Made by a program: the position numbers and the translations under genes. From NCBI GenBank assembly GCA_016182085.1, contig JACOYB010000006.1, positions 88,980 to 152,979 on the forward strand: a stretch of DNA of 64,000 bases, read 5' to 3'. Below are positions 1 to 64,000 of the stretch, one piece after another (positions within the stretch are counted from its first letter, which is position 1; the number at the start of each line of letters is the position of its first letter). The DNA comes from Candidatus Magasanikiibacteriota bacterium. Lineage in GTDB: Bacteria > Patescibacteriota > Patescibacteriia > Magasanikbacterales > GWA2-37-8. The notes beneath the pieces were generated by a model. That model did no database searches, was not told the origin of the DNA, and saw nothing but the letters and a program-made list of their open reading frames with translations.

Positions 1-158
1 GCAGTCCCAACGGATCTTTCAAGCGTCAACCTCCTGTTTCACTCTGACTCGCGCAGTCATAGTGAGGTGGGGGGTGTTGTTATTTTAAAATGACTTTTGA
101 ACAAATGAGGGGTTGACATTTTCTTCAAAATCCTTTAGTATTAGTCCATATTTAGTTT

Positions 159-503
159 ATGCTGCCAAATAACAGCAAGCCAGATTCCTGGCGAAAATCC
201 TTAAAATTGATCAGTCAGTGCCCGGTTTGCAATCGCGACTACCAGTCCGAAGCGATCAAATTATTCGCCAGCGGAAGCGAAGCTAAATTTGTGCACTTTA
301 CTTGCGGCAGCTGCCAGACGTATTTTGTGGCAATGGTTATGACGCTTGCCAAAGGCATCAGTACTGTTGGCATGATTACAGACCTCAGTTTTCAAGACGT
401 ACAAAAATTATATACCATACCGCCGCTTACGATAGATGAAATAATAGAAGGACGGCAATTTATAAACAGCGTAGATTTTATCACCGCCATTGGGCGGGTT
501 TAA
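159..503 (+). CDS. hypothetical small protein with two CxxC pairs (zinc-ribbon-like)
   Basis: 114-aa ORF. CPVC...CGSC motifs. A TTGACA-17-TAGTAT promoter-like sequence lies at ~113-142. Confidence 0.4.
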   Translation: MLPNNSKPDSWRKSLKLISQCPVCNRDYQSEAIKLFASGSEAKFVHFTCGSCQTYFVAMVMTLAKGISTVGMITDLSFQDVQKLYTIPPLTIDEIIEGRQFINSVDFITAIGRV

Positions 504-568
504 TAAGCAGAAGGAGCACAGATGAGCAACCGCAAAATCTGAAGTCCGAAAGCAAATGTAATAAATAT

Positions 569-1267
569 ATGACCCTAAAATTATCAGCCAAAGTTCGTGA
601 AGCTAAAGGAGAAAAAGTCCGCACTAAAATTGTATTGCCAGCGGTTGTTTATGGTATGGGCGATAAAGCAAATTCGTTAACTGTAAATTATGACGAATTT
701 GTAAAATTATATAACGAAGCCGGTGAAGCCAGTTTGATTGATTTGTTTGTGGAGGATAAGGCTGACGGTAAAGTGCTTGTCCAAGATATTCAATATGATC
801 CGGTAACCGATCGCATGGTGCATGTGGATTTGCGCCGCATTGATATGAATAAAGAAATGACCGCGACTGTTGAGCTTCGTTTTATTGGTGAAGCGCCAGT
901 AATCAAGGAACAGGGCGGCACCTTGATGAATGCCATCAGTTCCGTTGAAGTAAAATGTTTGCCGAAAGATTTGGTTTCTCATATTGATGTTGATGTATCC
1001 GTACTTAAGACCTTTGATGATGTGGTAAAAGTAAAAAATTTGCCAGTTCCAGCCGGAATTACGATTACAAGCCCTCACGAAGAGGATCTGGTAGCCAAAG
1101 CTACTCCAGCTATGACCGAAGAAGAAATCAAAGCTATGGAAGCTGTTTCGGCCCCAGTTGATTTGAGCAAGATTGAAAGTGCCGGCAAGAAGAAAGAAGA
1201 AGAGGGTGAAGCTGCGGTTGAAGGCGCTGAGGCCGGTGAAAAGAAAGAAGAAGGTAAAAAAGAATAA
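569..1267 (+). CDS. rplY: 50S ribosomal protein L25/general stress protein Ctc, with Lys/Glu-rich C-terminal tail
   Basis: N-terminal L25 and beta-barrel Ctc domains recognisable (KLSAKVRE...VVYG...VQDIQYDPVTD..VHVDL). The acidic/basic tail is typical of Ctc-form L25. Confidence 0.85.
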   Translation: MTLKLSAKVREAKGEKVRTKIVLPAVVYGMGDKANSLTVNYDEFVKLYNEAGEASLIDLFVEDKADGKVLVQDIQYDPVTDRMVHVDLRRIDMNKEMTATVELRFIGEAPVIKEQGGTLMNAISSVEVKCLPKDLVSHIDVDVSVLKTFDDVVKVKNLPVPAGITITSPHEEDLVAKATPAMTEEEIKAMEAVSAPVDLSKIESAGKKKEEEGEAAVEGAEAGEKKEEGKKE

Positions 1268-1290
1268 GATTAATCTTCCCAAAACTCAAG

Positions 1291-1321
1291 AAACAGACTA
1301 TACTATGTATAGTCTGTTTTC
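1291..1321 (+). terminator. rho-independent terminator after rplY (stem AACAGACTATA/TATAGTCTGTT + T-run)
   Basis: 11-bp perfect stem followed by TTTT. Seen directly in sequence. Confidence 0.6.
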
Positions 1322-1328
1322 GTAATAT

Positions 1329-2390
1329 ATGCCTAAATCTAAACCAAAAAAACCATCTCATCTGCACTATTTTTTTAGCGCCATTGCCCTTTCTTTACTG
1401 GGAGTAGCCGGTGTTTTATGTGTTGGTTTTTATTCATTAAATTTTTCTCAAGCCACCACTAACGAAGTTACAATCAGTGCCGTGCGATATATGCACGGGC
1501 TTGATGGAACCGCAGTAAAGAAAAAATCCGATACCGCGTTTCAGGTAGTGGGGGTAATGATAGACAACCATCCGGACGCATATCCGCAAGCAGGGATTTC
1601 TAAAGCAAAAATAGTCTATGAAACGATGGTAGAGGGGGGCATTACCCGATATTTTGCGATCTTTGACAGCAAGCAAAATATAGCTGAAGTTGGTCCGGTG
1701 CGCAGCGCGCGGCTGTACTTTTTAGACTGGATCTCAGAATATGGCGACGGCCTCTATGTCCATTCTGGCGGTTCGCCGCAAGCGCTGGCTGCCATTGCTC
1801 CCCGCAAGATTTTTGATGCCAATGAATTTTTTTTAGGCCAGTATTTTTGGCGCAGTTCCAGTTATTTTGCTCCGCATAATTTGTTTATAAGCAGCGATAA
1901 TTGGAATAAAATTATCGCAAAAAACGGAAGCAAAAATAAGTTGTTTACCGCGGATAAGGCGTGGAAATATTCAAACATTGTTGGCAAAACAATCGGTAAG
2001 AGCGGCAAAATAATCATCCCGTTTAGTATCGGGTATGACATTATGTGGAGCTATGACGCAAAAAATTTAAATTATTTGCGCAGTATTAATGGCAGAGTGC
2101 ATATAGATAAAGATAAATCTGAAGTCCGCGCCAGAAATATTGTGGTACAGTTTGCCGATGTAAGCGCTATCAGCAATGATGACGCTGGCCGTCAGGAAAT
2201 AGAAACAGTCGGCAGCGGTGATGCTATAATCCTCAAAAAAGGCTCAGTTACTTATGGCACCTGGAAGAAAAAATCCACTACAGACAGGACCAGGTTTTAT
2301 GATAAAGCGGGTAAAGAGATAGTGTTAACACCGGGCAATACCTGGGTAGAGGTGGTGCCAAAAGAAACCAAGGCGCAAGTTGGAGTGTAA
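1329..2390 (+). CDS. membrane-anchored DUF3048 (YerB-like) domain protein
   Basis: N-terminal TM/signal anchor. Central VVGVMIDNHPDAYPQAGISKAKIVYE..GGITRYFAIFDS region recalls the DUF3048 family. Family assignment is from memory. Confidence 0.45.
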   Translation: MPKSKPKKPSHLHYFFSAIALSLLGVAGVLCVGFYSLNFSQATTNEVTISAVRYMHGLDGTAVKKKSDTAFQVVGVMIDNHPDAYPQAGISKAKIVYETMVEGGITRYFAIFDSKQNIAEVGPVRSARLYFLDWISEYGDGLYVHSGGSPQALAAIAPRKIFDANEFFLGQYFWRSSSYFAPHNLFISSDNWNKIIAKNGSKNKLFTADKAWKYSNIVGKTIGKSGKIIIPFSIGYDIMWSYDAKNLNYLRSINGRVHIDKDKSEVRARNIVVQFADVSAISNDDAGRQEIETVGSGDAIILKKGSVTYGTWKKKSTTDRTRFYDKAGKEIVLTPGNTWVEVVPKETKAQVGV

Positions 2391-2393
2391 CAA

Positions 2394-3332
2394 TTAAACC
2401 TGCGCTATAACCAGACGATCAAGACCGGCCAGGTCTTTTTTAATTTTTACATTTGCTTTAGGCAAGAGTTTGTTTAGTATTTTTGTTATTGCCTCAGATT
2501 GAGACGGGTCAATTTCAAGAAATAGAAACATCTGGCAGGAATTGGGGAGCTTTCTTATTTGGTTTAGAAGTTTTATATAAAGATCCAAGCCGTTATATTG
2601 TGCGACCAGCGCGTTTTTCGGTTCGCGTTGAATTGATGGTTCTGATTTAAATTGAGCTGCGGTTAAATATGGCAGGTTGGCAGTGATTGTTACAAAACAC
2701 GGAGTGCCAAGCAGAAATGGATTTTTTAAAATTGGTTCTAAGAGATTGCCGTGTAGAAAATCTATATTAACTTTGTGCATCTTGGCATTTTTTTTTGCTA
2801 CTTTTAACGCCTTTTTGGAAATATCTGTGGCAAAAATTTGTATGTCATCCCGAACTTGTTTCGGGATCTCCCGGGATGCTGAAACAAGTTCAGCATGACA
2901 GGCGACAGAAATTGGTATGCAGCCACTGCCGGTGCCCACATCTATATATATGATATTGGTATTTTTAGTCTCCATTTCATGGCTAAGAACTTTTATAGCC
3001 TCATCCACCATTAGTTCGGTGTCCGGACGGGGGACAAGCACATGTTTGTTTACAAAAAAATCCAAGTTATAAAATTCTTTGTGGCCGATAATGGCGGCAA
3101 CTGAATAGCCTTTTTTATATAAAAAAATAGCATATCGCAAACGGATATGTTCAACTAAAGATAATTTATACTCTGGGTGAGAATAGAGAAACTCCTTTGG
3201 TTTTTTGATTGTGTCAGCTAACAGCAAGTCAAAATCTAGAGTTGGGAAAGTCTGGTATTTTTTACGCAAGTCGGAAATAGACATATTAATCGTCATCTTC
3301 GTCTTCGTTTCCGGCGTTATCAAATCCAGCAA
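2394..3332 (-). CDS. prmC: release factor glutamine N5-methyltransferase PrmC/HemK
   Basis: [11 protein letters not shown]-binding loop and NLPY (NPPY-type) substrate motif. Overlaps and follows prfA on the same strand, the conserved prfA-prmC operon arrangement. Confidence 0.8.
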
Positions 3333-4371
3333 ATTCAGCCGCGCGCACGGCGGTAATTATCGGTTCCAAAGCGCCATCCAAAATTTTGGGAATATTGTTC
3401 CAGTTTTGGCGAACGCGGTGGTCGGTAATGCGGTCTTGAGGAAAATTATAAGTGCGGATTTTTTCACTGCGGTCGCCGCTGCCGATTTGGGATCTGCGTT
3501 TTTCGGTAATAACTTTCATTTGCTCTTCGCGCTGGGCGGCGTAAATACGGGCGCGGAGCACAGTCATAGCCTTATCTTTGTTTGCAGTTTGCGAACGTTC
3601 GTCTTGGCACTGCACCATAATGCCGGTCGGAATATGGATAATACGCACCGCTGAATAGGTCGTGTTTACACTCTGTCCGCCCGCCCCGCCCGAACAGAAT
3701 GTGTCTATACGCAAATCTTTTGGTTCAATTTTAATTTCTGTTTCTTCAATTTCTGGAAGTACGGCTACAGTTACCGTAGAAGTATGAATACGTCCGGATT
3801 TTTCGGTATCAGGTACGCGCTGTACGCGGTGCACGCCCATTTCGTATTTCAGATCTTTGTATACATTTCTGCCTTTAATGGAGAAAATAACTTCTTTAAA
3901 GCCTCCAATACCAATACGATTAGCATCAAGCATCTGGGTTTTCCAGCCATGGGAGTCTGCATACCGGCTGTACATGCGGTAGAGTTCAGCGGTAAAAAGC
4001 GCGGACTCGTCGCCGCCCACGCCAGCCCGGATTTCCATAATCACATCTTTTTTATCAAATGGGTCTTGTGGACGCGTCATTTCTTCCAAAGTTTTTTCGA
4101 GGTCGGCTTTTTTTGTTTCCAAATCAGGCAATTCGGCTGCAGCCATTTCTTTGAGTTGCGGGTCGGTTTCGTTGTTTATAATATTTTGTGTTTCAGTTAA
4201 GCCTTTTTCAATCACAGCCAGTTCGTTTATTTTTTCCATGACCGGTTTTAATTCGGTGTATTCCTGAGATGTCTCTTTTATTTTTTTGGAATCATTAAGC
4301 ACGGCCGGATTTTGCAGATCAGCTTCCAGTTGTTTGAATTTTTGTTCTATCTCAAGATATTTTTTTTGCAT
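3286..4371 (-). CDS. prfA: peptide chain release factor 1
   Basis: GGQ motif ([12 protein letters not shown]) and RVQRVP-x-TE anticodon-like tripeptide region. Near full-length colinearity with bacterial RF1. Acidic C-terminal tail. Confidence 0.9.
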
Positions 4372-4496
4372 ATGTTTTGTTTAGAGGCTCTTGACCATCT
4401 TTTCACTTTCCTCGCCCGCCAGGGGCTCAGGGATGTTCGCTGCGGCGACCATAACCCGTTCAAAGATAATCAAGAGCCTCTTTCGGGGTAAGTTTT

Positions 4497-4537
4497 ATTA
4501 AAAAAACAGACTAAAAAGTATTATAGTCTGTTTTTTA
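4497..4537. terminator. bidirectional terminator (same stem as the rplY terminator) downstream of rpmE
   Basis: Stem AACAGACTA/TAGTCTGTT flanked by an A-run on one side and a T-run on the other. Confidence 0.55.
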
Positions 4538-4549
4538 AAGTATGAGTAG

Positions 4550-4846
4550 TTATTTTTCAGCTTTGGCAGCTTTTTTAGCTGTCTTTTTGGCAACAGCAAC
4601 CGCTTTCTTTACTTTCTTGCCTTTGCGGGCGGCAGCGGCGGCAGTTTGCTTACTGAATTTTTCTTGGAATTTCTCTACGCGGCGAGCGGTATCAACGAAT
4701 TTCTGTTTGCCGGTATAAAAAGGATGGCACTTGCTGCAAAGTTCCACGCGGATAGATTTCATAGTGCTGCCAGTGGTAAATTTGTTGCCGCAAGCGCACA
4801 CTACTTCTGTATCATTGTGATATTCTGGATGAATGTCTTTCTTCAT
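4550..4846 (-). CDS. rpmE: 50S ribosomal protein L31 with Lys/Ala-rich C-terminal extension
   Basis: MKKDIHPEY...CxC...[10 protein letters not shown] is canonical zinc-binding L31. The last ~35 aa are KA-rich. Confidence 0.85.
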
Positions 4847-5054
4847 ATGAAATTAAGGTTTCATATATTTGCAGCTCGTTCGGAAAAGGTCGCAAGCAAC
4901 CTTTTCTCTCACTTCACTACAATTATAATTTAGCAAAAATGTTATTTAGTGCTAATATACTAGCATTATATTAAATAAATGTCAACCCCGCTAAGCGGGG
5001 TCAGCCGAGCGCATTATTCATATACAAAGGCTGTTTTTTAAACGAAATTCCACA

Positions 5055-5090
5055 GGTTGACAAACATGCCATTTTGTGGTATTATTTCTC
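5055..5090 (+). promoter_or_regulatory. sigma70-like promoter (TTGACA-17-TATTAT)
   Basis: Consensus -35 and near-consensus -10 with 17-nt spacer. Implies the downstream ORF starts at the internal ATG at 5120. Confidence 0.45.
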
Positions 5091-5119
5091 GTTATTTAAG
5101 ACAAATAATCTATAACTAT

Positions 5120-5515
5120 ATGTCAGAGATTGCCAGCGCTAGAGGTCAGATAGATGCACGACCAAAACGATCTAGCTTACCCAGCGCAGATCAGTTGCCG
5201 TCCATAATGATTGAGAAGGGTCTGGAAGCAGAAGAAAACGCTTTAAAACCAGCTCAAAGTGAAGTTGTGGGTGCAGAATCTGAAAGTGAAGATGAAGTTA
5301 TAAATAAAATGGCTAGTTTAGATGATGAGATAAAGAAAGTGATGGCTACCATTAAAACATATCAAAGTTTTACTAAAACACATGCTTCAAACCCAGATAT
5401 TATGGCTAAGCTAAATGAAGAAAGCAGGGTTTTTGCGGAAAAATATGACAATCTTTTGGCGCAACGGGAGGCTTTAAAATTGAAGCTGAGCAAATTGCGC
5501 GCCGCCAAAAACTAA
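5120..5515 (+). CDS. hypothetical acidic/coiled-coil protein
   Basis: ORF track gives 5057..5515. The promoter inside its 5' end argues for the ATG at 5120. No recognisable domain. Confidence 0.4.
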   Translation: MSEIASARGQIDARPKRSSLPSADQLPSIMIEKGLEAEENALKPAQSEVVGAESESEDEVINKMASLDDEIKKVMATIKTYQSFTKTHASNPDIMAKLNEESRVFAEKYDNLLAQREALKLKLSKLRAAKN

Positions 5516-5644
5516 AGCCATTACAGCTTGACTAATCTTCATTATTAATATATACTCCACCCATCTTAATTTATTCTCGCTAGCCAACTTTTTCCTCCCT
5601 TGGACCACTCCGGGGCAAGGCTAGGAGGCAATAATAAGGAAAAT

Positions 5645-6433
5645 ATGTCAAAGAAAATGCCAACATTGTTGGAAATGCTTAAGGCCGGCGTTCATTTCGG
5701 CCATCAAAAATCACGCTGGCACCCGAAGATGGAACAATTCATCTTTGGTGTTAGAAACGGCGTGCATATTATTGATCTGGAGAAAACTCAGGCTCAAATT
5801 GAGAAAGCTCTAGAATATGTAAGAAACTTGGCCGCAAAGGGTCATGTTATTTTATTTGTGGGCACCAAACGTCAGGCCAGAGAAGCTATTCGCGCCGCGG
5901 CTATGTCTTGCGAAATGCCGTATTTGGTAGAACGCTGGATCGGCGGGCTTTTAACCAACTTTGAAGAAGTAAAACGCCGTTTGAAAAAGTATAAAAACTT
6001 GAAAGAAATGTTTGCCAGCGGTGAAATTGAAAAGTATACCAAAAAAGAACAGGTAGTAATGAAAAAACAATTAGATAAATTGGATAAGTACTTAATCGGT
6101 TTGACTGCTTTGGAAAAATTACCGGATGCAGTATATATTGCCGACATGAGAACTGAAAAAACAGCGCTCGCCGAAACCGAACGCACCGAAGTGCCAACCG
6201 TAGCCGTTTGCGACACCAACACCAATCCAAATAAAGTTAACTATCCGATTCCAGCTAACGATGATGCGGTAAACTCAATTACCATGATCGCTGATTTAAT
6301 TGCCGCAGCTGTAAATGAAGGCAAGAAAGAATTTGAAAAGAAAAAACTTGAAAAAGCTAAAGAAGAACCGGTTGTAAAACAACACGTAGAAAAAATTGAG
6401 AGACGAGCCTTGAAAAAAGAGGAGTCAGTCTAG
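5645..6433 (+). CDS. rpsB: 30S ribosomal protein S2
   Basis: LKAGVHFGHQ..RWHPKM..IFG.RNGVHIIDL signature. AGGAGG lies ~15 nt upstream of the ATG at 5645 (ORF track start 5600 is probably too far upstream). Charged KE-rich C-terminal tail. Confidence 0.9.
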   Translation: MSKKMPTLLEMLKAGVHFGHQKSRWHPKMEQFIFGVRNGVHIIDLEKTQAQIEKALEYVRNLAAKGHVILFVGTKRQAREAIRAAAMSCEMPYLVERWIGGLLTNFEEVKRRLKKYKNLKEMFASGEIEKYTKKEQVVMKKQLDKLDKYLIGLTALEKLPDAVYIADMRTEKTALAETERTEVPTVAVCDTNTNPNKVNYPIPANDDAVNSITMIADLIAAAVNEGKKEFEKKKLEKAKEEPVVKQHVEKIERRALKKEESV

Positions 6434-6539
6434 CGCTTCTTCATTATTACCCCAAACTTGTTTTGGAAATTCTCTCGTAGTAAAATATAGATGCTGAAAA
6501 TTTGTTCAGCATGACAGGTTATTATTAAACAAAAATTAT

Positions 6540-7412
6540 ATGTCAATCACAGCCGCAGATGTAGCCAAGCTCCGAACACTTACTGGCGCCGGTATGATGG
6601 ATTGCAAAAAAGCTTTGGACGAAGCAAACGGTGATATGGAAAAAGCCGGAGAAATTTTGCGTAAAAAAGGAATTGTGAAAGCTGCTAAAAGAACAGATAA
6701 AATCGCAGCTGAAGGCACCACCCAGGTAAAAGTAAATGGCGACACAGCTGTAGTTTTGGAAGTAAACTCCGAAACTGATTTTGTGGCGCAAAATGAAGAC
6801 TTCAAAAAGATGGTAGAAAATTTTGCCGATGCGCTGCTTGAGCAAAAACCGCAAAGTTTGGAGGGAGCCATGGCAGTTACCGCTGGAGGTAAAACCCTTC
6901 AGGAGCACTTGAACGATCTAACCGCTAAGATCGGTGAAAAGATTTCTTTGCGCCGTTTCATGGTAGTAGAGAAAACAGCTGGGGATGTTTTTGGCGCCTA
7001 TTCACATTTGGGCGGCAGGATTTCAGTGTTAGTAGTGCTAAAAAATAGTACTCACGCCGGTTTGGCTGCAGATATCGCCATGCACGCGGCTGCTTCTAAT
7101 CCAAAATATATAAGTCGCGATCAAGTTCCGGCAGGTATCGTAGAAAAGGAAAAGGAAATTTATGTTGAGCAGCTTAAGCAGCAGGGTAAGCCCGAAGCTG
7201 CCATCCCTAATATTTTAAAAGGCAAGTTAGATAAGTTCTATAGTGAAATTTGTCTGATGGAGCAAGCTTTTATTAAAGATGAGGAAAAAACCGTGCAAAA
7301 GTTATTAGGCGAGAGTATGTCTGTAGCCACAATGGTTCGCTTTGAATTGGGTGAAGGAATAGAGAAGGAAAAGACAGATTTTGCCGCCGAAGTGGAAGCG
7401 CAGCTGAAATAA
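6540..7412 (+). CDS. tsf: elongation factor Ts
   Basis: N-terminal UBA-like AxxVKxLRxxTGAGMMDCKKAL motif. Conserved rpsB-tsf gene order. Confidence 0.9.
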   Translation: MSITAADVAKLRTLTGAGMMDCKKALDEANGDMEKAGEILRKKGIVKAAKRTDKIAAEGTTQVKVNGDTAVVLEVNSETDFVAQNEDFKKMVENFADALLEQKPQSLEGAMAVTAGGKTLQEHLNDLTAKIGEKISLRRFMVVEKTAGDVFGAYSHLGGRISVLVVLKNSTHAGLAADIAMHAAASNPKYISRDQVPAGIVEKEKEIYVEQLKQQGKPEAAIPNILKGKLDKFYSEICLMEQAFIKDEEKTVQKLLGESMSVATMVRFELGEGIEKEKTDFAAEVEAQLK

Positions 7413-7425
7413 ATTTTTACTTTAA

Positions 7426-7462
7426 ATAAACCCTCGGGCTAACCGGGGGTTTATTTATATTT
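7426..7462 (+). terminator. rho-independent terminator after tsf
   Basis: AAACCCTCGGGCTAACCGGGGGTTT hairpin followed by a T-rich run. Confidence 0.5.
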
Positions 7463-7639
7463 TATTATTAGTTGAATTTAAGTTATCCACTGTTTTTATG
7501 TTGCAGAAGTTTTTTTTAAAAAAGTATGGTATACTAAAGCCAAATTAAATAACTTCTTCCAAAATGGCGCTTGTCACGTTTGTTATGGATTCTTAAAAGA
7601 AAAGGATTTTACCGATCCGGTTTTTTATTTTTTAAAAAT

Positions 7640-7751
7640 TAAAAACATTTAATTCAAACCACTCACTCATTTCGTATATACTAAGGTATATACTCATTCG
7701 TTCGGAACTAAATTAAAAACATTTAATTTAATTTACTCACTCATTTCGTAT
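7640..7751 (+). promoter_or_regulatory. tandemly duplicated hairpin+box leader element upstream of giant surface protein gene
   Basis: Two copies of AAAAACATTTAATT..ACTCACTCATTTCGTATAT. The second copy ends at the ATG. Copy 2 contains the hairpin AAATTAAA-aaca-TTTAATTT. Confidence 0.5.
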
Positions 7752-10700
7752 ATGGCGAAAAAAATTATCCAACATGTTTGGAAGAAAAAGATTGTCTATA
7801 TGCTGTCTGTTATGGCAGTGGCAGTAGGCGTAGGTTTTTATGCTTCTTTTTTTATAGGGAGAAGCGCAAGCGCCTTATCTGGCGTAACTTTAGCCGATAA
7901 TGATACTACCGGATTCGGGCTTGATGGCAGGGATTTTTCTATAACTTGGACTCCCGGTGATCAGCCTGCGGGATTTTTATATACCAAAATTTTTATTACC
8001 ACTAATACGGTTAATTTAACCACAAGCACAGCCGAAACTACCGCGTGCGCCGGATCCGCTTGTGTGCCGGTTGGCTATTTTAGCCAGTGGACTAATGCCG
8101 CCCATGTAGCACCTCAGTTTATGGGTACAGATAGTTCGGGTGTTGCCTGGAGAACCAGCACATCGTATGTAGCCTGGGTATTTGCTTCCACTACAGATCC
8201 AAATAATGCTTTATTAGTTTCCTCTACGGTTGTTTCTTATGCTAATACTTTTGATATTGTTTCTGATACAAGTAAACCGCAAATAGATCACAGCCCAGCG
8301 CATGTGGCGACAGCAAATAAAACCGCCTATTTTAATGCCTTTGTATTTGACGATCAGACTTCCGGCGCTAGTTTTGCCAGCACTTCTGTAGGTACAGAAT
8401 ATTTTAGACTGTTTTATACTTCCAGCACTAATCCGTGGTCATCTGTTAATTCCACTACCGGGCAGGCTTATTCCGGAGAATCAGATTTTTATAGTTTTCA
8501 AGTTCCTACCACTTCAATGGGCGCGGCTGGCGCAACATTCAAGTATTATTTAGTAGCCGCTGATGCGACCGGTAATACTCGTTATTTTTGCGCCAATCCA
8601 TCGGCAGCCAGCGCCACGGATTGTCAAAATAATCCCTTTACTCTTACTACCGTGTCAGCTGGATCAAGAACTGTGGGCGGTACTATCACCAGCGGCGGTT
8701 CCGCTTTAGGCAGCGCGTTTGTTTTTGCCGGCGGTTTTGCCAGCTCTTTGCCGGCAGTTCTTACCAATGGAAGTGGTGTTTATTCTCTTACGGCTTTGCC
8801 AAATAACGACGCTTTTGATATTGCCGCGCATAAGGTGGGTTATTGTCGCAGTATGCGTTTTGAAACTATTGGCACTACCGACAAAACCGGCGTGGATATG
8901 AGTTTGGGAAATAGCAGTTGTGGTTTTTATGATCCGGGTATGGGCGGAGGCGCGGGCGGCGCGCCGATGGTAATGTTTTCCGGACCTCCGGAAGGAATGC
9001 AAGGAGTGTCGGTTTCTGAAAGTATCCGTGTTGGTTTTAATCAGCCCATGGACGGAGCGACTATAAACGATACCAATGCCGCCGATAGTGGCAGTAATGT
9101 TTATTTAACTACCGATGATGGTACAACCAAAGTGGCCGGAACGGTAACTTACTGCGCCAGCAATGCTTCCGCCGGCTGTTCATCTTTGTTTTCAATGGAT
9201 AATAATACTATTTTATTTGTACCAAGCAGCACGCTTGCTTCCAGCACTTTTTATACGCTGGTTATTACCAGTGCGGTAAAAGGTCAGGGCGGTCAGTCGG
9301 TGCAAGGAAATGTTTCCGGTGGCGGCCATAAAATATCCTTTGGCACAAGCGGTGGCGCATTAAATATTGGTTCTTTTGGCACAAGCGGACAATTCATGCC
9401 TCCGTATGTAAAATCAATGACTCCGGCTCCAGGTATGACTGTAGGTGGTAACGTAAGTCTGACTGTAGAATTTAGCGAAGCTATGAGTTCGGCTTCAATT
9501 AATCAGACTAACGTCAGATTATTTAATATAACAAATGGGGCTAATACCGAAGTTACTTTGATTGGAAGTAATATTACTTTAGATTCTAACGAACGTCGTT
9601 TTGTAACCATTACTCACAGCGCGTTAAGCGCCGGGACTTACGAAGTCAGAGTTTTGGGTGCAGCAGCCAATGCCAGCGGTATAAGCATGCGTCCGCCCGC
9701 GAACGGTTCTGATATTGCTTTTAAGTCTTCCTTTATTGTGTCTGGTACTGATAACACTGTTCCAACTGTTTATCCTTCATTTGCTTCAGGGACAACTGGC
9801 ATGGCCGTAAATAATGTGTTTACCTTTGGTTTTAATGAACAGTTATTATTTAATACGGTTAATACTACGAATGTAACTTTATCTAGAGGAGCAACATCTG
9901 TGGGTGTCACCGTAAAATATGATTCCGGTTTAAATAATGTATTTGTTGTTCCAAACACCGCTTTGGTGCCAAATACAGTTTATACGTTGGTATTTAGTTC
10001 TTCCGTAACCGATGCGGCCAGCAATCGTTTGCCTACCAGTACCTATACCTATACAACCGGTGGCGGTGATACTGTAATTCCTATTCTTAAAGAAGCGCAA
10101 TGTGATGATTATACCTGTAAATTTTTCTTTACCGAACCAATGAATCACGCTTCACAAGTTGACGGTGCGACGTCTTGGGTGAGCAGCACTTTAAATCATT
10201 TAAGAATATCTCTAACTCAAGGCGGCGCAGATAAAATAGTTACTTCCACCGCCATGGCTTATGATTCAGTTAATTTTGTTATTACGGCCACCGGAGTCGG
10301 TTTAACACCTCTTAATGCAGGTGGCGCCAACTTTAGTGCAACTATTAGCGGCGTTGGAGATCTTTCCGGCAACGTAATGGCTTCTACCGTATTATCCGGG
10401 CCAGTTAAAGATAGTAAAGAAACTTTTGGTAATTTTGGCGGCGGTGGCATGTTTGCTCCTCCTACCACCGGATTCACCGGCGGCACAATTGGCGGTGGAG
10501 AATTCACACCAATGGGCTTTGGTTCCTTTACCGTTGATCAGTTTGCTTTTGGCCAGGCCGATATGGCGTTTCCCTTTAATTCAATGGCCAGCCAAGATGC
10601 GAATGTATTTCAAATAAAGTTTAACCCGGGAGTAGCTGTGGCCGCAGGAGATAAAGTAGTAATCACTTTTCCAGTTGGCACCGATGTTAATAGCGCTGGC

Positions 10701-13700
10701 CTTGATACATTCTCTCCTTTCTACGATGACTTTAATCAGTTTGCGGCAGGAATAGTAACTAGTACGGCGGTGGCAACAGATACCGTGTCTCGTAAAGTTA
10801 CCGTTACCTTGGGTGTTTCTGGTTCTCCCGCGCCTAATGATAGTTTAACCATTGATTTGCGCAAAATAATTAACCCAGCTATTCCAAAAGATCCTTCAAC
10901 TGGTGGTTATACAGTAACGATCCAACTTACAAATAATGCCGGAACTACTGTTAAGGCCAGTAAAACAAGCATGCCATACTTTATTATGGCCGGTGGTACC
11001 AATACTTTAAATGTACAAGTAGTTGCTGGTGTAAATACCAGCACCCCGACTGCTGGTGCCAATGGTACGGTATTCATGCACGGTGGCGGTCCGGCAGGCC
11101 CTATGGATAAAAGTATTACTCTTACCAACGGTGTGATATCAGCCATTGACGGAACATCCGCTACCGGTATTAATTTTACCAATCTACCCAACGGTTGTTA
11201 CTTCCTGGGTACAGATCCGTTTGTTACTTTAGGCACGTTAGATTACTTTGGTCAGATGTCGCCGGAACCAATTTGTCTAAACGGCAGTGTCTCCACCACT
11301 AAGTATATCTTGCTTTCCCCAGCCACTAGCGGTGGCGGTTCGGTAACGGCTACAATTAAATTTTCTGGCATTACCAACTTTAATGGCGCAGATATTGATA
11401 TTTTTGCCGGTGGTCCGGGAAGATTTGTGGTTAAAACTTTATCAGGAGTCACCACTACTTTAGCTGCCGGCTATGATATAAAATTACCTGCCAATGGCCA
11501 GTGGTTTATTGGTGTGGGGCCAGCTATGCCAAAGGGAGCTTCAGGAGGTAAGCCCGTATCCCTTCCTGGCGTGCCACCATCTCCTATAACGTTAGAAGTA
11601 AGTGGTTTAGGCGGTGGTACTCCGACTCTAAGTCGTCCGTCTTCAATGCCGCTCGCTTCAGGCGTGGCGTTTAATGATACTACGGATATAATTACTTTTA
11701 GTTTTGCCACGGCGGATAAAGTAGTTACCGGAACAGTTAAAGATGGTGCCGGAAATGTATTATCAAGCATTGAAGTCTTTATGCATAGACAAGGTTTTGG
11801 CGCGCCTGTATTTGGCATAACCAATGCTTCCGGTACATTTAATTTATCCGTATCCGATTATGGATTATATGAAATAGGCGTGTTCAAAGACGGAATGCCG
11901 CCTTCCTTCAAGCAATTGGAAGTTAAGACAGATGGATCTGATGCCGACAGCAATCCGGATATATTCTTGCAAGGTAAACAAATAACGGGTTCCAATCCTT
12001 TGGTTTTGACTCTGAAAAAAGCTAATTATACAATCTCAGGTAAAGTTTTGGATTCCAGTAATAGTGCGGTAAGCTATGCTCCGGTTTTTGCTTCGGATGG
12101 TTCCGGCAATAGTGTGTTCGGACAAACAGGGTCTGATGGTAGTTATTCAGTATTTGTGGATGCTGGTACTTGGACAATTAGAGCAGAACTTCCTCCAAGC
12201 AAGACAGGTGATACTTGCGGAACATTCTCAAAGACCGTAACAGTAACTACCGAAAGTCAGTCCAGCCAAAATATTACTCCATCAACCGCCACCTGTTACA
12301 CATTAAGCGGAAGCGTGACAGTTGGTTCTGTTAACTTAAGTAATACGCCTATCTTTATTGAGGAGTGGGATGACGGAAGTAACAAGCCGGTACAAGGTGG
12401 TATAAAAAGAGGAACAGTTACAGATTCAAATGGCGCTTATTCAGCAAAAGTTATAGGCAGTAAAACCTACCGTATCGGCACGGTTGATCCTACCTATGGA
12501 GAATTGAGCGCAACTAAAGGGGTGGTGTCATCTGATGCAACTCAAAATATTTCAGTTGCTTCAACAAGCACAGTTAGCTTCGTATTTACTGGTGGAACAG
12601 CTAGTATGAACGGATTTATTGAATTAAAGAATACAAGCGATAAAACAAAGCGCGTGACCAAGCAAGTGACTGGTTTAAATACTACCACCGCACTCACAGT
12701 AGAAGCCTCTGTTACGTACAATTATTTTGTGGATGTATTCGGTGTCGGGAGGTTTACCGGAGAAGTGGTAGCTGGTAATACAGCTACCGTAAATCTCGGT
12801 GTTTCAGCCAATGCATTTATTACGGTTACCGGAACTATTTATAGTAACGAAACCGTATCTTCTACAGTCTTAGCAGGAACACTGGTTACATTCTTTAGTT
12901 CCAGTACTGGCATAACGCAAACTGCCACAGCTAATGCTAGCGGTACGTATAGTATAAATATCAAGGCTGGTACATATGAGGTTTCCGCGGATATTGCCAA
13001 CTATCTTCCTGGCCAAGCAGCTCAAATAACATCCTTTACTACAACTACTCCGGCCTACGACTTTGGTGGCGCAAGTCCAGATCAAGGATCCTTAATTGCT
13101 TCCAACCGTACTATAGAAGGATATGTTAGTAGTTCCGCCGGTGCCACGATTACTGATGGCTATGCCTGGGCAACGAACGCTTCCGGCACAGTCGTAACTG
13201 CAGCCATAGATTCAACCGGACGCTATTCATTGCCTGTAACGGATGGCAGTTGGACAGTAGAAGCTGTAGCAGCCGGTGCGTCCGAGACTACCAAATCTGG
13301 TGCAGTAACTATTTCTGGTTCAGATTCAGCAAATAATAATTTTGCTTTAACAAACGATGGTAGTCGTATAGCTACGTCTACAAGTGGCATAGTAGCAGCC
13401 AGTTCCGGAGGATCGGTTAATGATACAACCGGTACAGGAATTAAGATTTCAGCCGGGCAGGGAGTTTTGGAAACCGGTTCAGGAGATGTCTCAATAAGTT
13501 TAGAAAAAACCTTTACCGCGCCAGATACTAGTGGTTTTGATGCGTTAGCTAATGCAACCTTTAAAATATCTGCAACCGGTGATTCTACAATTAAGGACCT
13601 AAATGGCAACGCCGAAATTCAATTGGATTATTCGGCGATGGTCAGTCAAATCCCAAGCGGAGTTGCCGAGGCTGATTTGAAATTAATGTACTATTCAGCG

Positions 13701-14528
13701 GAAAAAGGAGACTATGTGCCGGTAGAAGGCGGGTTTACAATTGATGCAACCAACAATACTATTACCGGACAGGTAAACCACCTTACCGATTTCGTAATTG
13801 CCTACGATCCTCCAGCAGCTGCAGCCGCAGCCGCAAGCACAGGCAGTTCCGGCACCGCTGCCGGCGGGATGGCTTCGCCTGTACCTGCCGCACAAGCCAC
13901 TACTAGCTCTGTAGTTGTAAATACTGTCACTACCACTGCTTCCACATTGCCAGTCACAAATAAAATAGATAGCTCTAAAGCTTATGGTTCGGCTCCATCC
14001 GTTTCGGTTAAGGTGTTATTTATTCATAACTTGGGAATGGGATCAAAAGGCGAAGAAGTCAGACAGTTGCAAGCTAAACTTAGAGAATTAGGCTTCTTCA
14101 AGCATCCAACCAACACTGGATTATTCGGGCCAGCTACCAAAGCTGCAGTGGTAGCATTCCAAAAGGCACGAGGATTAAAACCTTACCCGGGCACGCTCGG
14201 ACCTGCTACCAGAGCAGCGCTGAATAGTTTGACAGAACCAAGCGAATCTCTAGTAGTTCCGCCAGTATCAACAGACTCAAGTTTGTTGCCGGCAGGATCT
14301 ACGGCAGGAGTATTTGTCAGCGCTTTGAAGCTCGGCTCTAAAGGAGAAGAAGTCAGGCAGCTGCAAGCTAAACTTAGAGAGTTAGGTTTCTTCACTTATC
14401 CTAATGACACGGGGGTATTCGGACCAGCTACCAAAGCGGCAGTTGTAGCCTTCCAAAAGGCGCAGGGATTAAAACCTTATCCGGGCTGGGTTGGTCCAGG
14501 CACGCGCGCCGCGCTAAACAGTCTCTAA
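7752..14528 (+). CDS. giant (2258 aa) cell-surface protein: N-terminal signal anchor, many Ig-like/Big and carboxypeptidase-regulatory-like beta-sandwich repeats, poly-Ala/Thr linker, two C-terminal peptidoglycan-binding (PG_binding_1-like) domains
   Basis: One uninterrupted 6.8-kb ORF. Thr/Ser/Gly/Val-rich beta-strand periodicity. Two C-terminal copies of SKGEEVRQLQAKLRELGFF...G.FGPATKAAV.AFQKA.GL, the three-helix PG-binding fold motif. Confidence 0.8.
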   Translation: MAKKIIQHVWKKKIVYMLSVMAVAVGVGFYASFFIGRSASALSGVTLADNDTTGFGLDGRDFSITWTPGDQPAGFLYTKIFITTNTVNLTTSTAETTACAGSACVPVGYFSQWTNAAHVAPQFMGTDSSGVAWRTSTSYVAWVFASTTDPNNALLVSSTVVSYANTFDIVSDTSKPQIDHSPAHVATANKTAYFNAFVFDDQTSGASFASTSVGTEYFRLFYTSSTNPWSSVNSTTGQAYSGESDFYSFQVPTTSMGAAGATFKYYLVAADATGNTRYFCANPSAASATDCQNNPFTLTTVSAGSRTVGGTITSGGSALGSAFVFAGGFASSLPAVLTNGSGVYSLTALPNNDAFDIAAHKVGYCRSMRFETIGTTDKTGVDMSLGNSSCGFYDPGMGGGAGGAPMVMFSGPPEGMQGVSVSESIRVGFNQPMDGATINDTNAADSGSNVYLTTDDGTTKVAGTVTYCASNASAGCSSLFSMDNNTILFVPSSTLASSTFYTLVITSAVKGQGGQSVQGNVSGGGHKISFGTSGGALNIGSFGTSGQFMPPYVKSMTPAPGMTVGGNVSLTVEFSEAMSSASINQTNVRLFNITNGANTEVTLIGSNITLDSNERRFVTITHSALSAGTYEVRVLGAAANASGISMRPPANGSDIAFKSSFIVSGTDNTVPTVYPSFASGTTGMAVNNVFTFGFNEQLLFNTVNTTNVTLSRGATSVGVTVKYDSGLNNVFVVPNTALVPNTVYTLVFSSSVTDAASNRLPTSTYTYTTGGGDTVIPILKEAQCDDYTCKFFFTEPMNHASQVDGATSWVSSTLNHLRISLTQGGADKIVTSTAMAYDSVNFVITATGVGLTPLNAGGANFSATISGVGDLSGNVMASTVLSGPVKDSKETFGNFGGGGMFAPPTTGFTGGTIGGGEFTPMGFGSFTVDQFAFGQADMAFPFNSMASQDANVFQIKFNPGVAVAAGDKVVITFPVGTDVNSAGLDTFSPFYDDFNQFAAGIVTSTAVATDTVSRKVTVTLGVSGSPAPNDSLTIDLRKIINPAIPKDPSTGGYTVTIQLTNNAGTTVKASKTSMPYFIMAGGTNTLNVQVVAGVNTSTPTAGANGTVFMHGGGPAGPMDKSITLTNGVISAIDGTSATGINFTNLPNGCYFLGTDPFVTLGTLDYFGQMSPEPICLNGSVSTTKYILLSPATSGGGSVTATIKFSGITNFNGADIDIFAGGPGRFVVKTLSGVTTTLAAGYDIKLPANGQWFIGVGPAMPKGASGGKPVSLPGVPPSPITLEVSGLGGGTPTLSRPSSMPLASGVAFNDTTDIITFSFATADKVVTGTVKDGAGNVLSSIEVFMHRQGFGAPVFGITNASGTFNLSVSDYGLYEIGVFKDGMPPSFKQLEVKTDGSDADSNPDIFLQGKQITGSNPLVLTLKKANYTISGKVLDSSNSAVSYAPVFASDGSGNSVFGQTGSDGSYSVFVDAGTWTIRAELPPSKTGDTCGTFSKTVTVTTESQSSQNITPSTATCYTLSGSVTVGSVNLSNTPIFIEEWDDGSNKPVQGGIKRGTVTDSNGAYSAKVIGSKTYRIGTVDPTYGELSATKGVVSSDATQNISVASTSTVSFVFTGGTASMNGFIELKNTSDKTKRVTKQVTGLNTTTALTVEASVTYNYFVDVFGVGRFTGEVVAGNTATVNLGVSANAFITVTGTIYSNETVSSTVLAGTLVTFFSSSTGITQTATANASGTYSINIKAGTYEVSADIANYLPGQAAQITSFTTTTPAYDFGGASPDQGSLIASNRTIEGYVSSSAGATITDGYAWATNASGTVVTAAIDSTGRYSLPVTDGSWTVEAVAAGASETTKSGAVTISGSDSANNNFALTNDGSRIATSTSGIVAASSGGSVNDTTGTGIKISAGQGVLETGSGDVSISLEKTFTAPDTSGFDALANATFKISATGDSTIKDLNGNAEIQLDYSAMVSQIPSGVAEADLKLMYYSAEKGDYVPVEGGFTIDATNNTITGQVNHLTDFVIAYDPPAAAAAAASTGSSGTAAGGMASPVPAAQATTSSVVVNTVTTTASTLPVTNKIDSSKAYGSAPSVSVKVLFIHNLGMGSKGEEVRQLQAKLRELGFFKHPTNTGLFGPATKAAVVAFQKARGLKPYPGTLGPATRAALNSLTEPSESLVVPPVSTDSSLLPAGSTAGVFVSALKLGSKGEEVRQLQAKLRELGFFTYPNDTGVFGPATKAAVVAFQKAQGLKPYPGWVGPGTRAALNSL
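14011..14525 (+). repeat. tandem pair of PG-binding-domain coding modules (copy set 1)
   Basis: The 14080-14230 and 14361-14525 modules are highly similar to each other and to 16209-16360 and 16453-16619 at nucleotide level. Confidence 0.6.
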
Positions 14529-14584
14529 AATATTTTAACTTTTAAAAACCTGAGTTAAAATAGTTCAGCGCCAAGATTTAAAAA

Positions 14585-14615
14585 TATCCCGAACCGGTCG
14601 GGGTATTTTTATTTA
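14585..14615 (+). terminator. terminator hairpin after giant surface protein gene
   Basis: ATCCCGAACCGGTCGGGGTAT hairpin followed by TTTTTATTT. Confidence 0.5.
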
Positions 14616-14744
14616 TTGCAAAAATTATATTTTATAGGTAGTTATCCACAGCAAAAAATTAACGGACAAACCAGAGTGGTGTATAATATATTAAGAAAAT
14701 CTTATTTTTTAATTCCCTAGGTTTAACTAGGGTAAATTTAATTT

Positions 14745-16622
14745 ATGGAATTGTCTTCTCTGCAAAAAAAGATGAGCGCATCCAAAATGTTGGTGCTCGC
14801 TTTTTTAGTCGGACTTTTAAGTCTGATCCTTTTAGTTTTCAATGCCCAAGCTGCGCCAGTGGCGCCAACCGGCACTCCGACCACTACGGTTTTAACAGCA
14901 CAGACTATTATGATCGGCGGTATTACCAGCGGCGCTAGTGACAGCGGTTTAAACTGGTCTTTTGCCACTTCTTTAAATAATGTTACCAGAACAATTGTTA
15001 ATGTAACTACCCCTACCACCACAAAACAATTTACATTTACCGGTTTAGCTACCAACACATTATACTATTTGGCTGTAGCCTCAGGCGATGGCGCGGCCAC
15101 TTCCAGTTATGCTACTTCTTCGGCTGTTTATACCCTAGCTGATACTCCCGGTTCTCCAACTCTTTCCACTGCGGCTGTGCAGGGTTTTAAAGTAACAATT
15201 AATTCTTCCTCCAACCCTTCAAATACTACCTATATTGTTCGTGATACGGTATCCTCCACCCTTACCAAGTACTTGCAATCAGATCAGACATGGGGAAATG
15301 CAACGGCCACATTTACTTATGCCCAACTTGGAGGTTTAAGCGGTACGACTACTGCTGGTTTAGCTACAAATACTTTGCACAGAATTAGTGTCGCAGCGGT
15401 TAATGGCGACGCTGTTACTACCACGTATAGTTCTACAGTTGATTTTTATACCCTTGCCGCAACTCCCGGCACCGCCACAGTTACTTCCAGCGCGGTAACT
15501 ACATTAAATGTTACTGTCAATGCCGGCACTAATCCTACAACCGCTTCCACAACCTTTATAGTAAAAGATACCGGTTCAACATTGCTTTATCTTCAGTCCA
15601 ATGGAACTTGGGGTTCTGCTACGGCTACGCTTACTTATGCCCAACTTGGCTCAGGAAGCGCCACTACGACCACTGGTTTGACTGCCAATACTTTACACAC
15701 TATCAGTGTGGCTGCGGTCAATGGAGACAGTTCTGCTACTACCAGTTATAGCACTGTCGCCAGTTCTTACACGCTCGCCAACACTCCGTCTTCCGTATCT
15801 TTATCAGCGGCGGCAAATGGTTTTAACTTAACTTGGAGCGGGGATGCTACCCAATACTATGTAGAAGATGAAACTGCAGGCTCAAACTCCGGATGGATCA
15901 CCGCAACAACATATTCAGTGGGGGGTATTAATTGCGGAACTTCGCGCACCTTCCGAGTTAAAGGAAGAAATGGAGATACTACAGATACTGCGTTTGCCAC
16001 ATCTGTTAGCGCCACTACCAATGCTTGTGGAGGAGGTGTTGCGGTAGCTGTCCCTGCCACTCCGGCTACACCTGCCACGCCTGCTGTGCCCGGCGTTTCT
16101 CCCGCTGTCCCTGCCACCCCAGCTTCAGTTTCCTTACCGCCTACCGCTTCTCCGGTTGCCGTCTTTGTTCATACTTTGCGCGCAGGTACAAGAGGTGGGG
16201 AAGTTAAACAGCTACAACAAAAACTTAGAGAGTTAGGTTTCTTCAAATATTCTAGCAATACCGGCTTGTTTGGGGCTATTACCAAAGCCGCAGTCGTATC
16301 TTTCCAGAAAGATCAAGGACTAACTCCTTCCGGCGTAGTTGATGCAGCCACACGAGACGCTCTTAATGGAGTAAGCGCTACGGCCCCTCAAGCAGCTGTT
16401 GGTCAGTTTGTAAGTAGTCTCGCTGTTGGTTCCAGAGGCGAGGAAGTAAGAATGTTGCAAGCCAAATTACGAGAATTAGGCTACTTTACTTATCCAACCG
16501 ACACCGGTGTATTTGGCCCCGCTACCCGAGCCGCAGTACAAGCGTTTCAAAGAGCGCAAGGGCTGGCTCCATTTCCAGGATTTGTTGGTCCGGGCACGCG
16601 CGCCGCGTTAAACAATCTCTAA
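14745..16622 (+). CDS. secreted surface protein with four FN3-like ~110-aa repeats, Pro/Ala/Thr linker and two C-terminal PG-binding domains
   Basis: Signal peptide (MELSSLQKKMSASKMLVLAFLVGLLSLILLVFNAQA). Four YTLA.TPG...L..ISVAAVNGD repeats. (ATP)n linker. C-terminal anchor paralogous to that of the giant protein. Confidence 0.75.
   Translation: MELSSLQKKMSASKMLVLAFLVGLLSLILLVFNAQAAPVAPTGTPTTTVLTAQTIMIGGITSGASDSGLNWSFATSLNNVTRTIVNVTTPTTTKQFTFTGLATNTLYYLAVASGDGAATSSYATSSAVYTLADTPGSPTLSTAAVQGFKVTINSSSNPSNTTYIVRDTVSSTLTKYLQSDQTWGNATATFTYAQLGGLSGTTTAGLATNTLHRISVAAVNGDAVTTTYSSTVDFYTLAATPGTATVTSSAVTTLNVTVNAGTNPTTASTTFIVKDTGSTLLYLQSNGTWGSATATLTYAQLGSGSATTTTGLTANTLHTISVAAVNGDSSATTSYSTVASSYTLANTPSSVSLSAAANGFNLTWSGDATQYYVEDETAGSNSGWITATTYSVGGINCGTSRTFRVKGRNGDTTDTAFATSVSATTNACGGGVAVAVPATPATPATPAVPGVSPAVPATPASVSLPPTASPVAVFVHTLRAGTRGGEVKQLQQKLRELGFFKYSSNTGLFGAITKAAVVSFQKDQGLTPSGVVDAATRDALNGVSATAPQAAVGQFVSSLAVGSRGEEVRMLQAKLRELGYFTYPTDTGVFGPATRAAVQAFQRAQGLAPFPGFVGPGTRAALNNL
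16155..16619 (+). repeat. tandem pair of PG-binding-domain coding modules (copy set 2)
   Basis: Shares long identical nucleotide runs (e.g. AAACTTAGAGAGTTAGGTTTCTTCA, GGTCCNGGCACGCGCGCCGCG) with 14011-14525. Confidence 0.6.
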
Positions 16623-16690
16623 AATTCTACACTAAACAAACCAACACTCAGCCATTGTGCTGGGTGTTTTTGTCTGTTATACTCTTAAGC

Positions 16691-17953
16691 ATGACAAAAT
16701 TAACTGTTCACAAACAAAGAATCGGCCCTATTCTTGGCCGTCATCCTTGGGTATTTTCGGGTGCGCTTAAATTTATCCCAGAAGGATTAAAAAGCGGTGA
16801 TCCGGTAATGCTTTTAAATGAAGAAGGGGGTTTTTTGGCTCAAGGATATTTTAATTCTTATTCGCAAATAGCGGTACGGCTTTGGAGTTGGGACGAGCAA
16901 GAGGCGGTGGATGATAAGTTTTTTGAGAAAAGAATTAGCCAGGCATACCAGATAAGAAAAAATTTTGTTGAAAGCAAAAAGACGGATTCATATCGTTTGA
17001 TTTATAGTGAAAATGATTTATTGCCGGGGCTGATTGTAGATAAATATGCTGATTGTTTGGTTTTGCAGTTTCATACGCCTGGAATAGAGTTTTGGAAAGA
17101 CAAAATTGTAAAAGCTTTGGTAAAAATAGTGAAGCCCGACGGTATCTACGAAAGATCCGATGTTCGGGATCGTAAACGTTTTACCAATGTCATCCCGACC
17201 GAAGTGGAGGGATCCCTTAACCTAAACGAAAGGGGTTCTTTAGTAGAACCTCAGAATGACAGGCAGATAGATCGTGGTGGTGTGCTGTACGGCAAAGTAC
17301 CGGAACGCATAAAAATATCTGAAAATGGATACAAGTTTTGGGTGGACGTAATTGGCGGACAAAAAACCGGTTTCTTTTTGGATCAGCGAGACAAGCGACA
17401 GGCGCTTACAAGGTATGTGGATAAAAAGAGTGTCCTTAATTGTTTTTCTTATTCTGGTGGGTTTAGTGTCTATGCGCTTGGAGCCGGTGCCAAGCATGTA
17501 GTAAGCGTAGATGCCTCCGAAAGCGCGCTGGAACTGGCGGTAGAAAATGTAAAACTAAACAAAATGGATGTAAAAAAGTGTGAATTTGTTTGCGCAGACG
17601 TAAAGCAGTATTTGTTTAATGCGCAAGAAGAAAGAAAAAAGTTTGATGTGATAATTTTGGACCCGCCCGCCTTTGTAAAAGACAGGCACAAAGTAAAAGA
17701 AGGTTTAATGGGTTATAAAAAAATAAACGAAATGGCCTTGCGCGCTCTGGATTCCGAAGGGATTTTGGTTTCGGCTTCTTGTTCAGCTCATGTTACTCTG
17801 TCGGATTTTAGGTATATGCTATCTGAATCTGCCGGCCGATCTCGTCGTACTTTGCAGGTTTTGGAAACCTATACTCATGGCATAGACCACCCAGAATTGG
17901 TATCGTTTACCGAGGGAGAATATCTAAAATGCGTGTTTGCCAAAGTGGTTTAG
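16691..17953 (+). CDS. class I SAM-dependent rRNA (cytosine-C5) methyltransferase, RlmI/RlmK-like (PUA + MTase)
   Basis: N-terminal PUA-like region and C-terminal MTase with acidic-residue SAM motifs (ILDPPAF). ORF track start 16655 lies inside the upstream terminator, so ATG 16691 is preferred. Confidence 0.7.
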   Translation: MTKLTVHKQRIGPILGRHPWVFSGALKFIPEGLKSGDPVMLLNEEGGFLAQGYFNSYSQIAVRLWSWDEQEAVDDKFFEKRISQAYQIRKNFVESKKTDSYRLIYSENDLLPGLIVDKYADCLVLQFHTPGIEFWKDKIVKALVKIVKPDGIYERSDVRDRKRFTNVIPTEVEGSLNLNERGSLVEPQNDRQIDRGGVLYGKVPERIKISENGYKFWVDVIGGQKTGFFLDQRDKRQALTRYVDKKSVLNCFSYSGGFSVYALGAGAKHVVSVDASESALELAVENVKLNKMDVKKCEFVCADVKQYLFNAQEERKKFDVIILDPPAFVKDRHKVKEGLMGYKKINEMALRALDSEGILVSASCSAHVTLSDFRYMLSESAGRSRRTLQVLETYTHGIDHPELVSFTEGEYLKCVFAKVV

Positions 17954-17978
17954 TTAGGGTACAATTTTAGTTATAAGT

Positions 17979-18380
17979 ATGGATAAACAACGATTTTTCG
18001 TTCTTATTAAAAGAACAGCTTTGGTCGTTTCAATCGTAATTATTTTAGCTTGGGTGGCAGGGCTCATAGCCGTATTTATTGTTCGTAGTTTGGATAACAG
18101 TGAAATGAAACCAAGCAAAAATCATACGGTTGATTATGTTTCCCCAAATAGCCGTTATGCGGTTAGTACGCTGTATGATGAAAATAAATATCCGATTGAT
18201 ATTGTGGTAATAGATGCAAAAAGCGGTGTATCTGTGACAAAAATTACGCCGGAAGCAGAAATTGCGCGGTATGAAATTGCGGAAGCAAGTTCAACCATCA
18301 CCTTTACTTTGTATAATAATAAAAATAATCCAATAAAATTTTATTATTTTAATACTAAAAACGGAGAATGGATTAAATAA
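17979..18380 (+). CDS. hypothetical membrane-anchored protein
   Basis: 133-aa ORF with one N-terminal TM helix. No recognisable domain. Confidence 0.4.
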   Translation: MDKQRFFVLIKRTALVVSIVIILAWVAGLIAVFIVRSLDNSEMKPSKNHTVDYVSPNSRYAVSTLYDENKYPIDIVVIDAKSGVSVTKITPEAEIARYEIAEASSTITFTLYNNKNNPIKFYYFNTKNGEWIK

Positions 18381-18469
18381 TTTTATCTTTTTATATATAG
18401 GTTCCCATATATACTCACTCGCTGCGCCACCGCTGAAGCTTTAGCGGCACGCGGTCGGAAATAATTAAG

Positions 18470-18574
18470 TACATTTAATTATTTCTCTTACTCACTTCGC
18501 ATATATTTAAGATATATTTTCATTCACTCGGAAATAAATAAGCAAGCTCATTTATTTCCTCATTCATTTCAAAT
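18470..18574 (+). promoter_or_regulatory. hairpin+box leader element (two modules) upstream of gap
   Basis: Module 1 is GAAATAATTAA-gtacat-TTAATTATTTC (11-bp perfect hairpin) followed by TCTTACTCACTTCGCATATAT. Module 2 is GGAAATAAA..TTTATTTCC hairpin followed by TCATTCATTTCAAAT-ATG. Confidence 0.5.
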
Positions 18575-19570
18575 ATGAACATTGCTATAAATGGTTTTGG
18601 TAGAATAGGAAGACAAGCTTTTAAAGTCGCATTTGGCAGAAAAAAAATAAAAATTGTTGGCATCAATGATTTAACCGATACCAAAACCTTGGCCCATCTT
18701 TTAAAATATGACACTGCTTATGGAAAATATGGCAGTGAAGTGGATTTTGATGAAAAAAATTTAATTGTGGATGGCGAAAAAATTCCCGTGTTTGCGGAAA
18801 AAGATCCGAGCGTGTTGCCTTGGGAAAAATTAAAAGTAGATGTGGTTTTGGAGTGCACCGGCAGATTTACCAAAAAAGAAGATGCCGAGCTGCACCTCAA
18901 AGCCGGCGCTAAAAAAGTAGTAATTAGCGCTCCGGCCAAAGGCGGCGATGTACCAACCTATGTGCGCGCCGTAAATTGCGCCAAGTGCAACAAAGAAACT
19001 AGTACCGTAATAAATAACGCCTCCTGCACCACCAACAGCATTGGTCCGGTGATGGCCGTGCTTAATGAAACATTTGGTATAGAAAAAGCGATGATGACTA
19101 CCGCTCACGGCTATACTGCCGATCAGAATTTACAAGACGGCCCACACAAAGATTTACGTCGTGCTAGAGCTGCGGCCGAAAATATTGTGCCTACCACCAC
19201 CGGAGCGGCTATTGCCGTTACCGAAGTTATTCCTGGACTGGCCAATGTATTTGATGGGTTGGCTTTGCGTGTGCCAGTACCAACGGTTTCTGTATCAGAC
19301 ATGACGGTTTTGCTAAAGAAAAATGTTACTAAAGAAGAAATAAATCAAGCAATGATAGATGCTAGTAAGACAGGCAGATTTGCTGGCGTTTTAACCACTA
19401 CTACCGAACAATTAGTATCATCCGATTTTATCGGCAATACCCACTCTGCCATTGTGGATTTAAGCCTTACCAATGTAGTGGGTGGAAATTTGGTAAAAGT
19501 TGTATCTTGGTATGACAATGAAACCGGTTATGCGAATAGATTGGTGGAGATAGCGGAATTGTATGTTTAA
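18575..19570 (+). CDS. gap: type I glyceraldehyde-3-phosphate dehydrogenase
   Basis: NGFGRIGR Rossmann motif and ASCTTNS active-site cysteine. Confidence 0.9.
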   Translation: MNIAINGFGRIGRQAFKVAFGRKKIKIVGINDLTDTKTLAHLLKYDTAYGKYGSEVDFDEKNLIVDGEKIPVFAEKDPSVLPWEKLKVDVVLECTGRFTKKEDAELHLKAGAKKVVISAPAKGGDVPTYVRAVNCAKCNKETSTVINNASCTTNSIGPVMAVLNETFGIEKAMMTTAHGYTADQNLQDGPHKDLRRARAAAENIVPTTTGAAIAVTEVIPGLANVFDGLALRVPVPTVSVSDMTVLLKKNVTKEEINQAMIDASKTGRFAGVLTTTTEQLVSSDFIGNTHSAIVDLSLTNVVGGNLVKVVSWYDNETGYANRLVEIAELYV

Positions 19571-19572
19571 AT

Positions 19573-19920
19573 ATGTCAGAAATAAAAATAATAATTTCAA
19601 AAATATCAACGACAGAGATTAAAGCAATTGCCCAAGAACGTTTTGGCGATATGGTAAAATGTGTTGTTGATTTAGAAAAAGGTATAATGGCAATTGGCGG
19701 AGAAATGCATGCGGATGAAGAAGCTATTCTTTTAGAAAATGGTTCAAAACAAGAAAATTTATGGGGAATAAATTTGTATCCCGACAATAAAGGTGATGAT
19801 TTTGTGGAGTTTGATTCTATGATAAATATCAGACCAAGACAGAATAATCGTTCTCGCGGTGTAGAAAATGAAGAAATAAGAAAGAAAATTTTAGAGATTA
19901 TTAGTAAATTGGTTGGTTAA
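19573..19920 (+). CDS. hypothetical protein (conserved-looking small cytoplasmic protein)
   Basis: 115-aa ORF tightly packed between gap and the next ORF. No domain recognised with certainty. Confidence 0.4.
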   Translation: MSEIKIIISKISTTEIKAIAQERFGDMVKCVVDLEKGIMAIGGEMHADEEAILLENGSKQENLWGINLYPDNKGDDFVEFDSMINIRPRQNNRSRGVENEEIRKKILEIISKLVG

Positions 19921-20257
19921 TATGGTAGATTATATCCATCAAAATTTAGCGCAAGGAAAATGGTTTGCCATGTCTTTAAGCGAACAGCTCGGCAATGTTG
20001 GCAGTGAGGTAGGCCGTGCGGCCAAATGGCAGAGGCAGGGCAATGTAGTGTCGCGCGACAATGCTTTGGAGCGCGCCTTTGATTTATTAGATATGACTAT
20101 TGCCGACGTACGTAGAATAAAGTCATTAAAAGAATTATGTCGATCCCGTGAAGTGTTAGCCGATGTTTTCTATGGCGATAACCAGTACAAAGATTCGCCA
20201 GAGGCATTGGAAAAATATTTTTATCAATATGCCATGGCGGCGAGAAAAAATACATAA
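19913..20257 (+). CDS. hypothetical protein, possibly MazG-like all-alpha nucleotide pyrophosphohydrolase fold
   Basis: 114 aa. LSEQLGNVGSEVGRAAKW resembles the metal-binding EExxE-type helix of MazG-like proteins. Weak. Confidence 0.3.
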   Translation: MVNMVDYIHQNLAQGKWFAMSLSEQLGNVGSEVGRAAKWQRQGNVVSRDNALERAFDLLDMTIADVRRIKSLKELCRSREVLADVFYGDNQYKDSPEALEKYFYQYAMAARKNT

Positions 20258-20259
20258 AT

Positions 20260-21648
20260 ATGAATCGTATTCTAACAACTGAAACTGTAAATAAAGTAGG
20301 AGAGGAAGTAGTGTTAAAAGGCTGGGTAAACGCTCGCCGTAATATGGGCAAGATTGTCTTTTTGGATTTGCGAGATCGCGGCGGTATTGTGCAGGTAGTG
20401 GGTGTGCCAAGCGAACTTGATGAAGCTTCAAATGAAAGTCTAAAAGAAGTCCGTCCGGAATGGGTAATCCAAATCAAAGGTATAGTAAAAGAACGTGGCG
20501 AGAAACAAAAAAATTCGGATATGCCAACCGGTACGGTTGAAATTTTGATGAAAGAATTAGTTGTATTAAACCAGGCCGAAACCCCGCCGTTTGAAATAGA
20601 TAAAGATACAAAAGGCATAAACGAAGAACTTCGTCTTAAGTATCGTTACTTGGATTTGCGTTCAGAACGCATGTTAAAGAATTTAATTTTACGCGATAAA
20701 GTAGAAACATTTTTCCGAGAGTATTTGCACGCCAAAAATTTTATTGAAGTAGAAACTCCAAATCTTACCAAGGGCACTCCGGAAGGTTCGCGTGAATTTT
20801 TGGTGCCATCTCGTGTGCACTCTGGCAAAATGTACGTGCTTCCTCAATCACCGCAGCAGTTTAAGCAGCTGCTTATGGTGGGTGGAGTAGAAAAGTATTT
20901 CCAAGTTGCCAGATGTTTCCGCGACGAAGACCAGCGCGGCGACCGTCAGCCGGAATTTACCCAGCTTGATTTGGAAATGAGTTTTGTAGAACAAGAAGAT
21001 GTTTTAAATCTGGTAGAAAATATGATGGTAGAGCTGGTGGCCAAAGTTGCGCCAGAAAAAAAGATTCAATCTGTGCCATTTCCACGTATTAGTTATAAAG
21101 AAGCAATGGAAAAATATAATTCTGACAAACCGGATTTACGAGAAGATAAAAACGATCCAAATTTATTTGCCTTTGAATGGGTGGTAGATTTCCCGATGTT
21201 TGAAAAAGCCGATGATGGTTCGGTGCAAGCTGTGCATCATCCATTTACTTCGCCACGCGCAGAAGATATGGACAAACTTGGTTCCGATCCGTTTAGTGTA
21301 CGTGCCAATGCCTATGATCTGGTTTTAAACGGCAACGAAATTTTTGGCGGCAGTATCCGTATCCACAAACGAGAATTACAAAACAAAGTATTTGAACTAC
21401 TGGGCTTGGATGAAAAAACAATTCAAGAACGTTTTGGCCACATGCTCGAAGCGTTTACTTTTGGCGCGCCTCCGCACGGCGGCATTGCTTCGGGAATAGA
21501 TCGTATTCTTATGTTGCTCGCCAACGAAGAAAATATTCGTGAAGTAATTCCGTTCCCAAAAACCGGTGATGCCAGAGATTTGATGATGAATGCGCCGTCG
21601 GAGATGCCAGAGCAGGCACTGAAAGATGTGCATATAAAATTAGCATAA
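20260..21648 (+). CDS. aspS: aspartate--tRNA ligase, bacterial type but lacking the GAD insertion domain
   Basis: QSPQQFKQLLMVGGVEKYFQVARCFRDEDQRGDRQPEFTQLDLEMSF is near-identical to the bacterial AspRS motif-2 region. Only 462 aa: the ~130-aa insertion between motifs 2 and 3 is absent. Confidence 0.85.
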   Translation: MNRILTTETVNKVGEEVVLKGWVNARRNMGKIVFLDLRDRGGIVQVVGVPSELDEASNESLKEVRPEWVIQIKGIVKERGEKQKNSDMPTGTVEILMKELVVLNQAETPPFEIDKDTKGINEELRLKYRYLDLRSERMLKNLILRDKVETFFREYLHAKNFIEVETPNLTKGTPEGSREFLVPSRVHSGKMYVLPQSPQQFKQLLMVGGVEKYFQVARCFRDEDQRGDRQPEFTQLDLEMSFVEQEDVLNLVENMMVELVAKVAPEKKIQSVPFPRISYKEAMEKYNSDKPDLREDKNDPNLFAFEWVVDFPMFEKADDGSVQAVHHPFTSPRAEDMDKLGSDPFSVRANAYDLVLNGNEIFGGSIRIHKRELQNKVFELLGLDEKTIQERFGHMLEAFTFGAPPHGGIASGIDRILMLLANEENIREVIPFPKTGDARDLMMNAPSEMPEQALKDVHIKLA

Positions 21649-21656
21649 CGAGTTTC

Positions 21657-21766
21657 GTTGTCATCCCGAGCGGACTCGCCTAGGCGAGGGAGTCGAGGGA
21701 TCCCTTACACTTGGGTATTGCAAGTATGATATTTAAGGGATTCCTCCACTTCGGTCGGAATGACAG
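21657..21766. repeat. GC-rich palindrome-dense intergenic element with TGTCATCCCGA / TCGGAATGACA inverted ends
   Basis: Contains CTCGCCTAGGCGAG (14-nt perfect palindrome) and GGGATCCC. Its ends are inverted copies, and the left end matches 2843-2855. Confidence 0.45.
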
Positions 21767-21781
21767 TTGCGGAGAAAATAT

Positions 21782-22474
21782 ATGAAAGAACTAAAACTAG
21801 AAAAATTTGAAGGCCCTTTGGATTTGCTCTTGCAGCTCATTGATCAAGAAAAGTTAAGTATTACCGAAATCTCTTTATCCAAAGTTACGGAGCAGTTTTT
21901 TTCTTACTTGGATAAATTGGAAAAAAATCGTCCCGAGGAACTGGCAGATTTTTTGGTTGTTGCCGCCAGACTTATCTATTTAAAATCACACCATTTACTC
22001 CAGTATGCCAGCCCCCAGGAAGAAGAAAATGGCCCGGCACTAGCCGATCAATTAAAGCTTTATAAACAGTACGTAGACGCAAGCAAAACCATAAATATTT
22101 TATGGCAAGCTGGTAAATTAGCTTATGGCCGCGTGGAGCCGCCGATACCAATAAAAGAGTTTATTTTGCCTGCCAATGCGGACAAGGATAGTTTGTACAA
22201 AGCCATGGTATTTTTGGTAAATCGCCTTAAGCCGCTTGAGCCGCTGCCAAAAGTTACCATAGATCATTCGGTCTCGGTGAAGCAAAAAATTGACGTTATT
22301 AGAAATCTGTTAAAAGGCGCAAAACAATTTAGTTTTACGCACTTACTTTCCTCGGCAAAAAATAAAACCGAAGTCATTGTAAATTTTTTAGCCATTTTGG
22401 AACTGGTAAAAGAAAAATCGGTGCTGGTAAAACAAACCCTGGCTTTTGAAGATATGTTAATTGTAAGGAGATAA
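21782..22474 (+). CDS. scpA: segregation and condensation protein A
   Basis: N-terminal EGPLDLLLQLI..K..I..ISL..VT.QF motif typical of ScpA. GGAG lies ~9 nt upstream of the ATG at 21782. Confidence 0.8.
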   Translation: MKELKLEKFEGPLDLLLQLIDQEKLSITEISLSKVTEQFFSYLDKLEKNRPEELADFLVVAARLIYLKSHHLLQYASPQEEENGPALADQLKLYKQYVDASKTINILWQAGKLAYGRVEPPIPIKEFILPANADKDSLYKAMVFLVNRLKPLEPLPKVTIDHSVSVKQKIDVIRNLLKGAKQFSFTHLLSSAKNKTEVIVNFLAILELVKEKSVLVKQTLAFEDMLIVRR

Positions 22475-22478
22475 GTAT

Positions 22479-23012
22479 ATGACTACGCAAGCAAAAATTG
22501 AGAGCATTTTATTTGTCGCTTCCAAGCCGCTGACCGCTAAAAAAATAGCAGGCGTCTTAAAGGCGCAAGAAAAAGACGTGTTGGAATCATTGCAGGCATT
22601 ACAAGCAAAACATAATCATGAAAATTCCGGTATTGTGGTGCTGAAAAATAATAATGAATGGCAAATGATGGCCAGTCCGGAAAATAGAGAAGAATCGGAG
22701 AATTTCATGAAAGCCGAAGTTTCGGAAGAGTTGACTCGACCGCAGCTGGAAACCCTAACGGTAATTTCATATTGCGGCCCGATTACCAAACCGGAACTGG
22801 AGCAAATCAGAGGTGTAAATTGCGGCCTTATCTTGCGCAATTTAATGTTACGGGGACTGGTAAAAGAAAATGAAGACAGCGCTAGTCTGTTGCCAACATA
22901 CGAAGTTACGATGGAATACTTACGGCACATGGGCGTGCATAGTTTGGAAGAATTGCCTAATTATGCCCAGTTGCATAATCATCCGTATATAATTGGCGTT
23001 AGTCAGGAATAG
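22479..23012 (+). CDS. scpB: segregation and condensation protein B
   Basis: Tandem winged-helix organisation (IESILFVASKPL..). Follows scpA. Confidence 0.8.
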   Translation: MTTQAKIESILFVASKPLTAKKIAGVLKAQEKDVLESLQALQAKHNHENSGIVVLKNNNEWQMMASPENREESENFMKAEVSEELTRPQLETLTVISYCGPITKPELEQIRGVNCGLILRNLMLRGLVKENEDSASLLPTYEVTMEYLRHMGVHSLEELPNYAQLHNHPYIIGVSQE

Positions 23013-24042
23013 CTGTATTTATATGTTATCTAAATTTTCCGATTTTCTATCATCAATTGGCGTAATGCTGGCGGGGATTTTTCTATTATTTTTTTCTTCA
23101 GTTTATTTTGCCTCGGCAGACACCCCTTCTTTTTTGCAATTTCCAACCAGCGGAAAAAGAGCGCAAGTCGCAGAGGGCGCAGCTTTGGAAAATTTGCCAA
23201 TCAGTAAACCGGCCGTGCCGCTGTTAAAAAATCCCGATTTAAAAATTGACAATTTGGCCACAGTAGCGGCAGCTTCAGCCGTGGCAGTTGATGCCAAAAC
23301 GAAAACTATTTTATTTAATAAAAATGCCGGTGAAATAAGGTCCTTGGCCAGTATCACTAAACTTATGACCGCGATGGTGCTGTTGGATTTGCCGATGCAA
23401 TGGAATTCAAGCGCCACCATAACCGAAGAAGATATGGCCGGCGATCATCACGTGGAAGTGGGGGAACGATTTACATTGGAAGATCTGTGGCATGTAGCGT
23501 TAATCGGTTCTTCCAACACAGCCATCAAGGCGCTCGTTAGAAGCAGTGGTCTTAGCCAAGAACAGTTTGTGGCGCTGATGAATCAAAAAGCAAAAGAATT
23601 ACGATTGTCCTCCGCTCGTTTTAACGAACCAACAGGTCTGTCGGAAAAGAATATGGCGAGCGGTGTGGATACTGCCCGGCTGCTTATTGACGCGTTAACA
23701 TTTGATAAAATTTATTCAACCGTTCAAATTGGTGAATATTACGCGCATCCGCTGGGCGGCAAAAAAGCCCGAAGGGTATGGACAACCAACTGGCTGCTCA
23801 CCGACTGGATTCCAAATAATTTTAAAGTTGAAAATATTGCCGGAAAAACTGGTTATATAGACAGTTCAGGATATAATTTTGTCGTCAGTTTAAGCAATGA
23901 AAAAACACACACCATTACGGTGGCAGTTTTAGGCGCGGCCAGCAACGAAGCCAGATTCAGCGAGGCGCGCGATTTGGCCGAATGGGTTTTTGCAAATTAC
24001 ACCTGGCCCGATGAAGAAGGATATGGCAAGCTTATACAGTAG
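22993..24042 (+). CDS. D-alanyl-D-alanine carboxypeptidase (peptidase S11, PBP5-like)
   Basis: Signal/TM anchor, SITK (SxxK) active-site motif and SN-type motif SSN (LIGSSNTA). Confidence 0.7.
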   Translation: MALVRNSCIYMLSKFSDFLSSIGVMLAGIFLLFFSSVYFASADTPSFLQFPTSGKRAQVAEGAALENLPISKPAVPLLKNPDLKIDNLATVAAASAVAVDAKTKTILFNKNAGEIRSLASITKLMTAMVLLDLPMQWNSSATITEEDMAGDHHVEVGERFTLEDLWHVALIGSSNTAIKALVRSSGLSQEQFVALMNQKAKELRLSSARFNEPTGLSEKNMASGVDTARLLIDALTFDKIYSTVQIGEYYAHPLGGKKARRVWTTNWLLTDWIPNNFKVENIAGKTGYIDSSGYNFVVSLSNEKTHTITVAVLGAASNEARFSEARDLAEWVFANYTWPDEEGYGKLIQ

Positions 24043-24078
24043 TGTCGTGTTTAGTGTACAAGATAATACATTGTCATT

Positions 24079-24525
24079 ATGGAAAAGAATATTGTAATAA
24101 AAGAAGATTCTATAGAAATCGCAGTTGCTGTTAACGCGACGATAGCGGAATTTGAATCCAAGTACAGTAAAGAGTATTTTCAGGAACGCATTAATGGTAA
24201 AGACAGTTTGATCCTAGTTGCATATGCTGACAATCAGCCTGTCGGATATATGGTGTCATACAAAAAACATGACGACAGTTCATTTTATTGCTGGATGACT
24301 GGTGTCAATCCGGTTTTTCGTAGACTGGGCATATTGAATAAATTGATGCGCCGATTAACTGAGTGGGCAAAACAGCATGGTTATAAAAAAATAACCATTA
24401 AAACCAGGAATAGCCGTAGAGAAATGCTGTCGTATTTAGTTAAATCCGGTTTTAACTTTACTGAGGTCCAGCCGCAAATTTTGATTGAAGATAATAGAAT
24501 CCTGCTGGAAAAGATGGTGGCGTAA
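24079..24525 (+). CDS. GNAT family N-acetyltransferase
   Basis: 148 aa. V..R..GI...L motif-A-like segment (VFRRLGILNKLM). Confidence 0.55.
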   Translation: MEKNIVIKEDSIEIAVAVNATIAEFESKYSKEYFQERINGKDSLILVAYADNQPVGYMVSYKKHDDSSFYCWMTGVNPVFRRLGILNKLMRRLTEWAKQHGYKKITIKTRNSRREMLSYLVKSGFNFTEVQPQILIEDNRILLEKMVA

Positions 24526-24621
24526 GTTTGTTATATAAATGTCTTCTCAGGATGTAACAAAAAGAGTATAATATGTATTATCAAATATATAGGTATTTTG
24601 TTACTCAAGCAACATATTAAA

Positions 24622-25794
24622 ATGTCATTCAAAAACCTGGATCAAGCTGGCAAGTTATTCGGTAAAACCGTATTATTACGGACAGATTTTAATGTGCCCC
24701 TAAAAGGCAAAATAGTTCAGGATAATTTTAAAATTAAAAAAGGCTTGGTTACCATAAAGGATTTAATGGAAAAAGGCGCGAAAGTAGTAGTTATCAGCCA
24801 CTTGGGACGGCCAAAAGGCATGGATAAAAAACTAAGCCTGCGTCCAGTAGCGGCGGAACTCAGCAAATTTTTGCAAAAGAGCATTCCCGTGCTGGATGTG
24901 CGGAGTTTAGAAAAAACCAAGATAAAAATTGATAAATTATTGCCAGGTTCGGTGGTTATGCTGGAAAATATTCGATTTGCCAAAGGCGAGGTGGAAAATT
25001 CCGATGCTTTTGCCAAAGAATTGGCGGATTTGGGAGACGCCTTTGTGCTAGACGGTTTCGCGGTGGCGCACCGAGAAGCGCCGTCTGTATCCGGAGTTGC
25101 CAAGTATTTATTCGCCTATGCCGGATTTTTACTCGAAGAAGAAATAGAAGGATTAAATCAAATAATTAAAAAACCGAAAAAACCGCTCGTAGCAATACTC
25201 GGCGGTATTAAAATGGAAACCAAGATTCCGGTATTAAAAAATTTGTTAAAAAAAGCCGATTATATTTTGGTGGGCGGAGGGATTGTAAACACGTATCTGT
25301 GGGCCAGAGGCCATAAGGTCGGCAGTTCAGTAGTTGATAAAAATTTTAAAAAAGAAATATTGCGCTACTGTTCAAATAAAAAAGTTATTTTACCGGTAGA
25401 CGTGATTGTGGGGCCGAAAAACGGAAAAAAGGCGAAAGCGGTGAGCGTTAAAAATTTAAATGTAAAAAAAGAGCTCGGAATTTTTGATATTGGTCCGCAA
25501 AGCATAAAATTATTCGCGCGTTATATAAAGAAAGCGAAAACCTTGGTTTGGAATGGGGCTATGGGAAATTTTGAGCAGCATCCGTACCAGTACGGTACCC
25601 ATTCAATGGCGCGGCTAGTCGCGTCTCGATCAAAAGGCAAGGCGTTCGGTGTAGCTGGCGGCGGAGAAACAATTGAAGTTATGAAAAAATTGCACGTGCT
25701 AAACGATCTGGATTTAGCTTCAACCGGCGGCGGATCTATGTTAGAATACTTAAGCGGAAGAAGTTTGCCTGGTATAGAGGCATTAAAAAATTAA
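24622..25794 (+). CDS. pgk: phosphoglycerate kinase
   Basis: RTDFNVP N-terminal signature, hinge and C-terminal GGGA..LE motifs. ATG 24622 preferred over ORF track start 24598. Confidence 0.9.
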   Translation: MSFKNLDQAGKLFGKTVLLRTDFNVPLKGKIVQDNFKIKKGLVTIKDLMEKGAKVVVISHLGRPKGMDKKLSLRPVAAELSKFLQKSIPVLDVRSLEKTKIKIDKLLPGSVVMLENIRFAKGEVENSDAFAKELADLGDAFVLDGFAVAHREAPSVSGVAKYLFAYAGFLLEEEIEGLNQIIKKPKKPLVAILGGIKMETKIPVLKNLLKKADYILVGGGIVNTYLWARGHKVGSSVVDKNFKKEILRYCSNKKVILPVDVIVGPKNGKKAKAVSVKNLNVKKELGIFDIGPQSIKLFARYIKKAKTLVWNGAMGNFEQHPYQYGTHSMARLVASRSKGKAFGVAGGGETIEVMKKLHVLNDLDLASTGGGSMLEYLSGRSLPGIEALKN

Positions 25795-25850
25795 TTATTA
25801 ACTTTAATTGGACCCTTCGCTTTACGCGGAGTAGTCCGGAGGACAACTAT

Positions 25851-26687
25851 ATGGCCTTACCAACAGGTGGAAATAAAATGGATCAAACAACATCGGGTGG
25901 TATGTGTGGAAGATGGGGGTGCTATAACAGCCATCACTTTGGACATAGAATTCTTATGACCGTGGTGGGGATTCTCTTGGTGTATGGAGTTTTTTATGTT
26001 GGCACGCTTATCCGTAACAACATGAAAGAGTATGATTTCATTGGCAAAGCCGACCGCGCGGAAAGAACTGTAATTATCAATGGATTTGGAAAAGTCACGG
26101 GTAAAAATGATATTGCGGTTACCACTATCGGTTTTTCCAATACCGATAAAGACGTGGCTAAAGCTCAAGCTGATAATAAAAAGGTAATGGATCAAGTGTA
26201 TTTGGATCTAAAGGCCATGGGAATTGAAGAAAAAGATTTACAGAGCAGCTATACAATTAGTCCGGATTATAATTATACCGAACAGCGAGGTCAGGAGCTG
26301 CGCGGATACAGAGTATCAAACAGTTTGACTGTAAAAATTAGAGATTTAAGCAAGGTAAGTAATGTCTTGGCGTTGGCCGGCAAACATGGCGCAACCGAAG
26401 TCGGGGGTTTAAGCTTTACCATAGATGATCCGGAAAATTTAAAAACCGAAGCCAGGGAAAAGGCTTTAGTTGACGCGAAAACTAAAGCTGAACGTTTAGG
26501 ACAAAAATTGGGTTTACGTTTAGGCGGTATCATTTCTTATAGTGAATACGAAGGTCCTGACTACGGCCCATACGCAGCTAATAAAATGTATGATGTAGGC
26601 GGTATGGGTGGGTCTGCGCCAATAGCCGTGCCAGGTGGAAGTATGGATGTAACAATGAACGTGAGCGTAGTGTACGAGGTTTTATAG
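25851..26687 (+). CDS. membrane-anchored SIMPL (DUF541) domain protein
   Basis: N-terminal TM helix. C-terminal LSFTIDDPE..EAREKALVDAK.KAE.L pattern resembles the SIMPL/26-kDa periplasmic protein family. Confidence 0.5.
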   Translation: MALPTGGNKMDQTTSGGMCGRWGCYNSHHFGHRILMTVVGILLVYGVFYVGTLIRNNMKEYDFIGKADRAERTVIINGFGKVTGKNDIAVTTIGFSNTDKDVAKAQADNKKVMDQVYLDLKAMGIEEKDLQSSYTISPDYNYTEQRGQELRGYRVSNSLTVKIRDLSKVSNVLALAGKHGATEVGGLSFTIDDPENLKTEAREKALVDAKTKAERLGQKLGLRLGGIISYSEYEGPDYGPYAANKMYDVGGMGGSAPIAVPGGSMDVTMNVSVVYEVL

Positions 26688-26708
26688 TAAAAACAGAGAA
26701 AGAGGCCC

Positions 26709-26748
26709 TGTAATTAGCAAAAAGGGGCCTCTTTTTTGTTAAATTAAA
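26709..26748 (+). terminator. rho-independent terminator (AGAGGCCC...GGGCCTCT + T6)
   Basis: 8-bp GC stem followed by TTTTTT. Confidence 0.6.
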
Positions 26749-26785
26749 GTATGATATAATTATCTTTATAACTTCTTTATCTTGT

Positions 26786-28033
26786 ATGAAAATAAAACAA
26801 ATCAGCGCTCGTGAAATCCTAGATTCGCGCGGTAATCCTACGGTAGAGGCAAAAGTAGTGTTGGAAAACGGCCTAAGCGCGGTTGCTAAAGTCCCTTCCG
26901 GCGCTTCAACTGGAACGCATGAAGCCCTAGAGCTTCGTGATGGCGGTAAAAGATATGGAGGAAAAGGGGTGCTGCAGGCTGTAAAGAACGTAAATACCGC
27001 GATTGCTAAAGCGCTACTTGGCATGGAAATAACTGAAATGGAAAAAATAGACGCGGCTATGATCGCGCTTGATGGCACCAAAAATAAATCAAAATTAGGC
27101 GCAAACGCGATTTTATCCGTGTCGCTCGCCGCGGCCCGAGTCGGCGCGCTTTCCGTAAATGTACCGCTCTATAAATATATAAGACAAGTATATAAAATTC
27201 CGGCAACAGATTTCAGAATGCCTGTTTTAGGCATGAATATTATAAACGGCGGCCGGCACGCGGATAACGGATTGTCCATTCAAGAATTTATGATCATGCC
27301 GCGCCATAAATTATTGCGAGAACGAGTGCGCATGGGTTCGCAAATTTTTCACGCTTTGGCGGGCTTATTGAGCCAGAAAGGGTATTCAACCGGCGTGGGT
27401 GATGAAGGTGGCTTCGCGCCAGAATTATCCAATAACGAACGAGGCATACAACTAATCTTGGAAGCAATAAAATTGGCCGGTTGGGAACCGGGCAAACAGG
27501 TATTTTTGGGCCTGGATGTCGCCGCATCCGAGTTTTATCGTCATGGAAATTATTATTTTTTGGGCAACAAACAGCCATGGCGCGCGGCAAAAATGATAGA
27601 CACCTTAAAACAATGGGTGAAAAAGTATCCGATTATTGCGATTGAGGATGGCCTTGCCGAAGATGATTGGCAAAATTGGGCAATGTTAACAAAAGAATTG
27701 GGGAAGAAAATAGTTTTGGTCGGCGATGATTTATTTGTAACTAATCCCAAGCGAATCTCCCGAGGCATAAAAGAGCAGGTGGCTAATGCCGTACTTATCA
27801 AAGTAAATCAAATCGGCACCTTATCCGAAACTGTTGCGGCTATAAAGTTGGCTCGCGCTCATAAGTATCAAATATTTGTGTCGCACCGCAGCGGTGAAAC
27901 CGCCGATACATTCATTGCCGATTTGGCGGTGGCGGTAAATTCTGAATTTATTAAAACCGGTTCCATGTCGCGTTCCGAACGAGTAGAAAAGTACAATCGT
28001 TTAATGGAAATTGAAATGGAATTAGAGGGTTAG
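26786..28033 (+). CDS. eno: enolase
   Basis: MKIKQISAREILDSRGNPTVEA N-terminus. Full-length colinearity. Extended -10 (TGATATAAT) upstream. Confidence 0.95.
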   Translation: MKIKQISAREILDSRGNPTVEAKVVLENGLSAVAKVPSGASTGTHEALELRDGGKRYGGKGVLQAVKNVNTAIAKALLGMEITEMEKIDAAMIALDGTKNKSKLGANAILSVSLAAARVGALSVNVPLYKYIRQVYKIPATDFRMPVLGMNIINGGRHADNGLSIQEFMIMPRHKLLRERVRMGSQIFHALAGLLSQKGYSTGVGDEGGFAPELSNNERGIQLILEAIKLAGWEPGKQVFLGLDVAASEFYRHGNYYFLGNKQPWRAAKMIDTLKQWVKKYPIIAIEDGLAEDDWQNWAMLTKELGKKIVLVGDDLFVTNPKRISRGIKEQVANAVLIKVNQIGTLSETVAAIKLARAHKYQIFVSHRSGETADTFIADLAVAVNSEFIKTGSMSRSERVEKYNRLMEIEMELEG

Positions 28034-28046
28034 ATGCGCATGATTT

Positions 28047-29603
28047 ATGGCTATAAAAAAACTTAGAACAACTCTTTTAGTAATTGTAGACGGTTGGGGC
28101 GTAGGCAACAGTGAGGAACCGGGGAATCCAATTACTCCAAAAAGCGCCCCTAATTATTTTTCGTTTTTGAAAAAATACCCAAATTGTCAGCTGGAAGCCA
28201 GTGGTTTAAGCGTGGGCTTATTCAAAGGCCAAGAAGGCAATAGTGAAGCCGGCCATTTGAATTTGGGGGCGGGAAGAGTAGTAAAACAAGACGCGCTGTA
28301 TATATCCGACTCAATCGCCGATGGCACATTTTTTAAAAACAGCGTTTTTCAGCAGGCGATCAGTCAGGTAAAAAAATATAAATCGTCAGTTCATTTAATG
28401 GGATTACTTTCCAATCACAATAGCGCGCACTCTTGTCCGGAACATGCATACGCTTTGTTGGATTTATTACATAGAGAAAATATAGAAAAAGTTTATTTGC
28501 ATCTTTTTACGGACGGCAGGGACTCCGGGCAATTTGAAGCGCATAAACACTTAAGACTGTTGAAGAAATTTTTTCATGGAAACGAGAAAGTAGCCACTGT
28601 TATGGGGCGATTCTATGCCATGGATAGAAATAAAAATTGGGAACGAACAGGGGCCGCCTATAAAGCTATGGTGTTGGGACAGGGGCAAAAATTTGCTAGC
28701 GCCGAAGAAGCGCTCAGAAATTCCTATAACAGCGAAGAAACTGATGAGTTTTTACAGCCCAGCGTTATTACCGAGAAAGGGCGTCCGGTAGCGACCATAA
28801 AAGAAAATGACGCGCTTATATTTTTTAATTTACGCAGCGATCGCGCCCGCCAGCTTACCAAAGCGTTTGTGCAGCCAAATTTTAAAGAAGTTAATCCCGG
28901 AGCGTTTAATAGAACTAAGCAAATAAAAAATCTTAACTTTGTCGCTTTAACCGATTTTGGCCCCGATTTGCCGGGAGTAGTGTCCGCGTTTCCCAGTCGT
29001 GACGTAAAAAAGAGTTTAGTGCAAGTTTTATGTCCCCGCAAACAACTATACTTAGCCGAATCAGAGAAGTTCGCTCACGTTACCTATTTTTTGAACGGAG
29101 GTTATGCGCAGCATTTTTGCGATGAAAACTGGGTAAAAATAGATTCGGATGATGTGAAAAATTATGCGAGTAAACCGGAAATGAGCGCGGAACGACTGAC
29201 TGATTATGTCATAAACGCCATTGAGTCTGGAAATTACGAATTTATTGCGATGAATTTTGCCAATATGGATATGGTGGGTCATACGGGCAATTTTGCGGCT
29301 GCGCAAAAGGCAGTGAGCGCCGTAGATGCGGCTCTAGGCCGGATTGTAAAAGCTTTGCTTAAAAATCAGGGGCAGGGTATCATAACGGCCGATCATGGCA
29401 ATATTGAAGTAATGATAAATCCAGAAAGCGGCGAACCGGACACTGAACATTCAACCAATCCGGTGCCGTTTATCTTGATAAATAGCTGGATTAAAACCCC
29501 GGACAAATTACCTGATGGAAAATTGGCAAATGTCGCGCCGACTGTTTTGAAAATGATGGGGGTTGATAAGCCAGTTGAGATGACTGCCAAGAGCCTTATT
29601 TAG
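28047..29603 (+). CDS. gpmI: 2,3-bisphosphoglycerate-independent phosphoglycerate mutase (copy 1)
   Basis: VIVDGWG...NSE.GHLN.GAGR N-terminal metalloenzyme motifs and C-terminal ADHGN phosphatase-domain motif. Confidence 0.85.
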   Translation: MAIKKLRTTLLVIVDGWGVGNSEEPGNPITPKSAPNYFSFLKKYPNCQLEASGLSVGLFKGQEGNSEAGHLNLGAGRVVKQDALYISDSIADGTFFKNSVFQQAISQVKKYKSSVHLMGLLSNHNSAHSCPEHAYALLDLLHRENIEKVYLHLFTDGRDSGQFEAHKHLRLLKKFFHGNEKVATVMGRFYAMDRNKNWERTGAAYKAMVLGQGQKFASAEEALRNSYNSEETDEFLQPSVITEKGRPVATIKENDALIFFNLRSDRARQLTKAFVQPNFKEVNPGAFNRTKQIKNLNFVALTDFGPDLPGVVSAFPSRDVKKSLVQVLCPRKQLYLAESEKFAHVTYFLNGGYAQHFCDENWVKIDSDDVKNYASKPEMSAERLTDYVINAIESGNYEFIAMNFANMDMVGHTGNFAAAQKAVSAVDAALGRIVKALLKNQGQGIITADHGNIEVMINPESGEPDTEHSTNPVPFILINSWIKTPDKLPDGKLANVAPTVLKMMGVDKPVEMTAKSLI

Positions 29604-29623
29604 AAATTAGAAGCAGAGAAAAT

Positions 29624-31201
29624 ATGAGTTATAAACCTGTAGTACTAATAATTATGGATGGTTGGGGGATTGCTCCGCATGTTGATGGCAATGCGATTAC
29701 AAAAGCTGATACACCCAACCTGAATAAATTTTTGAAGAATTATCCGACCATGACTATTCACGCTTCTGGAAATGAGGTGGGACTTATGTTTGGAGAAATG
29801 GGAAATTCCGAAGTGGGCCACCTAAATATTGGCGCGGGCCGTGTGTACTATCAAAGTTGTCCAAGAATAAACCGGGCCATAGATGACAGTAGTTTTTTTG
29901 AAATACCGGCATTTTTACAGGCCCTGGAAAGAGTAAAACAAAATAATTCAAGTTTGCATTTGGTGGGGCTTGTTAGTTCCGGCAATGTTCATTCCAGCAA
30001 TCAGCACCTGTACGCGCTTTTGGAGTTATGCAAAAAGCAAAAATTAACAAAAAATGTTTTTATTCATGCGGTTCTAGACGGCCGCGATGCTTTGTATAAT
30101 TCCGGAAAGGAATTTATTTCCGAATTACAGCAAAAAATTTCCGAAATAAAAGTAGGAAAAATTGCAACACTATCCGGTCGCTACTTTGCCATGGACAGAG
30201 ATAATCGCTGGGACAGATGCGAAAAAGCGTATCGCGCTATTGCCGAAGGCAAAGCTGATCGCTACGCCGAAGACCCGATAAAAGTAATTGATGAATCTTA
30301 TGCTCAGAAAAATTATGATGAAGAGTTTGTCCCCACGGTTTTAACTTCCAAAAATAAACCAGTGGCAACGATTGCCAAAGATGATGCGGTAATTTTCTTT
30401 AATTTCAGACCGGATCGCGCCAGAGAGTTGGCCGAAGCCTTTGCCGTGCCGTCTTTTAATAAATTTTCCAAAGAGTATTTGAAAGATTTGCTCGTTGTAA
30501 CCATGACCGAATATGAAAAAGATTTACCAGTGGCGGTAGCTTTTGCGCCGGTGGTGGTTCATAATTCTCTTGCCGAAGTTATCAGTAAAGCCGGGCTCAA
30601 ACAAATACATGTGGCGGAAACGGAAAAATACGCGCACGTTACTTTCTTTTTAAATGGTACCGTAGAGGCGCCATTTCCCGGCGAAGACCGATTGCTCATT
30701 CCATCAGCGCGGGTTGCCAGTTATGACCAAAAACCAGAGATGTCAGCTCCGGAAATTACCAAAGAAGTAAACAAAATAATAGACCGCGGCAAGTATGATT
30801 TTATAGTTTTAAATCTTGCCAATGCCGATATGGTAGGGCATACGGGCGATTTGCAGGCTGGAATCAAAGCCTGTGAGATAATCGATAAATGTTTGGGGGA
30901 AATAATTGATCATGCCTTGGCGCAAAACGGAGCCGTAGCGATAACTGCCGATCATGGCAATGCCGAAGAGATGAAAAATTTACAGACTGGCGAAATAGAT
31001 AAAGAACATTCTACCAACCCAGTACCGCTTATTATTATCAGCAAAGATTTCTTGGGCCAAGCTGGCCCGTCCGGAGATCCGCCCGAGGGCGACCTTAGTT
31101 TAATGCAACCGGTGGGTATTTTGGCCGATGTCGCGCCAACTGTTTTAAAATTACTGGGTATTGATCAGCCAGAAGACATGACCGGGCAGGCTTTGATTTA
31201 G
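29624..31201 (+). CDS. gpmI: 2,3-bisphosphoglycerate-independent phosphoglycerate mutase (copy 2, diverged tandem paralog)
   Basis: Same motif set (IMDGWG, NSEVGHLNIGAGR, ADHGNAE). Clearly diverged from copy 1 at protein and DNA level. Confidence 0.85.
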   Translation: MSYKPVVLIIMDGWGIAPHVDGNAITKADTPNLNKFLKNYPTMTIHASGNEVGLMFGEMGNSEVGHLNIGAGRVYYQSCPRINRAIDDSSFFEIPAFLQALERVKQNNSSLHLVGLVSSGNVHSSNQHLYALLELCKKQKLTKNVFIHAVLDGRDALYNSGKEFISELQQKISEIKVGKIATLSGRYFAMDRDNRWDRCEKAYRAIAEGKADRYAEDPIKVIDESYAQKNYDEEFVPTVLTSKNKPVATIAKDDAVIFFNFRPDRARELAEAFAVPSFNKFSKEYLKDLLVVTMTEYEKDLPVAVAFAPVVVHNSLAEVISKAGLKQIHVAETEKYAHVTFFLNGTVEAPFPGEDRLLIPSARVASYDQKPEMSAPEITKEVNKIIDRGKYDFIVLNLANADMVGHTGDLQAGIKACEIIDKCLGEIIDHALAQNGAVAITADHGNAEEMKNLQTGEIDKEHSTNPVPLIIISKDFLGQAGPSGDPPEGDLSLMQPVGILADVAPTVLKLLGIDQPEDMTGQALI

Positions 31202-31425
31202 CTTAATTTAGCAAAAATAATATAAAAAAGCCTTGACAAGAAGGTTTTTTTGTGATATCATTTTTTATTCAATAATAACTGTCCTTTATAAATAAGAGCC
31301 TTTATTCTAGCTTATTTTAAATAAAAAATAATTTATAATGAAGGCTGGTATACCAGATCTTCCTCTTTGCCATGGTGGTAAGGAGTAAACCCTTTACAAA
31401 AAGGGTAGATAGAAAGGAAGCCGCT

Positions 31426-31926
31426 ATGAAGAGCGTCTTTCGCACATTGGCACATTTACAGGAGCAGCTCGGTGAGCAGTGCTTTGCGGAGCTGTTGAGT
31501 TCAGACAACACTCGCGCTGTACGGAAGTTCGCCATCAAGCTGGCTTTAGCGAAACTCCCTACCGAGATCACTCTTGGTCGGCGTAGGTACGAAGTCCTCA
31601 GCTTCCACAAGCCAGGGGAAGAAGAGTATGTCGACAGTGATACCATGGTCAGCAGGACTGCAGAGATGAATGCCAGCCTCGATGCCAAGGAGCGACGGTA
31701 TATCCTCAAACATCAGGCTGATTTCCCTCCAGAATGCCGTATCGTTAGTTTCTTCTTCACTAACGACTTCCGGCTGGGTTCTGCGCCAGCGTGGTCAAAG
31801 GAGCGTCCGAAGCAGATGTGTAGCATCGGCTGGAGCTACGGTTCGGATTCCTGGCTTGAGAGTTGGCAGCCCCTGGAAGGCAGGGTGTACGATGTGAATT
31901 GTCAAGTTCTCCGTCCTAAGATGTGA
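31426..31926 (+). CDS. hypothetical protein encoded on a high-G+C island
   Basis: ORF track 31372..31926. AAAGGAAG SD lies 6 nt before the ATG at 31426. Composition is strikingly more G+C-rich than all neighbours. No recognisable domain. Confidence 0.45.
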   Translation: MKSVFRTLAHLQEQLGEQCFAELLSSDNTRAVRKFAIKLALAKLPTEITLGRRRYEVLSFHKPGEEEYVDSDTMVSRTAEMNASLDAKERRYILKHQADFPPECRIVSFFFTNDFRLGSAPAWSKERPKQMCSIGWSYGSDSWLESWQPLEGRVYDVNCQVLRPKM

Positions 31927-31955
31927 ACAGTTGGTACCAAGCGGAGAGCCTTTAC

Positions 31956-32017
31956 AGTTCGCCGCCCAACACCACTTTGTAAGGATAAATTATTTTTATA
32001 AAGTGGTGCGGCGAACT
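31956..32017. repeat. long imperfect hairpin (18-bp stem, AGTTCGCCGC..CACCACTTT / AAAGTGGTGCGGCGAACT) bounding the GC island
   Basis: Read directly. Followed by a second short bidirectional terminator at 32029-32060. Confidence 0.5.
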
Positions 32018-32069
32018 TTAATTATATAAAAAGACCCCGAATATATCGAGGTCTTTTTATATTAAAATT

Positions 32070-33215
32070 TTAAATATTACCAAGTGCCTTCTTAATCTTT
32101 TCAATAATTTCTATCTCAACCTCTTTAATAGTTTTATTATTTAACGCAAATGTCGCGGTTTTTTTGTTCCCTTCCGACTGCAGTCCTTGTAAAAGTATTT
32201 TGGCATCATGGTGACGATCGGCATACAAAAAGCCGTGAATTTTGTTTTCTGCGCCCATGTCTTCGTATAGGAGTAAAATAATTTTTGCTTCCGGAGAATT
32301 ATGTATGAGTTCTTCGGTTAGTCCGCGCAGTTCTTCTTGGGTAGCGCCGGCTCGGGAAAAATCATCCCTCGTAATAGTTGTCCAAACTAGTCCTAGTTTG
32401 GGGTCATTTTGCATATGGGTTAGCGCGGTGCCCCAAATGCGAAGTGAAGCGATAGATTTAGTGCGGTAGAGGTTTTTAACAATCTTTTCTCTGTCTGCGC
32501 CCAGCGTTATGAGTTTGCTGGCAATGCTAAGCGTGGCCGGGCTTACATTGGCGGTTTTAAAACTTTGAGTTTGGCTAATCATGCCAGTTAGCAGCAGGGT
32601 AGCAATCTCGGCATCAATATCATGTTCAAATAATTGGGCGATAGTTTTATAAATATTTTCAGTTATGGCCGTACTATTTAAATCCACGAAATTGATTTGT
32701 CCGAAATGTTCGTTGCCCGGGTGATTATCAAAATTGATTACCGGTACTTTATAAAATAAATCCGTGTTATTAAAAAAAACATTCCCTAAGGATGCCAAAT
32801 CTTGGGAGTTTAAGACGATAATTAGATCATATTTTAATCCGGACTGAGCCGTGCGCAGTTCGTTTTTGGTAATGATGCCTTGTTTGGGCGTCAAATAAAT
32901 TGATAGCCAATTATCTTTAATATCATAGCTTAGGGTATCAATCTTAACATTACTAACGTCAACTTTGAGGATAAATTTTTGTAAATGGGAAAGTTGCGGC
33001 TGGATTCCTTCCAGGCCTTTAAGGAAGTTAAGGTTTTTTGGCACGACAAAACCGCTCGCGACAATATCAACCTGCTTGCGGTGTTTTTCAAGCAGTTTTT
33101 TAAGCGCCACACCGCCACAGATCGAATCAGTATTGTGATTGGCACTCGTTACTATCAAAATATGCTGGCTTTTTTCAACAGCTTGTCGTAATTGTTCAAT
33201 TTCGTTAAGAGCCAT
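32070..33215 (-). CDS. DHH-family phosphoesterase (NrnA-like), divergent
   Basis: VINFDNHPGNE resembles DHH motif III. N-terminal Asp-rich motifs present. DHHA1 GGGH not evident. Confidence 0.45.
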   Translation of the reverse strand: MALNEIEQLRQAVEKSQHILIVTSANHNTDSICGGVALKKLLEKHRKQVDIVASGFVVPKNLNFLKGLEGIQPQLSHLQKFILKVDVSNVKIDTLSYDIKDNWLSIYLTPKQGIITKNELRTAQSGLKYDLIIVLNSQDLASLGNVFFNNTDLFYKVPVINFDNHPGNEHFGQINFVDLNSTAITENIYKTIAQLFEHDIDAEIATLLLTGMISQTQSFKTANVSPATLSIASKLITLGADREKIVKNLYRTKSIASLRIWGTALTHMQNDPKLGLVWTTITRDDFSRAGATQEELRGLTEELIHNSPEAKIILLLYEDMGAENKIHGFLYADRHHDAKILLQGLQSEGNKKTATFALNNKTIKEVEIEIIEKIKKALGNI

Positions 33216-33361
33216 GGTGTTAAGTTAGTTATGGGTAGAACTAGGTTTAATTATTTTAAATAACAGCCTATCTTAGCAGAGTTTTCCCGGCTTGTCAACC
33301 CGTATTCTGGGGGGCAGTTCGTTTGATTTTTTTCCTTAATTTTAGTATTATACTAGTCGTT

Positions 33362-35953
33362 ATGACCGAATTGTCCAAGGCCTACGAGCCAAAGCAGTAC
33401 GAAGATGCAATCTATAAAAAATGGGAAGAATCAGGGTTATTTAACCCTGATGTTTGTGTTGAGAAAGGGGTAACAGAGCCAAAATCAGAACATTTCTCTA
33501 TTGTTCTGCCACCACCCAACGTTACTGGTACCTTGCATATGGGCCATGCTGCCATGCTGGCCATAGAAGATGTAATGGTGCGATACCACCGCATGAAGGG
33601 TGACCGTACACTATGGGTGCCTGGTACCGACCATGCTGCTATTGCTACCCAGGCCAAGGTAGAAAAGTTACTGATAGAGAATGAAGGCAAAACCAAATAT
33701 GATTTAGGAAGACCAGAATTTCTCAAACGAGTAGAGAAATTTGCTCAAGAAAGTCACGACACGATTGTAAATCAGGCCCGCAAAATGGGCGCATCTTTGG
33801 ATTGGAGCAGGGAAGCCTATACTTTGGATGAAAAAAGAAATTTGGCCGTGCGTACGGTGTTTAAAAAAATGTATGATGATGGGCTTATTTATCGCGGGCA
33901 CCGCATTGTAAATTGGGATCCAAAAGGTCAGACAGTTATCTCGGATGATGAAATTGTTTATGAAGAAAGAAAAAATAAGTTCTATACATTTAAGTATGGT
34001 CCGTTTGAGATAGGTACAGCCAGACCAGAAACAAAATTTGGTGATAAGTATGTGGTAATGCATCCGGATGATAAGAGGTATAAAAAATGGAAACACATGC
34101 AAAAAATTACCGTGGAATGGATTAATGCTCCGATTGAGGCGACTGTTATTAAAGACCCAATGATTGATATGGAATTTGGTACGGGAGTTATGACAATCAC
34201 CCCTTGGCATTCCCACGAAGATTTTGCGTTGGCAGAAAAATATAAATTAGATAAGGAGCAAATTATTGATAAAGAAGGAAAGTTATTGCCAATCGCGCAA
34301 GAATTTTCTGGAATGAAAATTACCGAAGCAAAAGATAAAATAGTTGAAAAATTAAAAACTAAAGGTCTGCTCGTTAGTGTAGATGAAAATTATATTAATA
34401 GAATTGCAACTGCCGAAAGAACCGGTGGTGTTGTAGAGCCTCAAGTTATGGAGCAATGGTTTGTAAACGTAAATAAACCTGTAAAAGAACGAGGCAATAA
34501 GACATTGAAAGAATTGATGCAGGACGTAGTAAAAAATAAGAAAATAGAAATAGTGCCTGATCATTTTGAAAAAACATATTTCCATTGGATAGATAATCTG
34601 CGTGACTGGTGTATTAGCCGTCAGATTTGGTTTGGACACCAGATTCCGGTTTGGTATAAAGGCGAAGAGGTTTATGTTGGTGTTGATGCTCCGGCAGGTG
34701 ATGGTTGGCAGCAAGACTCAGACACTTTGGATACTTGGTTTTCTTCTGGTCTGTGGACTTTTTCTACCTTGGGTTATCCAGATTTAAAGGCAGAAGATTT
34801 AAAAAACTATCATCCAACATCAGTAATGGAAACTGGTTATGATATCTTGTTTTTCTGGGTGGCGCGTATGATTCTTATGACCACCTATGTTTTGGGTGAT
34901 GTGCCGTTTAAAACTGTATACTTGCATGGACTAGTTCGAGACGAGCAAGGAAGAAAGATGAGTAAATCTTTGGGTAATGTTATCAATCCGCTAGATATGA
35001 TTGCCAAGTATGGTACAGATGCCACGCGCTTGTCTCTGTTGCTTGGAAATACACCTGGCAATGATATGAAGTTATCCGAAGAAAAAATTGCTGGCTTTAG
35101 AAATTTTACCAATAAACTTTGGAATATTTCTAGGTTTATGTTGTTAAATATCGAAGAGCCAAAAATAGACGTTAAAGAACCAAAAGCAAAAACTTTGGCT
35201 GATGAATGGATTTTGGAATCGCTGGAGATTATGAAATCTTTAGTTGAAGGCAGTATTGTAAAGTATAATTTTGCAATAGCAGGAGAAATGCTAAAAGAAT
35301 TTACATGGAATCATTTAGCAGATTGGTACTTGGAAATAGCAAAGGTAGAGGGTGGGAAGTCAGAAATTTTAAATTATATTTTAAACAATATTCTGAAGTT
35401 ATGGCATCCGTATATGCCATTTGTAACTGAATCAATTTGGCAGGAAGTTTATGGGGAGGGTAGGTCGCTAATGGTAGAAAAATGGCCATCGTCAGTACAT
35501 AGCTTAGGTTCATTTGGAGATGAAAGAAATGTGGACTTTTTAATCGTTAAAGAAGTGATAGAAAAAATTCGTTCTCTTAGGGCTGAATACAAAATTGAAC
35601 CAGCAAAAAAGATAGGTGCAAAAATTAATATTGGAAAGAAAGAAAAAGTAGTAAAAGATAATGAAGATATAATTAAAGCTTTAGCTCGGTTAGAAAAGTT
35701 AGAGTTTGTAGAATCTGGAGCAGAAATTGCTTTGGATTTGGCTGGGGCAGTAGATGTAGAAAAAGAAAAGCCAAGACTAGAAAAAGAAATTGCCGAAATA
35801 AAAAAGTATGTAACTGGTTTGGAAAATAAAGTATCAAATAAAGAATTTGTAGATAATGCGCCAAAAGCAGTAGTAGAAAAAGAACAAGAAAAATTAAGTG
35901 AAGCACAAAGTAAATTAGCTAAATTACAAGAACAACTTGCTAACCTAAAATAA
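33362..35953 (+). CDS. valS: valine--tRNA ligase
   Basis: PPPNVTGTLHMGHA (HIGH) and KMSKS motifs. C-terminal coiled coil. ATG 33362 preferred over 33323. Confidence 0.9.
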   Translation: MTELSKAYEPKQYEDAIYKKWEESGLFNPDVCVEKGVTEPKSEHFSIVLPPPNVTGTLHMGHAAMLAIEDVMVRYHRMKGDRTLWVPGTDHAAIATQAKVEKLLIENEGKTKYDLGRPEFLKRVEKFAQESHDTIVNQARKMGASLDWSREAYTLDEKRNLAVRTVFKKMYDDGLIYRGHRIVNWDPKGQTVISDDEIVYEERKNKFYTFKYGPFEIGTARPETKFGDKYVVMHPDDKRYKKWKHMQKITVEWINAPIEATVIKDPMIDMEFGTGVMTITPWHSHEDFALAEKYKLDKEQIIDKEGKLLPIAQEFSGMKITEAKDKIVEKLKTKGLLVSVDENYINRIATAERTGGVVEPQVMEQWFVNVNKPVKERGNKTLKELMQDVVKNKKIEIVPDHFEKTYFHWIDNLRDWCISRQIWFGHQIPVWYKGEEVYVGVDAPAGDGWQQDSDTLDTWFSSGLWTFSTLGYPDLKAEDLKNYHPTSVMETGYDILFFWVARMILMTTYVLGDVPFKTVYLHGLVRDEQGRKMSKSLGNVINPLDMIAKYGTDATRLSLLLGNTPGNDMKLSEEKIAGFRNFTNKLWNISRFMLLNIEEPKIDVKEPKAKTLADEWILESLEIMKSLVEGSIVKYNFAIAGEMLKEFTWNHLADWYLEIAKVEGGKSEILNYILNNILKLWHPYMPFVTESIWQEVYGEGRSLMVEKWPSSVHSLGSFGDERNVDFLIVKEVIEKIRSLRAEYKIEPAKKIGAKINIGKKEKVVKDNEDIIKALARLEKLEFVESGAEIALDLAGAVDVEKEKPRLEKEIAEIKKYVTGLENKVSNKEFVDNAPKAVVEKEQEKLSEAQSKLAKLQEQLANLK

Positions 35954-35957
35954 CTTT

Positions 35958-37142
35958 ATGTCAGTAAATACCGGCGCGCAAAAAATCGAGGAGCTGTTAT
36001 CTAGGGGTGTAGAAAATATTTATCCGAAAAAAGAATTTTTGGAATCCAGGCTAAAATCCGGTGAGCAATTAACTTTGTATACCGGCTATGATCCAACTGC
36101 GCCGTCGCTTCATATTGGCCATGGTATTACCATGCTTAAACTGCGCCAATTTCAAGATTTGGGGCACAAAATTATTATGCTTATCGGAGATTTTACCGGC
36201 ATGATTGGCGACCCTACAGACAAAACTTCAGCCAGACAAAAATTAACCCGCAAACAAGTTTTGGAAAATTGCAAAAATTATAAAAAACAAGCAGAGGCTA
36301 TTTTGAATTTCAAAGGTTCAAACAAAGTAGAAGTAAAGTTTAATAGTAAATGGCTTGGTAAAATGAGTTTTGAAGATGTGGTAGAACTATCATCGCATTT
36401 TACTGTGCAAAGAATGTTGGAACGAGATATGTTTGAAAACAGAATGAAAGAAGAAAAGCCAATTTACCTTCATGAATTTTTGTATCCGCTTATGCAAGGC
36501 TATGATAGCGTGGCAATGGATGTGGATGGAGAAGTGGGTGGCAATGACCAGACATTTAATATGTTGGCCGGCCGAACGCTGATGAAAGGTTTAAAAAACA
36601 AAGAAAAATTTGTACTCACTACCAAGTTATTAGTAGATGCCAGTGGAAAGAAAATGGGCAAAACCGAAGGCAACATGGTTTCTCTTTCCGATAAACCGGA
36701 AGATATGTTTGGCAAAGTTATGAGCTGGACAGACGAAATGATGAGCAAAGGATTTGAGCTATGCACCACTTTGCCAATGGATGAGGTAAAGAAGTTGGAA
36801 TCATCTACGCCAAATCCGCGTGATCTAAAATTAAAATTGGCCTTCGAGATTGTAAAAACATTTTTAGGAGAAAAGTTTGCCAAGTCTGCGCAAGAGAATT
36901 TTCACAGGGTTTTTCAAGAAAGATCTAAACCGCAAGAAATTCCAGAATTAAAACCAAGCGTCAATGATATTATTACAGTTTTGGTGGAGTCGCAAATTTG
37001 CAAGAGTAAATCCGAAGCGCGCCAGGTAATAGCCCAGGGCGGGGTAAAAATAAATGATAAGAAGGTAGAAGCTATAGACGTTCAGGTAAAAGCGGGCGAT
37101 GTAGTGCAAAAAGGCAGTAGATTTTTTGTGAAAATTGTTTAG
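35958..37142 (+). CDS. tyrS: tyrosine--tRNA ligase
   Basis: YTGYDPTAPSLHIGHG (HIGH), KMGKT (KMSKS) and C-terminal S4-like domain. Confidence 0.85.
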   Translation: MSVNTGAQKIEELLSRGVENIYPKKEFLESRLKSGEQLTLYTGYDPTAPSLHIGHGITMLKLRQFQDLGHKIIMLIGDFTGMIGDPTDKTSARQKLTRKQVLENCKNYKKQAEAILNFKGSNKVEVKFNSKWLGKMSFEDVVELSSHFTVQRMLERDMFENRMKEEKPIYLHEFLYPLMQGYDSVAMDVDGEVGGNDQTFNMLAGRTLMKGLKNKEKFVLTTKLLVDASGKKMGKTEGNMVSLSDKPEDMFGKVMSWTDEMMSKGFELCTTLPMDEVKKLESSTPNPRDLKLKLAFEIVKTFLGEKFAKSAQENFHRVFQERSKPQEIPELKPSVNDIITVLVESQICKSKSEARQVIAQGGVKINDKKVEAIDVQVKAGDVVQKGSRFFVKIV

Positions 37143-37200
37143 GGAGTAGGGCGTAAGAAGTAAGGAGTAGTGAGTAGAGAAAATTTATCCTTTTTGTGGT

Positions 37201-37292
37201 TCCTCCCCCTATAAGGGGGAGGATAAAGGAGGGGGTTTAAAGACAATAAAAATAAAACCCCACCCTCTGTCCCTCCCCTTATAGGGGAGGGA
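37201..37292. repeat. compound inverted repeat: two ~38-nt arms, each with an internal 9-bp G/C hairpin (TCCTCCCCC-tataa-GGGGGAGGA; TCCCTCCCC-ttata-GGGGAGGGA)
   Basis: The arms are ~85% identical in inverted orientation and separated by AAAGACAATAAAAAT. Preceded by a purine-rich (AGTAG)n tract at 37143-37180. Confidence 0.5.
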
Positions 37293-37331
37293 GCCACCTA
37301 CTAGTAGTCGTGGCAATGACGAATAAAAATT

Positions 37332-39107
37332 ATGGAAAAATTTCTTGGTGAAATAAAAAAAGTATTAAATAAAGTCGGAGTGTCTGGTGAAATTGATCTG
37401 ACAACCCCGCCAAATCCGGAAATGGGTGATTTTGCCTTTGCTTGTTTTAATATTGCTAAAGAGTGGAAAATGAGCCCAGTAGAGGCGGCCAAAACGATTG
37501 AAGCAAGAATCAAGAATTATGAATTAAGAATTATAGACAGAGTACAAGCCATGGGCCCGTACGTTAATTTTTATTTAAAAGCATCAGAGTTAGCTAAAAT
37601 TGTGCTTGGTGAAATTCAGAAAAAAGGTAAAAAATACGGCATAAATAATTCCGGCAAAGGTAAAAAAGTTTTGATTGAGTATCCGTCCAATAATACCCAC
37701 AAAGAATTTCATATTGGCCACCTGCGCAATGTTTGTATTGGAAATTCTTTGGTGCAGCTTTATGAACAAAATGGCTATAAAGTTTATCCGGTAAATTATC
37801 TAAATGATTTTGGCAATCATGTGGCCAAATGTTTGTGGGGCTTAATTAAATTTCATAAAGATGAAAAACCGCCAGCCAATAAACAAAAATGGCTGGGAGA
37901 AATTTACGCGGAGGCTTCAAAAAAATTAACTGAACCCGATGCTTTGGCTATTAAAACACCTGGTTTGGCAGAGCAGGTAGGCGATATGGGTAAAGCTGAA
38001 GATCTTGAATATACAGTACAGAAATATAGAGAAGAAGTCGCTGAAATCCAAAAGCAAATAGAGAGCCAAGACCCAAAGATCTGGAAAGTATTTATGCAAA
38101 CCAGGCAGTGGAGCATAGATAAGTTTGAAGAAATATTTAAACAGTTGGGTGTAGAGCATAAAGCCGTTTTTTATGAAAAAGACCTAAAGGATAAAGGGCA
38201 AAAAATGGTAGATGATTTGCTAAAAAAGGGTATAGCCCAAGTAGGCGAGGGTGGAGCGATTATTATAGATTTAAGCGAATATAAACTTGATATAGCATTG
38301 CTTCGCAAATCAAATGGCGCAGGACTGTATTTAACTAGCGACTTGCCGCTAGCCATGGAAAAGTTCAAAAAATGCAACGCAGACGAAAGTATTGTGATTA
38401 CCGGCACGGAACAAAATTTTTATTTCAAACAACTTTATAAAATTTTGGAACTAATTGGGTTTAACAAAAAGTTAACTCATATTGGCTATGGACTCGTAAA
38501 TCTAAAAGAAGGAAAAATGTCTTCGCGCTTAGGCAATGTTATTTTGTACGAAGATTTATATGCAGAAGTTTTTGCAATGTTAAAAGCCGAATCCGTGGAA
38601 CGACATCCGGATTGGAGTGAGAAGAAGATAAACAACAATGTAAGTGTGCTGGCTATGGCCGCCCTCAAGTTTGATATGCAAAAGCACGAAGCTGCCAAAA
38701 ATATTACTTTTGATGCCAAAGAAGCCACTTCTTTTGAAGGGTTTAGCGGTCTTTATGTACTCTATGCCATCGCCAGAATAAATAGCATTTTAAAACAATC
38801 AAAAAAATCCAAAGCGAAAATAGATTATAATCTGCTGGATAAGCCGGAAGAAAAACACCTGGTATTATTTTTGGCAAAATATGAAGAAGTGGTTAAAAGC
38901 GCTTTGATGAACTACAACCCATCGGAAATTACTCGTTATTCTTTTGATTTAGCGCAATCATTCAATGATTTTTATAACAAACATAGTATTCTGAAAGCGG
39001 AGACAGAAAGTTTGGTGGCCGCTCGTTTGCAGTTAGTTGGCGCCGCCAAAAATGTTTTGGAAAATTCGCTTGGATTGCTCACAATTGGAACTGTAGAGGA
39101 AATGTAA
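37332..39107 (+). CDS. argS: arginine--tRNA ligase
   Basis: HIGH-class motif region (EFHIGHLRN), full ArgRS length, C-terminal anticodon-binding DALR-like region. Confidence 0.9.
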   Translation: MEKFLGEIKKVLNKVGVSGEIDLTTPPNPEMGDFAFACFNIAKEWKMSPVEAAKTIEARIKNYELRIIDRVQAMGPYVNFYLKASELAKIVLGEIQKKGKKYGINNSGKGKKVLIEYPSNNTHKEFHIGHLRNVCIGNSLVQLYEQNGYKVYPVNYLNDFGNHVAKCLWGLIKFHKDEKPPANKQKWLGEIYAEASKKLTEPDALAIKTPGLAEQVGDMGKAEDLEYTVQKYREEVAEIQKQIESQDPKIWKVFMQTRQWSIDKFEEIFKQLGVEHKAVFYEKDLKDKGQKMVDDLLKKGIAQVGEGGAIIIDLSEYKLDIALLRKSNGAGLYLTSDLPLAMEKFKKCNADESIVITGTEQNFYFKQLYKILELIGFNKKLTHIGYGLVNLKEGKMSSRLGNVILYEDLYAEVFAMLKAESVERHPDWSEKKINNNVSVLAMAALKFDMQKHEAAKNITFDAKEATSFEGFSGLYVLYAIARINSILKQSKKSKAKIDYNLLDKPEEKHLVLFLAKYEEVVKSALMNYNPSEITRYSFDLAQSFNDFYNKHSILKAETESLVAARLQLVGAAKNVLENSLGLLTIGTVEEM

Positions 39108-39112
39108 AATAT

Positions 39113-40150
39113 TTGTTGAATATTTTGTTTATGGCGCAAGACAATTATAAGTCGTGGCTTATCAATACAGAAGATTTTCCTAAGGAGTCTGCGCTACCGG
39201 CGCAGCTTAAATTTTTATTGCAGTTTGCGATTTTGGCTCCCTCTACGCACAATTCTCAGCCTTGGCAGTTCAAAATAGATAGCAACAAGATTTATATTTT
39301 GCCAAATTTTGATAAAGCGCTGCCTGTGGGAGATAAGGAAAACCATTTTCTTTTTTTAAGTTTGGGTTGCGCGTTAGAAAATTTATTAGTCGCGGCGCAG
39401 TATTATGGTTTTAGTTTTATAATAAAATATCCTTCTTCTGGTGACAAAAAAATTGAAATTACTCTTACAAAAATAGAAAAGTCGGGCGTTGCAGAAGAAA
39501 GCCTGGTTTCTTATATCGCCAAGCGCATTACGAATCGTCATAAGTTTACAGATAAGTTGCCGGCAGAAGAATTTTTAAATACAGTTCGTAGTTTGGGCAC
39601 AGAAAGTATGAGTGTAGATGTGCTTTCTCCGGGAGAAAAAAATAATAAGGTAAAACAGCTAGTGGGGAGAATCACTCCCAAGTTATTAAATGAGCCAAGT
39701 TTTCGCAGGGAATTATCCGGCTATGTAAAAACAAATATTACAAAATCAAAATTTGGGATGCCGGCTTTTGTGATGGATGTTCCCAACTTTTTATCTCTTT
39801 TTGTGCCAACCATACTAAAGTTTGTAAATATTGAAAAATTAAATAAAAAAAAGCAGGAGGGCGCCATAAGCGCCGCGATTTTTATTGTGATTAGCGCTAA
39901 AAATAACAACGAAGAAGATTGGGTTAAAACCGGACAAGCTTTTCAGAAAATTAATTTGTTGGCTACAAAATTTAATTTATTTACTCATCCAATGGCCGCG
40001 CCTTTACACGATATAGAAAGCCGTAAGGAATTGCAGGAAATATTACAGACCAGCTTTAATCCGCACTTTTTGTTTCGTCTTGGGTACGGAGCGGTAGAAC
40101 CAAAGCATAGTCCGCGAATGACAGTAGACGATTGTATGATCGTAGAATAG
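39113..40150 (+). CDS. nitroreductase-family protein (double nitroreductase fold, Acg-like)
   Basis: APSTHNSQPWQF matches the nitroreductase FMN-site signature. The 345-aa length suggests tandem half-domains. Confidence 0.5.
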   Translation: MLNILFMAQDNYKSWLINTEDFPKESALPAQLKFLLQFAILAPSTHNSQPWQFKIDSNKIYILPNFDKALPVGDKENHFLFLSLGCALENLLVAAQYYGFSFIIKYPSSGDKKIEITLTKIEKSGVAEESLVSYIAKRITNRHKFTDKLPAEEFLNTVRSLGTESMSVDVLSPGEKNNKVKQLVGRITPKLLNEPSFRRELSGYVKTNITKSKFGMPAFVMDVPNFLSLFVPTILKFVNIEKLNKKKQEGAISAAIFIVISAKNNNEEDWVKTGQAFQKINLLATKFNLFTHPMAAPLHDIESRKELQEILQTSFNPHFLFRLGYGAVEPKHSPRMTVDDCMIVE

Positions 40151-40156
40151 TAATTT

Positions 40157-41227
40157 ATGGATATTTCTAAGTATAAAAATTTAAAAGAGTTTGATAGCCA
40201 TGCTTTGGTTGTAGAGTTGGATGAGCCAAGCGTTGGTTTAAAAGGTTTTATAGCTATAGATAGAAAAGCCGAAAATTTTCCAGCCTTGGGAGCTACTCGT
40301 TTGTGGAAGTATCCTTTGGAAGAGGACGCTTTAAATGATGCTCTGCGTTTGGCAAAGTTAATGGGTAAAAAATCAGCGATGGCAGGCCTGCCTTATACAG
40401 GCGCCAAAGCGGTGCTTATGTTGCCCGAAGAAGGAATAAAGAATCGCGAAGAATATTTTAAAGTATATGCTCAAAAAGTAAATGAACTCTCTGGTCAGTT
40501 TATTACCGGTACGGATGTTGGTTTGACCGATAATGATCTAGAGATAATGAGCAAAAATTCTAAATTTGTAATTGGAATGAATGTTCCGGCGGCGTATTAT
40601 ACAGCTGTCGGTGTTTTTAATGTTATTAGAGAAAGTTTGGAATATAAATTTGGCAGTGAAAATATTTCCAGCAGAACTTTTGCTATACAAGGTTTGGGAA
40701 AAACGGGTTATGAATTATTAAAATTACTGTATGCAGAAGGGGCAAAAATATTTGTTTCCGAAATAAATATAGATATTTTAGAACAAGTTTGTCGTGATTT
40801 TCCCCTGGTAAAAAAAGTTTTACCGGCAGATATACATAAGCAAGAAGTGGATGTTTTTTGTCCTTGCGCTATGAGTCATTCTATAAATAGTCGCACGGTC
40901 AGCGAATTGAAGTGTGTGATTGTGGCTGGTTCTGCAAACAACCAGCTAGAAGATGAAGAGGCGGGAGAAAAACTGCATAAGATGGGCATTGTGTATGCTC
41001 CGGATTATTTATCAAATTCCGGCGGTTTGATTAGCGTGGTAGATCAATTTGAAAATAAAAAACATGACAATAAAAGAATATTATTAAAATTGAGCAAGAT
41101 ACCGGCAGTTTTACGAGCTATTTTTTTAAGAAGTGAAAAAGAGCGCAGATCGATTAGTAGTGTTGCAGACGATATGGTGCAAGAATCTTTAGTCAAAGAG
41201 GTTAGTGTTGGGGTGCGTAGTTATTAA
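40157..41227 (+). CDS. Glu/Leu/Phe/Val-family amino-acid dehydrogenase
   Basis: LGATRLWKY...AGLPYTGAKAV (catalytic-Lys region of LeuDH/PheDH type) and GLGKTGYEL Rossmann motif. Confidence 0.6.
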   Translation: MDISKYKNLKEFDSHALVVELDEPSVGLKGFIAIDRKAENFPALGATRLWKYPLEEDALNDALRLAKLMGKKSAMAGLPYTGAKAVLMLPEEGIKNREEYFKVYAQKVNELSGQFITGTDVGLTDNDLEIMSKNSKFVIGMNVPAAYYTAVGVFNVIRESLEYKFGSENISSRTFAIQGLGKTGYELLKLLYAEGAKIFVSEINIDILEQVCRDFPLVKKVLPADIHKQEVDVFCPCAMSHSINSRTVSELKCVIVAGSANNQLEDEEAGEKLHKMGIVYAPDYLSNSGGLISVVDQFENKKHDNKRILLKLSKIPAVLRAIFLRSEKERRSISSVADDMVQESLVKEVSVGVRSY

Positions 41228-42767
41228 ATATAGTATGAATAAATATTTTTTAAGCTTATATAAAAAAAGCCTTGTTTCCAAGCTATCTTTTCTTAAAAGA
41301 AAAGATTCTGAAGTTATGGACAGAGTGGGGGAAAAGGAATCAGTTAAATTGTTTAACTTTGTAAGTAGGCGCGTGGTTGCGTACCAAAAATTTTTAAAAG
41401 AAAATAAAGTAGCTATCAAAAAGATTGTAAATATTAAAGACTTTAAAAAATTACCATTAATTTCAAAAGAAAATTATATAAGAAAGCACGATTTAGCAGA
41501 TTTGCTCCCCCCCAAAGAATTTGCCAACGCTACTACTTTTTCTGCCACTTCCGGCTCTACAGGTGAGCCGACGTTTTTTCCGCGCGGCGAAGATCAGGAC
41601 AAGAATTATGAATTTATTTCTGAAATATTTTTAACAAATCAACTCGGTCTGTCCAAGAAAAAAAGTACGCTTGTTATAATAGGTTTTGGACTGGGTGTTT
41701 GGATAGGCGGTATTTTTACTTATAAAAATTTTAATAAATTGGCCAGCAAGGGCTACAAGATATCTATATTGCCGGTCGGTCCTCAAAAAGACATGTTTCT
41801 AAAGTCTCTAAAGAAATTTGGAAGATTGTTTGATCAAGTTATTTTGGCAGGTTATCCGCCTTTTATCAAGGATATAGTTGATGAAAGCGCTGGTTATGGC
41901 ATTGATTGGGCTAAATGCAATACAAAAATTTTAACCGCAGCCGAGAGCTATTCGGAAGATTTTAGAGACTATATTGCAAAAAAAATTAAAGCCAAAAATA
42001 TTTTTACTGATTTTATAAATATATATGGAACAGTCGAGTTGGGAACTATGGCGCACGAAACCCCTTTGGCAATTTTGATACGCAGATTAGCCTGCAAAAA
42101 TAAAGATATTTTTAAGGCAGTTTTTAACAATTCTGCCAGGCTTCCTACGTTGGGGCAGTATCATCCGTATCTGGTTTATTTCGAAGAGTTAGAGGGCGAA
42201 TTGGTAGGAACGGGTGTTGGTTCATCCATACCATTAATTCGTTACAAATTTGCCGATCGCGGGGGCGTTATTTCTTTTAAAGAGATGGTAGGGCGCCTAA
42301 AGAGTGTGGGGGTAGATATTATAAAAGAAGCTGCAAAAAATGGAATTGGTAAAACTGTTCTTAATCTTCCGTTTGTATATGTATATGAGAGAAGTGATTT
42401 GGTCGTAAATTTAATGGGAATAAATATATATCCGGAGTATATTAAAAGCGGGTTGCAAAAAAGCGGCATAGAAGAAAAAGTTACCGGTAAATTTTCTATG
42501 GCGACTAAAAATGATAAAAATCAGGATCAGTTTTTGGAAATTAATGTGGAATTAAAAAATGGCGAAGCGCCCTCATCGCAGTTGGTAAAATTAATTGAAA
42601 ATTTTGTTGTGATTTCCTTGCAAGAAAAATCCACGGAGTATGATTATTTGTACAAAAATAGTTCGGAAGAATCCAGGAAAAAAATAACTCCCAAAGTTTT
42701 ATTATTTAATTATGAAGATAAAACCTATTTTGCTCCCGGAGCAAAGCAGAAATGGGTCTTAAAATAA
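41205..42767 (+). CDS. adenylate-forming enzyme of the PaaK / CapK / coenzyme F390 synthetase-like family
   Basis: TSGSTGEPTFFP resembles the SSGTTG.P phosphate-binding loop of PaaK-type ligases. Start may be ATG 41235. Confidence 0.5.
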   Translation: MLGCVVIKYSMNKYFLSLYKKSLVSKLSFLKRKDSEVMDRVGEKESVKLFNFVSRRVVAYQKFLKENKVAIKKIVNIKDFKKLPLISKENYIRKHDLADLLPPKEFANATTFSATSGSTGEPTFFPRGEDQDKNYEFISEIFLTNQLGLSKKKSTLVIIGFGLGVWIGGIFTYKNFNKLASKGYKISILPVGPQKDMFLKSLKKFGRLFDQVILAGYPPFIKDIVDESAGYGIDWAKCNTKILTAAESYSEDFRDYIAKKIKAKNIFTDFINIYGTVELGTMAHETPLAILIRRLACKNKDIFKAVFNNSARLPTLGQYHPYLVYFEELEGELVGTGVGSSIPLIRYKFADRGGVISFKEMVGRLKSVGVDIIKEAAKNGIGKTVLNLPFVYVYERSDLVVNLMGINIYPEYIKSGLQKSGIEEKVTGKFSMATKNDKNQDQFLEINVELKNGEAPSSQLVKLIENFVVISLQEKSTEYDYLYKNSSEESRKKITPKVLLFNYEDKTYFAPGAKQKWVLK

Positions 42768-43837
42768 TTTTTATGCAGTTTCCAATTATATTGGCTGAAG
42801 GCAGTTACAACCAAGCAGATTTGGATTTGTTAATAAAAAATAACGAGATCGTAAAAACGGTTGATATTTATGCTCAGCAAATGACCGAGTATTTTGAAAT
42901 TTCAAACCCAGCCTTGAAGGGGAGTACAGATTTGCCCGCGGCCGCAAAAAAGTATGTGGATGAAAATATGAGCAAGGGAAAGCTCTTTGGTAGTTGGATA
43001 TATTATCCTTGGAGCAGGGTTTTGGTTCACTCGGTAACGCAGGATAAATATTTTGAACTGCGAACTAACCGTAATAAAAATTTAATAGATGCAAAAGAAC
43101 AAGAAAAGCTGTATAATTTAAATGTGGGCGTGCTCGGGCTATCTATAGGGAGCAGTATGGCCATTGGTTTGGCATATAGCGCCATAGCAGGGCAAATGAA
43201 GTTGGCAGATTTTGATACTCTGTCTACTTCTAATTTAAACAGGTTGAAAGCGAAGATGTCCGATGTGGGAAGAAAAAAAATAGAGATAGCCGCGGAACAG
43301 ATATTTGAAATAAATCCGTATCAAAATCTAGAGCTATTTGAAAATGGAGTAGATAAAAATTCGTTGGATAGTTTTTTGGCAGAAAACCCTAAACCGGAAT
43401 TAATTTTTGAAGCAATTGATGATTTTGAAATAAAAATTCGTCTGCGTATGGCGGCGCGAAATCTGGGTATTCCGGTTATTATGTTGACCAACTTGGGCGA
43501 TAGCTTGCTTGTAGATGTGGAAAGATACGACAAGGATAAAACAACCCCTATTTTAAATGGGATGATTGAGCAGTCGGTGGTAGAAGAGATTTTGTCTGGG
43601 CGCTGTAGTGAGGCGGATAAAAATAGATTTGCCGTACAGGTGGTGGGTGTAGAAAATGTGCCCAAGAGAGCGATGGATTCTCTAAAAGAGATAGGGTTAA
43701 GCCTTGTCGGTCGCCCGCAGCTTATGAGCACAGTTACGATAGGGGGCGGTCTAGCTTCTTTTTTAGCTAGGAAGATTGCTCTTGGAGAAGATTTGCCAAG
43801 TGGAAGAAAAATAATAAAGTGGGATGAGCTAATTTAA
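42752..43837 (+). CDS. ThiF/MoeB/E1-like adenylyltransferase with ~95-aa N-terminal extension
   Basis: RNKNLIDAKEQEKLYNLNVGVLGLSIGSSMAIGLAYSAIAG...ADFDTLSTSNLNR aligns with the ThiF nucleotide-binding region. No C-terminal CxxC pair. Confidence 0.6.
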   Translation: MGLKIIFMQFPIILAEGSYNQADLDLLIKNNEIVKTVDIYAQQMTEYFEISNPALKGSTDLPAAAKKYVDENMSKGKLFGSWIYYPWSRVLVHSVTQDKYFELRTNRNKNLIDAKEQEKLYNLNVGVLGLSIGSSMAIGLAYSAIAGQMKLADFDTLSTSNLNRLKAKMSDVGRKKIEIAAEQIFEINPYQNLELFENGVDKNSLDSFLAENPKPELIFEAIDDFEIKIRLRMAARNLGIPVIMLTNLGDSLLVDVERYDKDKTTPILNGMIEQSVVEEILSGRCSEADKNRFAVQVVGVENVPKRAMDSLKEIGLSLVGRPQLMSTVTIGGGLASFLARKIALGEDLPSGRKIIKWDELI

Positions 43838-43841
43838 TTTT

Positions 43842-44717
43842 ATGGATGCGGAGAAAAAACTCGCAGACAAAATGGGGGTGAGCTATAAAATTAATCAGTG
43901 TTTAATAGACGGTTTTAACATTAATTATTTGGTGGCCGGAGAAGGCGAGCCGTTATTGCTCATACATGGGGCAAACATAGGCTGGGGAATGTGGTATTTA
44001 AATATACCGGAGTTGTCAAAAAAATATAAAGTTATCGCCCTAGACTTGCCTGGTGCCGGCGTTTCCGATAGCTTAGATTTTAAAAATATTGACCTGGAAA
44101 AAATATTTGTTCAGTTAATAGAAAACTTTTTGCATTTTTTAGAAGTAGATAATATAAGGGTGGTTGGGCATTCTTTCGGCGGTTGGATCGCCATGAAGCT
44201 GGCTATTGTGAGTAAGATAAATATTAAAAAAATTGTACTAAGCGATTCTTTGGGGTTTAGTACAAGTATTCCGGCATCTCAGTGGCCTGCAACGGTTGGC
44301 GCGCTCGCAAAATTTATTTCTAAAACATTTTTTAGAGCTACAAGATCAAACATGGATAGGTTTTTAAGCAGCGCTTTTTATAGTAAAACGTCTGTATCCG
44401 AATTGTTTTATCAGTATTATTTTGAATCATTGCTTGGTTCCGATATGCGCCACCCTTTATTATTTTTTAACGGGCTGTCATCTTTTTTGAGAATGCGGAA
44501 AGAATTAGATTTGAGAAGTAGCCTTAGTTTAATTAAGCAGCCGGTATTGGTGGTATGGGGAAGCGAAGACAAAAACGTAGTATATAAAAATAGTAAAGAT
44601 TTTTTTAAACTAATACCAAACCATAAGGTGGAGATTATAAAAGAGGCAGGGCATGTGCCGTCTTTAGAAAAAAGTAATTTATTTAACAGTTTGGTTTTAA
44701 ATTTTTTTCAAGATTAA
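43842..44717 (+). CDS. alpha/beta-fold hydrolase
   Basis: HGANIGW oxyanion region and GHSFGG nucleophile elbow. Confidence 0.6.
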   Translation: MDAEKKLADKMGVSYKINQCLIDGFNINYLVAGEGEPLLLIHGANIGWGMWYLNIPELSKKYKVIALDLPGAGVSDSLDFKNIDLEKIFVQLIENFLHFLEVDNIRVVGHSFGGWIAMKLAIVSKINIKKIVLSDSLGFSTSIPASQWPATVGALAKFISKTFFRATRSNMDRFLSSAFYSKTSVSELFYQYYFESLLGSDMRHPLLFFNGLSSFLRMRKELDLRSSLSLIKQPVLVVWGSEDKNVVYKNSKDFFKLIPNHKVEIIKEAGHVPSLEKSNLFNSLVLNFFQD

Positions 44718-44727
44718 TTAGTATAGT

Positions 44728-46347
44728 ATGTTGGGGGACGTTTTATATTTTAAAGAAGTTATCGTTGGGGCCGTGGTGATTTGTAATATACTTATTACTT
44801 ACGCGGTATATGTAAGTAATAAAAAAAGCGCCACAAATAGAGTATTTTTGCTGTTAGGCCTAGTCATCTCTTTTTGGCTTTTAGCCATGTATTTATCGGT
44901 AAATCCTCAGGTAAACCTATTTTGGACGCGCCAGAGCGCTTTTTGGGCCACGTTTATGAGCTTTTTGCTATTTTTGCTGGCCTATGTTTTGCCGGGAGAA
45001 AGGTTTTTGTTAAGTAAAAAGAACCTTTTTTATACAGTCGCACCAACGATTTTTATAACAGCCTTGACATTTACGCCTTATGTTTTTGAAAAAATAACTA
45101 TTAGCGCCGCAGGTTCAAAGGTGGCTGTGGGATTTGGGATAATTCCATTTAGTTTACTCACAACATTTTTTAGCGTATTCGCTGTTTATTTATTATTAAA
45201 AAAATTACACAAGTCATCACAAGTGGAGCGTCGCCAGCTGGGACTTGTTTTAACAGGATTTTTCTTAATGCTCGGACTCATCATTTTTACGATTCTAATC
45301 CCCGTTATTTTTTTAAGAGATAATTTTTTTGTTCAGTTTGCGCCGGTGTATGTTTTTTTCTTCTTGGCCGCTACCGCTATCGCAATCATAAAGTATCATT
45401 TGTTTAATATTAAAGTTATTGCCACAGAGGTCTTAGTATTGATTTTGATAATGGTTTTATTAATTGAAGGCGCTCTCTCCGGTTCTATATTTACAGTTAT
45501 TTTTAAAGTCTCATTTGCGATTTTGGTAGGTATTATCGGTATTTTATTGGTACGAAGCGTGCAAAAAGAAATTAAACAAAAAGATGAATTATCTAATCTG
45601 GCTGCTTCTTTGGAAAAAGCCAATACGCGTTTGCAAGAACTGGATAAACAGAAAACCGAATTTTTAACAATTGCCTCTCATCAGCTGCGCACCCCGCTTT
45701 CTATTTTAAAAGGATATATAGAGCTGATAAAAGACGGTAGTTATGGCAAGATTGAACCTGCTACAGCCAAAGTATTGGATGATATGGATCTTAACAACGA
45801 GCATTTGGTAAAGTTGGTAGATACGCTACTCGATATTACTCGCATCGAACAGGGCCGCACTAAATATTCATTTGCCATGAATAATATCTGTGCTTTAATT
45901 GACGAATCAGTAAGCGACTTAAAATTAAAAGCTAAAGAAAAGAAAATGAAATTAGTTTGGACATGTCCTAAGAAAATGACTGATGTGTGCTGTGATCAAG
46001 AAAAAATGCACCATGTTATTTATAACTTTATTGATAACGCCTTAAAGTATAGCGAGAAAGGTTCTGTAAAAGTAACGCTGAAAGAAGAAGGTGGGGGCAT
46101 TGCGATGAAGGTAGTCGACAATGGGATTGGCTTTAATAAAGTGGATGAAAATAATTTTTTTCATAAATTTTATCGCGGTGACAATGTACGGACTATTGGC
46201 ATCAGCGGCACCGGTTTGGGGCTCTATGTCTGCCGAAAATTCGTGGAAGCGCATAGCGGCCGGGTGTGGGCTCATAGCGAAGGATTGGGAAAAGGCAGTG
46301 AATTTGGCTTTTGGATTCCGGTTAAACCCCCCGCTCCAGCCGGGTAG
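44728..46347 (+). CDS. multi-pass membrane sensor histidine kinase
   Basis: ~7 N-terminal TM helices. H-box TIASHQLRTPL, N-box DNALKY, G1 VDNGIGF, G2 GTGLGL. No response regulator in window. Confidence 0.75.
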   Translation: MLGDVLYFKEVIVGAVVICNILITYAVYVSNKKSATNRVFLLLGLVISFWLLAMYLSVNPQVNLFWTRQSAFWATFMSFLLFLLAYVLPGERFLLSKKNLFYTVAPTIFITALTFTPYVFEKITISAAGSKVAVGFGIIPFSLLTTFFSVFAVYLLLKKLHKSSQVERRQLGLVLTGFFLMLGLIIFTILIPVIFLRDNFFVQFAPVYVFFFLAATAIAIIKYHLFNIKVIATEVLVLILIMVLLIEGALSGSIFTVIFKVSFAILVGIIGILLVRSVQKEIKQKDELSNLAASLEKANTRLQELDKQKTEFLTIASHQLRTPLSILKGYIELIKDGSYGKIEPATAKVLDDMDLNNEHLVKLVDTLLDITRIEQGRTKYSFAMNNICALIDESVSDLKLKAKEKKMKLVWTCPKKMTDVCCDQEKMHHVIYNFIDNALKYSEKGSVKVTLKEEGGGIAMKVVDNGIGFNKVDENNFFHKFYRGDNVRTIGISGTGLGLYVCRKFVEAHSGRVWAHSEGLGKGSEFGFWIPVKPPAPAG

Positions 46348-46427
46348 TTGGTTTTTTTATAAAAATAGTATATAATTACTCTGTATAATTTAATCATTTT
46401 TTCACTACATAATTAATATCCATTACT

Positions 46428-46898
46428 ATGATTTTCCAAAGAAATTCCTCCAAAGTGGCTCCAGAAAATAATGAGCCAGAAGTTCTTGATGAATCGCGAC
46501 CGGATATTCATGATGAAGTGGAAACCGTGGTTGGTCCATCGGTAAATGTAGAGGGTGATTTTGCCTCCGAAGGAAATATCGTTGTAAAAGGAACGGTATC
46601 GGGCAGCGTGTTTACCAGCAAACATTTAACCGTGGAAATGGGCGCAAAGATTATTGCCAATGTCCGGGCAGGCAGCGCTACAATTGCCGGAGAGGTAAAG
46701 GGAAATATGAAAATTAAGGAGTCGCTTGAATTAACTTCCACGTCAAAAGTTATTGGCGATATAGACATGAAAGATTTGAGGATTGAATCCGGTGCGACGC
46801 TGTATGGTAAAGTAACCATGCCGGGAGTAGAAGCTGAAAAACCGATCAAAACAAAAACTTTTAAAAAATCCGAAGAAGCCGCGCCGCTTTTTGGTTAA
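46428..46898 (+). CDS. bactofilin-family cytoskeletal protein
   Basis: Repetitive beta-helical V.G...G.V.G..I pattern (IVVKGTVSGSV, ATIAGEVKGNM, KVIGDIDM..LRIESGATLYGKV) typical of DUF583. Confidence 0.6.
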   Translation: MIFQRNSSKVAPENNEPEVLDESRPDIHDEVETVVGPSVNVEGDFASEGNIVVKGTVSGSVFTSKHLTVEMGAKIIANVRAGSATIAGEVKGNMKIKESLELTSTSKVIGDIDMKDLRIESGATLYGKVTMPGVEAEKPIKTKTFKKSEEAAPLFG

Positions 46899-46934
46899 AT
46901 TGGTTTGAAAAAGGAGTAAGAGCCTACTGGTGTT

Positions 46935-47699
46935 ATGTATGTGTATATCTACGACAATTTTTTACGTCAAAAAAATTTTCTTCCCATCGTCCACTCCATG
47001 GAAGTCGTACTTACCGACTACGGCATAGCTGGAAAAATTTTACGCTTGCAGAATTACACGGATTGTAAAACTATTATTGAGGATGAGATAAAGCGCGGCG
47101 CCAAAACCATCGTGATTGTTGGCAACGACGCCACGTTTGGACAAATTCTGTCTCGCAGCGCCACCGCCAATTGTACGTTTGGTTTTTTGCCTGTGGGACC
47201 AAACAACACCATTGCCGAAGTCTTGGGCATTCCGGTTGGAGTAGAAGCCTGTACGGTGCTTTCACGCCGCCGCAAAGAGTTTTTGGATGTGGGGTGGATG
47301 AATAACAGATATTTTGTTTCCCAGCTAAAAGTCATGCCTTCTAATTTGGAGGTAGTTTATGATGAGCGATTTAAAGTAACGGCCACTGATAAAATGGAAG
47401 TAATTGTTTGTAATTTGCAGCCATTTTTTTGGAAGCGGGATAAAAAAGATAAAGAACAGCACGTGGTACATCCCCAAGATGGCAAGCTGGAAGCCTTTAT
47501 TAGGCCATTGACAAAAAGCGGCTGGTGGGGATATAAATATGAGGAACCAAGCATTTTTCCCTTTGAAGAAATGATAATTACCGGTCGGGAACCCTTTACC
47601 GTGGAAGCCGACGGAAAGATATCTAAAGAGATTAAGGTAAAAATAAAGCTGGCTCATAGCAAGGTAGAGATGATTGTTGGCAGGGATAGAAAATTTTAA
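46935..47699 (+). CDS. diacylglycerol-kinase-catalytic-domain (YegS/BmrU-like) lipid kinase, with variant Gly-rich loop
   Basis: IYDN, VIVGNDATFGQI (in place of GGDGT) and FGFLPVGPNNTIAEVLGIP match DAGK_cat topology. Confidence 0.6.
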   Translation: MYVYIYDNFLRQKNFLPIVHSMEVVLTDYGIAGKILRLQNYTDCKTIIEDEIKRGAKTIVIVGNDATFGQILSRSATANCTFGFLPVGPNNTIAEVLGIPVGVEACTVLSRRRKEFLDVGWMNNRYFVSQLKVMPSNLEVVYDERFKVTATDKMEVIVCNLQPFFWKRDKKDKEQHVVHPQDGKLEAFIRPLTKSGWWGYKYEEPSIFPFEEMIITGREPFTVEADGKISKEIKVKIKLAHSKVEMIVGRDRKF

Positions 47700-47707
47700 A
47701 TATTAAT

Positions 47708-47791
47708 GCCCAGGTGGCGAAATTGGTAGACGCACTACCTTGAGGTGGTAGCTCTCGCAAGGGAATGGAGGTTCGAGTCCTCTCCTGGGCA
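47708..47791 (+). tRNA. tRNA-Leu (anticodon GAG), long variable arm, no encoded CCA
   Basis: Cloverleaf folds by hand: acceptor GCCCAGG/CCTGGGC, anticodon stem CTACC/GGTAG, loop TTGAGGT, T-loop TTCGAGT. Confidence 0.8.
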
Positions 47792-47861
47792 CTGAAGAAG
47801 TCTCTCCTTTAACTTTTTAGAGAAAAGTGCTACTATTTAAGTAGTATTTTTAACATTCTTT

Positions 47862-48104
47862 ATGCGTTATATAATCGGAATTATCATGGTGCTTGTTGGT
47901 ATTTTGTTAGTTCTTAAAACCGAATGGTTCGTTCAAAATTTTGGATCCAATGCCTGGGCCGAAGAACATCTGGGCACGAGCGGCGGCACGCGACTTATGT
48001 ATAAACTTATCGGAATCGCGTTTATATTTTTTGGGTTTTTAGCAATTACCAACTTACATCAAAGTTTCCTGCTTGGAACAATTGGTAAAATTTTTATAAG
48101 ATAA
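47862..48104 (+). CDS. hypothetical small 2-TM membrane protein
   Basis: 80-aa ORF with two hydrophobic helices. Confidence 0.35.
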   Translation: MRYIIGIIMVLVGILLVLKTEWFVQNFGSNAWAEEHLGTSGGTRLMYKLIGIAFIFFGFLAITNLHQSFLLGTIGKIFIR

Positions 48105-48140
48105 TTTAGAATATAGAACATAGTTTTAGAATTTAGTCTT

Positions 48141-48689
48141 ATGGCACATTCCGGTACAGCTTTAATTGATCCGTATAAAATTTTTGAAAAAATATCTCTG
48201 TCCCAAGGGCAGCGCGTGGCCGATTTGGGCTGTGGCCGAACGGGCCATTTTGTGTTTCCGGCAGTGAAGGTAGTGGGAGACAAGGGTATAGTCTATGCCG
48301 TAGACGTGGTAAAGAATATTTTAGAAAGCATAAAAAGCCTGGCTCGGAGCGAAGGTTTTGATAACGTACAGACCGTATGGTCTGATATAGAGTTGCCGGG
48401 CAAGACCCCTATCCCGGATGGCTCCCTTGACGTATGTTTTTATGTTAATGTATTATTTCAGCTAAAGAATAAGCAAGCTTCTTTGCAAGAAGGCGCGCGT
48501 ATGTTAAAAAAGGGCGGATACCTGGTGATAGTAGATTGGGCAAAAAAACTCGGCATGCTTGGGCCGTCGCCGGAACTGATGGTTAATCCGGACGAAATAA
48601 CCAGTTTAGCCGCAAAACAGAATTTAAAATTTATAGATAAGTTGCTCCCTGGAGATTATCATTTTTCTTTAATCTTTGAAAAAGTTTAG
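48141..48689 (+). CDS. class I SAM-dependent methyltransferase
   Basis: VADLGCGRTGHF (motif I) and acidic motif II (AVDV). Confidence 0.6.
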   Translation: MAHSGTALIDPYKIFEKISLSQGQRVADLGCGRTGHFVFPAVKVVGDKGIVYAVDVVKNILESIKSLARSEGFDNVQTVWSDIELPGKTPIPDGSLDVCFYVNVLFQLKNKQASLQEGARMLKKGGYLVIVDWAKKLGMLGPSPELMVNPDEITSLAAKQNLKFIDKLLPGDYHFSLIFEKV

Positions 48690-49098
48690 TATGAATATCG
48701 CAAATTTGTTTACGTTGGATTATTGGTTTGGCCAGCCGTTTGCGGCTCAGGGGTCGTCGCTGTGGTTGCTCATCGGCGGATTTTTATTGTGTATCGTAGC
48801 GGGTTTAATTTGTAAAATAGCATCTCAGTTTAAAGAAGAAAAATTTAAAAAAATAATCTTAAAAAGATTAGGTAACTTAGGCACGGTCATGGGTTTTTTG
48901 GGATTGGTGTGGATGTTCTTCCGTCAGGAAGGGGCTGTATTTTTAGCTTGGCGTTTTTGGTTATTATTGTGGCTGGCAGGATTTTTCTGGCGGTTATCAA
49001 TTATAGTGCGTTACATGGTTAAAAGAGTTCCCGATATCAAGCAGGAAGAAGAAAAGCGCGTTCAAATAGAAAAATACTTGCCAAAATCAAATAAATAA
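48676..49098 (+). CDS. hypothetical membrane protein
   Basis: 140-aa ORF with 3 predicted TM helices. Overlaps the preceding gene by 14 nt. Confidence 0.4.
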   Translation: MKKFSMNIANLFTLDYWFGQPFAAQGSSLWLLIGGFLLCIVAGLICKIASQFKEEKFKKIILKRLGNLGTVMGFLGLVWMFFRQEGAVFLAWRFWLLLWLAGFFWRLSIIVRYMVKRVPDIKQEEEKRVQIEKYLPKSNK

Positions 49099-49106
49099 AA
49101 AATTTC

Positions 49107-49463
49107 ATGCCAAGGAGGAGAAAAAATTTAGGCGATTGGGGTGAGACACAGGCCTGTAAATTTTTAGAGCGCCACGGATTTAAAATAATTGAACGTAACT
49201 ATCATACAACTATGGGTGAAATAGATGTCATCGCCGCCAAAAGCGATGATTATTATTTTATTGAAGTAAAAACTAGAAGGGACAGCGAACTGGCTCACGA
49301 CGATTCCATTACATATACTAAAAAGAGGCGCATGGCTAAAACAGTTCGCGCTTATTGCTACGCTCGTAATATCAAAGATAAGGCCATTATTATGGCCGGC
49401 TTAATTACGCAAGTGAAGCAGGCAGAAAAGAAGGTGGGCTTTAGATTTTATGTTATTTCCTAG
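49107..49463 (+). CDS. YraN-family (UPF0102) endonuclease-like protein
   Basis: GE.A..FL...G..I..RN.....GEIDVIA..........EVKTR signature. Confidence 0.7.
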   Translation: MPRRRKNLGDWGETQACKFLERHGFKIIERNYHTTMGEIDVIAAKSDDYYFIEVKTRRDSELAHDDSITYTKKRRMAKTVRAYCYARNIKDKAIIMAGLITQVKQAEKKVGFRFYVIS

Positions 49464-49544
49464 CTTTGGTGCGGGGTTGACTTTTTATCTGTTTTAGACT
49501 ATTATTAAACAAATTAAATCTTATTAACCACTAAAGAATTTATT

Positions 49545-50147
49545 ATGACTCACCCTTCCGCAGAAAGAACGTTTGTGATGATCAAACCCGATGGCGTGCA
49601 GCGTGGTTTGGTTGGAGAAATTTTAAAAAGAATAGAGCGAGTTGGTTTAAAGATTAGCGCTTTAAAAATGGTAGTGCCCACCGAAGAGCAGTGCTGGACC
49701 CATTACAATAAAGACGAAGCTTGGTTTCTTAAAAAAGGCGAGCGTACTATAAACGATCGCCAATCATTAGGACTTCTGGTGGATAAGGAAGCTATAGAAT
49801 ATGGCAAAGATATCGTGCGAGCACTCGTAAAATTCATGACTTCCGGACCAGTGGTTGCTATGGTGCTTTCTGGAAATCAGGCTGTGGGTATTGTGACAAA
49901 ATTAGTAGGCGGCACCGAACCGCTTACTTCCGATGTTGGTACAATTCGCGGTGATTTTACTTTGGATTCATATAACCTTTCCAGCCAAGACGAGCGCGCC
50001 GTACGAAATTTAATCCACTGTTCCGATAAGCCGGAAGAAGCCGAGCGAGAAATGAAAATCTGGTTTAAACCGGAAGAAATCATCGGTTACCGTCAGTTAA
50101 ATGAAGAGATACTGTACGACGTGAACTTGGATGGAATCTTGGAATAA
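49545..50147 (+). CDS. ndk: nucleoside-diphosphate kinase (long form, ~200 aa)
   Basis: ERTFVMIKPDGVQRGLVGEI N-terminus and NLIHCSD active-site His motif. ~50 extra residues compared with typical 140-aa NDKs. Confidence 0.8.
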   Translation: MTHPSAERTFVMIKPDGVQRGLVGEILKRIERVGLKISALKMVVPTEEQCWTHYNKDEAWFLKKGERTINDRQSLGLLVDKEAIEYGKDIVRALVKFMTSGPVVAMVLSGNQAVGIVTKLVGGTEPLTSDVGTIRGDFTLDSYNLSSQDERAVRNLIHCSDKPEEAEREMKIWFKPEEIIGYRQLNEEILYDVNLDGILE

Positions 50148-50183
50148 TAACAAAAAATACCCCTCATATGGGGTGTTTTTTTA

Positions 50184-50212
50184 TTGAAAAACCGGTAAAA
50201 TAGAGATATAAT
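50184..50212 (+). promoter_or_regulatory. sigma70-like promoter TTGAAA-17-TATAAT
   Basis: Perfect -10 hexamer with 17-nt spacing, ~15 nt upstream of the ftsI-like ORF. Confidence 0.5.
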
Positions 50213-50227
50213 AGGAACCCGTTTAAG

Positions 50228-51976
50228 ATGGGTATTTGCTGTAATTTTATGATTAAAAAAGAGAATGATAAATCATTACGAGTTGCTTCAGTGTTAATAT
50301 TATTAGGAGCGTTTGCGATCGTCGTACGATTGTTTGTTCTGCAATTTGTTGAACATACATATTACTTAGCTCTGGCTGCAAGTAACTATGAAATTTACGA
50401 ACAACTCTATCCGCATCGCGGCAGTATTTTTTTTCAAGATACCCGCGGTAATCATAAAGAATATGCGGCTGCCGTAAATCGCCAGTATTATTCCGTTTAC
50501 GCGGTGCCGCGCGACGTGCCGGCTGACACCCTCGCTTCCACAACCAATTTTTTGGCCGGTATCCTTAATTTTTCTGACGAAGAAAAAAATAGTTTGGCCA
50601 TGAAGCTGGCAAAGAAGAATGATCCGTATGAGCCAATTGCTAAAAAAATTCATGAAGACCTCAAGGATATAATCCAATCGGCCGGTTTGCCGGGAATATA
50701 CACGACCGGACAGGAGTTTAGATATTATCCGGAGGGCAACTTGGCCGCCAATGTCTTGGGGTTTACGGCCCAGGATGATAAGGGTCAATTATTGGGACGC
50801 TATGGCATAGAGGGTTTTTGGGACAGTACCCTCACCGGTAAAAGCGGTTTTTTGGCAGGTGAAAAAGGGGCGCTGGGCAGTATTATATCTGTTGCCAATC
50901 GCACCTTAAAACCAGCCGAAGATGGCGCTGGCTTGCTCCTGACAATAGATAGAAATTTGCAATATAAAGCTTGCCAGCGTCTACAGGAAGGATTTATTCA
51001 GCATCAAGCCAGGAGCGCGGCTTTAGTGCTTATGAATCCAAAAACCGGCGCTGTACTTGCGATGTGCAGTTTGCCGGATTTTGATCCGAATAATTATTCC
51101 AATGTCGGCGATGTAAGCACCTATAATAACACGACTGTGTTTACTCCCTATGAACCAGGTTCGGTATTTAAGCCGCTCATTATGTCGGTAGCGCTGGATT
51201 TGGATTTGGTAAGTCCATTTACTACCTACGTTGATACGGGTGAGCGAGTTATAAATGGATACCATATCCGCAATGCCCTAGAGAAGGTTTACGGTCTTTC
51301 CACGATGACAAAAGTTTTGGAAAGTTCCATAAATACCGGTATGATCTGGGTGGCGGAAAAAATTGGCCGCGAGCGTTTTAAGGAATACGTGGCCACATTT
51401 GGTTTTGGCCAGAAAACCGGTATTGGTTTAGATACGGAAAGTTCAGGTAATATTGCCAGCCTTGATCAGAGGGCTGAAGTAAATATGGCCGCCGCGTCCT
51501 TTGGGCAGGGGCTGACAGCTACGCCGATTCAACTCGCAACCGCATATTCGGCGCTCGCAAACGAAGGCAAAATGCCCAAGCCATATATTGTGGAAGAAAT
51601 ACGACATCCGAGCGGTCAGGTTGAAAAAACCGAACCGCAGACCGAGGTTGTAATTTCTGCCAGTACTGCTAAACTGATTACGGCCATGCTTATATCGGTA
51701 GTGGAAAAAACATACGCGGCTTCGGCAGGTATGAAAAATTATTTTGTGGCTGCTAAAACCGGTACGGCTCAAATTCCGGAAAAGGGCGGTTATAAAAAAG
51801 ACGAAACTAACCACACATTTGTCGGGTATTTTCCAGCCAAGAATCCGCAGTTTGTATTGCTGGTAAAATACGAAGCGCCAAAACAAAATTGGGCCGAATC
51901 CACAGCCGCGCCCGTATTTAAAGATATAGCTAAATTTACCTTGGATTATTACGGCACCCCAGGAGATAAAAATTAA
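50228..51976 (+). CDS. ftsI: penicillin-binding protein 2 / FtsI-type peptidoglycan D,D-transpeptidase
   Basis: N-terminal TM anchor. SVFKP (SxxK), SSN (ESSINTG) and KTGTA motifs. Alternative start ATG 50249. Confidence 0.8.
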   Translation: MGICCNFMIKKENDKSLRVASVLILLGAFAIVVRLFVLQFVEHTYYLALAASNYEIYEQLYPHRGSIFFQDTRGNHKEYAAAVNRQYYSVYAVPRDVPADTLASTTNFLAGILNFSDEEKNSLAMKLAKKNDPYEPIAKKIHEDLKDIIQSAGLPGIYTTGQEFRYYPEGNLAANVLGFTAQDDKGQLLGRYGIEGFWDSTLTGKSGFLAGEKGALGSIISVANRTLKPAEDGAGLLLTIDRNLQYKACQRLQEGFIQHQARSAALVLMNPKTGAVLAMCSLPDFDPNNYSNVGDVSTYNNTTVFTPYEPGSVFKPLIMSVALDLDLVSPFTTYVDTGERVINGYHIRNALEKVYGLSTMTKVLESSINTGMIWVAEKIGRERFKEYVATFGFGQKTGIGLDTESSGNIASLDQRAEVNMAAASFGQGLTATPIQLATAYSALANEGKMPKPYIVEEIRHPSGQVEKTEPQTEVVISASTAKLITAMLISVVEKTYAASAGMKNYFVAAKTGTAQIPEKGGYKKDETNHTFVGYFPAKNPQFVLLVKYEAPKQNWAESTAAPVFKDIAKFTLDYYGTPGDKN

Positions 51977-52039
51977 TTTGCCACGCGTCAAATTGCGTTG
52001 CACGAGATAATTATGGTTTAATCAATTTCGTTCAATCAT

Positions 52040-53329
52040 ATGCTTAAATCATGGCTGCAATATTTATTGGCAAAACTATCAAAGCAAATCCTTAAAAAAT
52101 ATAAACCGGATATTGTTGGTATTACCGGTTCAGTGGGAAAAACCTCTAGCAAGGAAGCGGTCGCGGTCGTGCTGGAAGTTAAGTTTTCCGTTCGCCGCAC
52201 GACTAAAAATTATAATAATGAGATAGGCGTACCCCTAACCATCATTGGCGTAGAAAAAACACCTGGTAAATCAATCCTGGGTTGGCTTAGCGTAATTATT
52301 AAAGCAAAGAAACTACTCTGGCAGCGAGATCCAAGCTATCCGGAAGTTTTGGTTTTGGAAATGGGCGCTGACAAACCGGGTGATATTGAATATTTAACCG
52401 AACTTGCCCCATGCAAAGTAGGAGTTCTTACCTTTATCTCTCATGCCCACACGGAATTTTTTAAGACTATTAAAAAAATCGCTCAAGAAAAAAGAATTAT
52501 TATTTCCCATCTCAAGCAAGATGGGTTTGCGGTGCTTAATTTTGATAATGATTTGGTGATGCAAAATAGCAATATGACCAAAGCCGAAGTTGTAACCTAC
52601 GGTTTTAAAGACGGAGCCGATTTGAGAGCTACGGACGTTAATATTATAAAAGATGAAGCGAGCGGTTGGCCCGCTGGTTTAAATTTTAAAGTTTTATATA
52701 AAGGCAGCGTGGTGCCGGTATTTTTACCCGGCGTTATTTCTAAATCAGTTATTTCAGCCGCCCTGTCGGGTTTGGCGGTGGGCACGGTATTTGGCGTGAA
52801 TTTAGTAGAGGGCGCGCAGGCGCTTAGCAATTTGGAAGGTATGCCTAGTCGTATGCGGCTTATTGAAGGGATTAAACATACCTTAATTATAGATGATTCA
52901 TATAATTCCAGCCCAGAAGCAGCTAGGGCTGCAGTAGAAACATTAGGCCAGCTTGAACTCAAAGACGGGGCCAGGCGGTATGTAGCTTTGGGAGATATGT
53001 TAGAGTTAGGTTCAGAAACTGAAAATACTCACCGCGAGCTGGGGTTTAAGGTGGCAGAATTAGGATTGGATTTTTTAATAACCGTGGGGGAAGCGGCTAA
53101 ATATATTGCCGCCGCCGCGCAAGAAGCCGGACTAGACCAGGATAAAATAGCTTCATTTGCGAGCAGTGTAGAAGCCGGCAAATTTTTGCAGGAAAAAATA
53201 AAAGAAGGCGATGTGGTGCTCGTAAAGGGATCGCAAGGGGTGCGGATGGAAAAAATAGTTAAAGAAATAATGGCTGAACCGTTGCAAGCGCCCGTTTTGC
53301 TTTGTCGCCAGAGTAAGGAGTGGGAATAG
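52040..53329 (+). CDS. murF: UDP-N-acetylmuramoyl-tripeptide--D-alanyl-D-alanine ligase
   Basis: GITGSVGKTS P-loop. Mur ligase middle and C-terminal domain layout. Confidence 0.8.
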   Translation: MLKSWLQYLLAKLSKQILKKYKPDIVGITGSVGKTSSKEAVAVVLEVKFSVRRTTKNYNNEIGVPLTIIGVEKTPGKSILGWLSVIIKAKKLLWQRDPSYPEVLVLEMGADKPGDIEYLTELAPCKVGVLTFISHAHTEFFKTIKKIAQEKRIIISHLKQDGFAVLNFDNDLVMQNSNMTKAEVVTYGFKDGADLRATDVNIIKDEASGWPAGLNFKVLYKGSVVPVFLPGVISKSVISAALSGLAVGTVFGVNLVEGAQALSNLEGMPSRMRLIEGIKHTLIIDDSYNSSPEAARAAVETLGQLELKDGARRYVALGDMLELGSETENTHRELGFKVAELGLDFLITVGEAAKYIAAAAQEAGLDQDKIASFASSVEAGKFLQEKIKEGDVVLVKGSQGVRMEKIVKEIMAEPLQAPVLLCRQSKEWE

Positions 53330-53335
53330 AAAGGT

Positions 53336-54199
53336 ATGCCGGAACTTCCAGAGGTGGAAACAATTAGACGCGATCTGCTGCCCGTACTTATTGGTAAAAA
53401 AATAACCGGTGTCAGCGTGCTGCACAAAGCGCCCATTAAAGACGGAGTAAAAAAATTTCAAGCGGCGCTGCGATATAAAACCATACGAGGTATTGAGCGA
53501 ATCGGAAAACTTTTGATGTTTGATTTGTCAGACGGTAATTTTTTGTTGATACATTTAAAAATGACCGGTCAGCTTGTTTACGAGTACGACAAAAAGTTTG
53601 TGGCCGGAGGTCATAGCTTCTCATCATTTGACGCCGCAGCCTTACCCGATAGGTATACCTGGGTGGTAGTGCGTTTTAACGATGGATCAAGTTTATACTT
53701 TAATGACATGCGTAAGTTTGGATATTTAAAAATTGTTGATATAAAACAAAAAGAAAAAATTATGGCCGGCTATGGCGCGGAGCCGTTAACCAAATATTTT
53801 ACATTAAAAAATTTTTTCAATATTTTGGAAAGAAGAAACGCGCCGATAAAATCGGTTTTACTTAACCAGTCGCTGATAGCCGGTATTGGAAATATCTATG
53901 CCGATGAAATTTGTTTTGAAGCTGGTATTTTTCCCGGTACCAAGGCGAATCGTTTAAGCATTGTGGAAAAAAATAAACTGTTTAAGGCTATTAATAAAAT
54001 TTTAAAAAAAGCCATAAAGTACAAAGGCACGACATTTAAAACATATATTGGCGCTGGTGGAAGAAAAGGCAATTTTTCGGATTTTTTACGCGTGTATCAA
54101 AAAGATGGAGAGTCGTGCACGCGTTGCCGTAAAGCTATAATTATAGTCAAGAAAATTGGCGGCCGCAGTTCGCGCTATTGTCCGGTTTGTCAAAAGTGA
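53336..54199 (+). CDS. mutM: formamidopyrimidine-DNA glycosylase
   Basis: MPELPEVE N-terminus (catalytic Pro2/Glu3) and C-terminal CxxC...CxxC zinc finger. Confidence 0.85.
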   Translation: MPELPEVETIRRDLLPVLIGKKITGVSVLHKAPIKDGVKKFQAALRYKTIRGIERIGKLLMFDLSDGNFLLIHLKMTGQLVYEYDKKFVAGGHSFSSFDAAALPDRYTWVVVRFNDGSSLYFNDMRKFGYLKIVDIKQKEKIMAGYGAEPLTKYFTLKNFFNILERRNAPIKSVLLNQSLIAGIGNIYADEICFEAGIFPGTKANRLSIVEKNKLFKAINKILKKAIKYKGTTFKTYIGAGGRKGNFSDFLRVYQKDGESCTRCRKAIIIVKKIGGRSSRYCPVCQK

Positions 54200-54233
54200 T
54201 ACAATACGATCAATTTTCAAGAGGGAGGCGCGC

Positions 54234-54356
54234 ATGATCAGCCAAGAGACAATGGAGAGATTGGACAAGACAGTTACGTTTGTCTGGATCACAGGGTTTG
54301 TCATAGGCTACTTTGCCTGGTCCATGTATAGACCGCGGTTGTGGACTAGGCGGTAG
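54234..54356 (+). CDS. candidate 40-aa single-TM small protein
   Basis: Strong SD GAGGGAGG lies 6-7 nt before the ATG at 54234. Hydrophobic core VTFVWITGFVIGYFAW. GC-stem terminator follows at 54377-54405. High local G+C. Confidence 0.4.
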   Translation: MISQETMERLDKTVTFVWITGFVIGYFAWSMYRPRLWTRR

Positions 54357-54477
54357 CTATTCACGGTACTTGCGCAAGCAGAGCGCTCCGACCTATAATC
54401 GGAGCGCGCGTTATTTATTATTGTAATTTCTTTGCTTTTAACAAAATCTTGTGATATTATAAAATTAATTTTGAGCT

Positions 54478-54903
54478 ATGTTTAATGATCAGTTAAAAAA
54501 AATTTCTTTTTCTGTTTCGCCAGGTAATCAGGCTGATTTTCTATATACAAAAAATCAAATGGGGGAGCATGCGGCCGAAGGGCAGTTAGCGGTGGATGTG
54601 GCGCAGACGGAGGATGAGCTCGTAATAGTCGCGGCTATGGCCGGCACCAAACCCGAACATATTCAGTTGCATTTACACAATGATCTGCTCACAATCCGCG
54701 GCGAGCGTTTTTCTCCGGTTGGATTATCCGGAGAACATTTTTATGAGGAGTGCTACTGGGGGAAGTTTTCACGCAGCATTATTCTGCCAATAGACGTTAA
54801 GGCCGAGCTGGCTCAAGCGCAATATAATAACGGTGTCTTAGTTATACGGCTGCCTAAAGCAAATCGCAATACAAATATTCCTATTATGGTGGTAGAAGAC
54901 TAA
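54478..54903 (+). CDS. Hsp20/alpha-crystallin family small heat-shock protein
   Basis: Alpha-crystallin domain (AVDVAQTEDELVIVAAMAGTKPE...LTIRGER). Confidence 0.75.
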   Translation: MFNDQLKKISFSVSPGNQADFLYTKNQMGEHAAEGQLAVDVAQTEDELVIVAAMAGTKPEHIQLHLHNDLLTIRGERFSPVGLSGEHFYEECYWGKFSRSIILPIDVKAELAQAQYNNGVLVIRLPKANRNTNIPIMVVED

Positions 54904-54912
54904 GCCGCGCAT

Positions 54913-56844
54913 ATGCCTAAGGATTTTCAAGAACAAGTAAAGCAGATTATTCCAATTCAGGAAAAGAAACGATGGCCTCAAAAATTAATGATCGGGGCCG
55001 GTATTTTTTTATTTGTAATCGTAATTCTTTTTAGTGGAAGTTGGGCATATGCCAGACTCTATAAAGGTAGGATTTATCCGGGGGTATATCTTGGCAGTCA
55101 TCATTTTGGCGGCCTTACCAGACAAGAAGCCAAAGATTTTATTGAAAATTTCAACAACCGAATGGTTAAGGAAAATCTGGATTTTAATTTTTCCAAAGAT
55201 AATGGCGCGCAAAATTTTAAATTAAGCGTAGTTTCAGTTGATGACAGTTCGGTGGAGATGGTGCGGGTAGATAGCGACAGTTCAGCGGATAAACTAATGG
55301 CAGCGGGCAGGTCAAATAATTTTTTTACAAATGTACTGCGCCCGATAAGGATTCTTTTTTCAAAGTTTAAGGGGAAGGCGGATGTGGCCATTGAAGATCG
55401 GTTTATTTCTAGCCTGGAGGATTATTTGACGCCATTTAGCGACATGCCGCGCAATGCTAATGTTAAAATTACAGATCTTTCCGCACTGGCCTACTCCGTT
55501 GAAAAAGAAAAAAGCGGGTATGTCTTTGATTATGAAGAGTTACGTTCCCGGTTGCAAGATCAGATTTTTATGTTGTCGCTCGCGCCGCTTACTGTCAATA
55601 AAAAACAATTTAACCCAGACGTGTTTGAGCCGGATTTAGCGCCCCTCATACCAAAACTTGGAGAAATATTTAATTACGGCGATCTGGGACTAAATTATAC
55701 GGATCCGCAAACGGGTGCCAAGCGTGATTGGAGTATTGGTCCGACTATATATTCCCAGTGGTTGGAAGCGCGCCGAGAAAATGGAGAGCCGGTATTTGCG
55801 TTAAATAGAGAAAAAGTAAAAAGCTATTTGGAAACTTTGCGCCCCGATATAGATGTTCCGGCCAAGGATGCAAAATTTGTTATGGAGAATGATAAAGTAA
55901 AAGAATTTCAAGCCCACCAATCAGGCATCAGTTTGAATGAAGAAAAGACATATCATGATCTGGATGCAATATTTAGAGAAAGAAATTATAGGCCGGCGGA
56001 ACTGGCAAAGACAATTACAGTTTCAACAGATATTGTGGAGCCGAATATTTTAATATCAAACCTCAATGATTTAGGTATTATGGAGATAGTGGGAGTGGGA
56101 TTGTCAACATTTAGAGATAGCCATACCAATCGTATAAAAAATATTGCTAATGCGGTGAAACGATTGAATGGCACTTTAATTAAGCCGGATGAAGAGTTTT
56201 CGGCCAATAAATATGCCGGTCCATACACGACTGCGAATGGATTTTTGCCGGAGCAGGTGATAAAAGGAAATAAAATAACACCCGAAGTTGGCGGCGGCAT
56301 GTGTCAAATTGGCACGACGCTATTTAGAGGGGCCATGAATTCAGGTATGCCAATTACCGAACGCCGCAATCATTCGTTGGTTGTAGGCTATTATGCCGAC
56401 CCGGTAAATGGAAACCCGGGAACTGATGCGACGCTATATGAACCGAGCGTTGATTTTAAATTCAAAAATGACACGGGTAATTATTTGCTTTTACAAACTT
56501 CTATAGATTATAAAAAACAAGAACTCGTCTTTACATTTTGGGGTAAAAGCGATGGGCGAAAAGGTTCTTACACTCATCCCAAGGTTAGTAAATGGATTCC
56601 AGTGGGCGAACCGCAGGAAGTGGTAGTTACCACTTTAAAACCAGGTGAACGTAAATGTCAAAATGCGTTCCGCGGCGCGGTGGCATCTTTTACCTATACC
56701 GTAATTAACCCAGCCGGCGAGAAAATCGAACGTGTGTTTGATAGTTATTATAGACCGTTATCGCAGATCTGTATGGTTGGGGCGCCGCTGGCTACGACCA
56801 CCCCGGCGGCAGACGCGCCGCTGGAAGTCAGTGATAGTATTTAA
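54913..56844 (+). CDS. VanW-family protein with N-terminal TM anchor
   Basis: GGGMCQIGTTLFRGAMNSGMPITERRNHS matches the VanW-domain core. Confidence 0.65.
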   Translation: MPKDFQEQVKQIIPIQEKKRWPQKLMIGAGIFLFVIVILFSGSWAYARLYKGRIYPGVYLGSHHFGGLTRQEAKDFIENFNNRMVKENLDFNFSKDNGAQNFKLSVVSVDDSSVEMVRVDSDSSADKLMAAGRSNNFFTNVLRPIRILFSKFKGKADVAIEDRFISSLEDYLTPFSDMPRNANVKITDLSALAYSVEKEKSGYVFDYEELRSRLQDQIFMLSLAPLTVNKKQFNPDVFEPDLAPLIPKLGEIFNYGDLGLNYTDPQTGAKRDWSIGPTIYSQWLEARRENGEPVFALNREKVKSYLETLRPDIDVPAKDAKFVMENDKVKEFQAHQSGISLNEEKTYHDLDAIFRERNYRPAELAKTITVSTDIVEPNILISNLNDLGIMEIVGVGLSTFRDSHTNRIKNIANAVKRLNGTLIKPDEEFSANKYAGPYTTANGFLPEQVIKGNKITPEVGGGMCQIGTTLFRGAMNSGMPITERRNHSLVVGYYADPVNGNPGTDATLYEPSVDFKFKNDTGNYLLLQTSIDYKKQELVFTFWGKSDGRKGSYTHPKVSKWIPVGEPQEVVVTTLKPGERKCQNAFRGAVASFTYTVINPAGEKIERVFDSYYRPLSQICMVGAPLATTTPAADAPLEVSDSI

Positions 56845-56859
56845 AATTTTTTCTAAAAA

Positions 56860-56900
56860 AATCCACCCCCGACGAGATGTCGGGGGTGGTTAATTTTTGT
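56860..56900 (+). terminator. strong rho-independent terminator (CCACCCCCGAC..GTCGGGGGTGG + T-run)
   Basis: 11-bp GC stem, 5-nt loop, T-rich tail. Confidence 0.65.
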
Positions 56901-57327
56901 TGAGGGAAGTTACTCCCCCTTAAACCGCACCCAAGAAGATGTATTAAAGAAGAAAACGAGCCGAAGCCTGTTGTTCCCTCTAACACACCTCCATGCTTGT
57001 CGTGGATACGGGATGATACATGTTAGCGTAACGTTTAGATCTCTACCATGCACTACCCGCTTCCACTCTTTGCCAGTAGTAATTTTACTACCAGGAGGGG
57101 TTATTTGCCCCGCAGCGAACCTAAGTTCTTCTGCCGAGGTTATCCGATACCTACTAACTTGGGGTATCTATATTTAGATAACGCTGAATTATATCAGAAT
57201 ATTACAGTTTTGTCAAGGGGGGTGGGGTGGATAAAGTTATATCTTAGCTAATTTTAGCCAAAATACAACTAAAAAAGACCCTTATGCAGGGCCTTTTAGC
57301 TGTTAAAACAGGGTTATGTACAGGAAA

Positions 57328-57930
57328 TTATTGTTTTTCAATCACTTTATCAATAATGCCGTATTTCAGCGCTTCTTCGGCACTCATAAAATTATCTCTA
57401 TCCGTATCTTTTTCAATCGTAGCCAAGTCTTTGCCAGTATGTTTTGACATAAGCTGGTTTAGTCTTTCTTTGATCTTTAAGATTCGTTCGGCGCGGATTT
57501 TGATGTCGCTCGCCTGGCCTTCCATACCGCCCATAACCTGGTGGATCATAATTTCGGAATTAGGCAGGGCAAATCGTTTGCCTTTGGCGCCAGCGCCCAA
57601 AAGGAACGCGCCCATGCTTGCAGCCATGCCGATACAAATAGTGCTTACATCTGGTTTGATATATTGCATGGTGTCAAAGATAGCCATGCCAGCGGTTACC
57701 GATCCACCCGGAGAATTGATGTATAATTTGATATCTTTTTCCGGATTTTGATTTTCCAAAAACAACAGTTGAGCAATAATTACATTGGCCACGTTATCGT
57801 CTACTTGGGTGCCTAGAAATATAATACGGTCCTGCAGCAAGCGGGAATAAATATCGTATGCTCGTTCGCCAAAGTTGGTTTTTTCAATTACGGTTGGAAT
57901 AAGGTATTGGGATTTAATTTCATTATTCAT
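57328..57930 (-). CDS. clpP: ATP-dependent Clp protease proteolytic subunit
   Basis: [11 protein letters not shown] (catalytic Ser) and MIHQ (His) motifs. 200 aa. Confidence 0.9.
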
Positions 57931-58075
57931 AATGGAAATGAATGAGTAAAATATTTAGCTTGCTAAAGTATTTTCGAATGAATGAGATTATTTACAAGCG
58001 AAGTGAGTGAAAAGGACATTTATGTACTTTTCCGAACAAGCGCAGTAAATATGGAATATATATGGGCTTTAGTCC
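57931..58075 (-). promoter_or_regulatory. hairpin+box leader element (two modules) upstream of clpP
   Basis: Minus strand reads GAAAAGtAC-ataaat-GTcCTTTTC + ACTCACTTCGC, then GAAAATAC..AGCAAGCT..TATTTTA + CTCATTCATTTCCATT-ATG. Same architecture as the 18470-18574 element. Confidence 0.5.
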
Positions 58076-58121
58076 ATATATAATATGTAAAAGTTAATTT
58101 AGATTTAATTCTACCTTGTTT

Positions 58122-58956
58122 TTAGCGTAGCGTCAAAATTCGGTTAATCGTGCTCTCTATAGTGCCATCCACCGTAAAACCAGCTGCCTTTTTATGTCCG
58201 CCGCCGCCCAGTTTTTTGGCGAGCGCGGCCACATCCACAGTATCATGAGTCGTGCGGAAGCTGCCTTTAATTTTTCCATCATCTGTTTCTTTTATAAATA
58301 ACGAAATGGTCGCGTCATTTAGTTTGTTTAAGAAATTTGATATGCCTTCCACATCCGTATCTCCAGCTCCGTGCTGGATCAAATCTTTCTTGGTTAAGTA
58401 TGTATAAGCAATATCGGTTTCAGGCTTTTTAGTTAATCTGCTTAGGACCAGTCCCCATAATTTAAGTAGGTGTATAGATTTATTTTGCAACAGTGATTTG
58501 TTTATAATATTCCAATTGCCGCCCAGGCGCAGTAGCTCTCCGGCCGCGGTCAGAGCGGTATACGATGTAGCGGAATTAGTAAAATTATCCGTATCAGTGA
58601 TAAGTCCGGTTAACAGAGACGTGGCCATCGGGGGAGTGATACGAATGCTATTTACTTTGAAAAAACTATAGACCACTTCAGTTGTGGAAGCCCATTTATC
58701 CATAACGATTAATTGTATCGGCGTCTTTAAATACCTCCGGATCATTACTAACAATATCTATATTATGAAGAAAATTGAATTTATCCGGCACGGGTGAGAG
58801 GCAGAAAATTTTGACTTTTTTCCCTAAGGATTGGAGGTACTGGGCAAAGGCCGTGGAGGCGCCCAAAGTGTCTCCGTCCGGGCTGGGATGGGAAACCAAA
58901 GCGAGGGTGTTGGCACCCTGGATATGCTTATGAATTTGTTTGGCGGCGGTTTGCAT
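58122..58956 (-). pseudogene. nrnA-like DHH/DHHA1 phosphoesterase gene split by a frameshift near 58700-58755, with DHH motif III degenerated
   Basis: ORF 58956..58696 carries the DHH N-terminal motifs (SHPSPDGDTLGAS). ORF 58754..58122 carries GDT-like and GGGH DHHA1 motifs in another frame. The two ORFs overlap by 59 nt. The expected IDHH motif reads MDKW. Confidence 0.5.
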
Positions 58957-59102
58957 AATTTGTTTGAACTAGCGATTATATATGCATTATTTGTTTTTGT
59001 CAACCCCGGTACCATCGCGGATTTCACTTGAGGTATGGGGGGAGGATATGGTATATTATAGCCCGTAAAGCTTGGTAAGTCCTTAAAGTTCAGTGGGCCG
59101 TT

Positions 59103-61760
59103 ATGTACTTAAAGCGCCTAGAAATAAAAGGTTTTAAATCCTTTGCCGAAAAAACGGTATTGGATTTTTTTCCGTATAAAAATAATCGTTACAGCATTAC
59201 CGCCGTTGTCGGCCCTAATGGTTCGGGTAAATCCAACGTAGCCGATGCTATCCGCTGGGTAATGGGCGAGCAGAGTCTCAAAAATTTGCGTGGCAAGAAA
59301 AATGAAGATATTATTTTTAGCGGTTCGCAGGTCAAAGGCCAGCTGGGCGCGGCCGAAGTAACGATGGTTTTAGACAATAGCGTAGAAAGCGTTGGTCCGG
59401 AACAGAATCGGATCATGTCTGATTATCCCGAAATTACGGTTTCACGCCGTCTGTACCGTTCCGGCGAAGGGGAATATTTGATAAATAATAATCCGGTACG
59501 TCTGCTTGATATCTATTTATTTTTAGCCCAGGCGCAATTTGCGCAGCACTCATATAGTGTGGTGGGGCAAGGCATGATAGATAAATTGCTTACGGTTAGT
59601 CCGGCCGAACGAAAAGATTTTCTGGACGAAGCATCCGGCATAAAAGAGTTCCAAATCAAACAACATCAAGCAGATTTAAAATTAACTCGCACCAGAGAAA
59701 ATTTAACTCAAGCCCAGCGTTTGGTTGAAGAAGTTGAGCCGCGGCTAAAAATTTTGGCCCGCCAAGTTAAAAAATTGGAACAGCGCCAGGAAGTGGAATT
59801 AAAGTTGCGTGAAAACCAGGAGAAATATTACGCCTCTATTTATTTAGTCAATAAATCTGAATTGGATAGGTTAAATTTAGTTTTAGCTGGAGTGGAAACA
59901 AATTATCGTGAGGCATTTAAAGAATTGGAAGAAGCGCAAAGAGAAATGGCGGCGCTGGCTCGCGATGCGGCTGAAACGGAAGAAAAAAGCAAGAACAGCG
60001 CGGGGCAGATGATTCACGAACAAAGAAAGTTATTAGACCAAATTGCCAAAGATAAGACGAGCGCACAGTTAAAAATATTTAATTTGGAAAAACAGATTTT
60101 CCAAGATCAGTCCGAACAAAATTATCGACAGGTAAGCGGTCTTTTTGCTGCCCAGGCGGTACTAGAAAACAAAGATAAGTTTGGGCAGGTGGATGGTTTG
60201 GTAGCGCAGCTGGGCGAAGTGGAAGAGCAGTATCAGTTGGCTTTGGAAGTCGCCGCCGGATCATATTTGTCCGCGTTGGTAGTAGAAAGCGATGAAGTGG
60301 CCAAACGAGCCATTGAATTTTTGCGCAATAACCGATTGGGTTCGGCGACCTTTTTACCGTTAAACAAAATCAATCCTCGGCCAGCCGAAAAGGATATAGG
60401 CAGTATCTTGTCCATGCCAGGTGTGGTTGGGCTCGCGGCCGATATTATTAAACACGAAGATAAATTTAATAATATTTTTTCTTTTATCTTTGGCCAGACA
60501 GTGGTAGTGGAAAGTTTAGCCGCGGCCCAAAAAATAGGTATTGGCCGCGCGCGCATGGTTACGCTCACCGGAGACCTGGTAGAAAAAACCGGCGTGATGA
60601 AAGGCGGATATAAACACATCAAAAAAGATGGCTTAAGATTTTCCAGCCATATTTCCTGGAGCAAGGACAGGTTAGCCGAATACCAGGCGCAGATAAATTC
60701 CGAAAAGGAAAAAATTATACAGTTTGAAGCTGAGTATGAACAAGCCAAAGCGGCATTATTAGAACTTGAATCAAAAAGAGAGGCCGCAAATTCTAAGACC
60801 AAATTGCTTAAGGCCTTTTCTTTGCAAGAAGTAATGCAAAAAAAGCAAAATTTGGTAAATGAAATTTTGGCCAAAAGAAACGATTTAAAAATTGAAGCTG
60901 CCAGGCTAGAAACAAAACAAACCGCGATTTCCGAAGAAGTGCAAGCTGAAATAAATTCTACAATTGAAGCTATCGTAGAGCGCCAGCCGCCGCAGGTAAG
61001 CGCCCACCAGCTGCCGGATGTGCTTGGTGAAATTCAAAAATTGAAATACCAGCTGAGCCTGATTGGCGGTATTGATAAGGAAGTGGTGGAAGAATATGAG
61101 CAAAGCAAAGAACGCTTTGATTTTCTTTCCGATCAAATAAAAGATCTAACGCTCGCGCTCGCAGATTTGGAAAAAATGATTTTGGAACTTGATGAAATCA
61201 TGAAGAAAAAACGAGCCGCGTCGTTTAAGAAAATCCGCAAGGAGTTTGATCGGTATGTAAAGATATTATTTGGCGGCGGCGATGGCGATATCTTTGAAAT
61301 TTATGGCGAAGAAAAGGATGAAGATGAGATGAGCGCCGAAAGTATGGGCGAGGAGACGCCAGAAGAAAAACCGAAACGCAGAGAGAAAATTTTGACCGGT
61401 ATAGATATTTCCATAAATCCTCCGGGGAAAAAGATTAAAAATATTAGCACGCTTTCCGGCGGCGAAAGAACCCTGGTATCTATCGCGCTCATTTGCGCAA
61501 TCTTAAGTTATAATCCGGCGCCATTTGTGGTGCTAGACGAAGTAGAAGCCGCGCTCGATGAATCCAATACGCGCCGGTTTGCCGAAATTTTAGCCGAATT
61601 ATCATCTCGATCTCAATTTATTATTATTACCCATAATCGAGTTACTATGCATGCGGCCGATGCGTTGTATGGGGTGGTTATGGGGAATGACGGTATTTCC
61701 AAATTGCTTAGCGTAAAGCTGGAAGAAGTGCCGAAATACGAAACGGCTGTGATAGATTAG
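59103..61760 (+). CDS. smc: chromosome segregation ATPase SMC (short, 885 aa)
   Basis: Walker A GPNGSGKSN, hinge region (~aa 380-480), C-terminal LSGGE signature and Walker B VLDEVEAALD. Confidence 0.85.
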   Translation: MYLKRLEIKGFKSFAEKTVLDFFPYKNNRYSITAVVGPNGSGKSNVADAIRWVMGEQSLKNLRGKKNEDIIFSGSQVKGQLGAAEVTMVLDNSVESVGPEQNRIMSDYPEITVSRRLYRSGEGEYLINNNPVRLLDIYLFLAQAQFAQHSYSVVGQGMIDKLLTVSPAERKDFLDEASGIKEFQIKQHQADLKLTRTRENLTQAQRLVEEVEPRLKILARQVKKLEQRQEVELKLRENQEKYYASIYLVNKSELDRLNLVLAGVETNYREAFKELEEAQREMAALARDAAETEEKSKNSAGQMIHEQRKLLDQIAKDKTSAQLKIFNLEKQIFQDQSEQNYRQVSGLFAAQAVLENKDKFGQVDGLVAQLGEVEEQYQLALEVAAGSYLSALVVESDEVAKRAIEFLRNNRLGSATFLPLNKINPRPAEKDIGSILSMPGVVGLAADIIKHEDKFNNIFSFIFGQTVVVESLAAAQKIGIGRARMVTLTGDLVEKTGVMKGGYKHIKKDGLRFSSHISWSKDRLAEYQAQINSEKEKIIQFEAEYEQAKAALLELESKREAANSKTKLLKAFSLQEVMQKKQNLVNEILAKRNDLKIEAARLETKQTAISEEVQAEINSTIEAIVERQPPQVSAHQLPDVLGEIQKLKYQLSLIGGIDKEVVEEYEQSKERFDFLSDQIKDLTLALADLEKMILELDEIMKKKRAASFKKIRKEFDRYVKILFGGGDGDIFEIYGEEKDEDEMSAESMGEETPEEKPKRREKILTGIDISINPPGKKIKNISTLSGGERTLVSIALICAILSYNPAPFVVLDEVEAALDESNTRRFAEILAELSSRSQFIIITHNRVTMHAADALYGVVMGNDGISKLLSVKLEEVPKYETAVID

Positions 61761-61834
61761 GGGTACCACAAAGTCGCCCAAGTTAGAATTATCAAAAATC
61801 ACCATAATTTTTTTGGTGATTTTTTTGTAAAAAG

Positions 61835-61890
61835 TTATCCACATTGACGGTTACTACATAAGGTAGTATTCTAGTAATTACTAGAATACT
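61835..61890 (+). promoter_or_regulatory. arsR promoter region: TTATCCACA nonamer, TTGACG -35, 26-bp perfect palindrome AGTATTCTAGTAATTACTAGAATACT overlapping -10
   Basis: Palindrome at 61865-61890 read directly. ATG of arsR lies 14 nt downstream. Confidence 0.5.
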
Positions 61891-61903
61891 AGAATGTTAA
61901 TAT

Positions 61904-62209
61904 TTGTCTATGTGGGGAAAAGCAAAAACCTATCCATTAACTCCGGAACTTATTGAAAAGGCGCGCCTTTTGGAATTGGCCGGCGACCCGACTCGCATTA
62001 GAATTTTATGTTTCATGTTCGAACATGAAAAGGCCTGCGTGTCGGAAATTTCCGATGCTCTGGAAATGAGTATCGGCAGTATTTCCCACCACTTGCAAAT
62101 TATGCGCGACAACGACTATTTTATTACCGAAAGAATGGGCAATATGATCTGTTATATTTTGGTTCAAAATAAATTTATCAAACAATTAAAAAAATTAATT
62201 TGCGAATAA
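61904..62209 (+). CDS. ArsR/SmtB-family transcriptional regulator
   Basis: Winged HTH (RIRILCFMFEHEKACVSEISDALEMSIGSISHHLQIM). Confidence 0.7.
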   Translation: MSMWGKAKTYPLTPELIEKARLLELAGDPTRIRILCFMFEHEKACVSEISDALEMSIGSISHHLQIMRDNDYFITERMGNMICYILVQNKFIKQLKKLICE

Positions 62210-62225
62210 ATTATATAACATATAT

Positions 62226-62708
62226 ATGACCAAAAAATCAGCGGCCAAAAGTATGGCGTCCATGCACGCCCCAGCCATCGATCACGATCATATTATTGAT
62301 GGCATTTATATCGGCACCAATCAGTGCTGCCAAATGCACTTTGATGATTTGCTGAAAAATAAAGAGGGGATTACGGCTGATATTTCTTTGGAAAAAGACC
62401 GTTTAGACGCACCGTTTGGCATTGATTTTTATCTCTGGCTGCCCGTAAAAGATCATTCTTCACCCAGTCCGGATCAACTGCTCTTGGGCGTATCGGTCTT
62501 GCAGCAGTTGGTGGCTATGGGGCATAAAGTTTATGTGCATTGCAAAAATGGGCATGGGCGCGCGCCTACACTGGTGGCCGCGTACCTTCTTCTAAAGGGT
62601 TATACGGTTAAAGAAGCGCTAGATTTGCTTAAAAAAATGCGTTCAGTTATACATCTGCAAAACGCGCAAATAAAAGCTTTGGATCAGTTTAAAAAACATA
62701 TAAGTTAA
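62226..62708 (+). CDS. dual-specificity (CX5R) protein phosphatase-like protein
   Basis: VHCKNGHGRAPT (HCxxGxxR) P-loop. Confidence 0.6.
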   Translation: MTKKSAAKSMASMHAPAIDHDHIIDGIYIGTNQCCQMHFDDLLKNKEGITADISLEKDRLDAPFGIDFYLWLPVKDHSSPSPDQLLLGVSVLQQLVAMGHKVYVHCKNGHGRAPTLVAAYLLLKGYTVKEALDLLKKMRSVIHLQNAQIKALDQFKKHIS

Positions 62709-62709
62709 T

Positions 62710-63462
62710 ATGGATATATCGCTTGTCATTCCGGCTTTCATAGCCGGGCTCCTTACTTTTTTGGCTCCTTGCACCCTGCCTTTGGTGCCCGGATACCTGG
62801 GTTTTATCAGCGGCGTTTCTCTAGCTGATATCAATGATCCGCTCAAAGCGCGCGCCGCCAAAAGAAAAATATTTATCAATGGCCTGTTATATGTAGTTGG
62901 CTTTAGCTCTATTTTTATTTTGTTGGGCGCCTTGCTGGGACTAGGCGGCATATTGTTTGCTCCATACAAACTCTGGCTGACGCGCGCGGCCGGAGTTTTA
63001 GTTATTATTTTTGGTTTGCAAATGATGCATGTTTTAGACATATCATTTCTGAACCGCGAAGCGCGTTTTAAAACTAATTTTCTAAAACCGGGCGACCCGC
63101 TTAGCTCTCTGCTTTTTGGAATGGCCTTTGCCTTTGGCTGGACTCCTTGCGTAGGGCCGGTTTTAGCCACGGTGTTGGCTCTGGCATCCTCCACCGCCAC
63201 AGTGGGGCAAGCTGTTTTTTTGCTTTTTGTCTTCTCGCTTGGTCTGGCCGTGCCGTTTCTACTAATCGCCGCCGGCATCGGTTCGGCCAGCAGCCGCATA
63301 AAACAATTAAGCCATTACTTAAAAACAATTTCAATTATCGGAGGAATATTTTTGGTGGCTCTGGGTGTTTTGCTTTTAACCGGCAAAATGAATTTATGGA
63401 TTGGTTATTTTTATCAATTATTAACATTTATCGGCTATGATAGATTAATTAATTATCTTTAA
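62710..63462 (+). CDS. ccdA: cytochrome c-type biogenesis protein CcdA / DsbD-core thiol:disulfide transporter
   Basis: LLTFLAPCTLPLVPGY and GWTPCVGP conserved Cys motifs. 6 TM helices. Confidence 0.75.
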   Translation: MDISLVIPAFIAGLLTFLAPCTLPLVPGYLGFISGVSLADINDPLKARAAKRKIFINGLLYVVGFSSIFILLGALLGLGGILFAPYKLWLTRAAGVLVIIFGLQMMHVLDISFLNREARFKTNFLKPGDPLSSLLFGMAFAFGWTPCVGPVLATVLALASSTATVGQAVFLLFVFSLGLAVPFLLIAAGIGSASSRIKQLSHYLKTISIIGGIFLVALGVLLLTGKMNLWIGYFYQLLTFIGYDRLINYL

Positions 63463-63486
63463 TTTTATATATAGGTAAACCATATA

Positions 63487-63545
63487 TTCTCATTCACTCG
63501 GAAATAATCAAAAACATTTGATTATTTCTCTCATTCATTTCGAAT
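63487..63545 (+). promoter_or_regulatory. hairpin+box leader element upstream of tlpA-like gene
   Basis: TTCTCATTCACTCG + GAAATAATCAAA-aaca-TTTGATTATTTC (12-bp perfect hairpin) + TCTCATTCATTTCGAAT-ATG. Confidence 0.5.
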
Positions 63546-64000
63546 ATGGATAAAAAAACATTTGGTATAATTTTGTTTGTAGGAGTATTTCTGGTCGTTG
63601 GCGGCGCCACGGTGTTGGCGTTTGGAAATTTTAATTCCGGTAGCGACCCCGTATCTGCCTATAAGGCAAGTGTGGCCGCTTCGGACAAGGAGGTTGAAAA
63701 GCATGCGCAAGGGGTAGCTGCTCCAAATTTTACCCTGCCATTACTAGGCGGAGGTACCGTTAGCATGGCCGATTTTCGCGGCAAAAAACCGGTAGTATTG
63801 GCTTTTTGGGCCAGCTGGTGCCCTAATTGTCGGCGCGATATGCCCAAGATGAACGCTTATTATGAAAAATACAAAGACAAAGTGGCTGTGGTGACTATAA
63901 ATATGCAAGAAGATGTTAAAACCGTAGCGGATTTTATGGCCGCTGGGAACCTTACCTTGCCGGTGGCGCTTGATGCCGGTTCCGCGGCGCAAACTTACGG
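63546..64000 (+). CDS. TlpA/ResA-like membrane-anchored thioredoxin-fold thiol:disulfide oxidoreductase (3' end truncated by window)
   Basis: N-terminal TM anchor and WCPNC active site. Runs off the window end. Confidence 0.7.
   Translation, partial: MDKKTFGIILFVGVFLVVGGATVLAFGNFNSGSDPVSAYKASVAASDKEVEKHAQGVAAPNFTLPLLGGGTVSMADFRGKKPVVLAFWASWCPNCRRDMPKMNAYYEKYKDKVAVVTINMQEDVKTVADFMAAGNLTLPVALDAGSAAQTY

Follow-up and report, generated by a model that had tools for sequence, protein, structure and literature searches.

The window analysed here, a stretch of 64,000 nt from a Candidatus Magasanikiibacteriota bacterium (contig JACOYB010000006.1), contains a prmC gene directly downstream of prfA, and within prmC lies a short imperfect palindrome, E1, that is in frame and stop-free in the frame used (Table 1). 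E1 encodes 19 residues, PrmC residues 129–147; the predicted protein is identical (100%) to database entry P0001. Related elements lie in a second methyltransferase gene (E2) and in two intergenic spacers.

Table 1. Positions of the tagged hairpin elements and their host features in the window
Feature	Position	Strand	Stop-free frames	Description
prmC	2394-3284	-		Release-factor glutamine methyltransferase, 296 aa from ATG; Pfam MTS and PrmC_N; host of E1
prfA	3286-4371			Directly upstream of prmC
Divergent patch holding E1	~2675-2940			64-84% identity to L001, flanks 95-100% identical to L001; from a sliding identity profile
E1	2843-2900		3 of 6	58 nt, in frame in prmC; imperfect palindrome, dimer of two tagged hairpins with tags outward
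E1 left unit	2843-2868	+		Tag TGTC 2843-2846; palindrome ATCCCGAA-CTTGT-TTCGGGAT 2847-2867; C 2868
E1 spacer	2869-2874			TCCCGG, 6 nt; site of the ~0.3-kb GIY-YIG gene in autonomous cassettes (L082, L032 and L103 compared)
E1 right unit	2875-2900	-		Minus-strand reading TGTC-ATGCTGAA-CTTGT-TTCAGCAT-C
Solo tagged hairpin	6490-6517	-		rpsB-tsf spacer; TGTC-ATGCTGAA...TTCAGCAT-C
rlmI-like gene	16694-17953	+		PUA and SAM-dependent rRNA methyltransferase; Pfam PUA_3 and Methyltrans_SAM; host of E2
E2	17188-17261	+	Used frame only	Tagged element, 74 nt, in frame within the rlmI-like gene; encodes VIPTEVEGSLNLNERGSLVEPQND
E3	21659-21765		0 of 6	107 nt, intergenic, between an asnS/lysS-type aaRS gene and scpA; left unit TGTCATCCCGAGCGG...GAGGGATC; right unit, minus strand, TGTCATTCCGACCGAAGTGGAGGAATC

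Tagged hairpins within the window

An earlier note, made from the sequence alone, had described a segment of 58–60 nt in prmC with two hairpins and inverted termini. The 60-nt string is present exactly at 2843–2902, with no second match in the window at three or fewer mismatches, and the two arms of E1, 26 nt each, are 85% complementary. Each arm also folds on itself, forming an 8-bp stem that opens with AT and a 5-nt loop. The predicted RNA fold of the whole element has an energy of -29.9 kcal/mol (z = -4.3), and none of 200 shuffled sequences folded equally well. A structural scan for tagged hairpins gave three matches in the window, the left unit of E1 among them, against 0.14 expected.

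The right half of E1 recurs, as had been proposed, in the rpsB-tsf spacer, where a solo tagged hairpin is retained at the same place in the related locus L001 with one change in the tag. The note had also described a bracketed element of 110 nt at 21657–21766; TGTCATCCCGA and TCGGAATGACA do bracket an element there, E3, with a length of 107 nt. E3 is absent from two relatives, L002 and L004, in which the corresponding spacers are 9 and 3 nt long. With up to one mismatch, TGTCATCCCGA occurs four times in the window against 0.42 expected, a count reached by no shuffle. A further string, TGTCATTCCGG at 62724, was considered as an element copy and rejected as a chance match, since it encodes the N-terminus of a DsbD/CcdA-type membrane protein.

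The window has another in-frame copy besides E1: E2, in the rlmI-like gene. The earlier note does not mention it. The protein (P0121, 100% identity) has 420 aa against a modal length of 394 aa, and its four closest orthologues, 88–92% identical in the alignment, lack the insert. The right arm of E3 is 94% complementary to the left arm of E2, and the arms of both elements have longer stems, broken by GA/AG mismatches. All seven arms in the window, which occur on both strands, share one plan: (T)GTC, a palindrome beginning AT, and then C. The 3' tails that follow are CTCC, CCCG and CTAT, of which the first C alone is constant.

The reading frames of the three elements (Table 1) fit selection on translated copies. 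Selection for open frames in permissive loops may have left the copies now seen within genes.

Insertion site and recombination at prmC

In PrmC the extra residues follow the helix after the GTGSG motif and precede the beta2 strand, IQIFATD. Thermotoga HemK (1sg9/1nv8) can be aligned on both sides, with a 15-residue gap exactly at the insert, and in this alignment the FATD strand ends in the acidic beta2 residue; the position proposed earlier, between the GxGxG SAM loop and that residue, is the one found. The closest orthologue, P0002 from locus L001 (89% amino acid identity), lacks the element and is 13 residues shorter here, so that the insertion of about 14 aa first suggested corresponds to a net difference of 13 codons. 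In an AlphaFold2 model of PrmC (mean pLDDT 88.7), residues 131–147 form a coil between helix 122–130 and strand 148–154, with pLDDT below 50 at residues 135–142. The insert is a low-confidence surface coil in this model, and on translation the residues would form a disordered loop at the surface, one that PrmC tolerates. In another relative, L004, prmC is split into two ORFs, and a disruptive element was suspected; the split is due to a frameshift in an A-run, probably an assembly error.

Where the DNA of L001 has 30 nt, the window carries the 58-nt element and a further 11 nt, which makes it 39 nt longer at this site. Comparisons of empty and filled sites revealed no target-site duplication at E1, E2 or E3; some native bases are missing from each filled site, and none of the relatives compared gives a clean empty-site pair. 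Transposition is suggested solely by the dispersed related copies.

Across prfA-prmC-DUF3048, the window and L001 are 95–100% identical outside two patches, one of which lies in prfA. The other, of about 260 nt, holds E1: it starts a few tens of nt 5' of the element and extends about 190 nt 3' of it. It contains many synonymous differences, which argues for an imported tract and not local adaptation. The outgroup sequences P0003–P0005 are empty and L001-like in this segment, and acquisition of the filled allele by the lineage of the window is therefore the simpler reading; that L001 instead lost the element through recombination is a less parsimonious view. A donor was not found among the sampled relatives L005–L007, and L001 is still the closest to the patch (73%). 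The element probably reached this lineage by homologous recombination with a divergent filled allele and not by fresh insertion. Of the original proposal of an insertion element, the part concerning a family with in-frame copies stands, but a landing of the element at this very site is less likely for this genome, as the difference lies within a recombination patch and not at a clean new insertion.

The same PrmC loop is filled in nine of 33 aligned orthologues, with differing interiors and the common end signatures CH.E...(R/Q)ND, and further PrmC orthologues have such inserts at other sites. In some (for example P0048, P0052 and P0111) the junction lies about four codons further on, indicating that the loop has been occupied more than once. 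Two distant orthologues, L005 and L006, carry E1-type copies at the identical prmC junction. These are 86–90% identical to E1, while the surrounding gene, at 62–66% identity, is less conserved than the element itself; the L005 copy has a compensatory change in the stem from C-G to T-A. A third, L007, shares these junctions but differs in the interior, and its right arm is of the E3 type.

The RlmI family gives a similar picture. Of 28 aligned orthologues, at least 15 have an insert in the loop that follows ERSDVR, and four have E1-type sequence (VIPNSFRDP...MPKQVRHD) in a second loop. A scan for the end signatures detected 10 of 120 PrmC orthologues, eight of them at the same loop, where shuffled proteins would yield 1.45; the corresponding figures for RlmI are 14 of 120 orthologues, all 14 at the same loop, against 2.8.

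Distribution and association with a GIY-YIG nuclease gene

Further copies, which the earlier note had proposed should be sought, were found: the window itself has more, and so do hundreds of stretches from other genomes and metagenomes. A 25-mer from the right arm, ATYCCGARACAAGTTCGGRATGACA, marks at least 120 stretches when species-representative genomes are scanned. They come from many phyla, and chance would give far fewer than one match. Among the matches listed, the hosts include Treponema (cultured isolates among them), Melainabacteria, Bacteroidota, Ignavibacteria, several Candidate Phyla Radiation (CPR) lineages, Proteobacteria, Nitrospirae, Firmicutes and Actinobacteria. The hairpin type of E2 and E3 was found at no fewer than 120 metagenome loci. 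The 25-mer is rare in viral contigs (two matches) and plasmids (three records), and there is consequently no obvious vector for spread across phyla.

A partner hairpin lies 5–67 nt upstream in 67 of the 128 copies of the 25-mer among the matches listed, and the spacers of gene-less dimers elsewhere cover the same range of 5–67 nt. When any GTCA upstream was taken as the start of a partner, 68 candidates among the matches listed folded in an 8-5-8 register; of 114 candidates outside the window, 64 pair at all eight positions in that register. The commonest partner has the ATGCTGAA stem, as in the right unit of E1 (38–42 of about 68, varying with the scan). Of the partners, 50 carry the tag TGTC and 11 carry CGTC, and 67 of the 68 have a C directly after the palindrome. 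The partner stems covary with full compensation, position 2 being T-A or C-G and position 3 G-C, C-G or T-A.

In other genomes, although not in the window, hairpins of the E1 type, with their tags outward, flank a small single-domain GIY-YIG gene of about 90–110 aa. In L082 (Gastranaerophilales) the order is TGTCATCCCGAACTTGTTTCGGGATC, 35 nt, a GIY-YIG ORF of about 96 aa, 24 nt and GATGCTGAAACAAGTTCAGCATGACA; the two hairpins are identical to both arms of E1, the left one at 26 of 26 positions. L032, L103 and L013 have a GIY-YIG gene between or beside hairpins in a similar arrangement. Clustering of neighbouring ORFs in about 780 kb around the 128 copies identified this gene as the sole recurrent neighbour, and four of the five GIY-YIG matches in the at least 120 loci listed are within about 35 nt of a hairpin. 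The same association holds for the E2/E3 type, with GIY-YIG genes 30–54 nt away in four of the at least 120 metagenome loci listed; L226 has a full hairpin-gene-hairpin unit with tags outward, and the hairpins of L235 and L175 also flank the gene.

The flanked proteins match Pfam GIY-YIG only, with no match in the PDB or to a specific NCBIfam model, and a protein search with the L082 sequence recovered only close gut relatives. Neither the 64-kb window nor about 110 kb from related Magasanikbacteria contains a GIY-YIG gene.

The arms of E1 are the hairpins that flank the GIY-YIG gene elsewhere, and E1 would therefore be that cassette in miniature, with 6 nt in place of the gene. This makes it quite probable that E1 is a gene-less dimer of TGTC-tagged REP-type hairpins, the miniature form of a GIY-YIG cassette.

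Relation to known repeats and possible mode of spread

Two described systems are relevant. CGTC-tagged REPs, reported from five phyla and mostly from Alphaproteobacteria, carry a tag that is often TGTC (CCTC is allowed), an 8–9-bp stem with A-T and T-A as first pairs, a 4–5-nt loop and a short 3' tail of the CCA type; they are mostly dimers of opposite orientation, and copies occur inside known protein-coding genes (Di Nocera, De Gregorio & Rocco, 2013, BMC Genomics 14:522; PMC3733652). Neisseria dRS3 and the RPE-4 and RPE-6 repeats of R. conorii are included in the superfamily, no transposase, including the tyrosine type, was found associated in that survey, and many REPs are considered to be transcribed (PMC3733652). 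In the window, the arms of E1, E2 and E3 and the solo hairpin all start with TGTC. The arms of E1 have the described stem and loop; the likeness is less clear for E2 and E3, whose stems are longer and interrupted. E1 and E3 are dimers with the tags outward, and the 67 paired copies noted above are dimers too, but the CCA tail is lacking from the window arms. The hosts extend the range of the 2013 survey: here the elements are found in Patescibacteria (Ca. Magasanikbacteria), and the exact arm is found in Spirochaetes, Melainabacteria, Bacteroidota and others.

The second system is that of SsnA in Neisseria meningitidis, a 94-aa single-domain GIY-YIG protein that binds the NTS hairpin (CGTCATTCCCGCGMAVGCGGGAATCYRG) as ssDNA only, not in its RNA form, with cleavage a few nt upstream; for binding, the C that follows the palindrome is the key base (Chenal et al., 2025, Nat Commun 16:2388; PMC11893778). 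Homologues of ssnA across phyla are flanked by such motifs, NTS-ssnA-NTS being an IS-like arrangement; the system modulates transformation, there are hundreds of gene-less motif copies, and Neisseria genes beside dRS3 have raised divergence and recombination (PMC11893778). The main text of that paper mentions neither intragenic or in-frame copies nor Patescibacteria (PMC11893778). The window hairpins resemble the Ssn-related motif in being preceded by a TGTCAT-type tag with the conserved GTC upstream and followed by the critical C, and the same hairpins flank a small single-domain GIY-YIG gene in other genomes. The difference is that no ssn-like gene was seen in the window or the sampled relatives; the likeness of the nuclease is one of architecture and of the Pfam GIY-YIG match. 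The published SRM string, HGTCWYN(0-2)YYVSBRHN(0-5)WNVSBRGN(0-2)RNCYNB, derived from 29 genomes of four phyla, has no match on either strand of the window, although it does match the NTS consensus. Given this result and the lack of a CCA tail, the elements are classed as TGTC-tagged REP/Ssn-type by anatomy and association and not by the formal SRM pattern. They are a new instance, not a new kind, of the described superfamily of tagged palindromic repeats.

The RPE-1 palindromes of Rickettsia, which Ogata et al. are said to have described in 2000, reportedly interrupt conserved housekeeping genes without breaking the frame, at surface-exposed parts of the protein, with function kept. At 100–150 nt they are reportedly longer than the present elements and belong to another sequence family. 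The first proposal, of an RPE-like family of miniature palindromic in-frame elements, agrees with what was found: E1 is in frame, stop-free, absent from orthologues and located in a surface segment of a conserved protein, and it has further copies. The relation to RPEs may go beyond analogy, as the arms have CGTC/TGTC features and RPE-4 and RPE-6 have been placed in that superfamily; such kinship would rest on the published classification (PMC3733652). A search of the literature for in-frame palindromic elements in CPR bacteria, and for these sequence strings, returned nothing relevant.

Other origins for E1 were considered. An inverted pair of hairpins with a conserved 5' tetranucleotide on each is also the form of a REPIN, in which inverted REPs are mobilized by a REP-associated tyrosine (HUH/Y1) transposase. 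The resemblance extends to the doublet as a non-autonomous unit and to a single-copy gene flanked by the same hairpins, but the tag here is TGTC or CGTC and not GTAG, the flanked gene, which is the one recurrent neighbour in about 780 kb around the 128 copies, encodes a GIY-YIG nuclease and not a HUH/Y1 transposase, and the 2013 survey found no tyrosine transposase with CGTC REPs (Di Nocera et al., PMC3733652). A REPIN is very unlikely on these grounds. Slightly less likely again is a conventional MITE derived from an IS with a DDE transposase and TGTCAT...ATGACA terminal inverted repeats. The inverted TG...CA termini, the small size and the within-genome repeats of 90–200 nt that contain the module are all in keeping with a MITE; against it are the lack of target-site duplications at the three elements, the absence of any kb-sized repeat or transposase sharing the element ends in the loci around the 25-mer copies, and the fact that the ends belong to self-folding hairpins with covarying stems. 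That the extra residues are an ordinary lineage-specific expansion of the PrmC loop, with the palindromy a coincidence, is barely credible. The aA-beta2 loop does vary in length among PrmC orthologues, but the closest orthologue lacks the residues, the same DNA occurs at non-homologous sites and across phyla, and the fold z-score of -4.3 is difficult to reconcile with coincidence.

The hairpins could also be kept for a role in RNA (mRNA stability, pausing, termination, or a prmC segment that is skipped or removed) and not as selfish DNA bound by a nuclease. The strong predicted RNA fold of E1, the compensatory changes in the stems and the position of intergenic copies downstream of genes (rpsB, asnS) would agree with such a role, as would the view that many REPs are transcribed (Di Nocera et al., PMC3733652). 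However, the intragenic copies are open in the frame used and the intergenic copy is closed in all six, as expected if the former are translated; the tagged unit occurs on both strands; and SsnA binding does not extend to NTS as RNA (PMC11893778). No Rfam family was matched either: at the gathering threshold the window gave a tRNA only, and at E <= 1 the matches of E1 were chance miRNA-like hairpins far below threshold, with none for E3. A role in RNA is improbable, if less so than the origins considered above. A hammerhead or other ribozyme was rejected by eye, the spacer being variable and the CUGAUGA/GAAA core absent.

If E1 is a miniature GIY-YIG cassette, a cognate Ssn-like nuclease may bind the hairpins as single-stranded DNA, and such binding could be what holds tag, stem and following C constant from one phylum to another. 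Movement to new sites might start with a structure-specific cut immediately beyond each tag that the host then repairs, a route that would fit the ragged junctions and the lack of target-site duplication. The GIY-YIG cassette suggests itself as the long-missing partner of the in-frame palindromes. The CPR is in this way added to the range of two things described separately: CGTC-tagged REPs with in-frame palindromes of the Rickettsia type, and the Ssn nuclease together with the hairpin motifs linked to it.

A bolder reading is that hairpin dimers and an Ssn-type single-strand nuclease form a homing-like system in naturally competent Patescibacteria. Members of this group are reported to be competent and to have kept recombination genes (PMC12455944). 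Cuts beside hairpins in incoming or replicating single-stranded DNA would set the end-points of recombination and convert 'empty' alleles into 'filled' ones. This is speculative and on balance rather unlikely. If it were true, the same loops (aA-beta2 of PrmC and the two loops of RlmI) would be refilled repeatedly, with interiors swapped at fixed junctions, and in reduced genomes the Ssn system would be a general source both of mosaic alleles and of insertions in protein loops.

In very small genomes, such inserts are thus carried by essential genes at recurrent loops. For annotation, they account for variable lengths and weak domain scores among CPR proteins, and the peptide signatures CH.E.../...RDD and VIP.../...GMT mark segments derived from the repeats.

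Insertions in the coding loops of PrmC and RlmI

In addition to the TGTC-tagged hairpins, an inverted-repeat search of the window identified a distinct 102-nt palindrome (see table), with 43-nt arms that are 79% complementary and rich in GGGGGAGG/CCTCCCC. Sequence of this type is also present in frame in prmC of the relative L006, and generates peptides such as PLIGGGTESVLTIISPSTTRGGARGG in the PrmC orthologues P0010, P0018 and P0082. Coding loops thus also receive a second repeat family, unrelated to that of the 58-nt hairpin dimer within the window prmC. In the alignment of the RlmI proteins, several orthologues (P0145, P0155, P0165 and P0168) have in common an in-frame insert of yet another type, the third, which reads NNPDLNPAFSSKEKEPQDPLLRGEGRVRSG and lies in the second loop (DVKQYL).

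RlmI alleles in which the first loop is filled by an insert have in common the left flank DRKR(x) (window 17150-17187), for which the window and the relative L004 use different codons. Alleles with an empty loop have TRGIEGAEKQ at that place. Approximately 10 native residues have thus also been replaced in each filled allele. The allele class, filled or empty, varies among close relatives.

Possible local amplification, and mosaic genomes

In other genomes and metagenomes, hairpins adjacent to some GIY-YIG cassettes are situated inside short arrays in which half-units (ATCCTGAAAYA..., CGAAATGACAGTAG...) are repeated in tandem, suggesting that the motif has been amplified locally.

Comparison of prfA with L001, the closest relative at prmC, reveals a second divergent patch (window about 3810-4190) of 64-88% identity, within surrounding DNA of 95-100% identity; no hairpin element is present within this patch. 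Elsewhere, the window and L001 are only 85-90% identical. The two genomes are thus mosaics. In L004, prmC and prfA (4959-5811 and 5816-6899) are both broken into two ORFs; the prmC break is generated by one additional A in a run of As, which is probably an assembly error. L005, a Magasanikbacteria relative, contains an intein in gyrB (15396-18839; 1147 aa; Pfam Intein_splicing).

Repeats and an apparent gene duplication in the window

A repeat search of the window identified a conserved motif of approximately 50 nt, TCGGAAATAAT-hairpin-ATTATTTC-TCTCAYTCAYTTCGNATATG, in both orientations. Its end coincides with the start codon of at least two ORFs, the giant-protein ORF (7752) and the ORF at 18575, a GAPDH gene by synteny with the relative L002. 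The motif may be a promoter or leader element common to several genes.

Coordinates of repeat features and adjacent ORFs
Feature	Sequence	Position	Remark
Half-unit array	L103	about 7150-7250	minus-strand view
Half-unit array	L235	11900-12400	
102-nt palindrome	window	37196-37297	between two ORFs
~50-nt motif, direct copies	window	7636-7754, 18439-18577, 63482-63548	
~50-nt motif, inverted copies	window	57914-57991 and 4859-4918/57997-58056	
Adjacent ORFs, 518 aa and 525 aa	window	28047-29603 and 29624-31201	74%-identical stretches in common

Four diverged repeat copies (166-189 nt, 67-79% identity) at 14019-16616 are common to two ORFs, a 2258-aa one (7752-14528), in its C-terminal part, and the one that follows it (14745-16622). 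The latter has no counterpart in L002. The phosphoglycerate mutase (iPGM) gene, single in L002, appears to have been duplicated in tandem in the window to give the adjacent 518-aa and 525-aa ORFs.

Follow-up and report, generated by a model that had tools for sequence, protein, structure and literature searches.

Background

In Firmicutes, S-layer proteins have swapped their cell-wall-binding domains (10.1101/2025.04.02.646754). S-layers have also been observed on some CPR cells (PMC13293708), and the predicted Patescibacteria S-layer proteins, 643-1274 aa in length, are a different set from the protein described here as A (10.1101/2024.05.28.596244). In addition, CPR genomes encode giant surface proteins with a presumed role in attachment (PMC8080830; PMC4736985).

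Here we describe two adjacent genes, A and B, of an uncultivated, ultra-small CPR/Patescibacteria bacterium, in a 64,000-nt stretch of the Candidatus Magasanikiibacteriota assembly GCA_016182085.1 (JACOYB010000006.1:88,980-152,979, forward strand), referred to below as the window. In the literature that we searched, no description of the A family was found. With a probability of roughly 0.78, we consider A and B to be a wall-anchored pair with a shared, captured anchor that has been a substrate for recombination, B having been deleted in the sister genome L012.

Results

The locus

Both genes lie in a housekeeping region of a Magasanikbacteria-type CPR/Patescibacteria chromosome, in the order rpsB-tsf-A-B-rRNA methyltransferase-GAPDH, where tsf was identified by its EF_TS domain. 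A synteny comparison found the neighbourhood of A kept in relatives, and the orthologous A-B arrangement recurs in eight contigs from different samples, representing six distinct genomes. The initial annotation had given the adjacent reading frames as 2258 and 625 aa and their share of the window as 14%; the coordinates (Table 1) bear out the sizes, and the computed share is 13.5%.

Because a terminator-like hairpin ends tsf, A opens a new transcription unit. A and B each come with a promoter-like site and a terminator-like hairpin of their own; both are genuine genes, and they are transcribed separately. The motif GTTATCCAC has three matches where 0.39 would be expected, all of them intergenic and on the + strand, upstream of A, of B and of one further gene. 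The long leader of A (~215 nt), starting at TGGTATACT, is conserved in L012, in which TGGTATAAT stands at the position matching this extended -10-like site, and the second of the two leader repeats adjoins the start codon of A.

Table 1. Features of the A-B locus, in window coordinates
Feature	Position	Strand	Remark
Terminator-like hairpin	7423..7457	+	3' end of upstream tsf gene
GTTATCCAC motif	7482..7490	+	upstream of A promoter region
Extended -10-like TGGTATACT	7527..7535	+	~215 nt upstream of A start
Two 44-nt direct repeats	7636-7679 and 7710-7753	+	A leader; 91% identical
Gene A	7752-14528	+	2258 aa
A residues 1-41, predicted Sec-type signal peptide	7752..7874	+	KK-rich n-region, hydrophobic core, ASA|LS
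A residues 42-2020, acidic beta-sandwich body	7875..13811	+
A residues 2021-2089, Ala/Ser/Thr/Pro-rich linker	13812..14018	+	orthologue conservation collapses here
Anchor module A1, PG_binding_1	14019..14228	+
Anchor module A2, PG_binding_1	14313..14522	+
25-nt run AAACTTAGAGAGTTAGGTTTCTTCA	14370..14394	+	in A2, identical to B1 16221-16245; encodes KLRELGFF
10-nt TCTCTAAAAT over A stop codon	14522..14531	+	identical to 16616-16625; holds crossover of L012 deletion
Terminator-like hairpin downstream of A	14579..14611	+
GTTATCCAC motif, then promoter-like TTAACG-17-TATAAT for B	14641..14687	+
Gene B	14745-16622	+	625 aa
B residues 1-36, predicted signal peptide	14745..14852	+	AQA|AP; modelled helix 12-32
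B residues 37-430, four FN3 domains	14853..16034	+	model and Foldseek
B FN3 units	R1 14853-15134, R2 15135-15452, R3 15453-15773, R4 15774-16034	+
B residues 431-473, Pro/Ala/Thr-rich linker	16035..16163	+	predicted disordered, pLDDT <50 at 430-469
Anchor module B1, PG_binding_1, 'type 1'	16164..16373	+
Anchor module B2, PG_binding_1, 'type 2'	16407..16616	+	closest to A2
Terminator-like hairpin downstream of B	16643..16668	+	in L012 directly 3' of A stop codon

Protein A and its family

Both proteins had been assigned signal anchors. At both N-termini a basic stretch, a hydrophobic stretch and an AxA motif are present, which read as a probable cleavable Sec signal instead, and in A this region is conserved among orthologues. 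The body of A is acidic (pI 4.56) and rich in Thr, Ser, Gly and Ala, and the anchor is basic (pI 10.1). Pfam searches with the whole protein and with segments placed three Big_5 and at least four CarboxypepD_reg domains in the body, which also holds seven closely spaced Cys pairs; the same searches detected no adhesive domain and left residues 42-300 without a match. Residues 860-1333, again without a Pfam match, are the one segment of A that was modelled; the model is all-beta, and its Foldseek matches are the Gram-positive pilins and adhesins SpaC, BcpA, PitA, UafA and SdrD, all weak (TM ~0.15-0.2). These domains and this model agree with the earlier description of the giant protein as mostly beta-sandwich. 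The domains are divergent, near-identical tandem stalk repeats being absent from A, and a PDB sequence search matched only the anchor modules and no solved S-layer protein.

A word-indexed search returned 94 homologues of A, most of them 2100-3300 aa long, and all those with an organism name come from CPR lineages; 63 genomic loci of the family were recovered, among them one from Nealsonbacteria (L049). The mid-region without a Pfam match found only 105 matching clusters among 1.84 billion representatives, all full-length matches being giant proteins, and is, as judged from sequence, family-specific. A belongs to a family of giant proteins that, among the assemblies searched, is found only in those of CPR/Patescibacteria type. 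Eighteen homologues align with A from end to end at 33-77% identity, with at least 150 invariant positions. In each 100-aa block of the body, orthologues are 41-64% identical to the A of the window with hardly any gaps, the N-terminal 300 aa (41-47%) lying slightly below the rest, and beyond residue 2020 identity drops to 9-24%. The body ends at ~1995-2040 in most orthologues, with no variation in repeat number, and the A of the window has the layout of the family, a collinear ~2000-aa body that closes with an NHLTDFVIAY-type motif and has a variable tail after it. Such tails consist of PG_binding_1, of three SLH domains (E 5e-46; carried by the Peregrinibacteria orthologues) or of one of three modules without a Pfam match, which we named X, C and helical-repeat. 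By these alignments, the body of ~2020 aa is fixed in length and uniformly conserved, and the C-terminal tail is interchangeable among orthologues.

Protein B

The four FN3-like repeats of the initial annotation were recovered both in the AlphaFold2 model of B (mean pLDDT 84.7), in which four beta-sandwiches are followed by a disordered linker and a pair of three-helix bundles, and by Foldseek, where the best PDB matches were the four-domain FN3 fibronectin fragments 3t1w (E 5.9e-18) and 1fnf (5.4e-16). PF00041 gave one weak stretch at residues 348-412, at 23.8 bits below the gathering cut-off of 25. The R4 unit has a conserved Cys397/Cys428 pair. A repeat at the DNA level had also been claimed and is present, but with a period of 318 nt and not 330: R2 and R3, offset by 318 nt, are 62% identical in nucleotides and amino acids alike, whereas the pair originally proposed (15181-15510 and 15511-15840) is out of register and, at 27.9% identity, equivalent to random sequence. 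In homologues of B the number of detectable internal FN3 repeats ranges from 0 to 4 and that of anchor modules from 0 to 3, with 1-3 of each in most. B is a one-clade companion protein of A, built of predicted FN3 domains.

The anchors

Each protein ends, as had been proposed, in two PG_binding_1-like modules. PF01471 scored 104.2 bits (E 4e-30) on A and 116.8 bits (E 5e-34) on B (cut-off 23) and matched two stretches in each, and the PDB sequence relatives are the PG-binding domains 4lpq, 1lbu, 7rum, 6tci and 3bkh. The three-helix fold is modelled in B (helices 485-496, 511-523, 534-542 and 566-577, 592-605, 616-624; pLDDT ~87-94), and the A modules share 54-78% amino-acid identity with those of B. 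From this we infer that the tandem modules of both proteins bind peptidoglycan. PG_binding_1 occurs in wall hydrolases as well; no catalytic domain was detected in A or B by Pfam, with whole proteins or segments, or by PDB sequence search. A C-terminal sortase signal is absent from A and B. Sortase anchoring of an LPXTG protein was considered and rejected, the only LPxT-like strings (LPVTN at A 2066, LPPTA at B 464) being linker sequences that precede the anchors.

At the nucleotide level the four modules are less alike than the ~80-90% identity first reported: a gapped, protein-guided alignment gave 61-75% (64-70% for the A-B pairs), and a repeat search found the modules 67-79% identical to the reference copy. 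Several long identical runs of 25 nt had been described, but there is a single one, shared by A2 and B1; A1 and A2 have one run of 19 nt in common. A stretch as long as the 25-nt one is more than amino-acid identity and codon usage would predict (P ~0.003 over the four A-B pairs); overall, codon sharing between A and B modules is at chance level and synonymous sites are saturated.

Probable recombination between the anchors

The sister genome L012, of which 20.8 kb is covered, shares ~91% nucleotide identity with the A region and 82-92% with the other aligned blocks, and has no counterpart to window positions 14532-16625. Because exactly the 2094 bp from the end of A2 to the end of B2 are missing, L012 lost B at this locus; it is nested within the B-carrying clade. 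At the junction, L012 matches A2 within the coding sequence and the post-B terminator 3' of the stop. The crossover interval comprises 10 identical nt (TCTCTAAAAT) in the present-day sequences, so the deletion could have been microhomology-mediated and not classical homologous recombination. The A2 module of L012 also has a B1-like patch, which with the 25-nt run hints at short conversion tracts.

Exchange between the two genes can also be traced elsewhere in the family. The cassette that A carries in L001 is the orthologue of the one on B in L006 (amino-acid identities of 83% and 80%; nucleotide identity 76.6%, compared with 77% for the body), and in L008 the A modules and B modules cluster together. 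Judging from these sequence relationships, A appears to have acquired its anchor from B-type modules on several occasions. Counting against a shared anchor, the tails differ in type in L006 (A with X, B with PG_binding_1) and in L005 (A with X, B with another tail).

Discussion

The most probable interpretation of these findings is that A and B are exported via Sec to the cell surface, the envelope location first suggested for them being supported as a predicted placement. Attachment to the wall would be non-covalent, through the basic (pI ~10) C-terminal PG_binding_1 tandem on peptidoglycan, with the Pro/Ala/Thr-rich linker spanning the wall and the acidic beta-sandwich ectodomain outside, where it may be a surface coat or a contact structure. 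The tail of A would be a plug-in anchor cassette, differing by lineage, and the anchor common to both proteins would stem from an old capture of modules between neighbouring genes. As a direct repeat the anchor would also be a recombination substrate, B having been removed in the closest sequenced relative by a crossover between the 3' ends of modules A2 and B2. The idea that surface proteins are swapped or resized by recombination through the anchors thus holds on an evolutionary scale, given the L012 deletion, the movement of cassettes between A and B, and the variable number of FN3 and anchor modules among B homologues.

It is very unlikely, in our view, that the anchor repeats drive frequent, ongoing recombination within the population and hence phase or size variation, as the initial annotation had implied. 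The repeats are direct, on the same strand and 2094-2388 nt apart, one natural deletion falls exactly on them, and the possible conversion tracts would fit, but the A-B identity of the modules, synonymous codon sharing no higher than codon usage predicts and the mere 10 nt of longest identity at the deletion site speak against it. Moreover, contigs assembled from two further sequencing runs match window positions 12844-17245 and 14315-16678 at 100% identity, and when the whole collection was scanned for the two junctions, neither gave a related match. These independent assemblies, which reproduce the arrangement, together with its presence in different samples, also make it extremely improbable that the similarity and arrangement of A and B are assembly artefacts. 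It is just as improbable that the two proteins work as wall hydrolases, with PG_binding_1 directing a catalytic domain, even though this module is commonest in peptidoglycan hydrolases and L,D-transpeptidases, as the PDB matches reflect, since neither Pfam nor the PDB sequence search detected such a domain in A or B.

As to what the ectodomain does, A could possibly be a fibrillar host-attachment adhesin of an episymbiotic CPR cell, with a beta-sandwich stalk and a host-binding N-terminal region, B being a shorter spacer or adhesin, although we hold this only tentatively. Giant CPR surface proteins are thought to mediate attachment, fibrillar-adhesin-like proteins have PG_binding_1 among their recognised anchor classes (10.1101/2020.12.07.414375), the Foldseek matches of A are pilins and adhesins, and B varies in repeat number as stalks typically do. 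The body of A, in contrast, is constant in length, its N-terminal 300 aa are barely less conserved than the remainder, no known adhesive domain was detected, and uniform conservation over several CPR classes is hard to square with diverse hosts. It seems doubtful that A builds the S-layer lattice of these lineages and that B is an accessory to it. In favour, A is laid out like a classical S-layer protein (signal peptide, acidic body, basic wall anchor), Peregrinibacteria orthologues carry SLH domains, the anchor has been exchanged on a conserved body, and the gene is monocistronic, with a conserved leader and a terminator-like hairpin of its own. S-layer proteins are usually much less conserved than the body of A. 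This reading is further weakened because the published S-layer set differs, even for Nealsonbacteria, which have an A-family member too, and because the modelled part of A resembles pilin and adhesin beta-sandwiches, not S-layer proteins. Broader still, and rather unlikely, is the notion that A-family proteins make up the main envelope scaffold of Magasanik-, Uhr-, Peregrini- and Wildermuth-bacteria and related CPR, as a coat of S-layer type or as wall-spanning spikes set at regular intervals, and that their tails (PG_binding_1, SLH, X, C and helical-repeat) would record the wall polymer exposed in each lineage. If that were true, the locus would identify a long-unknown component of the CPR surface layer, and there would be three new wall-binding domain families.

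Compared with known systems, A is like the SLH-anchored S-layer and wall proteins of Firmicutes (e.g. Bacillus anthracis Sap/EA1) in its signal peptide, large acidic beta-rich ectodomain and basic non-covalent wall module, and in the exchange of anchor modules on a conserved body during evolution (10.1101/2025.04.02.646754). It differs in that the A of the window uses C-terminal PG_binding_1 and not SLH or CWB2, and its body is at least twice as long, unusually conserved and without detectable homology to theirs. With fibrillar adhesins (Monzon et al., 10.1101/2020.12.07.414375), A and B share long strings of Ig-like, FN3 or CnaB-like domains and an anchor from among the listed classes, and B the variation in stalk repeats; A, unlike them, is fixed in length and has neither a recognised adhesive domain nor near-identical tandem repeats. 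The same three-helix module, by sequence and in B by model, targets wall enzymes to peptidoglycan in one or two copies, as in the Streptomyces albus Zn D-Ala-D-Ala carboxypeptidase (1lbu), an L,D-transpeptidase (4lpq), phage endolysins (7rum and KZ144, 3bkh) and SleB (6tci), whereas in A and B it sits on non-enzymatic beta-sandwich ectodomains as a C-terminal tandem behind a low-complexity linker. Finally, A resembles the giant surface proteins of Vampirococcus lugosii (PMC8080830) and Peribacteria (PMC4736985) in organism group, size class and presumed surface location; while those are reported as lineage-specific, variable or Cys-rich, the A family forms one conserved set of orthologues, in a housekeeping neighbourhood that is itself conserved.

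A conserved giant protein with a fixed body

ORFs A and B, adjacent genes for predicted surface proteins, are present as the initial annotation described and together occupy 13.5% of the window (see the table of features below). The protein identical to A in NCBI is named 'peptidoglycan-binding protein', from a Candidatus Magasanikbacteria MAG. Homology searching returned 94 homologues, mostly of 2100-3300 aa, and all the organism-named ones belong to the CPR/Patescibacteria (Magasanik-, Wildermuth-, Peregrini-, Gracili-, Kerfeld- and Wolfebacteria). A further 63 A loci, Uhr-, Jackson-, Nealson- and Harrisonbacteria among them, came from scanning species-representative genomes. The mid-region of A, which has no Pfam match, matched 105 clusters among 1.84 billion representatives, usually one time per protein, and the full-length matches were giant proteins in every case. 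A (P0001) had zero exact matches in the contig index, and no description of this giant family was found in the literature searched. Compared with 18 diverse homologues, the body of A is 41-64% identical per 100-aa block and nearly gapless, while past residue 2020 identity falls to 9-24%, and in most orthologues the body ends at about residue 2000-2040. Judged from these alignments, A is a single unit of fixed length and not a variable repeat string. Many of the loci with this Patescibacteria-type gene neighbourhood, L009, L012 and L015 among them, belong to MAGs filed as 'uncultured Gammaproteobacteria bacterium' or 'Candidatus Saccharibacteria'; the taxonomy in these public records is probably mislabelled.

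Both proteins end in two PG_binding_1 modules, A1/A2 (104 bits) and B1/B2 (117 bits, Pfam cut-off 23), and matches in a PDB sequence search were restricted to these modules, namely the PG-binding domains of 4lpq, 1lbu, 7rum, 6tci and 3bkh, in support of the PG_binding_1-like modules proposed earlier for both C-termini. A six-frame scan of the window found zero PG_binding_1 modules beyond these four; the window also encodes a wall-associated VanW + PG_binding_4 protein, unrelated to the anchors. The other Pfam domains of A are Big_5 (three copies) and CarboxypepD_reg (at least four). Its residues 860-1333, which lack a Pfam match, gave a confident all-beta model (pLDDT 83.5, pTM 0.71) with weak resemblance to the tandem beta-sandwiches of Gram-positive pilins and adhesins. 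In B, an fn3 match fell below the Pfam threshold. As modelled by AlphaFold2 (pLDDT 84.7), B consists of an N-terminal helix, four beta-sandwiches, a linker that is disordered (residues 430-469) and two three-helix bundles, and the best Foldseek matches of this model, four-domain fibronectin FN3 fragments (E 6e-18), agree with the four FN3-like domains first proposed.

The bodies are acidic (pI 4.56 in A, 4.9 in B) and the anchors basic (10.1 and 10.3), and A has seven closely spaced Cys pairs. The N-termini look like Sec signals, cleavable between ASA and LS in A and between AQA and AP in B, and a C-terminal sortase signal is absent from both proteins. LPxT[AN]-like strings are located in both linkers, a little 5' of the first anchor module, the alignment consensus at the B position being LPSTA; they are not classical sortase signals, since they are not C-terminal and have no membrane segment after them. 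Domain identities and composition point to a most likely arrangement in which A and B would be exported by Sec, the basic PG_binding_1 tandem would bind peptidoglycan non-covalently, and the low-complexity linker would span the wall, such that an acidic, disulfide-stabilised beta-sandwich ectodomain would be displayed outside the cell.

Features of the A-B region and related sites in the window
Feature	Position	Strand	Remark
rpsB	5600-6433		upstream of A
tsf	6540-7412		upstream of A
Terminator-like hairpin	7423-7457		after tsf
GTTATCCAC, first copy	7482-7490	+	5' of A
Extended -10-like TGGTATACT	7527-7535		of A
Hairpin + T-run	~7600-7632		A leader (7527-7753)
44-nt direct repeats	7636-7679, 7710-7753		second adjoins start codon of A
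ORF A	7752-14528	+	2258 aa
LPVTN	13947-13961	+	A residues 2066-2070
Identical 25-nt run	14370-14394, 16221-16245	+	KLRELGFF
TCTCTAAAAT	14522-14531, 16616-16625	+	10 nt
Terminator-like hairpin	14579-14611		after A
GTTATCCAC, second copy	14641-14649	+	5' of B
Promoter-like TTAACG-17-TATAAT	14659-14687		of B
ORF B	14745-16622	+	625 aa
FN3 unit R2	15135-15452	+	in B
FN3 unit R3	15453-15773	+	in B
LPPTA	16134-16148	+	B residues 464-468
Terminator-like hairpin	16643-16668		after B
RlmI-like methyltransferase, GAPDH, DUF5674 protein, class II aminoacyl-tRNA synthetase (tRNA-synt_2, Asp/Asn/Lys type)			downstream of B
VanW + PG_binding_4 protein	54913-56844		643 aa
GTTATCCAC, third copy	61834-61842	+	immediately adjoins TTGACG -35 hexamer
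ArsR-type HTH gene	61904-62209		behind third GTTATCCAC

Interchangeable tails on the A body

Taking the sequence beyond a conserved NHLTDFVIAY-type motif as the tail, we sorted the A orthologues, by locus, as listed below.

C-terminal tails of A orthologues
Tail	Loci
PG_binding_1 x2	window, L012, L001, L023, L032
PG_binding_1 x1	L008
Lys-rich beta module X, usually x2	L002, L005, L006, L007, L013, L019, L033, L039
X + PG_binding_1	L028
Module C, ~200 aa	L020, L022, L031, L041, L044, others
SLH x3 (Pfam E 5e-46)	L030, L034, L035, L037, L038
Coiled coil + PG_binding_1 variant	L016, L024, L042
Helical repeats	L025, L047, L048

Pfam gave zero families for the X, C and helical-repeat tails. X is ~110 aa long, C carries CxLT..AVYYIT..CTKR..FFTYF, and the C-terminal 230 aa of the B protein at L005 form a further tail without a Pfam match. 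These Pfam-less modules stand in the wall-anchor position (L002:11491-12399, L007:7164-8306, L041:11117-12433, L025:13106-13918 and L005:16029-16718), and all four types are candidate new cell-wall-binding domains. Beyond the B-carrying clade, other secreted neighbours of A often share its anchor type (L024, L042, L049, L034, L037 and L038), for example C-terminal PG_binding_1 in proteins of 566-596 aa and SLH in proteins of 849-1226 aa, which suggests surface-protein gene clusters with one common anchor chemistry.

The A-body tree places at least three switches of the tail between X and PG_binding_1, and at each of them the PG_binding_1 modules are nearest to modules of B from that genome or from a sister genome. 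B-type genes lie directly 3' of A solely in the closest clade (the window, L002, L005/L010, L006, L007/L011, L008 and L001), where the order rpsB-tsf-A-B-methyltransferase-GAPDH is largely kept. The B homologues examined are 433-855 aa long. Their detectable internal FN3 repeats number 0-4 and their PG_binding_1 modules 0-3, with 1-3 of each in most; a few have an X module in place of PG_binding_1, and the variable repeat number implies that B has been resized by repeat-number change. One 74-kb Parcubacteria contig carries tandem B-type paralogues, P0097 and P0121 (764 and 460 aa; locus tags G01um101413_909/_910), with 3 versus 1 FN3 repeats and 2 versus 1 anchors. The anchor types of A and B match in 3/5 genomes, a partial co-variation that was not used as evidence.

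Loss of B and apparent capture of its anchors

The clearest event is seen at L012 (CAZUFD010000008.1), the locus of a sister genome that is ~91% identical to the window in the A region and 82-92% in other blocks across 20 kb, in all of which B is missing. The last anchor module of L012 corresponds to window A2 as far as the codon preceding the stop, and from 4 nt past the stop the sequence matches the intergenic region after B in the window, including the B terminator. The crossover lies inside TCTCTAAAAT, common to the ends of A and B, within a ~45-nt region that has three or four differences between A2 and B2, and the 2094 bp missing from L012 are exactly the distance between the A2 and B2 repeats. 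Since the A-body tree places L012 as sister of the window, deep within the B-carrying clade, the loss of B is derived. In L012 A2, a short B1-like patch, AAATATTCTA (FKYS), adjoins the position of the window's 25-nt run and could be suggestive of short conversion tracts.

A different exchange is found in L001, where the two-module cassette ending A is, in the module tree, orthologous to the B-end cassette of the window and L006. The L001 A and L006 B cassettes share 83% and 80% amino-acid identity, and their nucleotide identity (76.6%) is the same as that of the A bodies of both genomes (77%); yet L006 has X modules at the end of its own A. A deletion that fused an A body to a B tail was considered for L001 and rejected, as a B gene still starts downstream of A, so that the cassette was copied and not fused. 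Clustering within one genome is seen in L008, whose A module groups with its two B modules (81-95% identity).

Within the window itself, the four anchor modules had been put at ~80-90% nucleotide identity, and the in-register value is 61-75% (67-79% to the reference copy in a repeat search). Of the identical 25-nt runs reported between A and B there is one, not several; with synonymous codons resampled and the proteins fixed, a run of at least 25 nt among the four A-B module pairs arose in 0.3% of trials, which makes this single run unusual. The A-B module pairs use the same codon at 17-23 identical residues, against 17-21 expected from codon usage, so that in this genome the anchors of A are old paralogues of those of B, whereas A1 and A2, with 33 against 22 expected, are a younger intragenic pair. 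A1 and A2 also have one identical 19-nt run. Recent A-B anchor gene conversion in the window is accordingly rejected by codon sharing, the 25-nt run excepted. The FN3 DNA repeat first drawn at 15181-15510 and 15511-15840 is out of register (27.9% identity at offset 330); the true units, R2 and R3, are 62% identical in both amino acids and nucleotides.

Two other sequencing runs, SRR12113430 and SRR12113420, gave independently assembled contigs with 100% identity to window 12844-17245 and 14315-16678. These contigs cover both anchor pairs and the entire B gene, which speaks against an assembly artefact. A scan of the metagenome contig collection with a degenerate 21-mer for the intact A-to-intergenic or L012-type junction gave 12 matches, all of them chance matches unrelated to the locus, and is no population-level evidence for or against recombination. 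Taken together, the saturated synonymous sites, the identical independent assemblies and the unrelated junction matches support occasional recombination at these repeats on evolutionary time scales, as in the L012 deletion and the cassette exchanges, and give no support to a switching mechanism.

Transcription units

The A-B pair is located in a housekeeping stretch, and its promoter-like sites and terminator-like hairpins imply that A and B are separate transcription units. Downstream of TGGTATACT, A has a leader of ~215 nt, conserved in L012, in which a Shine-Dalgarno sequence is not evident and Rfam at gathering thresholds found zero RNA families; it contains a hairpin with a T-run and two 44-nt direct repeats. 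GTTATCCAC, with the DnaA-box core TTATCCAC inside it, has three copies in the window where 0.39 would be expected. Each copy is intergenic, on the + strand and shortly 5' of a promoter-like site, and GTTATCCAC also occurs 5' of B in L001 and 3' of A in L008; going by this placement, it may be a promoter-proximal regulatory element of the lineage.

Role of the ectodomain and significance

Two roles can be put forth for the ectodomain. An S-layer-type coat would fit the architecture of A, the SLH-bearing orthologues, the exchange of anchors while the body is conserved, and the long leader of a monocistronic unit. However, the S-layer proteins that have been predicted for Patescibacteria (10.1101/2024.05.28.596244) are other proteins, 643-1274 aa in length, and zero similarity to known S-layer proteins was found in the PDB sequence search or in the fold search with A residues 860-1333. 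A host-attachment adhesin would agree with the general view of CPR giant proteins (PMC4736985, PMC8080830) and with the pilin-like fold matches, but A is fixed in length and uniformly conserved, and zero adhesive domains were detected in it.

Little is known so far about what makes up the CPR/Patescibacteria cell envelope (PMC5220378), and a conserved giant surface protein in a conserved neighbourhood could be used as a marker and as a target for experiments. One body with at least six distinct tails at its C-terminus, three of which lack annotation, is a natural series that offers a practical route to new wall-binding domains and to wall chemistry inferred from genomes. The locus is also a clean, base-resolved case in which anchor modules common to adjacent genes led to the loss of a gene and the capture of modules. 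All of this stays within the known principles of modular wall-anchored proteins: PG_binding_1 anchors, FN3/Ig-like strings, modular exchange of wall-binding domains and direct-repeat deletions are already known. What is new is the definition of a conserved family of CPR giant proteins, in which a fixed body bears one of at least six alternative tails, the evidence for the adjacent gene B as anchor donor and partner, and the base-resolved deletion in the sister genome.

Follow-up and report, generated by a model that had tools for sequence, protein, structure and literature searches.

What is the structured sequence that runs up to the start codon of several genes in one stretch of a Magasanikbacteria genome, and does it act as DNA, as RNA or on its own behalf? 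Magasanikbacteria are very small groundwater bacteria, so far uncultured, in which translation starts without the usual ribosome-binding site. They belong to the CPR/Patescibacteria, a big uncultured share of bacterial diversity in which, to our knowledge, the control of gene expression is almost unstudied. The stretch that we analysed, hereafter the window, is 64 kb long. An earlier note had described a hairpin followed by a box and an ATG at four loci, and this architecture is present at all four. The gene identities given there are correct: the products are GAPDH (gap), ClpP, a redoxin of the AhpC/TSA type and a PG_binding/Big_5 protein of 2258 aa (the giant protein). The short motif TCAYTCAYT occurs nine times in the window, each time within one of these four leaders and each time sense to the downstream gene, and the pattern ATTCRYTCGGAA-N15-35-CTCAYTCAYTTC has three matches against 0.00 expected. 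The recurring leader is thus confirmed as real and far above chance. The AGCAAGCT loop that the gap and clpP leaders were said to have in common is there as well, and it recurs in many further genomes.

One module of this leader is about 65 nt long. It is closed by a helix, P1, in which the seven bases before box1 (TATAWWC) pair with GWWTATG, the last bases of which are the start codon. This helix, which takes in the AU of the start codon, is the main feature of the module and had been overlooked. The middle section consists of two pyrimidine-rich boxes, box1 (CUCAUUCRYUCGG) and box2 (CUCAYUCAUUUC), which form an irregular helix of two-base Watson-Crick steps alternating with tandem U·C/C·U mismatches; because the copies were chosen by a strict pattern, the apparent invariance of the boxes is inflated. 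A variable AT-rich hairpin, P2, completes the module, and its variation makes the distance from box to box range between 15 and over 70 nt. Upstream lies a further palindrome, P0, whose overlap with the P1 5′ strand is about 4 nt long.

The gap leader (+ strand) contains this module twice. It begins with the palindromic P0 hairpin TATATATAGGTTCCCATATATA (18392–18413), found in a palindrome scan, whose 3′ arm overlaps the P1 5′ strand of module 1. This first module (18408–18505; model match 18440–18505, E = 6e-8) is degenerate: reading the arms from the sequence, its P1 is TATATAC/GCATATA with 6/7 pairs, an extra GC hairpin breaks box1, P2 is GAAATAATTAA-gtacat-TTAATTATTTC and box2 is TCTTACTCACTTCG. 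An inter-module hairpin predicted by RNAfold, ATATAT-TTAAG-ATATAT (18501–18517), is made of the P1 3′ strand of module 1 and the P1 5′ strand of module 2. Module 2 itself (18513–18577; 73.6 bits, E = 2e-16, also a pattern match) comprises the P1 5′ strand TATATTT, box1 TCATTCACTCG, P2 at 18531–18558 with the AGCAAGCT loop, box2 CTCATTCATTTC and the P1 3′ strand AAATATG, ending in the start codon (18575–18577).

In the clpP leader (− strand) a P0 hairpin, TATATATGGACTAAAGCCCATATATA (58057–58082), is likewise followed by a degenerate module 1 (57993–58047; box TTCACTCACTT), here matched only weakly by the model (17.9 bits, E = 0.1), and by a module 2 (57928–57992; 63.6 bits, E = 1e-13; ATG at 57930–57928). 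In the latter the foot pair of P2 is A-U in place of G-C, with both sides changed, and AU is found there in eight sequences. The leaders begin further upstream than originally given, that of gap at 18392 and that of clpP at 58082.

The giant-protein leader (+ strand) opens with the remnant of an upstream module (7637–7674), consisting of a hairpin at 7637–7654, folded by RNAfold, and a box2, CACTCACTCATTTCG, at 7660–7674; this remnant is decayed in the orthologous leader of a close relative, L061. There follow a P0 hairpin, GTATATAC-TAAG-GTATATAC (7674–7693, RNAfold), and a module (7687–7754; 72.7 bits, E = 4e-16, pattern match) with P1 TATATAC/GTATATG and the ATG at 7752–7754. The redoxin leader (+ strand) carries the top-scoring copy in the window (63483–63548; 85.4 bits, E = 2e-19; P1 TATATTC/GAATATG, ATG at 63546–63548), preceded by the P0 hairpin TATATAGG-TAAA-CCATATAT (63465–63488; RNAfold), which begins 3 nt past the stop codon of the upstream DsbD_TM gene as judged from the ORF ends. 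The covariance model also found a sixth module, an orphan on the + strand (4845–4927; P0 at 4845–4866, module at 4864–4927, E = 1.6e-5), with no ORF behind it and oriented away from rpmE. A weaker copy previously suggested in front of pgk (24598–24621) gave no covariance model match even at E ≤ 10. The region upstream of pgk carries a TATAAT box at 24567–24572.

Overall, about 140 copies of the module were collected from about 41 Patescibacteria species genomes, mostly of Magasanikbacteria. Matches to the pattern in three other organisms (Butyrivibrio, Bryobacterales and Woesearchaeota) had neither the hairpin nor P1 and were taken as chance. As many as 97 of 113 copies (86%) are sense to, and fused with, an ATG at fixed spacing, the ATG being the last three positions of P1. 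Orphans make up about 9% of copies, some of them antisense to their neighbours (L044, L064 and the copy at 4864 of the window), and in two cases (L103 and L019) the module is followed by an intrinsic terminator. The downstream genes are diverse, and many code for usually abundant proteins: among them are ribosomal protein genes, groES, trx, ssb, recA, eno, pgk and RNR, and their functions span ribosomal proteins, glycolysis, chaperones, DNA repair and surface proteins. The suggestion of a 5′UTR shared by abundant-protein genes is in this respect supported and can be generalised, the same module standing before such genes in about 41 species genomes.

The comparisons with related genomes that the earlier note had proposed speak for a conserved, folded element: P1, P2 and a purine-pyrimidine (R-Y) pair between the boxes covary, and orthologous ssb, trx, rplX, RNR and response-regulator genes retain the module with different P1 and P2 sequences. 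All seven positions of P1 can pair in 74/113 copies, and the mean number of paired positions is 6.47, against 5.52 (sd 0.06) in the permutation null. Covariation persists among 96 single modules, and for this reason we rejected tandem duplication as its origin. In alignment A1, 93.4% of cells are paired, compared with 77% after shuffling and 38–51% with the partner slid; the larger alignment A6 gives 92% versus 78% shuffled. The R-Y pair is GC in 73 copies, AU in 26, AC in 13 and GU in none (Fisher p = 4e-16), and in A6 it is GC in 88 and AU in 30. Because this pair covaries, we interpret the boxes as the two sides of an irregular helix facing each other, not as the free linear motifs they were first taken for. 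In a 63%-GC Uhrbacteria genome P1 is GCUUCC/GGAAGU while the boxes are unchanged, and P1 is retained in orphan and tandem copies despite a 3′ strand ending in ...TATA or ...AATA. Both P1 and P2 occur as a limited set of recurrent types exchanged among copies, so that independent compensatory events are fewer than the cell counts suggest. Further, G-U pairs (29) are no commoner than A-C mismatches (31), and the wobble statistics consequently do not identify the folded strand.

These pairings bear directly on the proposal, also made in the earlier note, that the leaders share a strong promoter. On such a DNA-level account the TATA-rich palindrome and the TATAWWC box would serve as a −10 region or as the operator of a common transcription factor or sigma factor, proteins would bind to the CTCAYTC direct repeats, and the hairpin would do no more than lend stability to the mRNA 5′ end. 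TATAWWCT does contain the −10-like TAnnnT, palindromes resemble operators, and cassettes inserted among tightly packed genes could provide a promoter. For a −10 box, however, there would be no cause for covariation with a base of box2 or with those preceding an ATG, and the variable distance between the boxes is unlike the fixed spacing of protein-DNA contacts. Scans of the four leaders for sigma-70-like −35/−10 hexamers gave 0–2 sites where 1–2 (1.2–2.2) are expected, with no common position in the element. Canonical promoters exist elsewhere, at 5047–5075 and, as a consensus match only (10/12), at 58108–58136 on the − strand (TTGACG-17-TAGAAT), upstream of the entire clpP leader including P0. 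About one third of all copies stand directly behind a co-directional gene, too tightly for a promoter, with the upstream stop codon at most 40 nt before P1 in 29 of 66 co-directional cases. We therefore hold a promoter or operator cassette to be highly improbable.

The leaders have no Shine-Dalgarno (SD) sequence, as had been noted, but the same is true of the window as a whole, where an SD-like 4-mer precedes 4 of 43 genes compared with 3 of 43 in a control window. The 3′ end of 16S rRNA, on the other hand, is GGATCACCTCCTTTCT, with the canonical CCUCC tail, in L109, L110 and L112, and the L109 contig also bears modules. No complement to the boxes beyond chance was found in full 16S genes from the metagenome scan. 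The canonical tail and the absent complement rule out an altered anti-SD or pairing between the boxes and 16S rRNA. A trans-acting anti-box RNA was also considered and rejected: box2-like sequences lie almost all within modules, and no isolated complement was found.

Could the module be no more than a selfish MITE- or REP-like dispersed palindromic repeat, of a kind with the Correia, ERIC, RUP or BOX elements, that invades AT-rich sequence before start codons and has no dedicated regulatory role, its association with the ATG being a target-site or tolerance effect? The element is indeed modular, multi-copy (about 140 copies) and arranged in tandem arrays, orphan and antisense copies occur, and whole cassettes come and go. 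Three presence/absence differences were found between genomes 90–93% identical, including genes that stand without a module in such a relative, and short direct repeats (TAT twice, AATTA once) flank the filled sites. The orphan of the window is itself missing at the orthologous site of the 90%-identical relative L061, and P2 of the giant-gene leader is swapped as a whole between the two. The 7-nt arms of P1 could likewise be read as terminal inverted repeats, yet they are variable and covary. Against this account, the orientation and register are not free, 97/113 copies being sense with the ATG closing P1 to the single base; the boxes hardly vary, even between genomes whose conserved genes share only about 70% identity or in the 63%-GC Uhrbacteria genome; and the module is kept on orthologous genes between species. 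An internal R-Y pair covaries, P1 types are uncorrelated with P2 types, and a mutual-information ranking reveals no subfamily structure. Moreover, slippage deletion between the two TATAT copies of the structure itself explains the direct repeats equally well, no link to a transposase was found, and the viral contigs scanned contained no module matches. We regard a repeat without function as unlikely, keeping in mind that mobility and function are compatible and not mutually exclusive.

Considering the overlap of P0 with the 5′ strand of P1, the two helices are mutually exclusive. In 79% of copies P0 pairs at least 4 nt of the P1 5′ strand, compared with 19% of shuffles. Since they share nucleotides, the leader can fold either as P0+P2, leaving the AUG free, or as P1+P2, with the AUG paired. 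Between the P1-forced and the AUG-free fold the predicted energies differ by a median of +1.4 kcal/mol, the gap staying within ±2 in 59% of copies, in an energy model that scores the middle helix as a loop and for a P1 that is short and AU-rich; the best fold predicted by RNAfold is P0+P2 in L003 and P1+P2 in L054. In tandem arrays the P1 3′ strand of one module is the P0 5′ arm of the next, so that the choice of fold can propagate along the array. Three points we infer: that the sense strand gives rise to the folded RNA, that the two folds switch, and in which direction expression would respond, the start codon being hidden in P1 or exposed in the P0+P2 fold. In some copies P0 or the 5′ strand of P1 might lie outside the transcript.

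On balance we favour, with moderate confidence, the interpretation that the module is a new portable, structured 5′-leader RNA or intercistronic spacer of Magasanikbacteria and related Patescibacteria which acts on translation initiation. It would set or switch initiation without SD pairing and might also affect mRNA processing or stability. The near-invariant middle helix may serve as the docking site of one shared trans-acting partner, for which a protein, the 30S subunit with S1, a nuclease or a ligand are candidates.

If that partner were a metabolite or an ion, or if the module sensed temperature, it would be the sensor of a riboswitch or RNA thermometer, with the start codon in P1 or the terminator as expression platform. 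The conserved, structured core between covarying helices, the mutual exclusion of P0 and P1, the arrangement in tandem, known from some riboswitches, and the varied outputs of one module (mostly the AUG in P1, an intrinsic terminator in L103 and L019) all agree with a riboswitch, and an imperfect AU-rich helix across the AUG is thermometer-like. The 92 downstream proteins, however, comprise 128 Pfam families and share no common pathway, the same gene manages without the module in close relatives, and the core has hardly any purines, its fold being a mismatched helix that does not resemble known ligand pockets. Thermometers, for their part, do not require an invariant sequence, and the U(U/C)GCU or UUUU paired with an SD in ROSE and fourU elements has no counterpart in leaders that lack an SD and occlude the AUG itself. 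A sensor of either kind thus seems to us quite improbable.

Known RNA families gave no better match. At the gathering thresholds of Rfam 15 only tRNAs were reported in the window and seven loci, and in E-value mode the two leaders searched returned noise only (E > 0.5, bit scores well under threshold). CsrA/RsmA and CsrB-like sites have at least two GGA, typically in hairpin loops and with one of them overlapping the SD, while the module has one, at the base of the P2 stem, and even this is replaced by GAA in clpP and L109; the CsrA sequences of E. coli and B. subtilis, and Hfq, had no tblastn hit in the 880 kb of fragments sampled from about 41 incomplete genomes. At the lambda nut and rrn sites, BoxA, with the consensus (Y)GCUCUUUA, stands next to a hairpin, and CUCUUUA is in neither box1 nor box2. 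The literature searched held nothing for the box sequences, for Magasanikbacteria with riboswitch or for Patescibacteria with RBS or leader, and a paper on 224 motifs makes no mention of candidate phyla. The module appears to be an undescribed leader element.

A more far-reaching version of the leader-RNA interpretation, which we put forward only tentatively, is a genome-wide post-transcriptional regulon of Magasanikbacteria and their relatives run through this one portable cassette. The invariant U·C-mismatch helix would be recognised by a single partner, either a protein that binds RNA or the 30S subunit as such, and the binding of this partner would tip the P0/P1 toggle, passed from module to module in tandem arrays. 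Start codons would be opened and closed together in some tens of genes per genome (an estimate from 4 leaders in the 64-kb window), those of ribosomal proteins, glycolysis, chaperones and surface proteins included, and stand-alone modules with following terminators would act as decoys. The cassette would then be an SD-independent replacement of the ribosome-binding site, spread by copy-and-paste.

The lineage retains the anti-SD without using SD sequences, and genes for likely abundant proteins share a folded leader with the start codon in its closing helix. A module that recruits or gates ribosomes would represent a distinct bacterial solution to start-site selection, and in the genomes of unculturable organisms it would readily mark those genes that are highly expressed or co-regulated. 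Being small, modular, portable and gained or lost as a unit, it is also an expression cassette of natural origin that might find use in engineering, and its more than 130 natural variants offer a clean test case for dispersed repeats turning into regulatory RNA.

Each of the known systems that the module resembles matches it in part. With translational riboswitches and thermometers it has in common two mutually exclusive helices, one of them occluding the initiation codon, and a conserved core with covarying stems; it differs in having no SD to sequester, no coherent regulon and a purine-poor core, and its copy number per genome is far above that of any riboswitch class. The Correia repeats of Neisseria and the enterobacterial ERIC sequences, MITE-like repeats co-transcribed as mRNA hairpins, are also short, multi-copy, palindromic intergenic cassettes polymorphic between close strains; they often adjoin genes, and their transcribed hairpins alter the fate of the mRNA. 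They are, however, limited to a genus and occur in either orientation; their terminal inverted repeats are long, a TA duplication accompanies them and no start codon is joined to them, whereas the module has its orientation and ATG register fixed in 86% of copies and its core conserved over a class-level lineage. The intercistronic RNase III processing hairpins of phage T7 are irregular, interrupted by internal mismatches and placed just before the start codons of highly expressed genes, and processing can release the initiation region; RNase III sites, however, are not known to be as invariant in sequence as the module. Initiation of the Bacteroidetes kind is comparable in that the 16S anti-SD is retained while SD motifs are not enriched before genes, but the leaders there are unstructured and A-rich, and we know of no shared structured leader cassette in that phylum. 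The E. coli rpsA-type leader is an SD-less, structured initiation region recognised through S1 which lies directly before the AUG of the gene for a very abundant protein, with hairpins and, between them, conserved non-SD elements apparently needed for efficient, regulated initiation. That leader is autoregulatory for a single gene and carries GGA in its hairpin loops, whereas the module described here is present in many copies on dozens of unrelated genes, with the AUG inside its closing helix and a helix of pyrimidine mismatches at its core.

The hairpin-plus-box architecture that the earlier note had described ahead of four genes is borne out by the sequence at all four loci, and Pfam upholds the gene identities: a gene for a 2258-aa PG_binding/Big_5 protein (the giant surface protein; start at 7752), the GAPDH gene gap (start at 18575), the ClpP gene (57930–57328, minus strand) and an AhpC/TSA-redoxin gene (start at 63546). 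In the 64-kb window, of 41% GC, the core box TCAYTCAYT is present in nine copies, each of them within one of these leaders and in the same orientation as the gene behind it, and the spacing from box2 to the start codon is constant (TCATTT, 5 nt, ATG). A stricter two-box pattern, ATTCRYTCGGAA-N15-35-CTCAYTCAYTTC, gave three matches in the window vs. 0.00 expected from shuffles. Near the giant-protein gene, a strong terminator-like hairpin (15 pairs, then a T-rich tail) lies after tsf and before the leader (7423–7457, plus strand), and four copies of a 166–189-nt repeat, 67–79% identical (14019–14522 and 16164–16616), encode C-terminal PG_binding_1 domains in both the giant protein and the ORF that follows it (14745–16622).

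The main feature overlooked in the first reading is a closing helix, P1, that contains the start codon. In the aligned copies, box1 is preceded by 7 nt, TATAWWC, that are reverse-complementary to GWWTATG, which comprises the final four leader bases and the ATG; two variable positions covary (UA/AU/GC/CG). All seven positions are paired in 74 of 113 copies, with a mean P1 pairing of 6.47 vs. 5.52 ± 0.06 in the permutation null for these 113 copies. In an alignment of module copies (A1), 93.4% of P1 and P2 cells are standard pairs vs. 77% in column shuffles and 38–51% when the partner is slid by 1–3 columns. Both sides are changed in 229 cells, although the independent events behind such counts are fewer, because recurrent P1 and P2 types are shared among genomes. 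A larger, model-derived alignment of 132 copies (A6) gave the same picture. Tandem duplication as the source of the P1 covariation was ruled out, as the effect persists in the 96 copies without a second module upstream. P1 takes the form GCUUCC/GGAAGU in an Uhrbacteria genome of 63% GC, with the boxes unchanged, and is retained by copies without a gene start (orphans) despite 3′ strands ending in TATA, AATA or TATT.

The boxes proved real, but they are two sides of one helix. Beyond P1 and P2, mutual information picked out a single covarying pair, between the R of ATTCRYTCGG and the Y of CTCAYTC (GC 73, AU 26, AC 13, GU 0; Fisher p = 4e-16; GC 88 and AU 30 in A6), and its flanking pairs show compensatory AU or GC changes in a few sequences. 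In this register the box strands form two-base Watson-Crick steps (A-U/U-A, R-Y/Y-A, then G-C) with tandem U.C/C.U mismatches between them, an alternation due to the 4-nt periodicity of UCAY; the module is therefore one long irregular hairpin composed of P1, the mismatch helix and P2. The invariance of the boxes is overstated because copies were collected with a strict pattern, and matches found only with the model (clpP, window 18440, window 4864 and locus L109 of another genome) tolerate wider variation. The mismatch helix may be where a partner common to all modules docks. P2 is variable in sequence and ranges from 15 to >70 nt. A long form of the whole module (~100 nt) is conserved at the loci L014, L100, L073, L071 and L001 of other genomes (e.g. 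L014 2677–2776); there P2 is an extended two-tier hairpin, GGAAAUAUCCAG...CUCACUGGCUAUUUC, which contains a pyrimidine-rich internal loop of its own.

Ahead of each first module lies a TATA-rich palindrome (e.g. TATATGGGC-TAAA-GCCCATATA), which forms a further hairpin, P0, whose stem shows compensatory changes between genomes and whose 3′ arm overlaps the P1 5′ strand by about 4 nt. When the segment was folded alone, the P1 5′ strand had 4 nt or more paired upstream in 79% of copies vs. 19% of shuffles. The median difference in predicted energy between folds with P1 forced and folds with the AUG strand left free was +1.4 kcal/mol (59% of copies within ±2), and the best predicted fold was P0 plus P2 at one locus (L003) and P1 plus P2 at another (L054). 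The two folds may interconvert in vivo. In tandem arrays (gap, clpP and three loci elsewhere, L029, L042 and L059), the P1 3′ strand of each module serves as the 5′ arm of the P0 that follows, so that the choice of fold could propagate from module to module.

Counts of G-U vs. A-C were uninformative on which strand folds; we assign the fold to the sense RNA because of the fixed orientation, the ATG within P1 and the placement between cistrons. The absence of a Shine-Dalgarno sequence from the leaders, correctly noticed before, is not specific to them, as the whole window lacks enrichment (4/43 ATG-start genes vs. 3/43 in a control window; background 7.9%); initiation without an SD is general in this organism. 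An altered anti-SD was refuted: 16S genes from metagenomes end in GGATCACCTCCTTTCT, without complement to the boxes, and this canonical tail is retained in module-bearing relatives (L109, L110, L112), one 16S gene lying on a contig with three modules. The 16S gene of another module-bearing genome (L091 6659–6890) carries, close to the 5′ end, an insertion of ~100 nt such as has been reported in CPR rRNAs. The proposed shared strong promoter is not supported, since no promoter-like site recurs inside the element and the good promoter-like clpP site (TTGACG-17-TAGAAT, 58136–58108, minus strand) lies upstream of P0. A near-consensus sigma-70 promoter, TTGACA-17-TATTAT (5047–5075, plus strand, in the region ahead of the ORF at 5057–5515), demonstrates that canonical promoters are in use in this organism.

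The architecture is conserved in relatives. When 185,579 species genomes were scanned with the two-box pattern, 108 stretches matched, 105 of them from ~41 Patescibacteria MAGs, mostly named Magasanikbacteria. Several module-bearing MAGs are titled 'uncultured Gammaproteobacteria' (CAZUFD01, CAYIJG01, CAZQLV01 and others); CAZUFD01 is 90–93% identical to the window, and these TPA entries are evidently Patescibacteria that appear mislabelled. The ATG forms the last three bases of P1 in 97 of 113 real pattern copies (86%), the rest being four upstream array members, two with the ATG displaced by 1–6 nt and ten orphans. Downstream proteins comprise 128 Pfam families across 92 proteins, including SSB (three), class II RNR, thioredoxin, L24 and response regulator (two each), H+-PPase, RecA, GlpX, PGK and enolase; N-termini added L34, L36, L31, S4, S14, L11, GroES, SecE, RuvC, LigA, transaldolase and many secreted proteins. 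An upstream stop lies within 40 nt of P1 in 29 of 66 copies with a co-directional, putative open frame, and the redoxin leader fills the entire 83-nt gap behind a DsbD_TM gene. Unless the cassette brings a promoter of its own, such copies must be transcribed within a polycistronic RNA.

Orphan modules at L103 (5755–5816, minus strand) and L019 (2448–2512, minus strand) are followed by an intrinsic-terminator-like hairpin and no start codon, as are two in tandem after trmD at L109 (3825–3956, minus strand), where the terminator-like hairpin is GC; these may be small RNAs or attenuators. Modules at L044 and L064 are antisense to neighbouring genes. At L019 a perfect DnaA-box-like TTATCCACA lies directly 3′ of the module, and at L064 (~740–850) an inverted repeat, CCCCTCCCC ... 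GGGGAGGG, encloses it between two opposite-strand genes. In the window, the L31 gene rpmE (~4550–4847, minus strand) starts within the palindrome ATATGAAA-TTAAGG-TTTCATAT (4845–4866), so its AUG, on its own strand, also lies in a hairpin arm; its upstream region is the antisense of an orphan module. As to the sign of the effect on expression, we tend to favour a positive role, or a gating one, in ribosome entry over pure repression, because the carriers' products are usually abundant and a cassette splits tightly coupled genes. A repressor-with-decoy model would also suit the orphans that have terminators behind them.

Comparison with CAZUFD01 revealed three cassette-sized differences. The relative has P0 and a module ahead of the bactofilin gene (L014 5074–5138; empty site at window 46428), the empty site reading ACTAT/G and the filled one ACTAT-AGGGGCCC...CATTTCAAATAT-G. 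A 122-nt cassette (module at L014 2677–2776, in a stretch 92% identical to the window) separates its methyltransferase gene from the next ORF, the two being 1 nt apart in the window (48690). The window orphan at 4864–4927, with AATTA repeats on its flanks, is absent from the relative. In L014 the stop codon of the upstream gene is shifted into a P0 arm. Since P2 of the giant-gene leader also differs wholesale between flanks 90% identical, the module behaves as a single unit in gain, loss and conversion. Either insertion, or deletion by slippage between the two copies of TATAT that the fold creates, would account for the short direct repeats at these sites.

Among known systems, Rfam 15 gave no match at any threshold for the window and leader loci, the literature none for the box sequences or related terms and viral contigs none for the module; CsrA and Hfq homologues were not found in the 880 kb of genome fragments sampled. 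For the promoter/operator, riboswitch and thermometer readings alike, one or more of the features tested did not agree. The turnover between close relatives would suit the main rival, a MITE-like selfish repeat, which we disfavour as a full explanation: copies are joined to the ATG with single-base precision, the core is conserved between genomes only ~70% identical and in a GC-rich relative, and orthologous genes retain the module across species while P1 and P2 differ (e.g. the ssb leaders L047, L060 and L073). The reading with the best support is a portable, structured leader RNA, new and lineage-wide, that acts at translation initiation.

Follow-up and report, generated by a model that had tools for sequence, protein, structure and literature searches.

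Introduction

Several variable proteins of diversity-generating retroelements (DGRs), among them Bordetella phage Mtd, Treponema TvpA, archaeal AvpA and Thermus TaqVP, have a C-type lectin fold. In Treponema denticola, seven DGR targets are remote, that is, not adjacent. DGR targets from CPR bacteria are mostly uncharacterised and reportedly fall in clade 2 of Roux et al. 2021 and in the 'UVR' classes of Wu et al. 2018. In addition, motifs named RT-1 to RT-19 were reported near bacterial reverse transcriptase (RT) genes by Weinberg et al. 2017. CPR DGR targets are abundant, but little is known of what they do, and they are not covered by curated models. They are reported to be without a signal peptide, a transmembrane segment or a known domain (PMC8144416), and remote DGR targets have been documented (PMC5758913).

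In this study, a 64,000-nt stretch of DNA (the window) from Candidatus Magasanikiibacteriota bacterium (GCA_016182085.1, contig JACOYB010000006.1, positions 88,980-152,979, forward strand) was analysed, with a main focus on ORF166, a lone gene without a partner that lies between two housekeeping genes, gpmI and a DHH gene. The protein family of ORF166 is like described DGR variable proteins in that it has a C-terminal variable repeat (VR) templated by a template repeat (TR), with differences at adenines only. Family loci with a DGR also have the adjacent order target, TR, Avd(-), RT(+), where Avd is the DGR accessory protein. The predicted domain is weakly lectin-like, and the family shares with other CPR DGR targets the lack of signal peptide, transmembrane segment and known domain. 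Unlike known DGR targets, it has no Pfam or NCBIfam model and is mostly solitary. ORF166 itself differs from typical DGR variable proteins, as its VR is decayed and no TR, RT or Avd is present within the 64 kb. It lies far from any RT, as remote targets do, but these match their TR save at adenines, whereas no such TR was found for ORF166, and its VR differs from family TRs in length and at numerous sites other than adenines.

Two further traits that all members carry, a GC3 excess over the whole gene and a structured leader of their own, were not described in the DGR literature searched. The leader is comparable to translational riboregulators and riboswitch platforms that sequester the Shine-Dalgarno (SD) sequence: its helices covary, some of its pairings exclude each other, and an SD-like tract is held within a helix. 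Unlike known riboregulators, it matches no Rfam 15 family, and unlike the RT-1 to RT-19 motifs, it sits upstream of the target gene and not near an RT. The genomic site resembles flexible genomic islets, which involve homologous recombination in conserved flanks: a varied cargo per lineage and an empty allele occur at one junction, and the divergent tract reaches into the terminal parts of the flanking genes. The site differs from such islets in its very small cargo (0.3-2.9 kb), which repeatedly consists of DGR cassettes, and in having no integrase or tRNA anchor. Taken together, ORF166 is probably a solitary, RT-less copy of a CPR/Patescibacteria DGR-target family, carried with its leader at a cargo hot spot. 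The features of the locus are as follows.

31202-32069, forward strand: whole 868-bp segment, which exactly fills the gap from the gpmI stop (31199-31201) to the DHH stop (32070-32072)
31233-31261, forward strand: sigma-70-type promoter, TTGACA, 17 nt with TG, TATCAT, 11 of 12 consensus matches; predicted to drive the leader and ORF166
31281-31425, forward strand: structured 5' leader RNA of roughly 140 nt, with helices P1-P4 and the SD, predicted from covariance model, covariation and fold
31295-31304, forward strand: direct repeat AGAGCCTTTA, copy 1, 10 nt; the two copies flank the leader and ORF166
31297-31346, forward strand: predicted helix P1 (arms 31297-31318 and 31325-31346), from the fold; both-side changes in 9 of 13 consensus pairs
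31340-31362, forward strand: predicted alternative helix P2, GAAGGCU ... AUCUUC, from family pairing and covariation
31363-31385, forward strand: predicted helix P3, CUCUUUGCC-loop-GGYRAGGAG, nearly invariant
31389-31406, forward strand: predicted helix P4, ACCCUUU-ACAA-AAAGGGU, directly 5' of the real SD; both-side changes in 6 of 7 pairs
31414-31420, forward strand: SD site AAGGAAG, before ORF166
31426-31926, forward strand: ORF166, 166 aa; predicted to consist of an N-terminal three-helix segment (residues 1-43) and a C-type-lectin-like alpha/beta domain (residues 44-166)
31765-31920, forward strand: VR-equivalent segment, residues 114-165, with boundaries taken from L040 and L009; decayed relative to family TRs
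31945-31954, forward strand: direct repeat AGAGCCTTTA, copy 2, 19 nt past the ORF166 stop
31956-32017, no strand assigned: long imperfect hairpin downstream of ORF166, 30 nt after the stop
32024-32062, no strand assigned: bidirectional terminator-like hairpin, A-run before and T-run after; inverted repeat I3, 17-nt arms, 94% complementary

The ORF166 protein and its family

A single 166-aa protein had been proposed for this segment in a preliminary description, and this reading frame was found at 31426-31926; the family alignment favours its start over an upstream start that would give 184 aa. A word-indexed protein search matched only ORF166 itself. The reading of ORF166 as an orphan was rejected when an exhaustive phmmer search against 1.84 billion representatives gave 182 homologues at E <= 1e-3, of which 46 were at E <= 1e-10. 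These amount to about 180 cluster representatives, apparently all from CPR/Patescibacteria, and the proteins are compact, at about 155 aa each. No model in Pfam, NCBIfam, PHROG or PADLOC covers the family, and neither does a sequence search of the PDB. The protein had also been described as having no recognisable domain, which holds for Pfam; it nevertheless belongs to a family of DGR targets.

The structure of ORF166 was predicted by AlphaFold2 with a pLDDT of 90.9 for the full-length protein and 92.9 for the domain only. Foldseek comparison of the domain model with the PDB returned C-type lectin domains for all of the top 11 matches, with a probability up to 0.95, a TM score of 0.48 and an E value of about 0.04. 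The full-length model gave the same outcome, and none of the Foldseek matches listed is a DGR variable-protein structure. On these predicted models, the ORF166 domain weakly resembles C-type lectins.

DGR targets within the family and the state of the ORF166 variable segment

At three loci (L009, L040 and L127), an intact DGR has a member of this family as its target. In L040, the VR (6210-6334) and the TR (7387-7511) differ by 19 A-to-N changes and by no others, and both RT and Avd are adjacent. In L009/L018, a TR/VR pair occurs together with bAvd and RVT_1, and in L127 the target, TR, Avd and RT are all present. ORF166 is 35% identical to the L127 target (tblastn, E = 2e-21) and 39% identical to P0287, the L009 target. 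Among 13 VRs of equal length, positions with an adenine in the TR have an entropy of 1.31 bits vs 0.65 bits for the others. The ORF166 family is a bona fide family of DGR variable (target) proteins, and the locus defines a family with clean TR/VR examples.

In GTDB genomes, RT is absent within 6 kb at about 30 of 34 family loci. At most of these RT-less loci, the VR still aligns to a foreign TR without gaps, and the mismatches are enriched at adenines. This RT-less majority raises the question of whether such copies are trans-targets or descendants with a fixed specificity.

The variable segment of ORF166 is in a different state. Compared with the L040 TR, it has 71 matches, 14 mismatches at A sites, 36 mismatches at non-A sites and 6 gaps, which is the poorest TR fit among 32 family members, and insertions are visible in the alignment. 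A strict adenine-tolerant scan of the 64-kb window gave no TR-like copy; a version with loose thresholds had returned A-rich noise only and was replaced by the stricter one. Searches with two RTs and two Avds (tblastn) gave nothing better than E = 0.09 in the window, and no Y[AV]DD motif is present in its six frames. These searches cover 64 kb of a 160-kb contig in an incomplete MAG, so a distant RT or TR is possible. The indels and non-adenine substitutions in the VR, together with the lack of TR, RT and Avd in the 64 kb, point to a frozen state as the most likely one.

On the other hand, ORF166 has kept its scaffold tryptophans and its C-terminal LR.K, and its promoter, leader and SD are intact. 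It is therefore not simply decaying, which is a point against this reading. In relatives, the last ~50 residues of the lectin-like domain would form the surface that is rewritten by adenine-specific mutagenesis from the TR. ORF166 would then most likely be a 'frozen' ligand-binding protein with a fixed specificity, in which diversification has ended.

An active remote target is a different explanation, in which RT, Avd and the cognate TR are located elsewhere and rewrite 31765-31920, with the hairpin at 31956-32017 as a target-site inverted repeat. This would agree with the many family loci without an RT that still have gap-free VRs and adenine-enriched mismatches, and with the strong hairpin just past the ORF166 stop. 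DGRs are known to have remote targets, and also GC-rich inverted repeats that follow the VR, but CPR DGRs are reported to have mostly one target, which is adjacent (PMC5758913). The ORF166 VR, with the worst TR fit in its family, also argues against ongoing rewriting, as does the lack of a TR in the window. Furthermore, two assemblies made from other sequencing runs match this one at 100% identity, with no VR variation seen across the three. Long hairpins are also found after unrelated cargo at the same junction (L054 and L066), and the one behind ORF166 is therefore probably a terminator. Rewriting from a remote DGR is thus an unlikely account of ORF166, and a solitary copy with a frozen VR is preferred.

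The gpmI/DHH junction in relatives

The gpmI and DHH genes are convergent, with 143 nt between the ORF166 stop and the DHH stop. In the closest relative (L003), both flanking genes are 96-97% identical to those in the window, and here, as in L007 and L008, the gpmI and DHH stop codons share a 4-bp overlap and no intervening sequence is present. The two genes abut in at least 35 further relatives. An ORF166 homologue was not found at this junction in any of the relatives examined. The empty site and the recent presence/absence difference that had been suspected were therefore both observed, and ORF166 is not a gene conserved at this position. The direction of the event, a gain here vs a loss in L003, rests on parsimony.

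Other relatives have cargo at the identical junction. A DGR cassette, with an RT and with or without Avd, occupies exactly the same gap in four of them (L006, L049, L053 and L061), and only the L006 cassette was seen complete. In addition, three more of the occupied sites (L006, L004 and L054) have the promoter block of ORF166 right after the stop of gpmI. It had been suggested that the flanks of ORF166 hold promoter and terminator signals of the neighbouring genes; the left spacer carries the promoter and leader of ORF166 itself as well. In the last 60 nt of the DHH gene, identity with L003 drops to 68%, and identity with L004 is 80% there. The junction is a cargo hot spot in this clade, and the occupied allele most likely reached this lineage through homologous recombination with a relative, at a time when it had already split from its closest sequenced relative. 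Gene and leader form a unit, driven by the promoter directly after gpmI. An indel between L010 and L011 was considered as a model for cassette mobility and was rejected, because the 159-aa ORF inserted there does not belong to the family.

The DGR cassettes at this site also allow for an explanation in which a DGR cassette was once present in the junction and later lost its TR, Avd and RT by deletion in place, with the target gene remaining. The shared promoter, which drives the target gene in L006, would fit such a remnant, and in L023 and L026, short RT fragments are found just 3' of family genes that are solitary. However, the only cassette seen complete targets a protein of 215 aa that belongs to another family. 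ORF166 has no BLASTP similarity to this protein or to the 85-aa ORF of L004, and hhalign aligned ORF166 with the L006 target in the VR segment only, at 6% probability. Moreover, the 143 nt downstream of ORF166 contain no remnant of an RT or Avd, and the site is empty in the nearest relative. A deletion in place is accordingly a doubtful explanation, and arrival of ORF166 as a solitary family copy with its leader remains the favoured one.

Base composition

ORF166 has a G+C content of 53.3% vs 41.1% in the whole window. For 501-nt windows, the mean is 41.0% with a standard deviation of 4.0, only 0.16% of them attain the ORF166 value, and the peak (54.3%) starts at 31467. The single-gene island of higher G+C that was noted earlier is therefore real. 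The G+C content per codon position is 0.54/0.43/0.62 in ORF166 vs 0.49/0.38/0.38 in long ORFs of the host, and this periodicity is a coding-type pattern.

The same shift is observed throughout the family. Family genes are richer in G+C than their own host locus in 37 of 37 cases, with a mean offset of +16.9 points; the offset of ORF166 (+12 points) is under this mean. The gene G+C correlates with that of the host (r = 0.51, hosts of 30-50% G+C), and the GC3 of family genes averages 0.34 above the host. RT and Avd genes have a G+C content equal to that of the host, and a whole-gene GC3 excess is also present in the L006 target, which belongs to an unrelated family. Adenine-specific depletion was considered as the source of the high G+C and was rejected, as A3 and T3 are both approximately halved outside the VR, with only a mild excess in the A3/T3 ratio (0.70 vs 0.90 in the host). 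High G+C is an intrinsic trait of the family and not evidence of a foreign donor. Because the offset occurs in every family gene and scales with host G+C, composition neither dates a transfer nor points to a donor, and the recent horizontal acquisition that had been argued from it does not follow. Island calls based on composition alone would mislabel every family gene, at +17 points G+C and +0.34 GC3, as freshly transferred.

Isolated toxin, defence or phage cargo, recently transferred and foreign by composition, had been put forward as the nature of the gene. In addition to the atypical composition, this could be reconciled with the empty site in close relatives, a family member on one IMG/VR contig and a ParE/RHH pair that adjoins a member. 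The family was seen on that single viral contig only, ORF166 had no PHROG match, and its top PADLOC match (E = 0.044, 11 bits) does not amount to a defence or toxin model. With the family demonstrably a DGR target, its high G+C shared and tied to the host, and neither a partner gene nor mobility hallmarks (no integrase, transposase, terminal inverted repeats or significant target-site duplication in the 868 bp), this origin is highly improbable. G+C-rich islands in A+T-rich genomes are often RNA genes, but the chance that this one is a structured non-coding RNA and not a protein gene is negligible given the codon-position periodicity, 182 protein homologues, a confident AlphaFold2 model, no Rfam match on either strand and the location of the structured RNA in the A+T-rich leader, outside the G+C-rich part.

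The leader RNA

The SD of ORF166 had been described as strong and unlike those of most neighbours, in agreement with an SD core of at least 4 nt in just 7 of 43 crudely called genes of the window. Upstream of it, covariance model R1 matches 31281-31428 with 92.8 bits (E about 1e-17), and the MFE fold of the leader has a z-score of -3.9. An alignment of 24 sequences has 88.1% of its cells paired vs 52-62% when the partners are slid. Changes on both sides occur in 17 of 29 pairs, a number reached by none of 500 shuffles, and the covariation score is 0.338 vs at most 0.166 with slid partners. All matches of the model at E < 1e-6 in 918 kb end at the start codon of a family gene; they include L036, L029 and L045, which were not in the training set. 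A search of Rfam 15 over 31150-32120 on both strands gave at most 26 bits, compared with gathering scores of 43-144. By comparative sequence analysis, the leader is a conserved, covarying and previously undescribed structured RNA that is specific to family genes.

The 5' arm of P2 is the same segment as the 3' arm of P1, and the two helices would therefore be mutually exclusive. For P2, 88.8% of cells are paired vs 38-70% with a slid partner, and its covariation score was met by 13 of 500 shuffles. In P3, for which 99% of cells are paired in the 24 sequences, the SD-like GAGGAG pairs with a CCUC tract, so that this helix may sequester a decoy SD. The perfect palindrome CTGGTATACCAG at 31345-31356, which had been taken as the left edge of the island, is indeed present and corresponds to the predicted tip of P2 (CUGG-UAUA-CCAG). 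As a bare palindrome it is unremarkable, as the window has 29 perfect 12-bp palindromes vs 18 +/- 4 in shuffles.

Judging from its structure, the leader probably controls translation. Tentatively, it could represent an undescribed class of riboregulator for CPR DGR variable proteins, with the GC3 excess as a mechanistic or selected hallmark of the targets, although this broader reading is somewhat less likely to hold than to fail. If true, P1/P2 and the decoy-SD helix would act as a translational switch, and the RT-less majority of the family would be a reservoir of 'frozen' or trans-diversified binders. The leader provides a first experimental handle on the control of expression of a hypervariable protein.

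Downstream hairpins and repeats

The region downstream of ORF166 (31927-32069) has a DNA fold of -32.9 kcal/mol (z = -8.2). The hairpin of 31956-32017, which had been described as having an 18-bp stem at the right edge, is thus real, but its stem is interrupted and consists of 10 bp, a 5-nt bulge and then 12-17 bp. The second hairpin (32024-32062) is common to ORF166 and the convergent DHH gene. The inverted repeats said to bracket the island turned out to be two independent self-complementary elements that are not inverted copies of one another. The hairpin and palindromes were also considered as a repeated element, which was rejected as no second copy is present in the window.

The 10-mer AGAGCCTTTA occurs twice in the window, once on each side of ORF166; by chance alone, the region should hold ~0.45 repeats of this kind. 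With significance at chance level, the flanking repeat is only suggestive. A separate palindrome after the stop, TTGGTACCAA, shares half-sites with CTGGTATACCAG and has few occurrences.

The gene and its flanking elements

ORF166 is a solitary, probably frozen member of a family of variable proteins of diversity-generating retroelements (DGRs), preceded by a candidate new leader RNA and located at a recurrent cargo hot spot. It corresponds to locus HYT15_03730 of a Candidatus Magasanikbacteria MAG, and its neighbors, the second of two iPGM paralogs (gpmI) and a gene for a DHH phosphoesterase, are convergent. The elements in and around the gene are as follows:

31281-31428, leader RNA
31345-31356, palindrome CTGGTATACCAG, also the tip of leader helix P2
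31426-31926 (+), ORF166, with the Shine-Dalgarno (SD) site AAGGAAG
31956-32017, hairpin of 10 bp, a 5-nt bulge and then 12-17 bp
32024-32062, bidirectional terminator hairpin, after the preceding hairpin

The preliminary description of a G+C-rich island was correct, as ORF166 has 53.3% G+C against 41.1% for the window. This value is reached by only 0.16% of the 501-nt windows (mean 41.0%, sd 4.0), and the highest of these in all 64 kb (54.3%) starts at 31467. The G+C content by codon position is 0.54/0.43/0.62 in ORF166 and 0.49/0.38/0.38 in the long ORFs of the host, which is a coding-type signal. The SD site is, as had been noted, strong and unlike those of most neighbors; an SD core of at least 4 nt was found in just 7 of the 43 crudely called genes of the window, and the host appears poor in SD sites.

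The inverted repeats that were said to bracket the island are a different matter. The palindrome is present, though perfect 12-bp palindromes are common in the window (29, against 18 +/- 4 in shuffles), and the hairpin is real (z = -8.2 for the DNA fold of 31927-32069), but its stem is interrupted. The two are unrelated to each other, and neither a terminal inverted repeat nor an integrase was found around ORF166. The sole flanking repeat, AGAGCCTTTA at 31295 and 31945, is a direct repeat of 10 nt at chance level. A perfect 10-bp palindrome, TTGGTACCAA, is located at 31931-31940, 5 nt past the ORF166 stop, and has TGGTA/TACCA half-sites in common with the leader palindrome; its occurrences are too few to assess.

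An uncharacterized family of DGR variable proteins

A word-indexed protein search with ORF166 returned only the self-match, and Pfam gave no domain. When 1.84 billion representatives were searched exhaustively with phmmer, 182 proteins matched at E <= 1e-3, of which 46 reached E <= 1e-10. Most of the matches are 150-165 aa long, and judged by them, ORF166 is not an orphan. In the family alignments, a helical segment at the N-terminus is conserved, along with a domain of approximately 120 aa that has W-x-W-x-RxLRRK at its end, and the family is not covered by Pfam, NCBIfam, PHROGs, PADLOC or a PDB sequence profile. In several members (P0122, of 517 aa, and P0123-P0128), two to four lectin-like C-terminal domains stand in tandem behind one N-terminal segment. 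The 34 family loci in GTDB genomes come from named Magasanik-, Falkow-, Uhr- and Buchananbacteria, 'Patescibacteria' and doubtfully titled TPA MAGs. Many of the latter records (L013, L015-L017, L020, L022-L024 and others) are titled 'uncultured Gammaproteobacteria bacterium', while their loci look CPR, and these titles are probably unreliable.

The AlphaFold2 models of ORF166 are confident, with a pLDDT of 90.9 for the full-length protein and 92.9 for the domain alone. In a Foldseek search against the PDB, the best matches were all C-type lectin domains, with weak scores (probability 0.95, TM 0.48, E ~0.04). This agrees with the DGR targets described in CPR bacteria, which usually match no known domain and are suspected of being novel variants of the lectin fold (PMC8144416; PMC5758913).

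In three loci, L009, L040 and L127, a family member is the target of an intact DGR. In L009 (Falkowbacteria), bAvd and an RVT_1 reverse transcriptase (RT) come after the family gene, whose last 40 codons form the variable repeat (VR). The copy that serves as template repeat (TR) lies 475 nt downstream, and most of the differences between the two repeats are at TR adenines. In L040 (Parcubacteria), where Avd and RT adjoin the family target, the VR (6210-6334) differs from the TR (7387-7511) at 19 positions, all of them template adenines. In L127, an IMG/VR contig, the order is target, TR, Avd (-) and RT (+). In 13 mostly solitary members whose VRs have the same length, entropy is 1.31 bits at TR-adenine positions and 0.65 elsewhere. 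We conclude with high confidence that these are DGR variable proteins forming an uncharacterized CPR family to which ORF166 belongs. The earlier guess of a toxin or defense gene is thus not borne out, as the family is a DGR target and has no PADLOC or PHROGs coverage.

Short RT-like fragments (tblastn E ~1e-7) were observed just 3' of otherwise solitary family genes at L023:5455-5568 and L026:6549-6653, which suggests DGR cassettes that have decayed. In two otherwise identical contigs, 100 nt (L010:7620-7719) are replaced by 666 nt (L011:3542-4207) just upstream of the family gene; the 159-aa ORF in this replacement does not belong to the family.

High G+C as a family trait

The G+C content of the family gene exceeds that of its surroundings in all 37 loci compared (L013-L046, L009, L010, L127 and window 31426-31926), by 16.9 points on average (sd 5.7), and correlates with host G+C (r = 0.51). 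GC3 is on average 0.34 higher than in the host (0.85 against 0.19 in L020), and the excess spans the whole gene (0.70 outside the VR, 0.77 inside). A3 and T3 are each roughly halved, so the effect is not adenine-specific. An unrelated DGR target (L006:9099-9746) has a like excess (0.61 against 0.38), whereas in RT and Avd genes the composition is that of the host. Since the excess is universal in the family and that of ORF166 (+12 points) is below the mean, high G+C is no evidence of recent foreign origin, for which it had initially been taken.

A conserved leader RNA

With the left spacer as the query, BLASTN matched sequences of 75-87% identity that precede family genes in other organisms, whereas the proteins are only ~40% identical. 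The alignment of 23 such upstream regions revealed a motif of ~140 nt, extending as far as the start codon, with four helices:

P1, 13 bp long
P2, an alternative pairing in which the P1 3' arm (GAAGGCC) is used again; tip CUGG-UAUA-CCAG in the window's subtype
P3, CUCUUUGCC-loop-GGCGAGGAG, near-invariant, containing an SD-like tract
P4, immediately ahead of the true SD site

A model-based alignment was made of 24 sequences, and the share of paired cells in it is 88.1%, against 52-62% with the partner slid. Changes on both sides occur in 17 of 29 pairs, a number reached in none of 500 shuffles, and covariation scores 0.338 (sliding gives no more than 0.166), with a similar result from a MAFFT alignment; support for P2 is moderate. 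Over 918 kb, the covariance model matched only directly upstream of family genes, including those of loci outside the training set, and it scored the leader in the window at 92.8 bits. The minimum free energy fold of the latter consists of P1, P3 and P4 (z = -3.9), and Rfam 15 contained no match. Besides a strong SD, the family leader includes a decoy SD-like tract. Because the helices are mutually exclusive and the SD-like tract is sequestered, the leader is likely to act as a translational control element.

Recurrent cargo at the gpmI/DHH junction

Relatives were fetched via DHH homologs. In the closest, L003, both flanking genes are 96-97% identical to those of the window and their stop codons overlap by 4 bp. 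The same empty site is found in L007, L008 and at least 35 metagenomic relatives (DHH identity 47-77%), and none of the relatives fetched has an ORF166 homolog here. Recent gain, as first proposed, is hence backed by synteny. Exactly this gap holds DGR cassettes in four lineages:

L006:7155-9746, complete cassette whose target is a different, 215-aa protein
L049:6158-7186, DGR cassette
L053:1919-2146, DGR cassette
L061:6172-7075, DGR cassette

Other cargo at the junction is:

L004:7209-7466 (also in L047), 85-aa ORF
L054:6282-6749, 155-aa ORF with raised G+C
L066:3386-3856, 156-aa ORF
L079:6166-7203, 345-aa PEP-utilizers protein

Among Magasanikbacteria relatives, this junction recurrently holds cargo; in most of them the genes abut. 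The occupied sites of the window, L006, L004 and L054 have in common a promoter right after the gpmI stop (TTGACA, 17 nt and a TATAAT-like hexamer), with TG ahead of the second hexamer in the first three. Over the final 200 nt of gpmI, identity between the window and L003 falls to 87-92%, and over the final 60 nt of DHH it falls to 68%; in the latter stretch, identity between the window and L004 is 80%. We infer that homologous recombination brought in an occupied allele once the lineage of the window had separated from L003; an ancestral occupied junction, lost in L003, is less parsimonious. The tandem iPGM (2,3-bisphosphoglycerate-independent phosphoglycerate mutase) paralogs (28047-29603 and 29624-31201, ~41% identical) follow enolase, and the duplication is kept in all close relatives examined. 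In a distant relative, the corresponding junction (L100:6329-6529 and downstream) contains a stop-interrupted ORF that resembles, by eye, an Avd-like four-helix bundle; tblastn with two Avds gave no match.

A solitary member with a decayed variable repeat

The window contains no paralog of the family, no RT or Avd (best tblastn E = 0.09; Y[AV]DD motif absent) and no adenine-tolerant copy of the ORF166 3' end. Compared with the L040 TR, ORF166 is the worst of all members, with 36 non-adenine mismatches and 6 gaps (10-31 and 0-7 in the others), and the protein alignment places insertions of 7, 2 and 1 residues in its VR. Contigs from two further sequencing runs match the window at 100% identity over 13,956 and 1,118 nt. 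With moderate confidence, and with the RT and TR search covering the 64-kb window, ORF166 can be regarded as a frozen binder whose diversification has ended. It is probably functional, as the scaffold tryptophans, promoter, leader and SD site are all intact.

Elsewhere in the window, Thr, Ala and Ser are abundant in a 2258-aa protein (7752-14528) and a 625-aa protein (14745-16622), and the two proteins have repeated C-terminal modules in common (…GEEVRQLQAKLRELGFF…), which may resemble peptidoglycan-binding domains. The second G+C peak of the window (53.1% at ~15700) lies inside the gene for the 625-aa protein.
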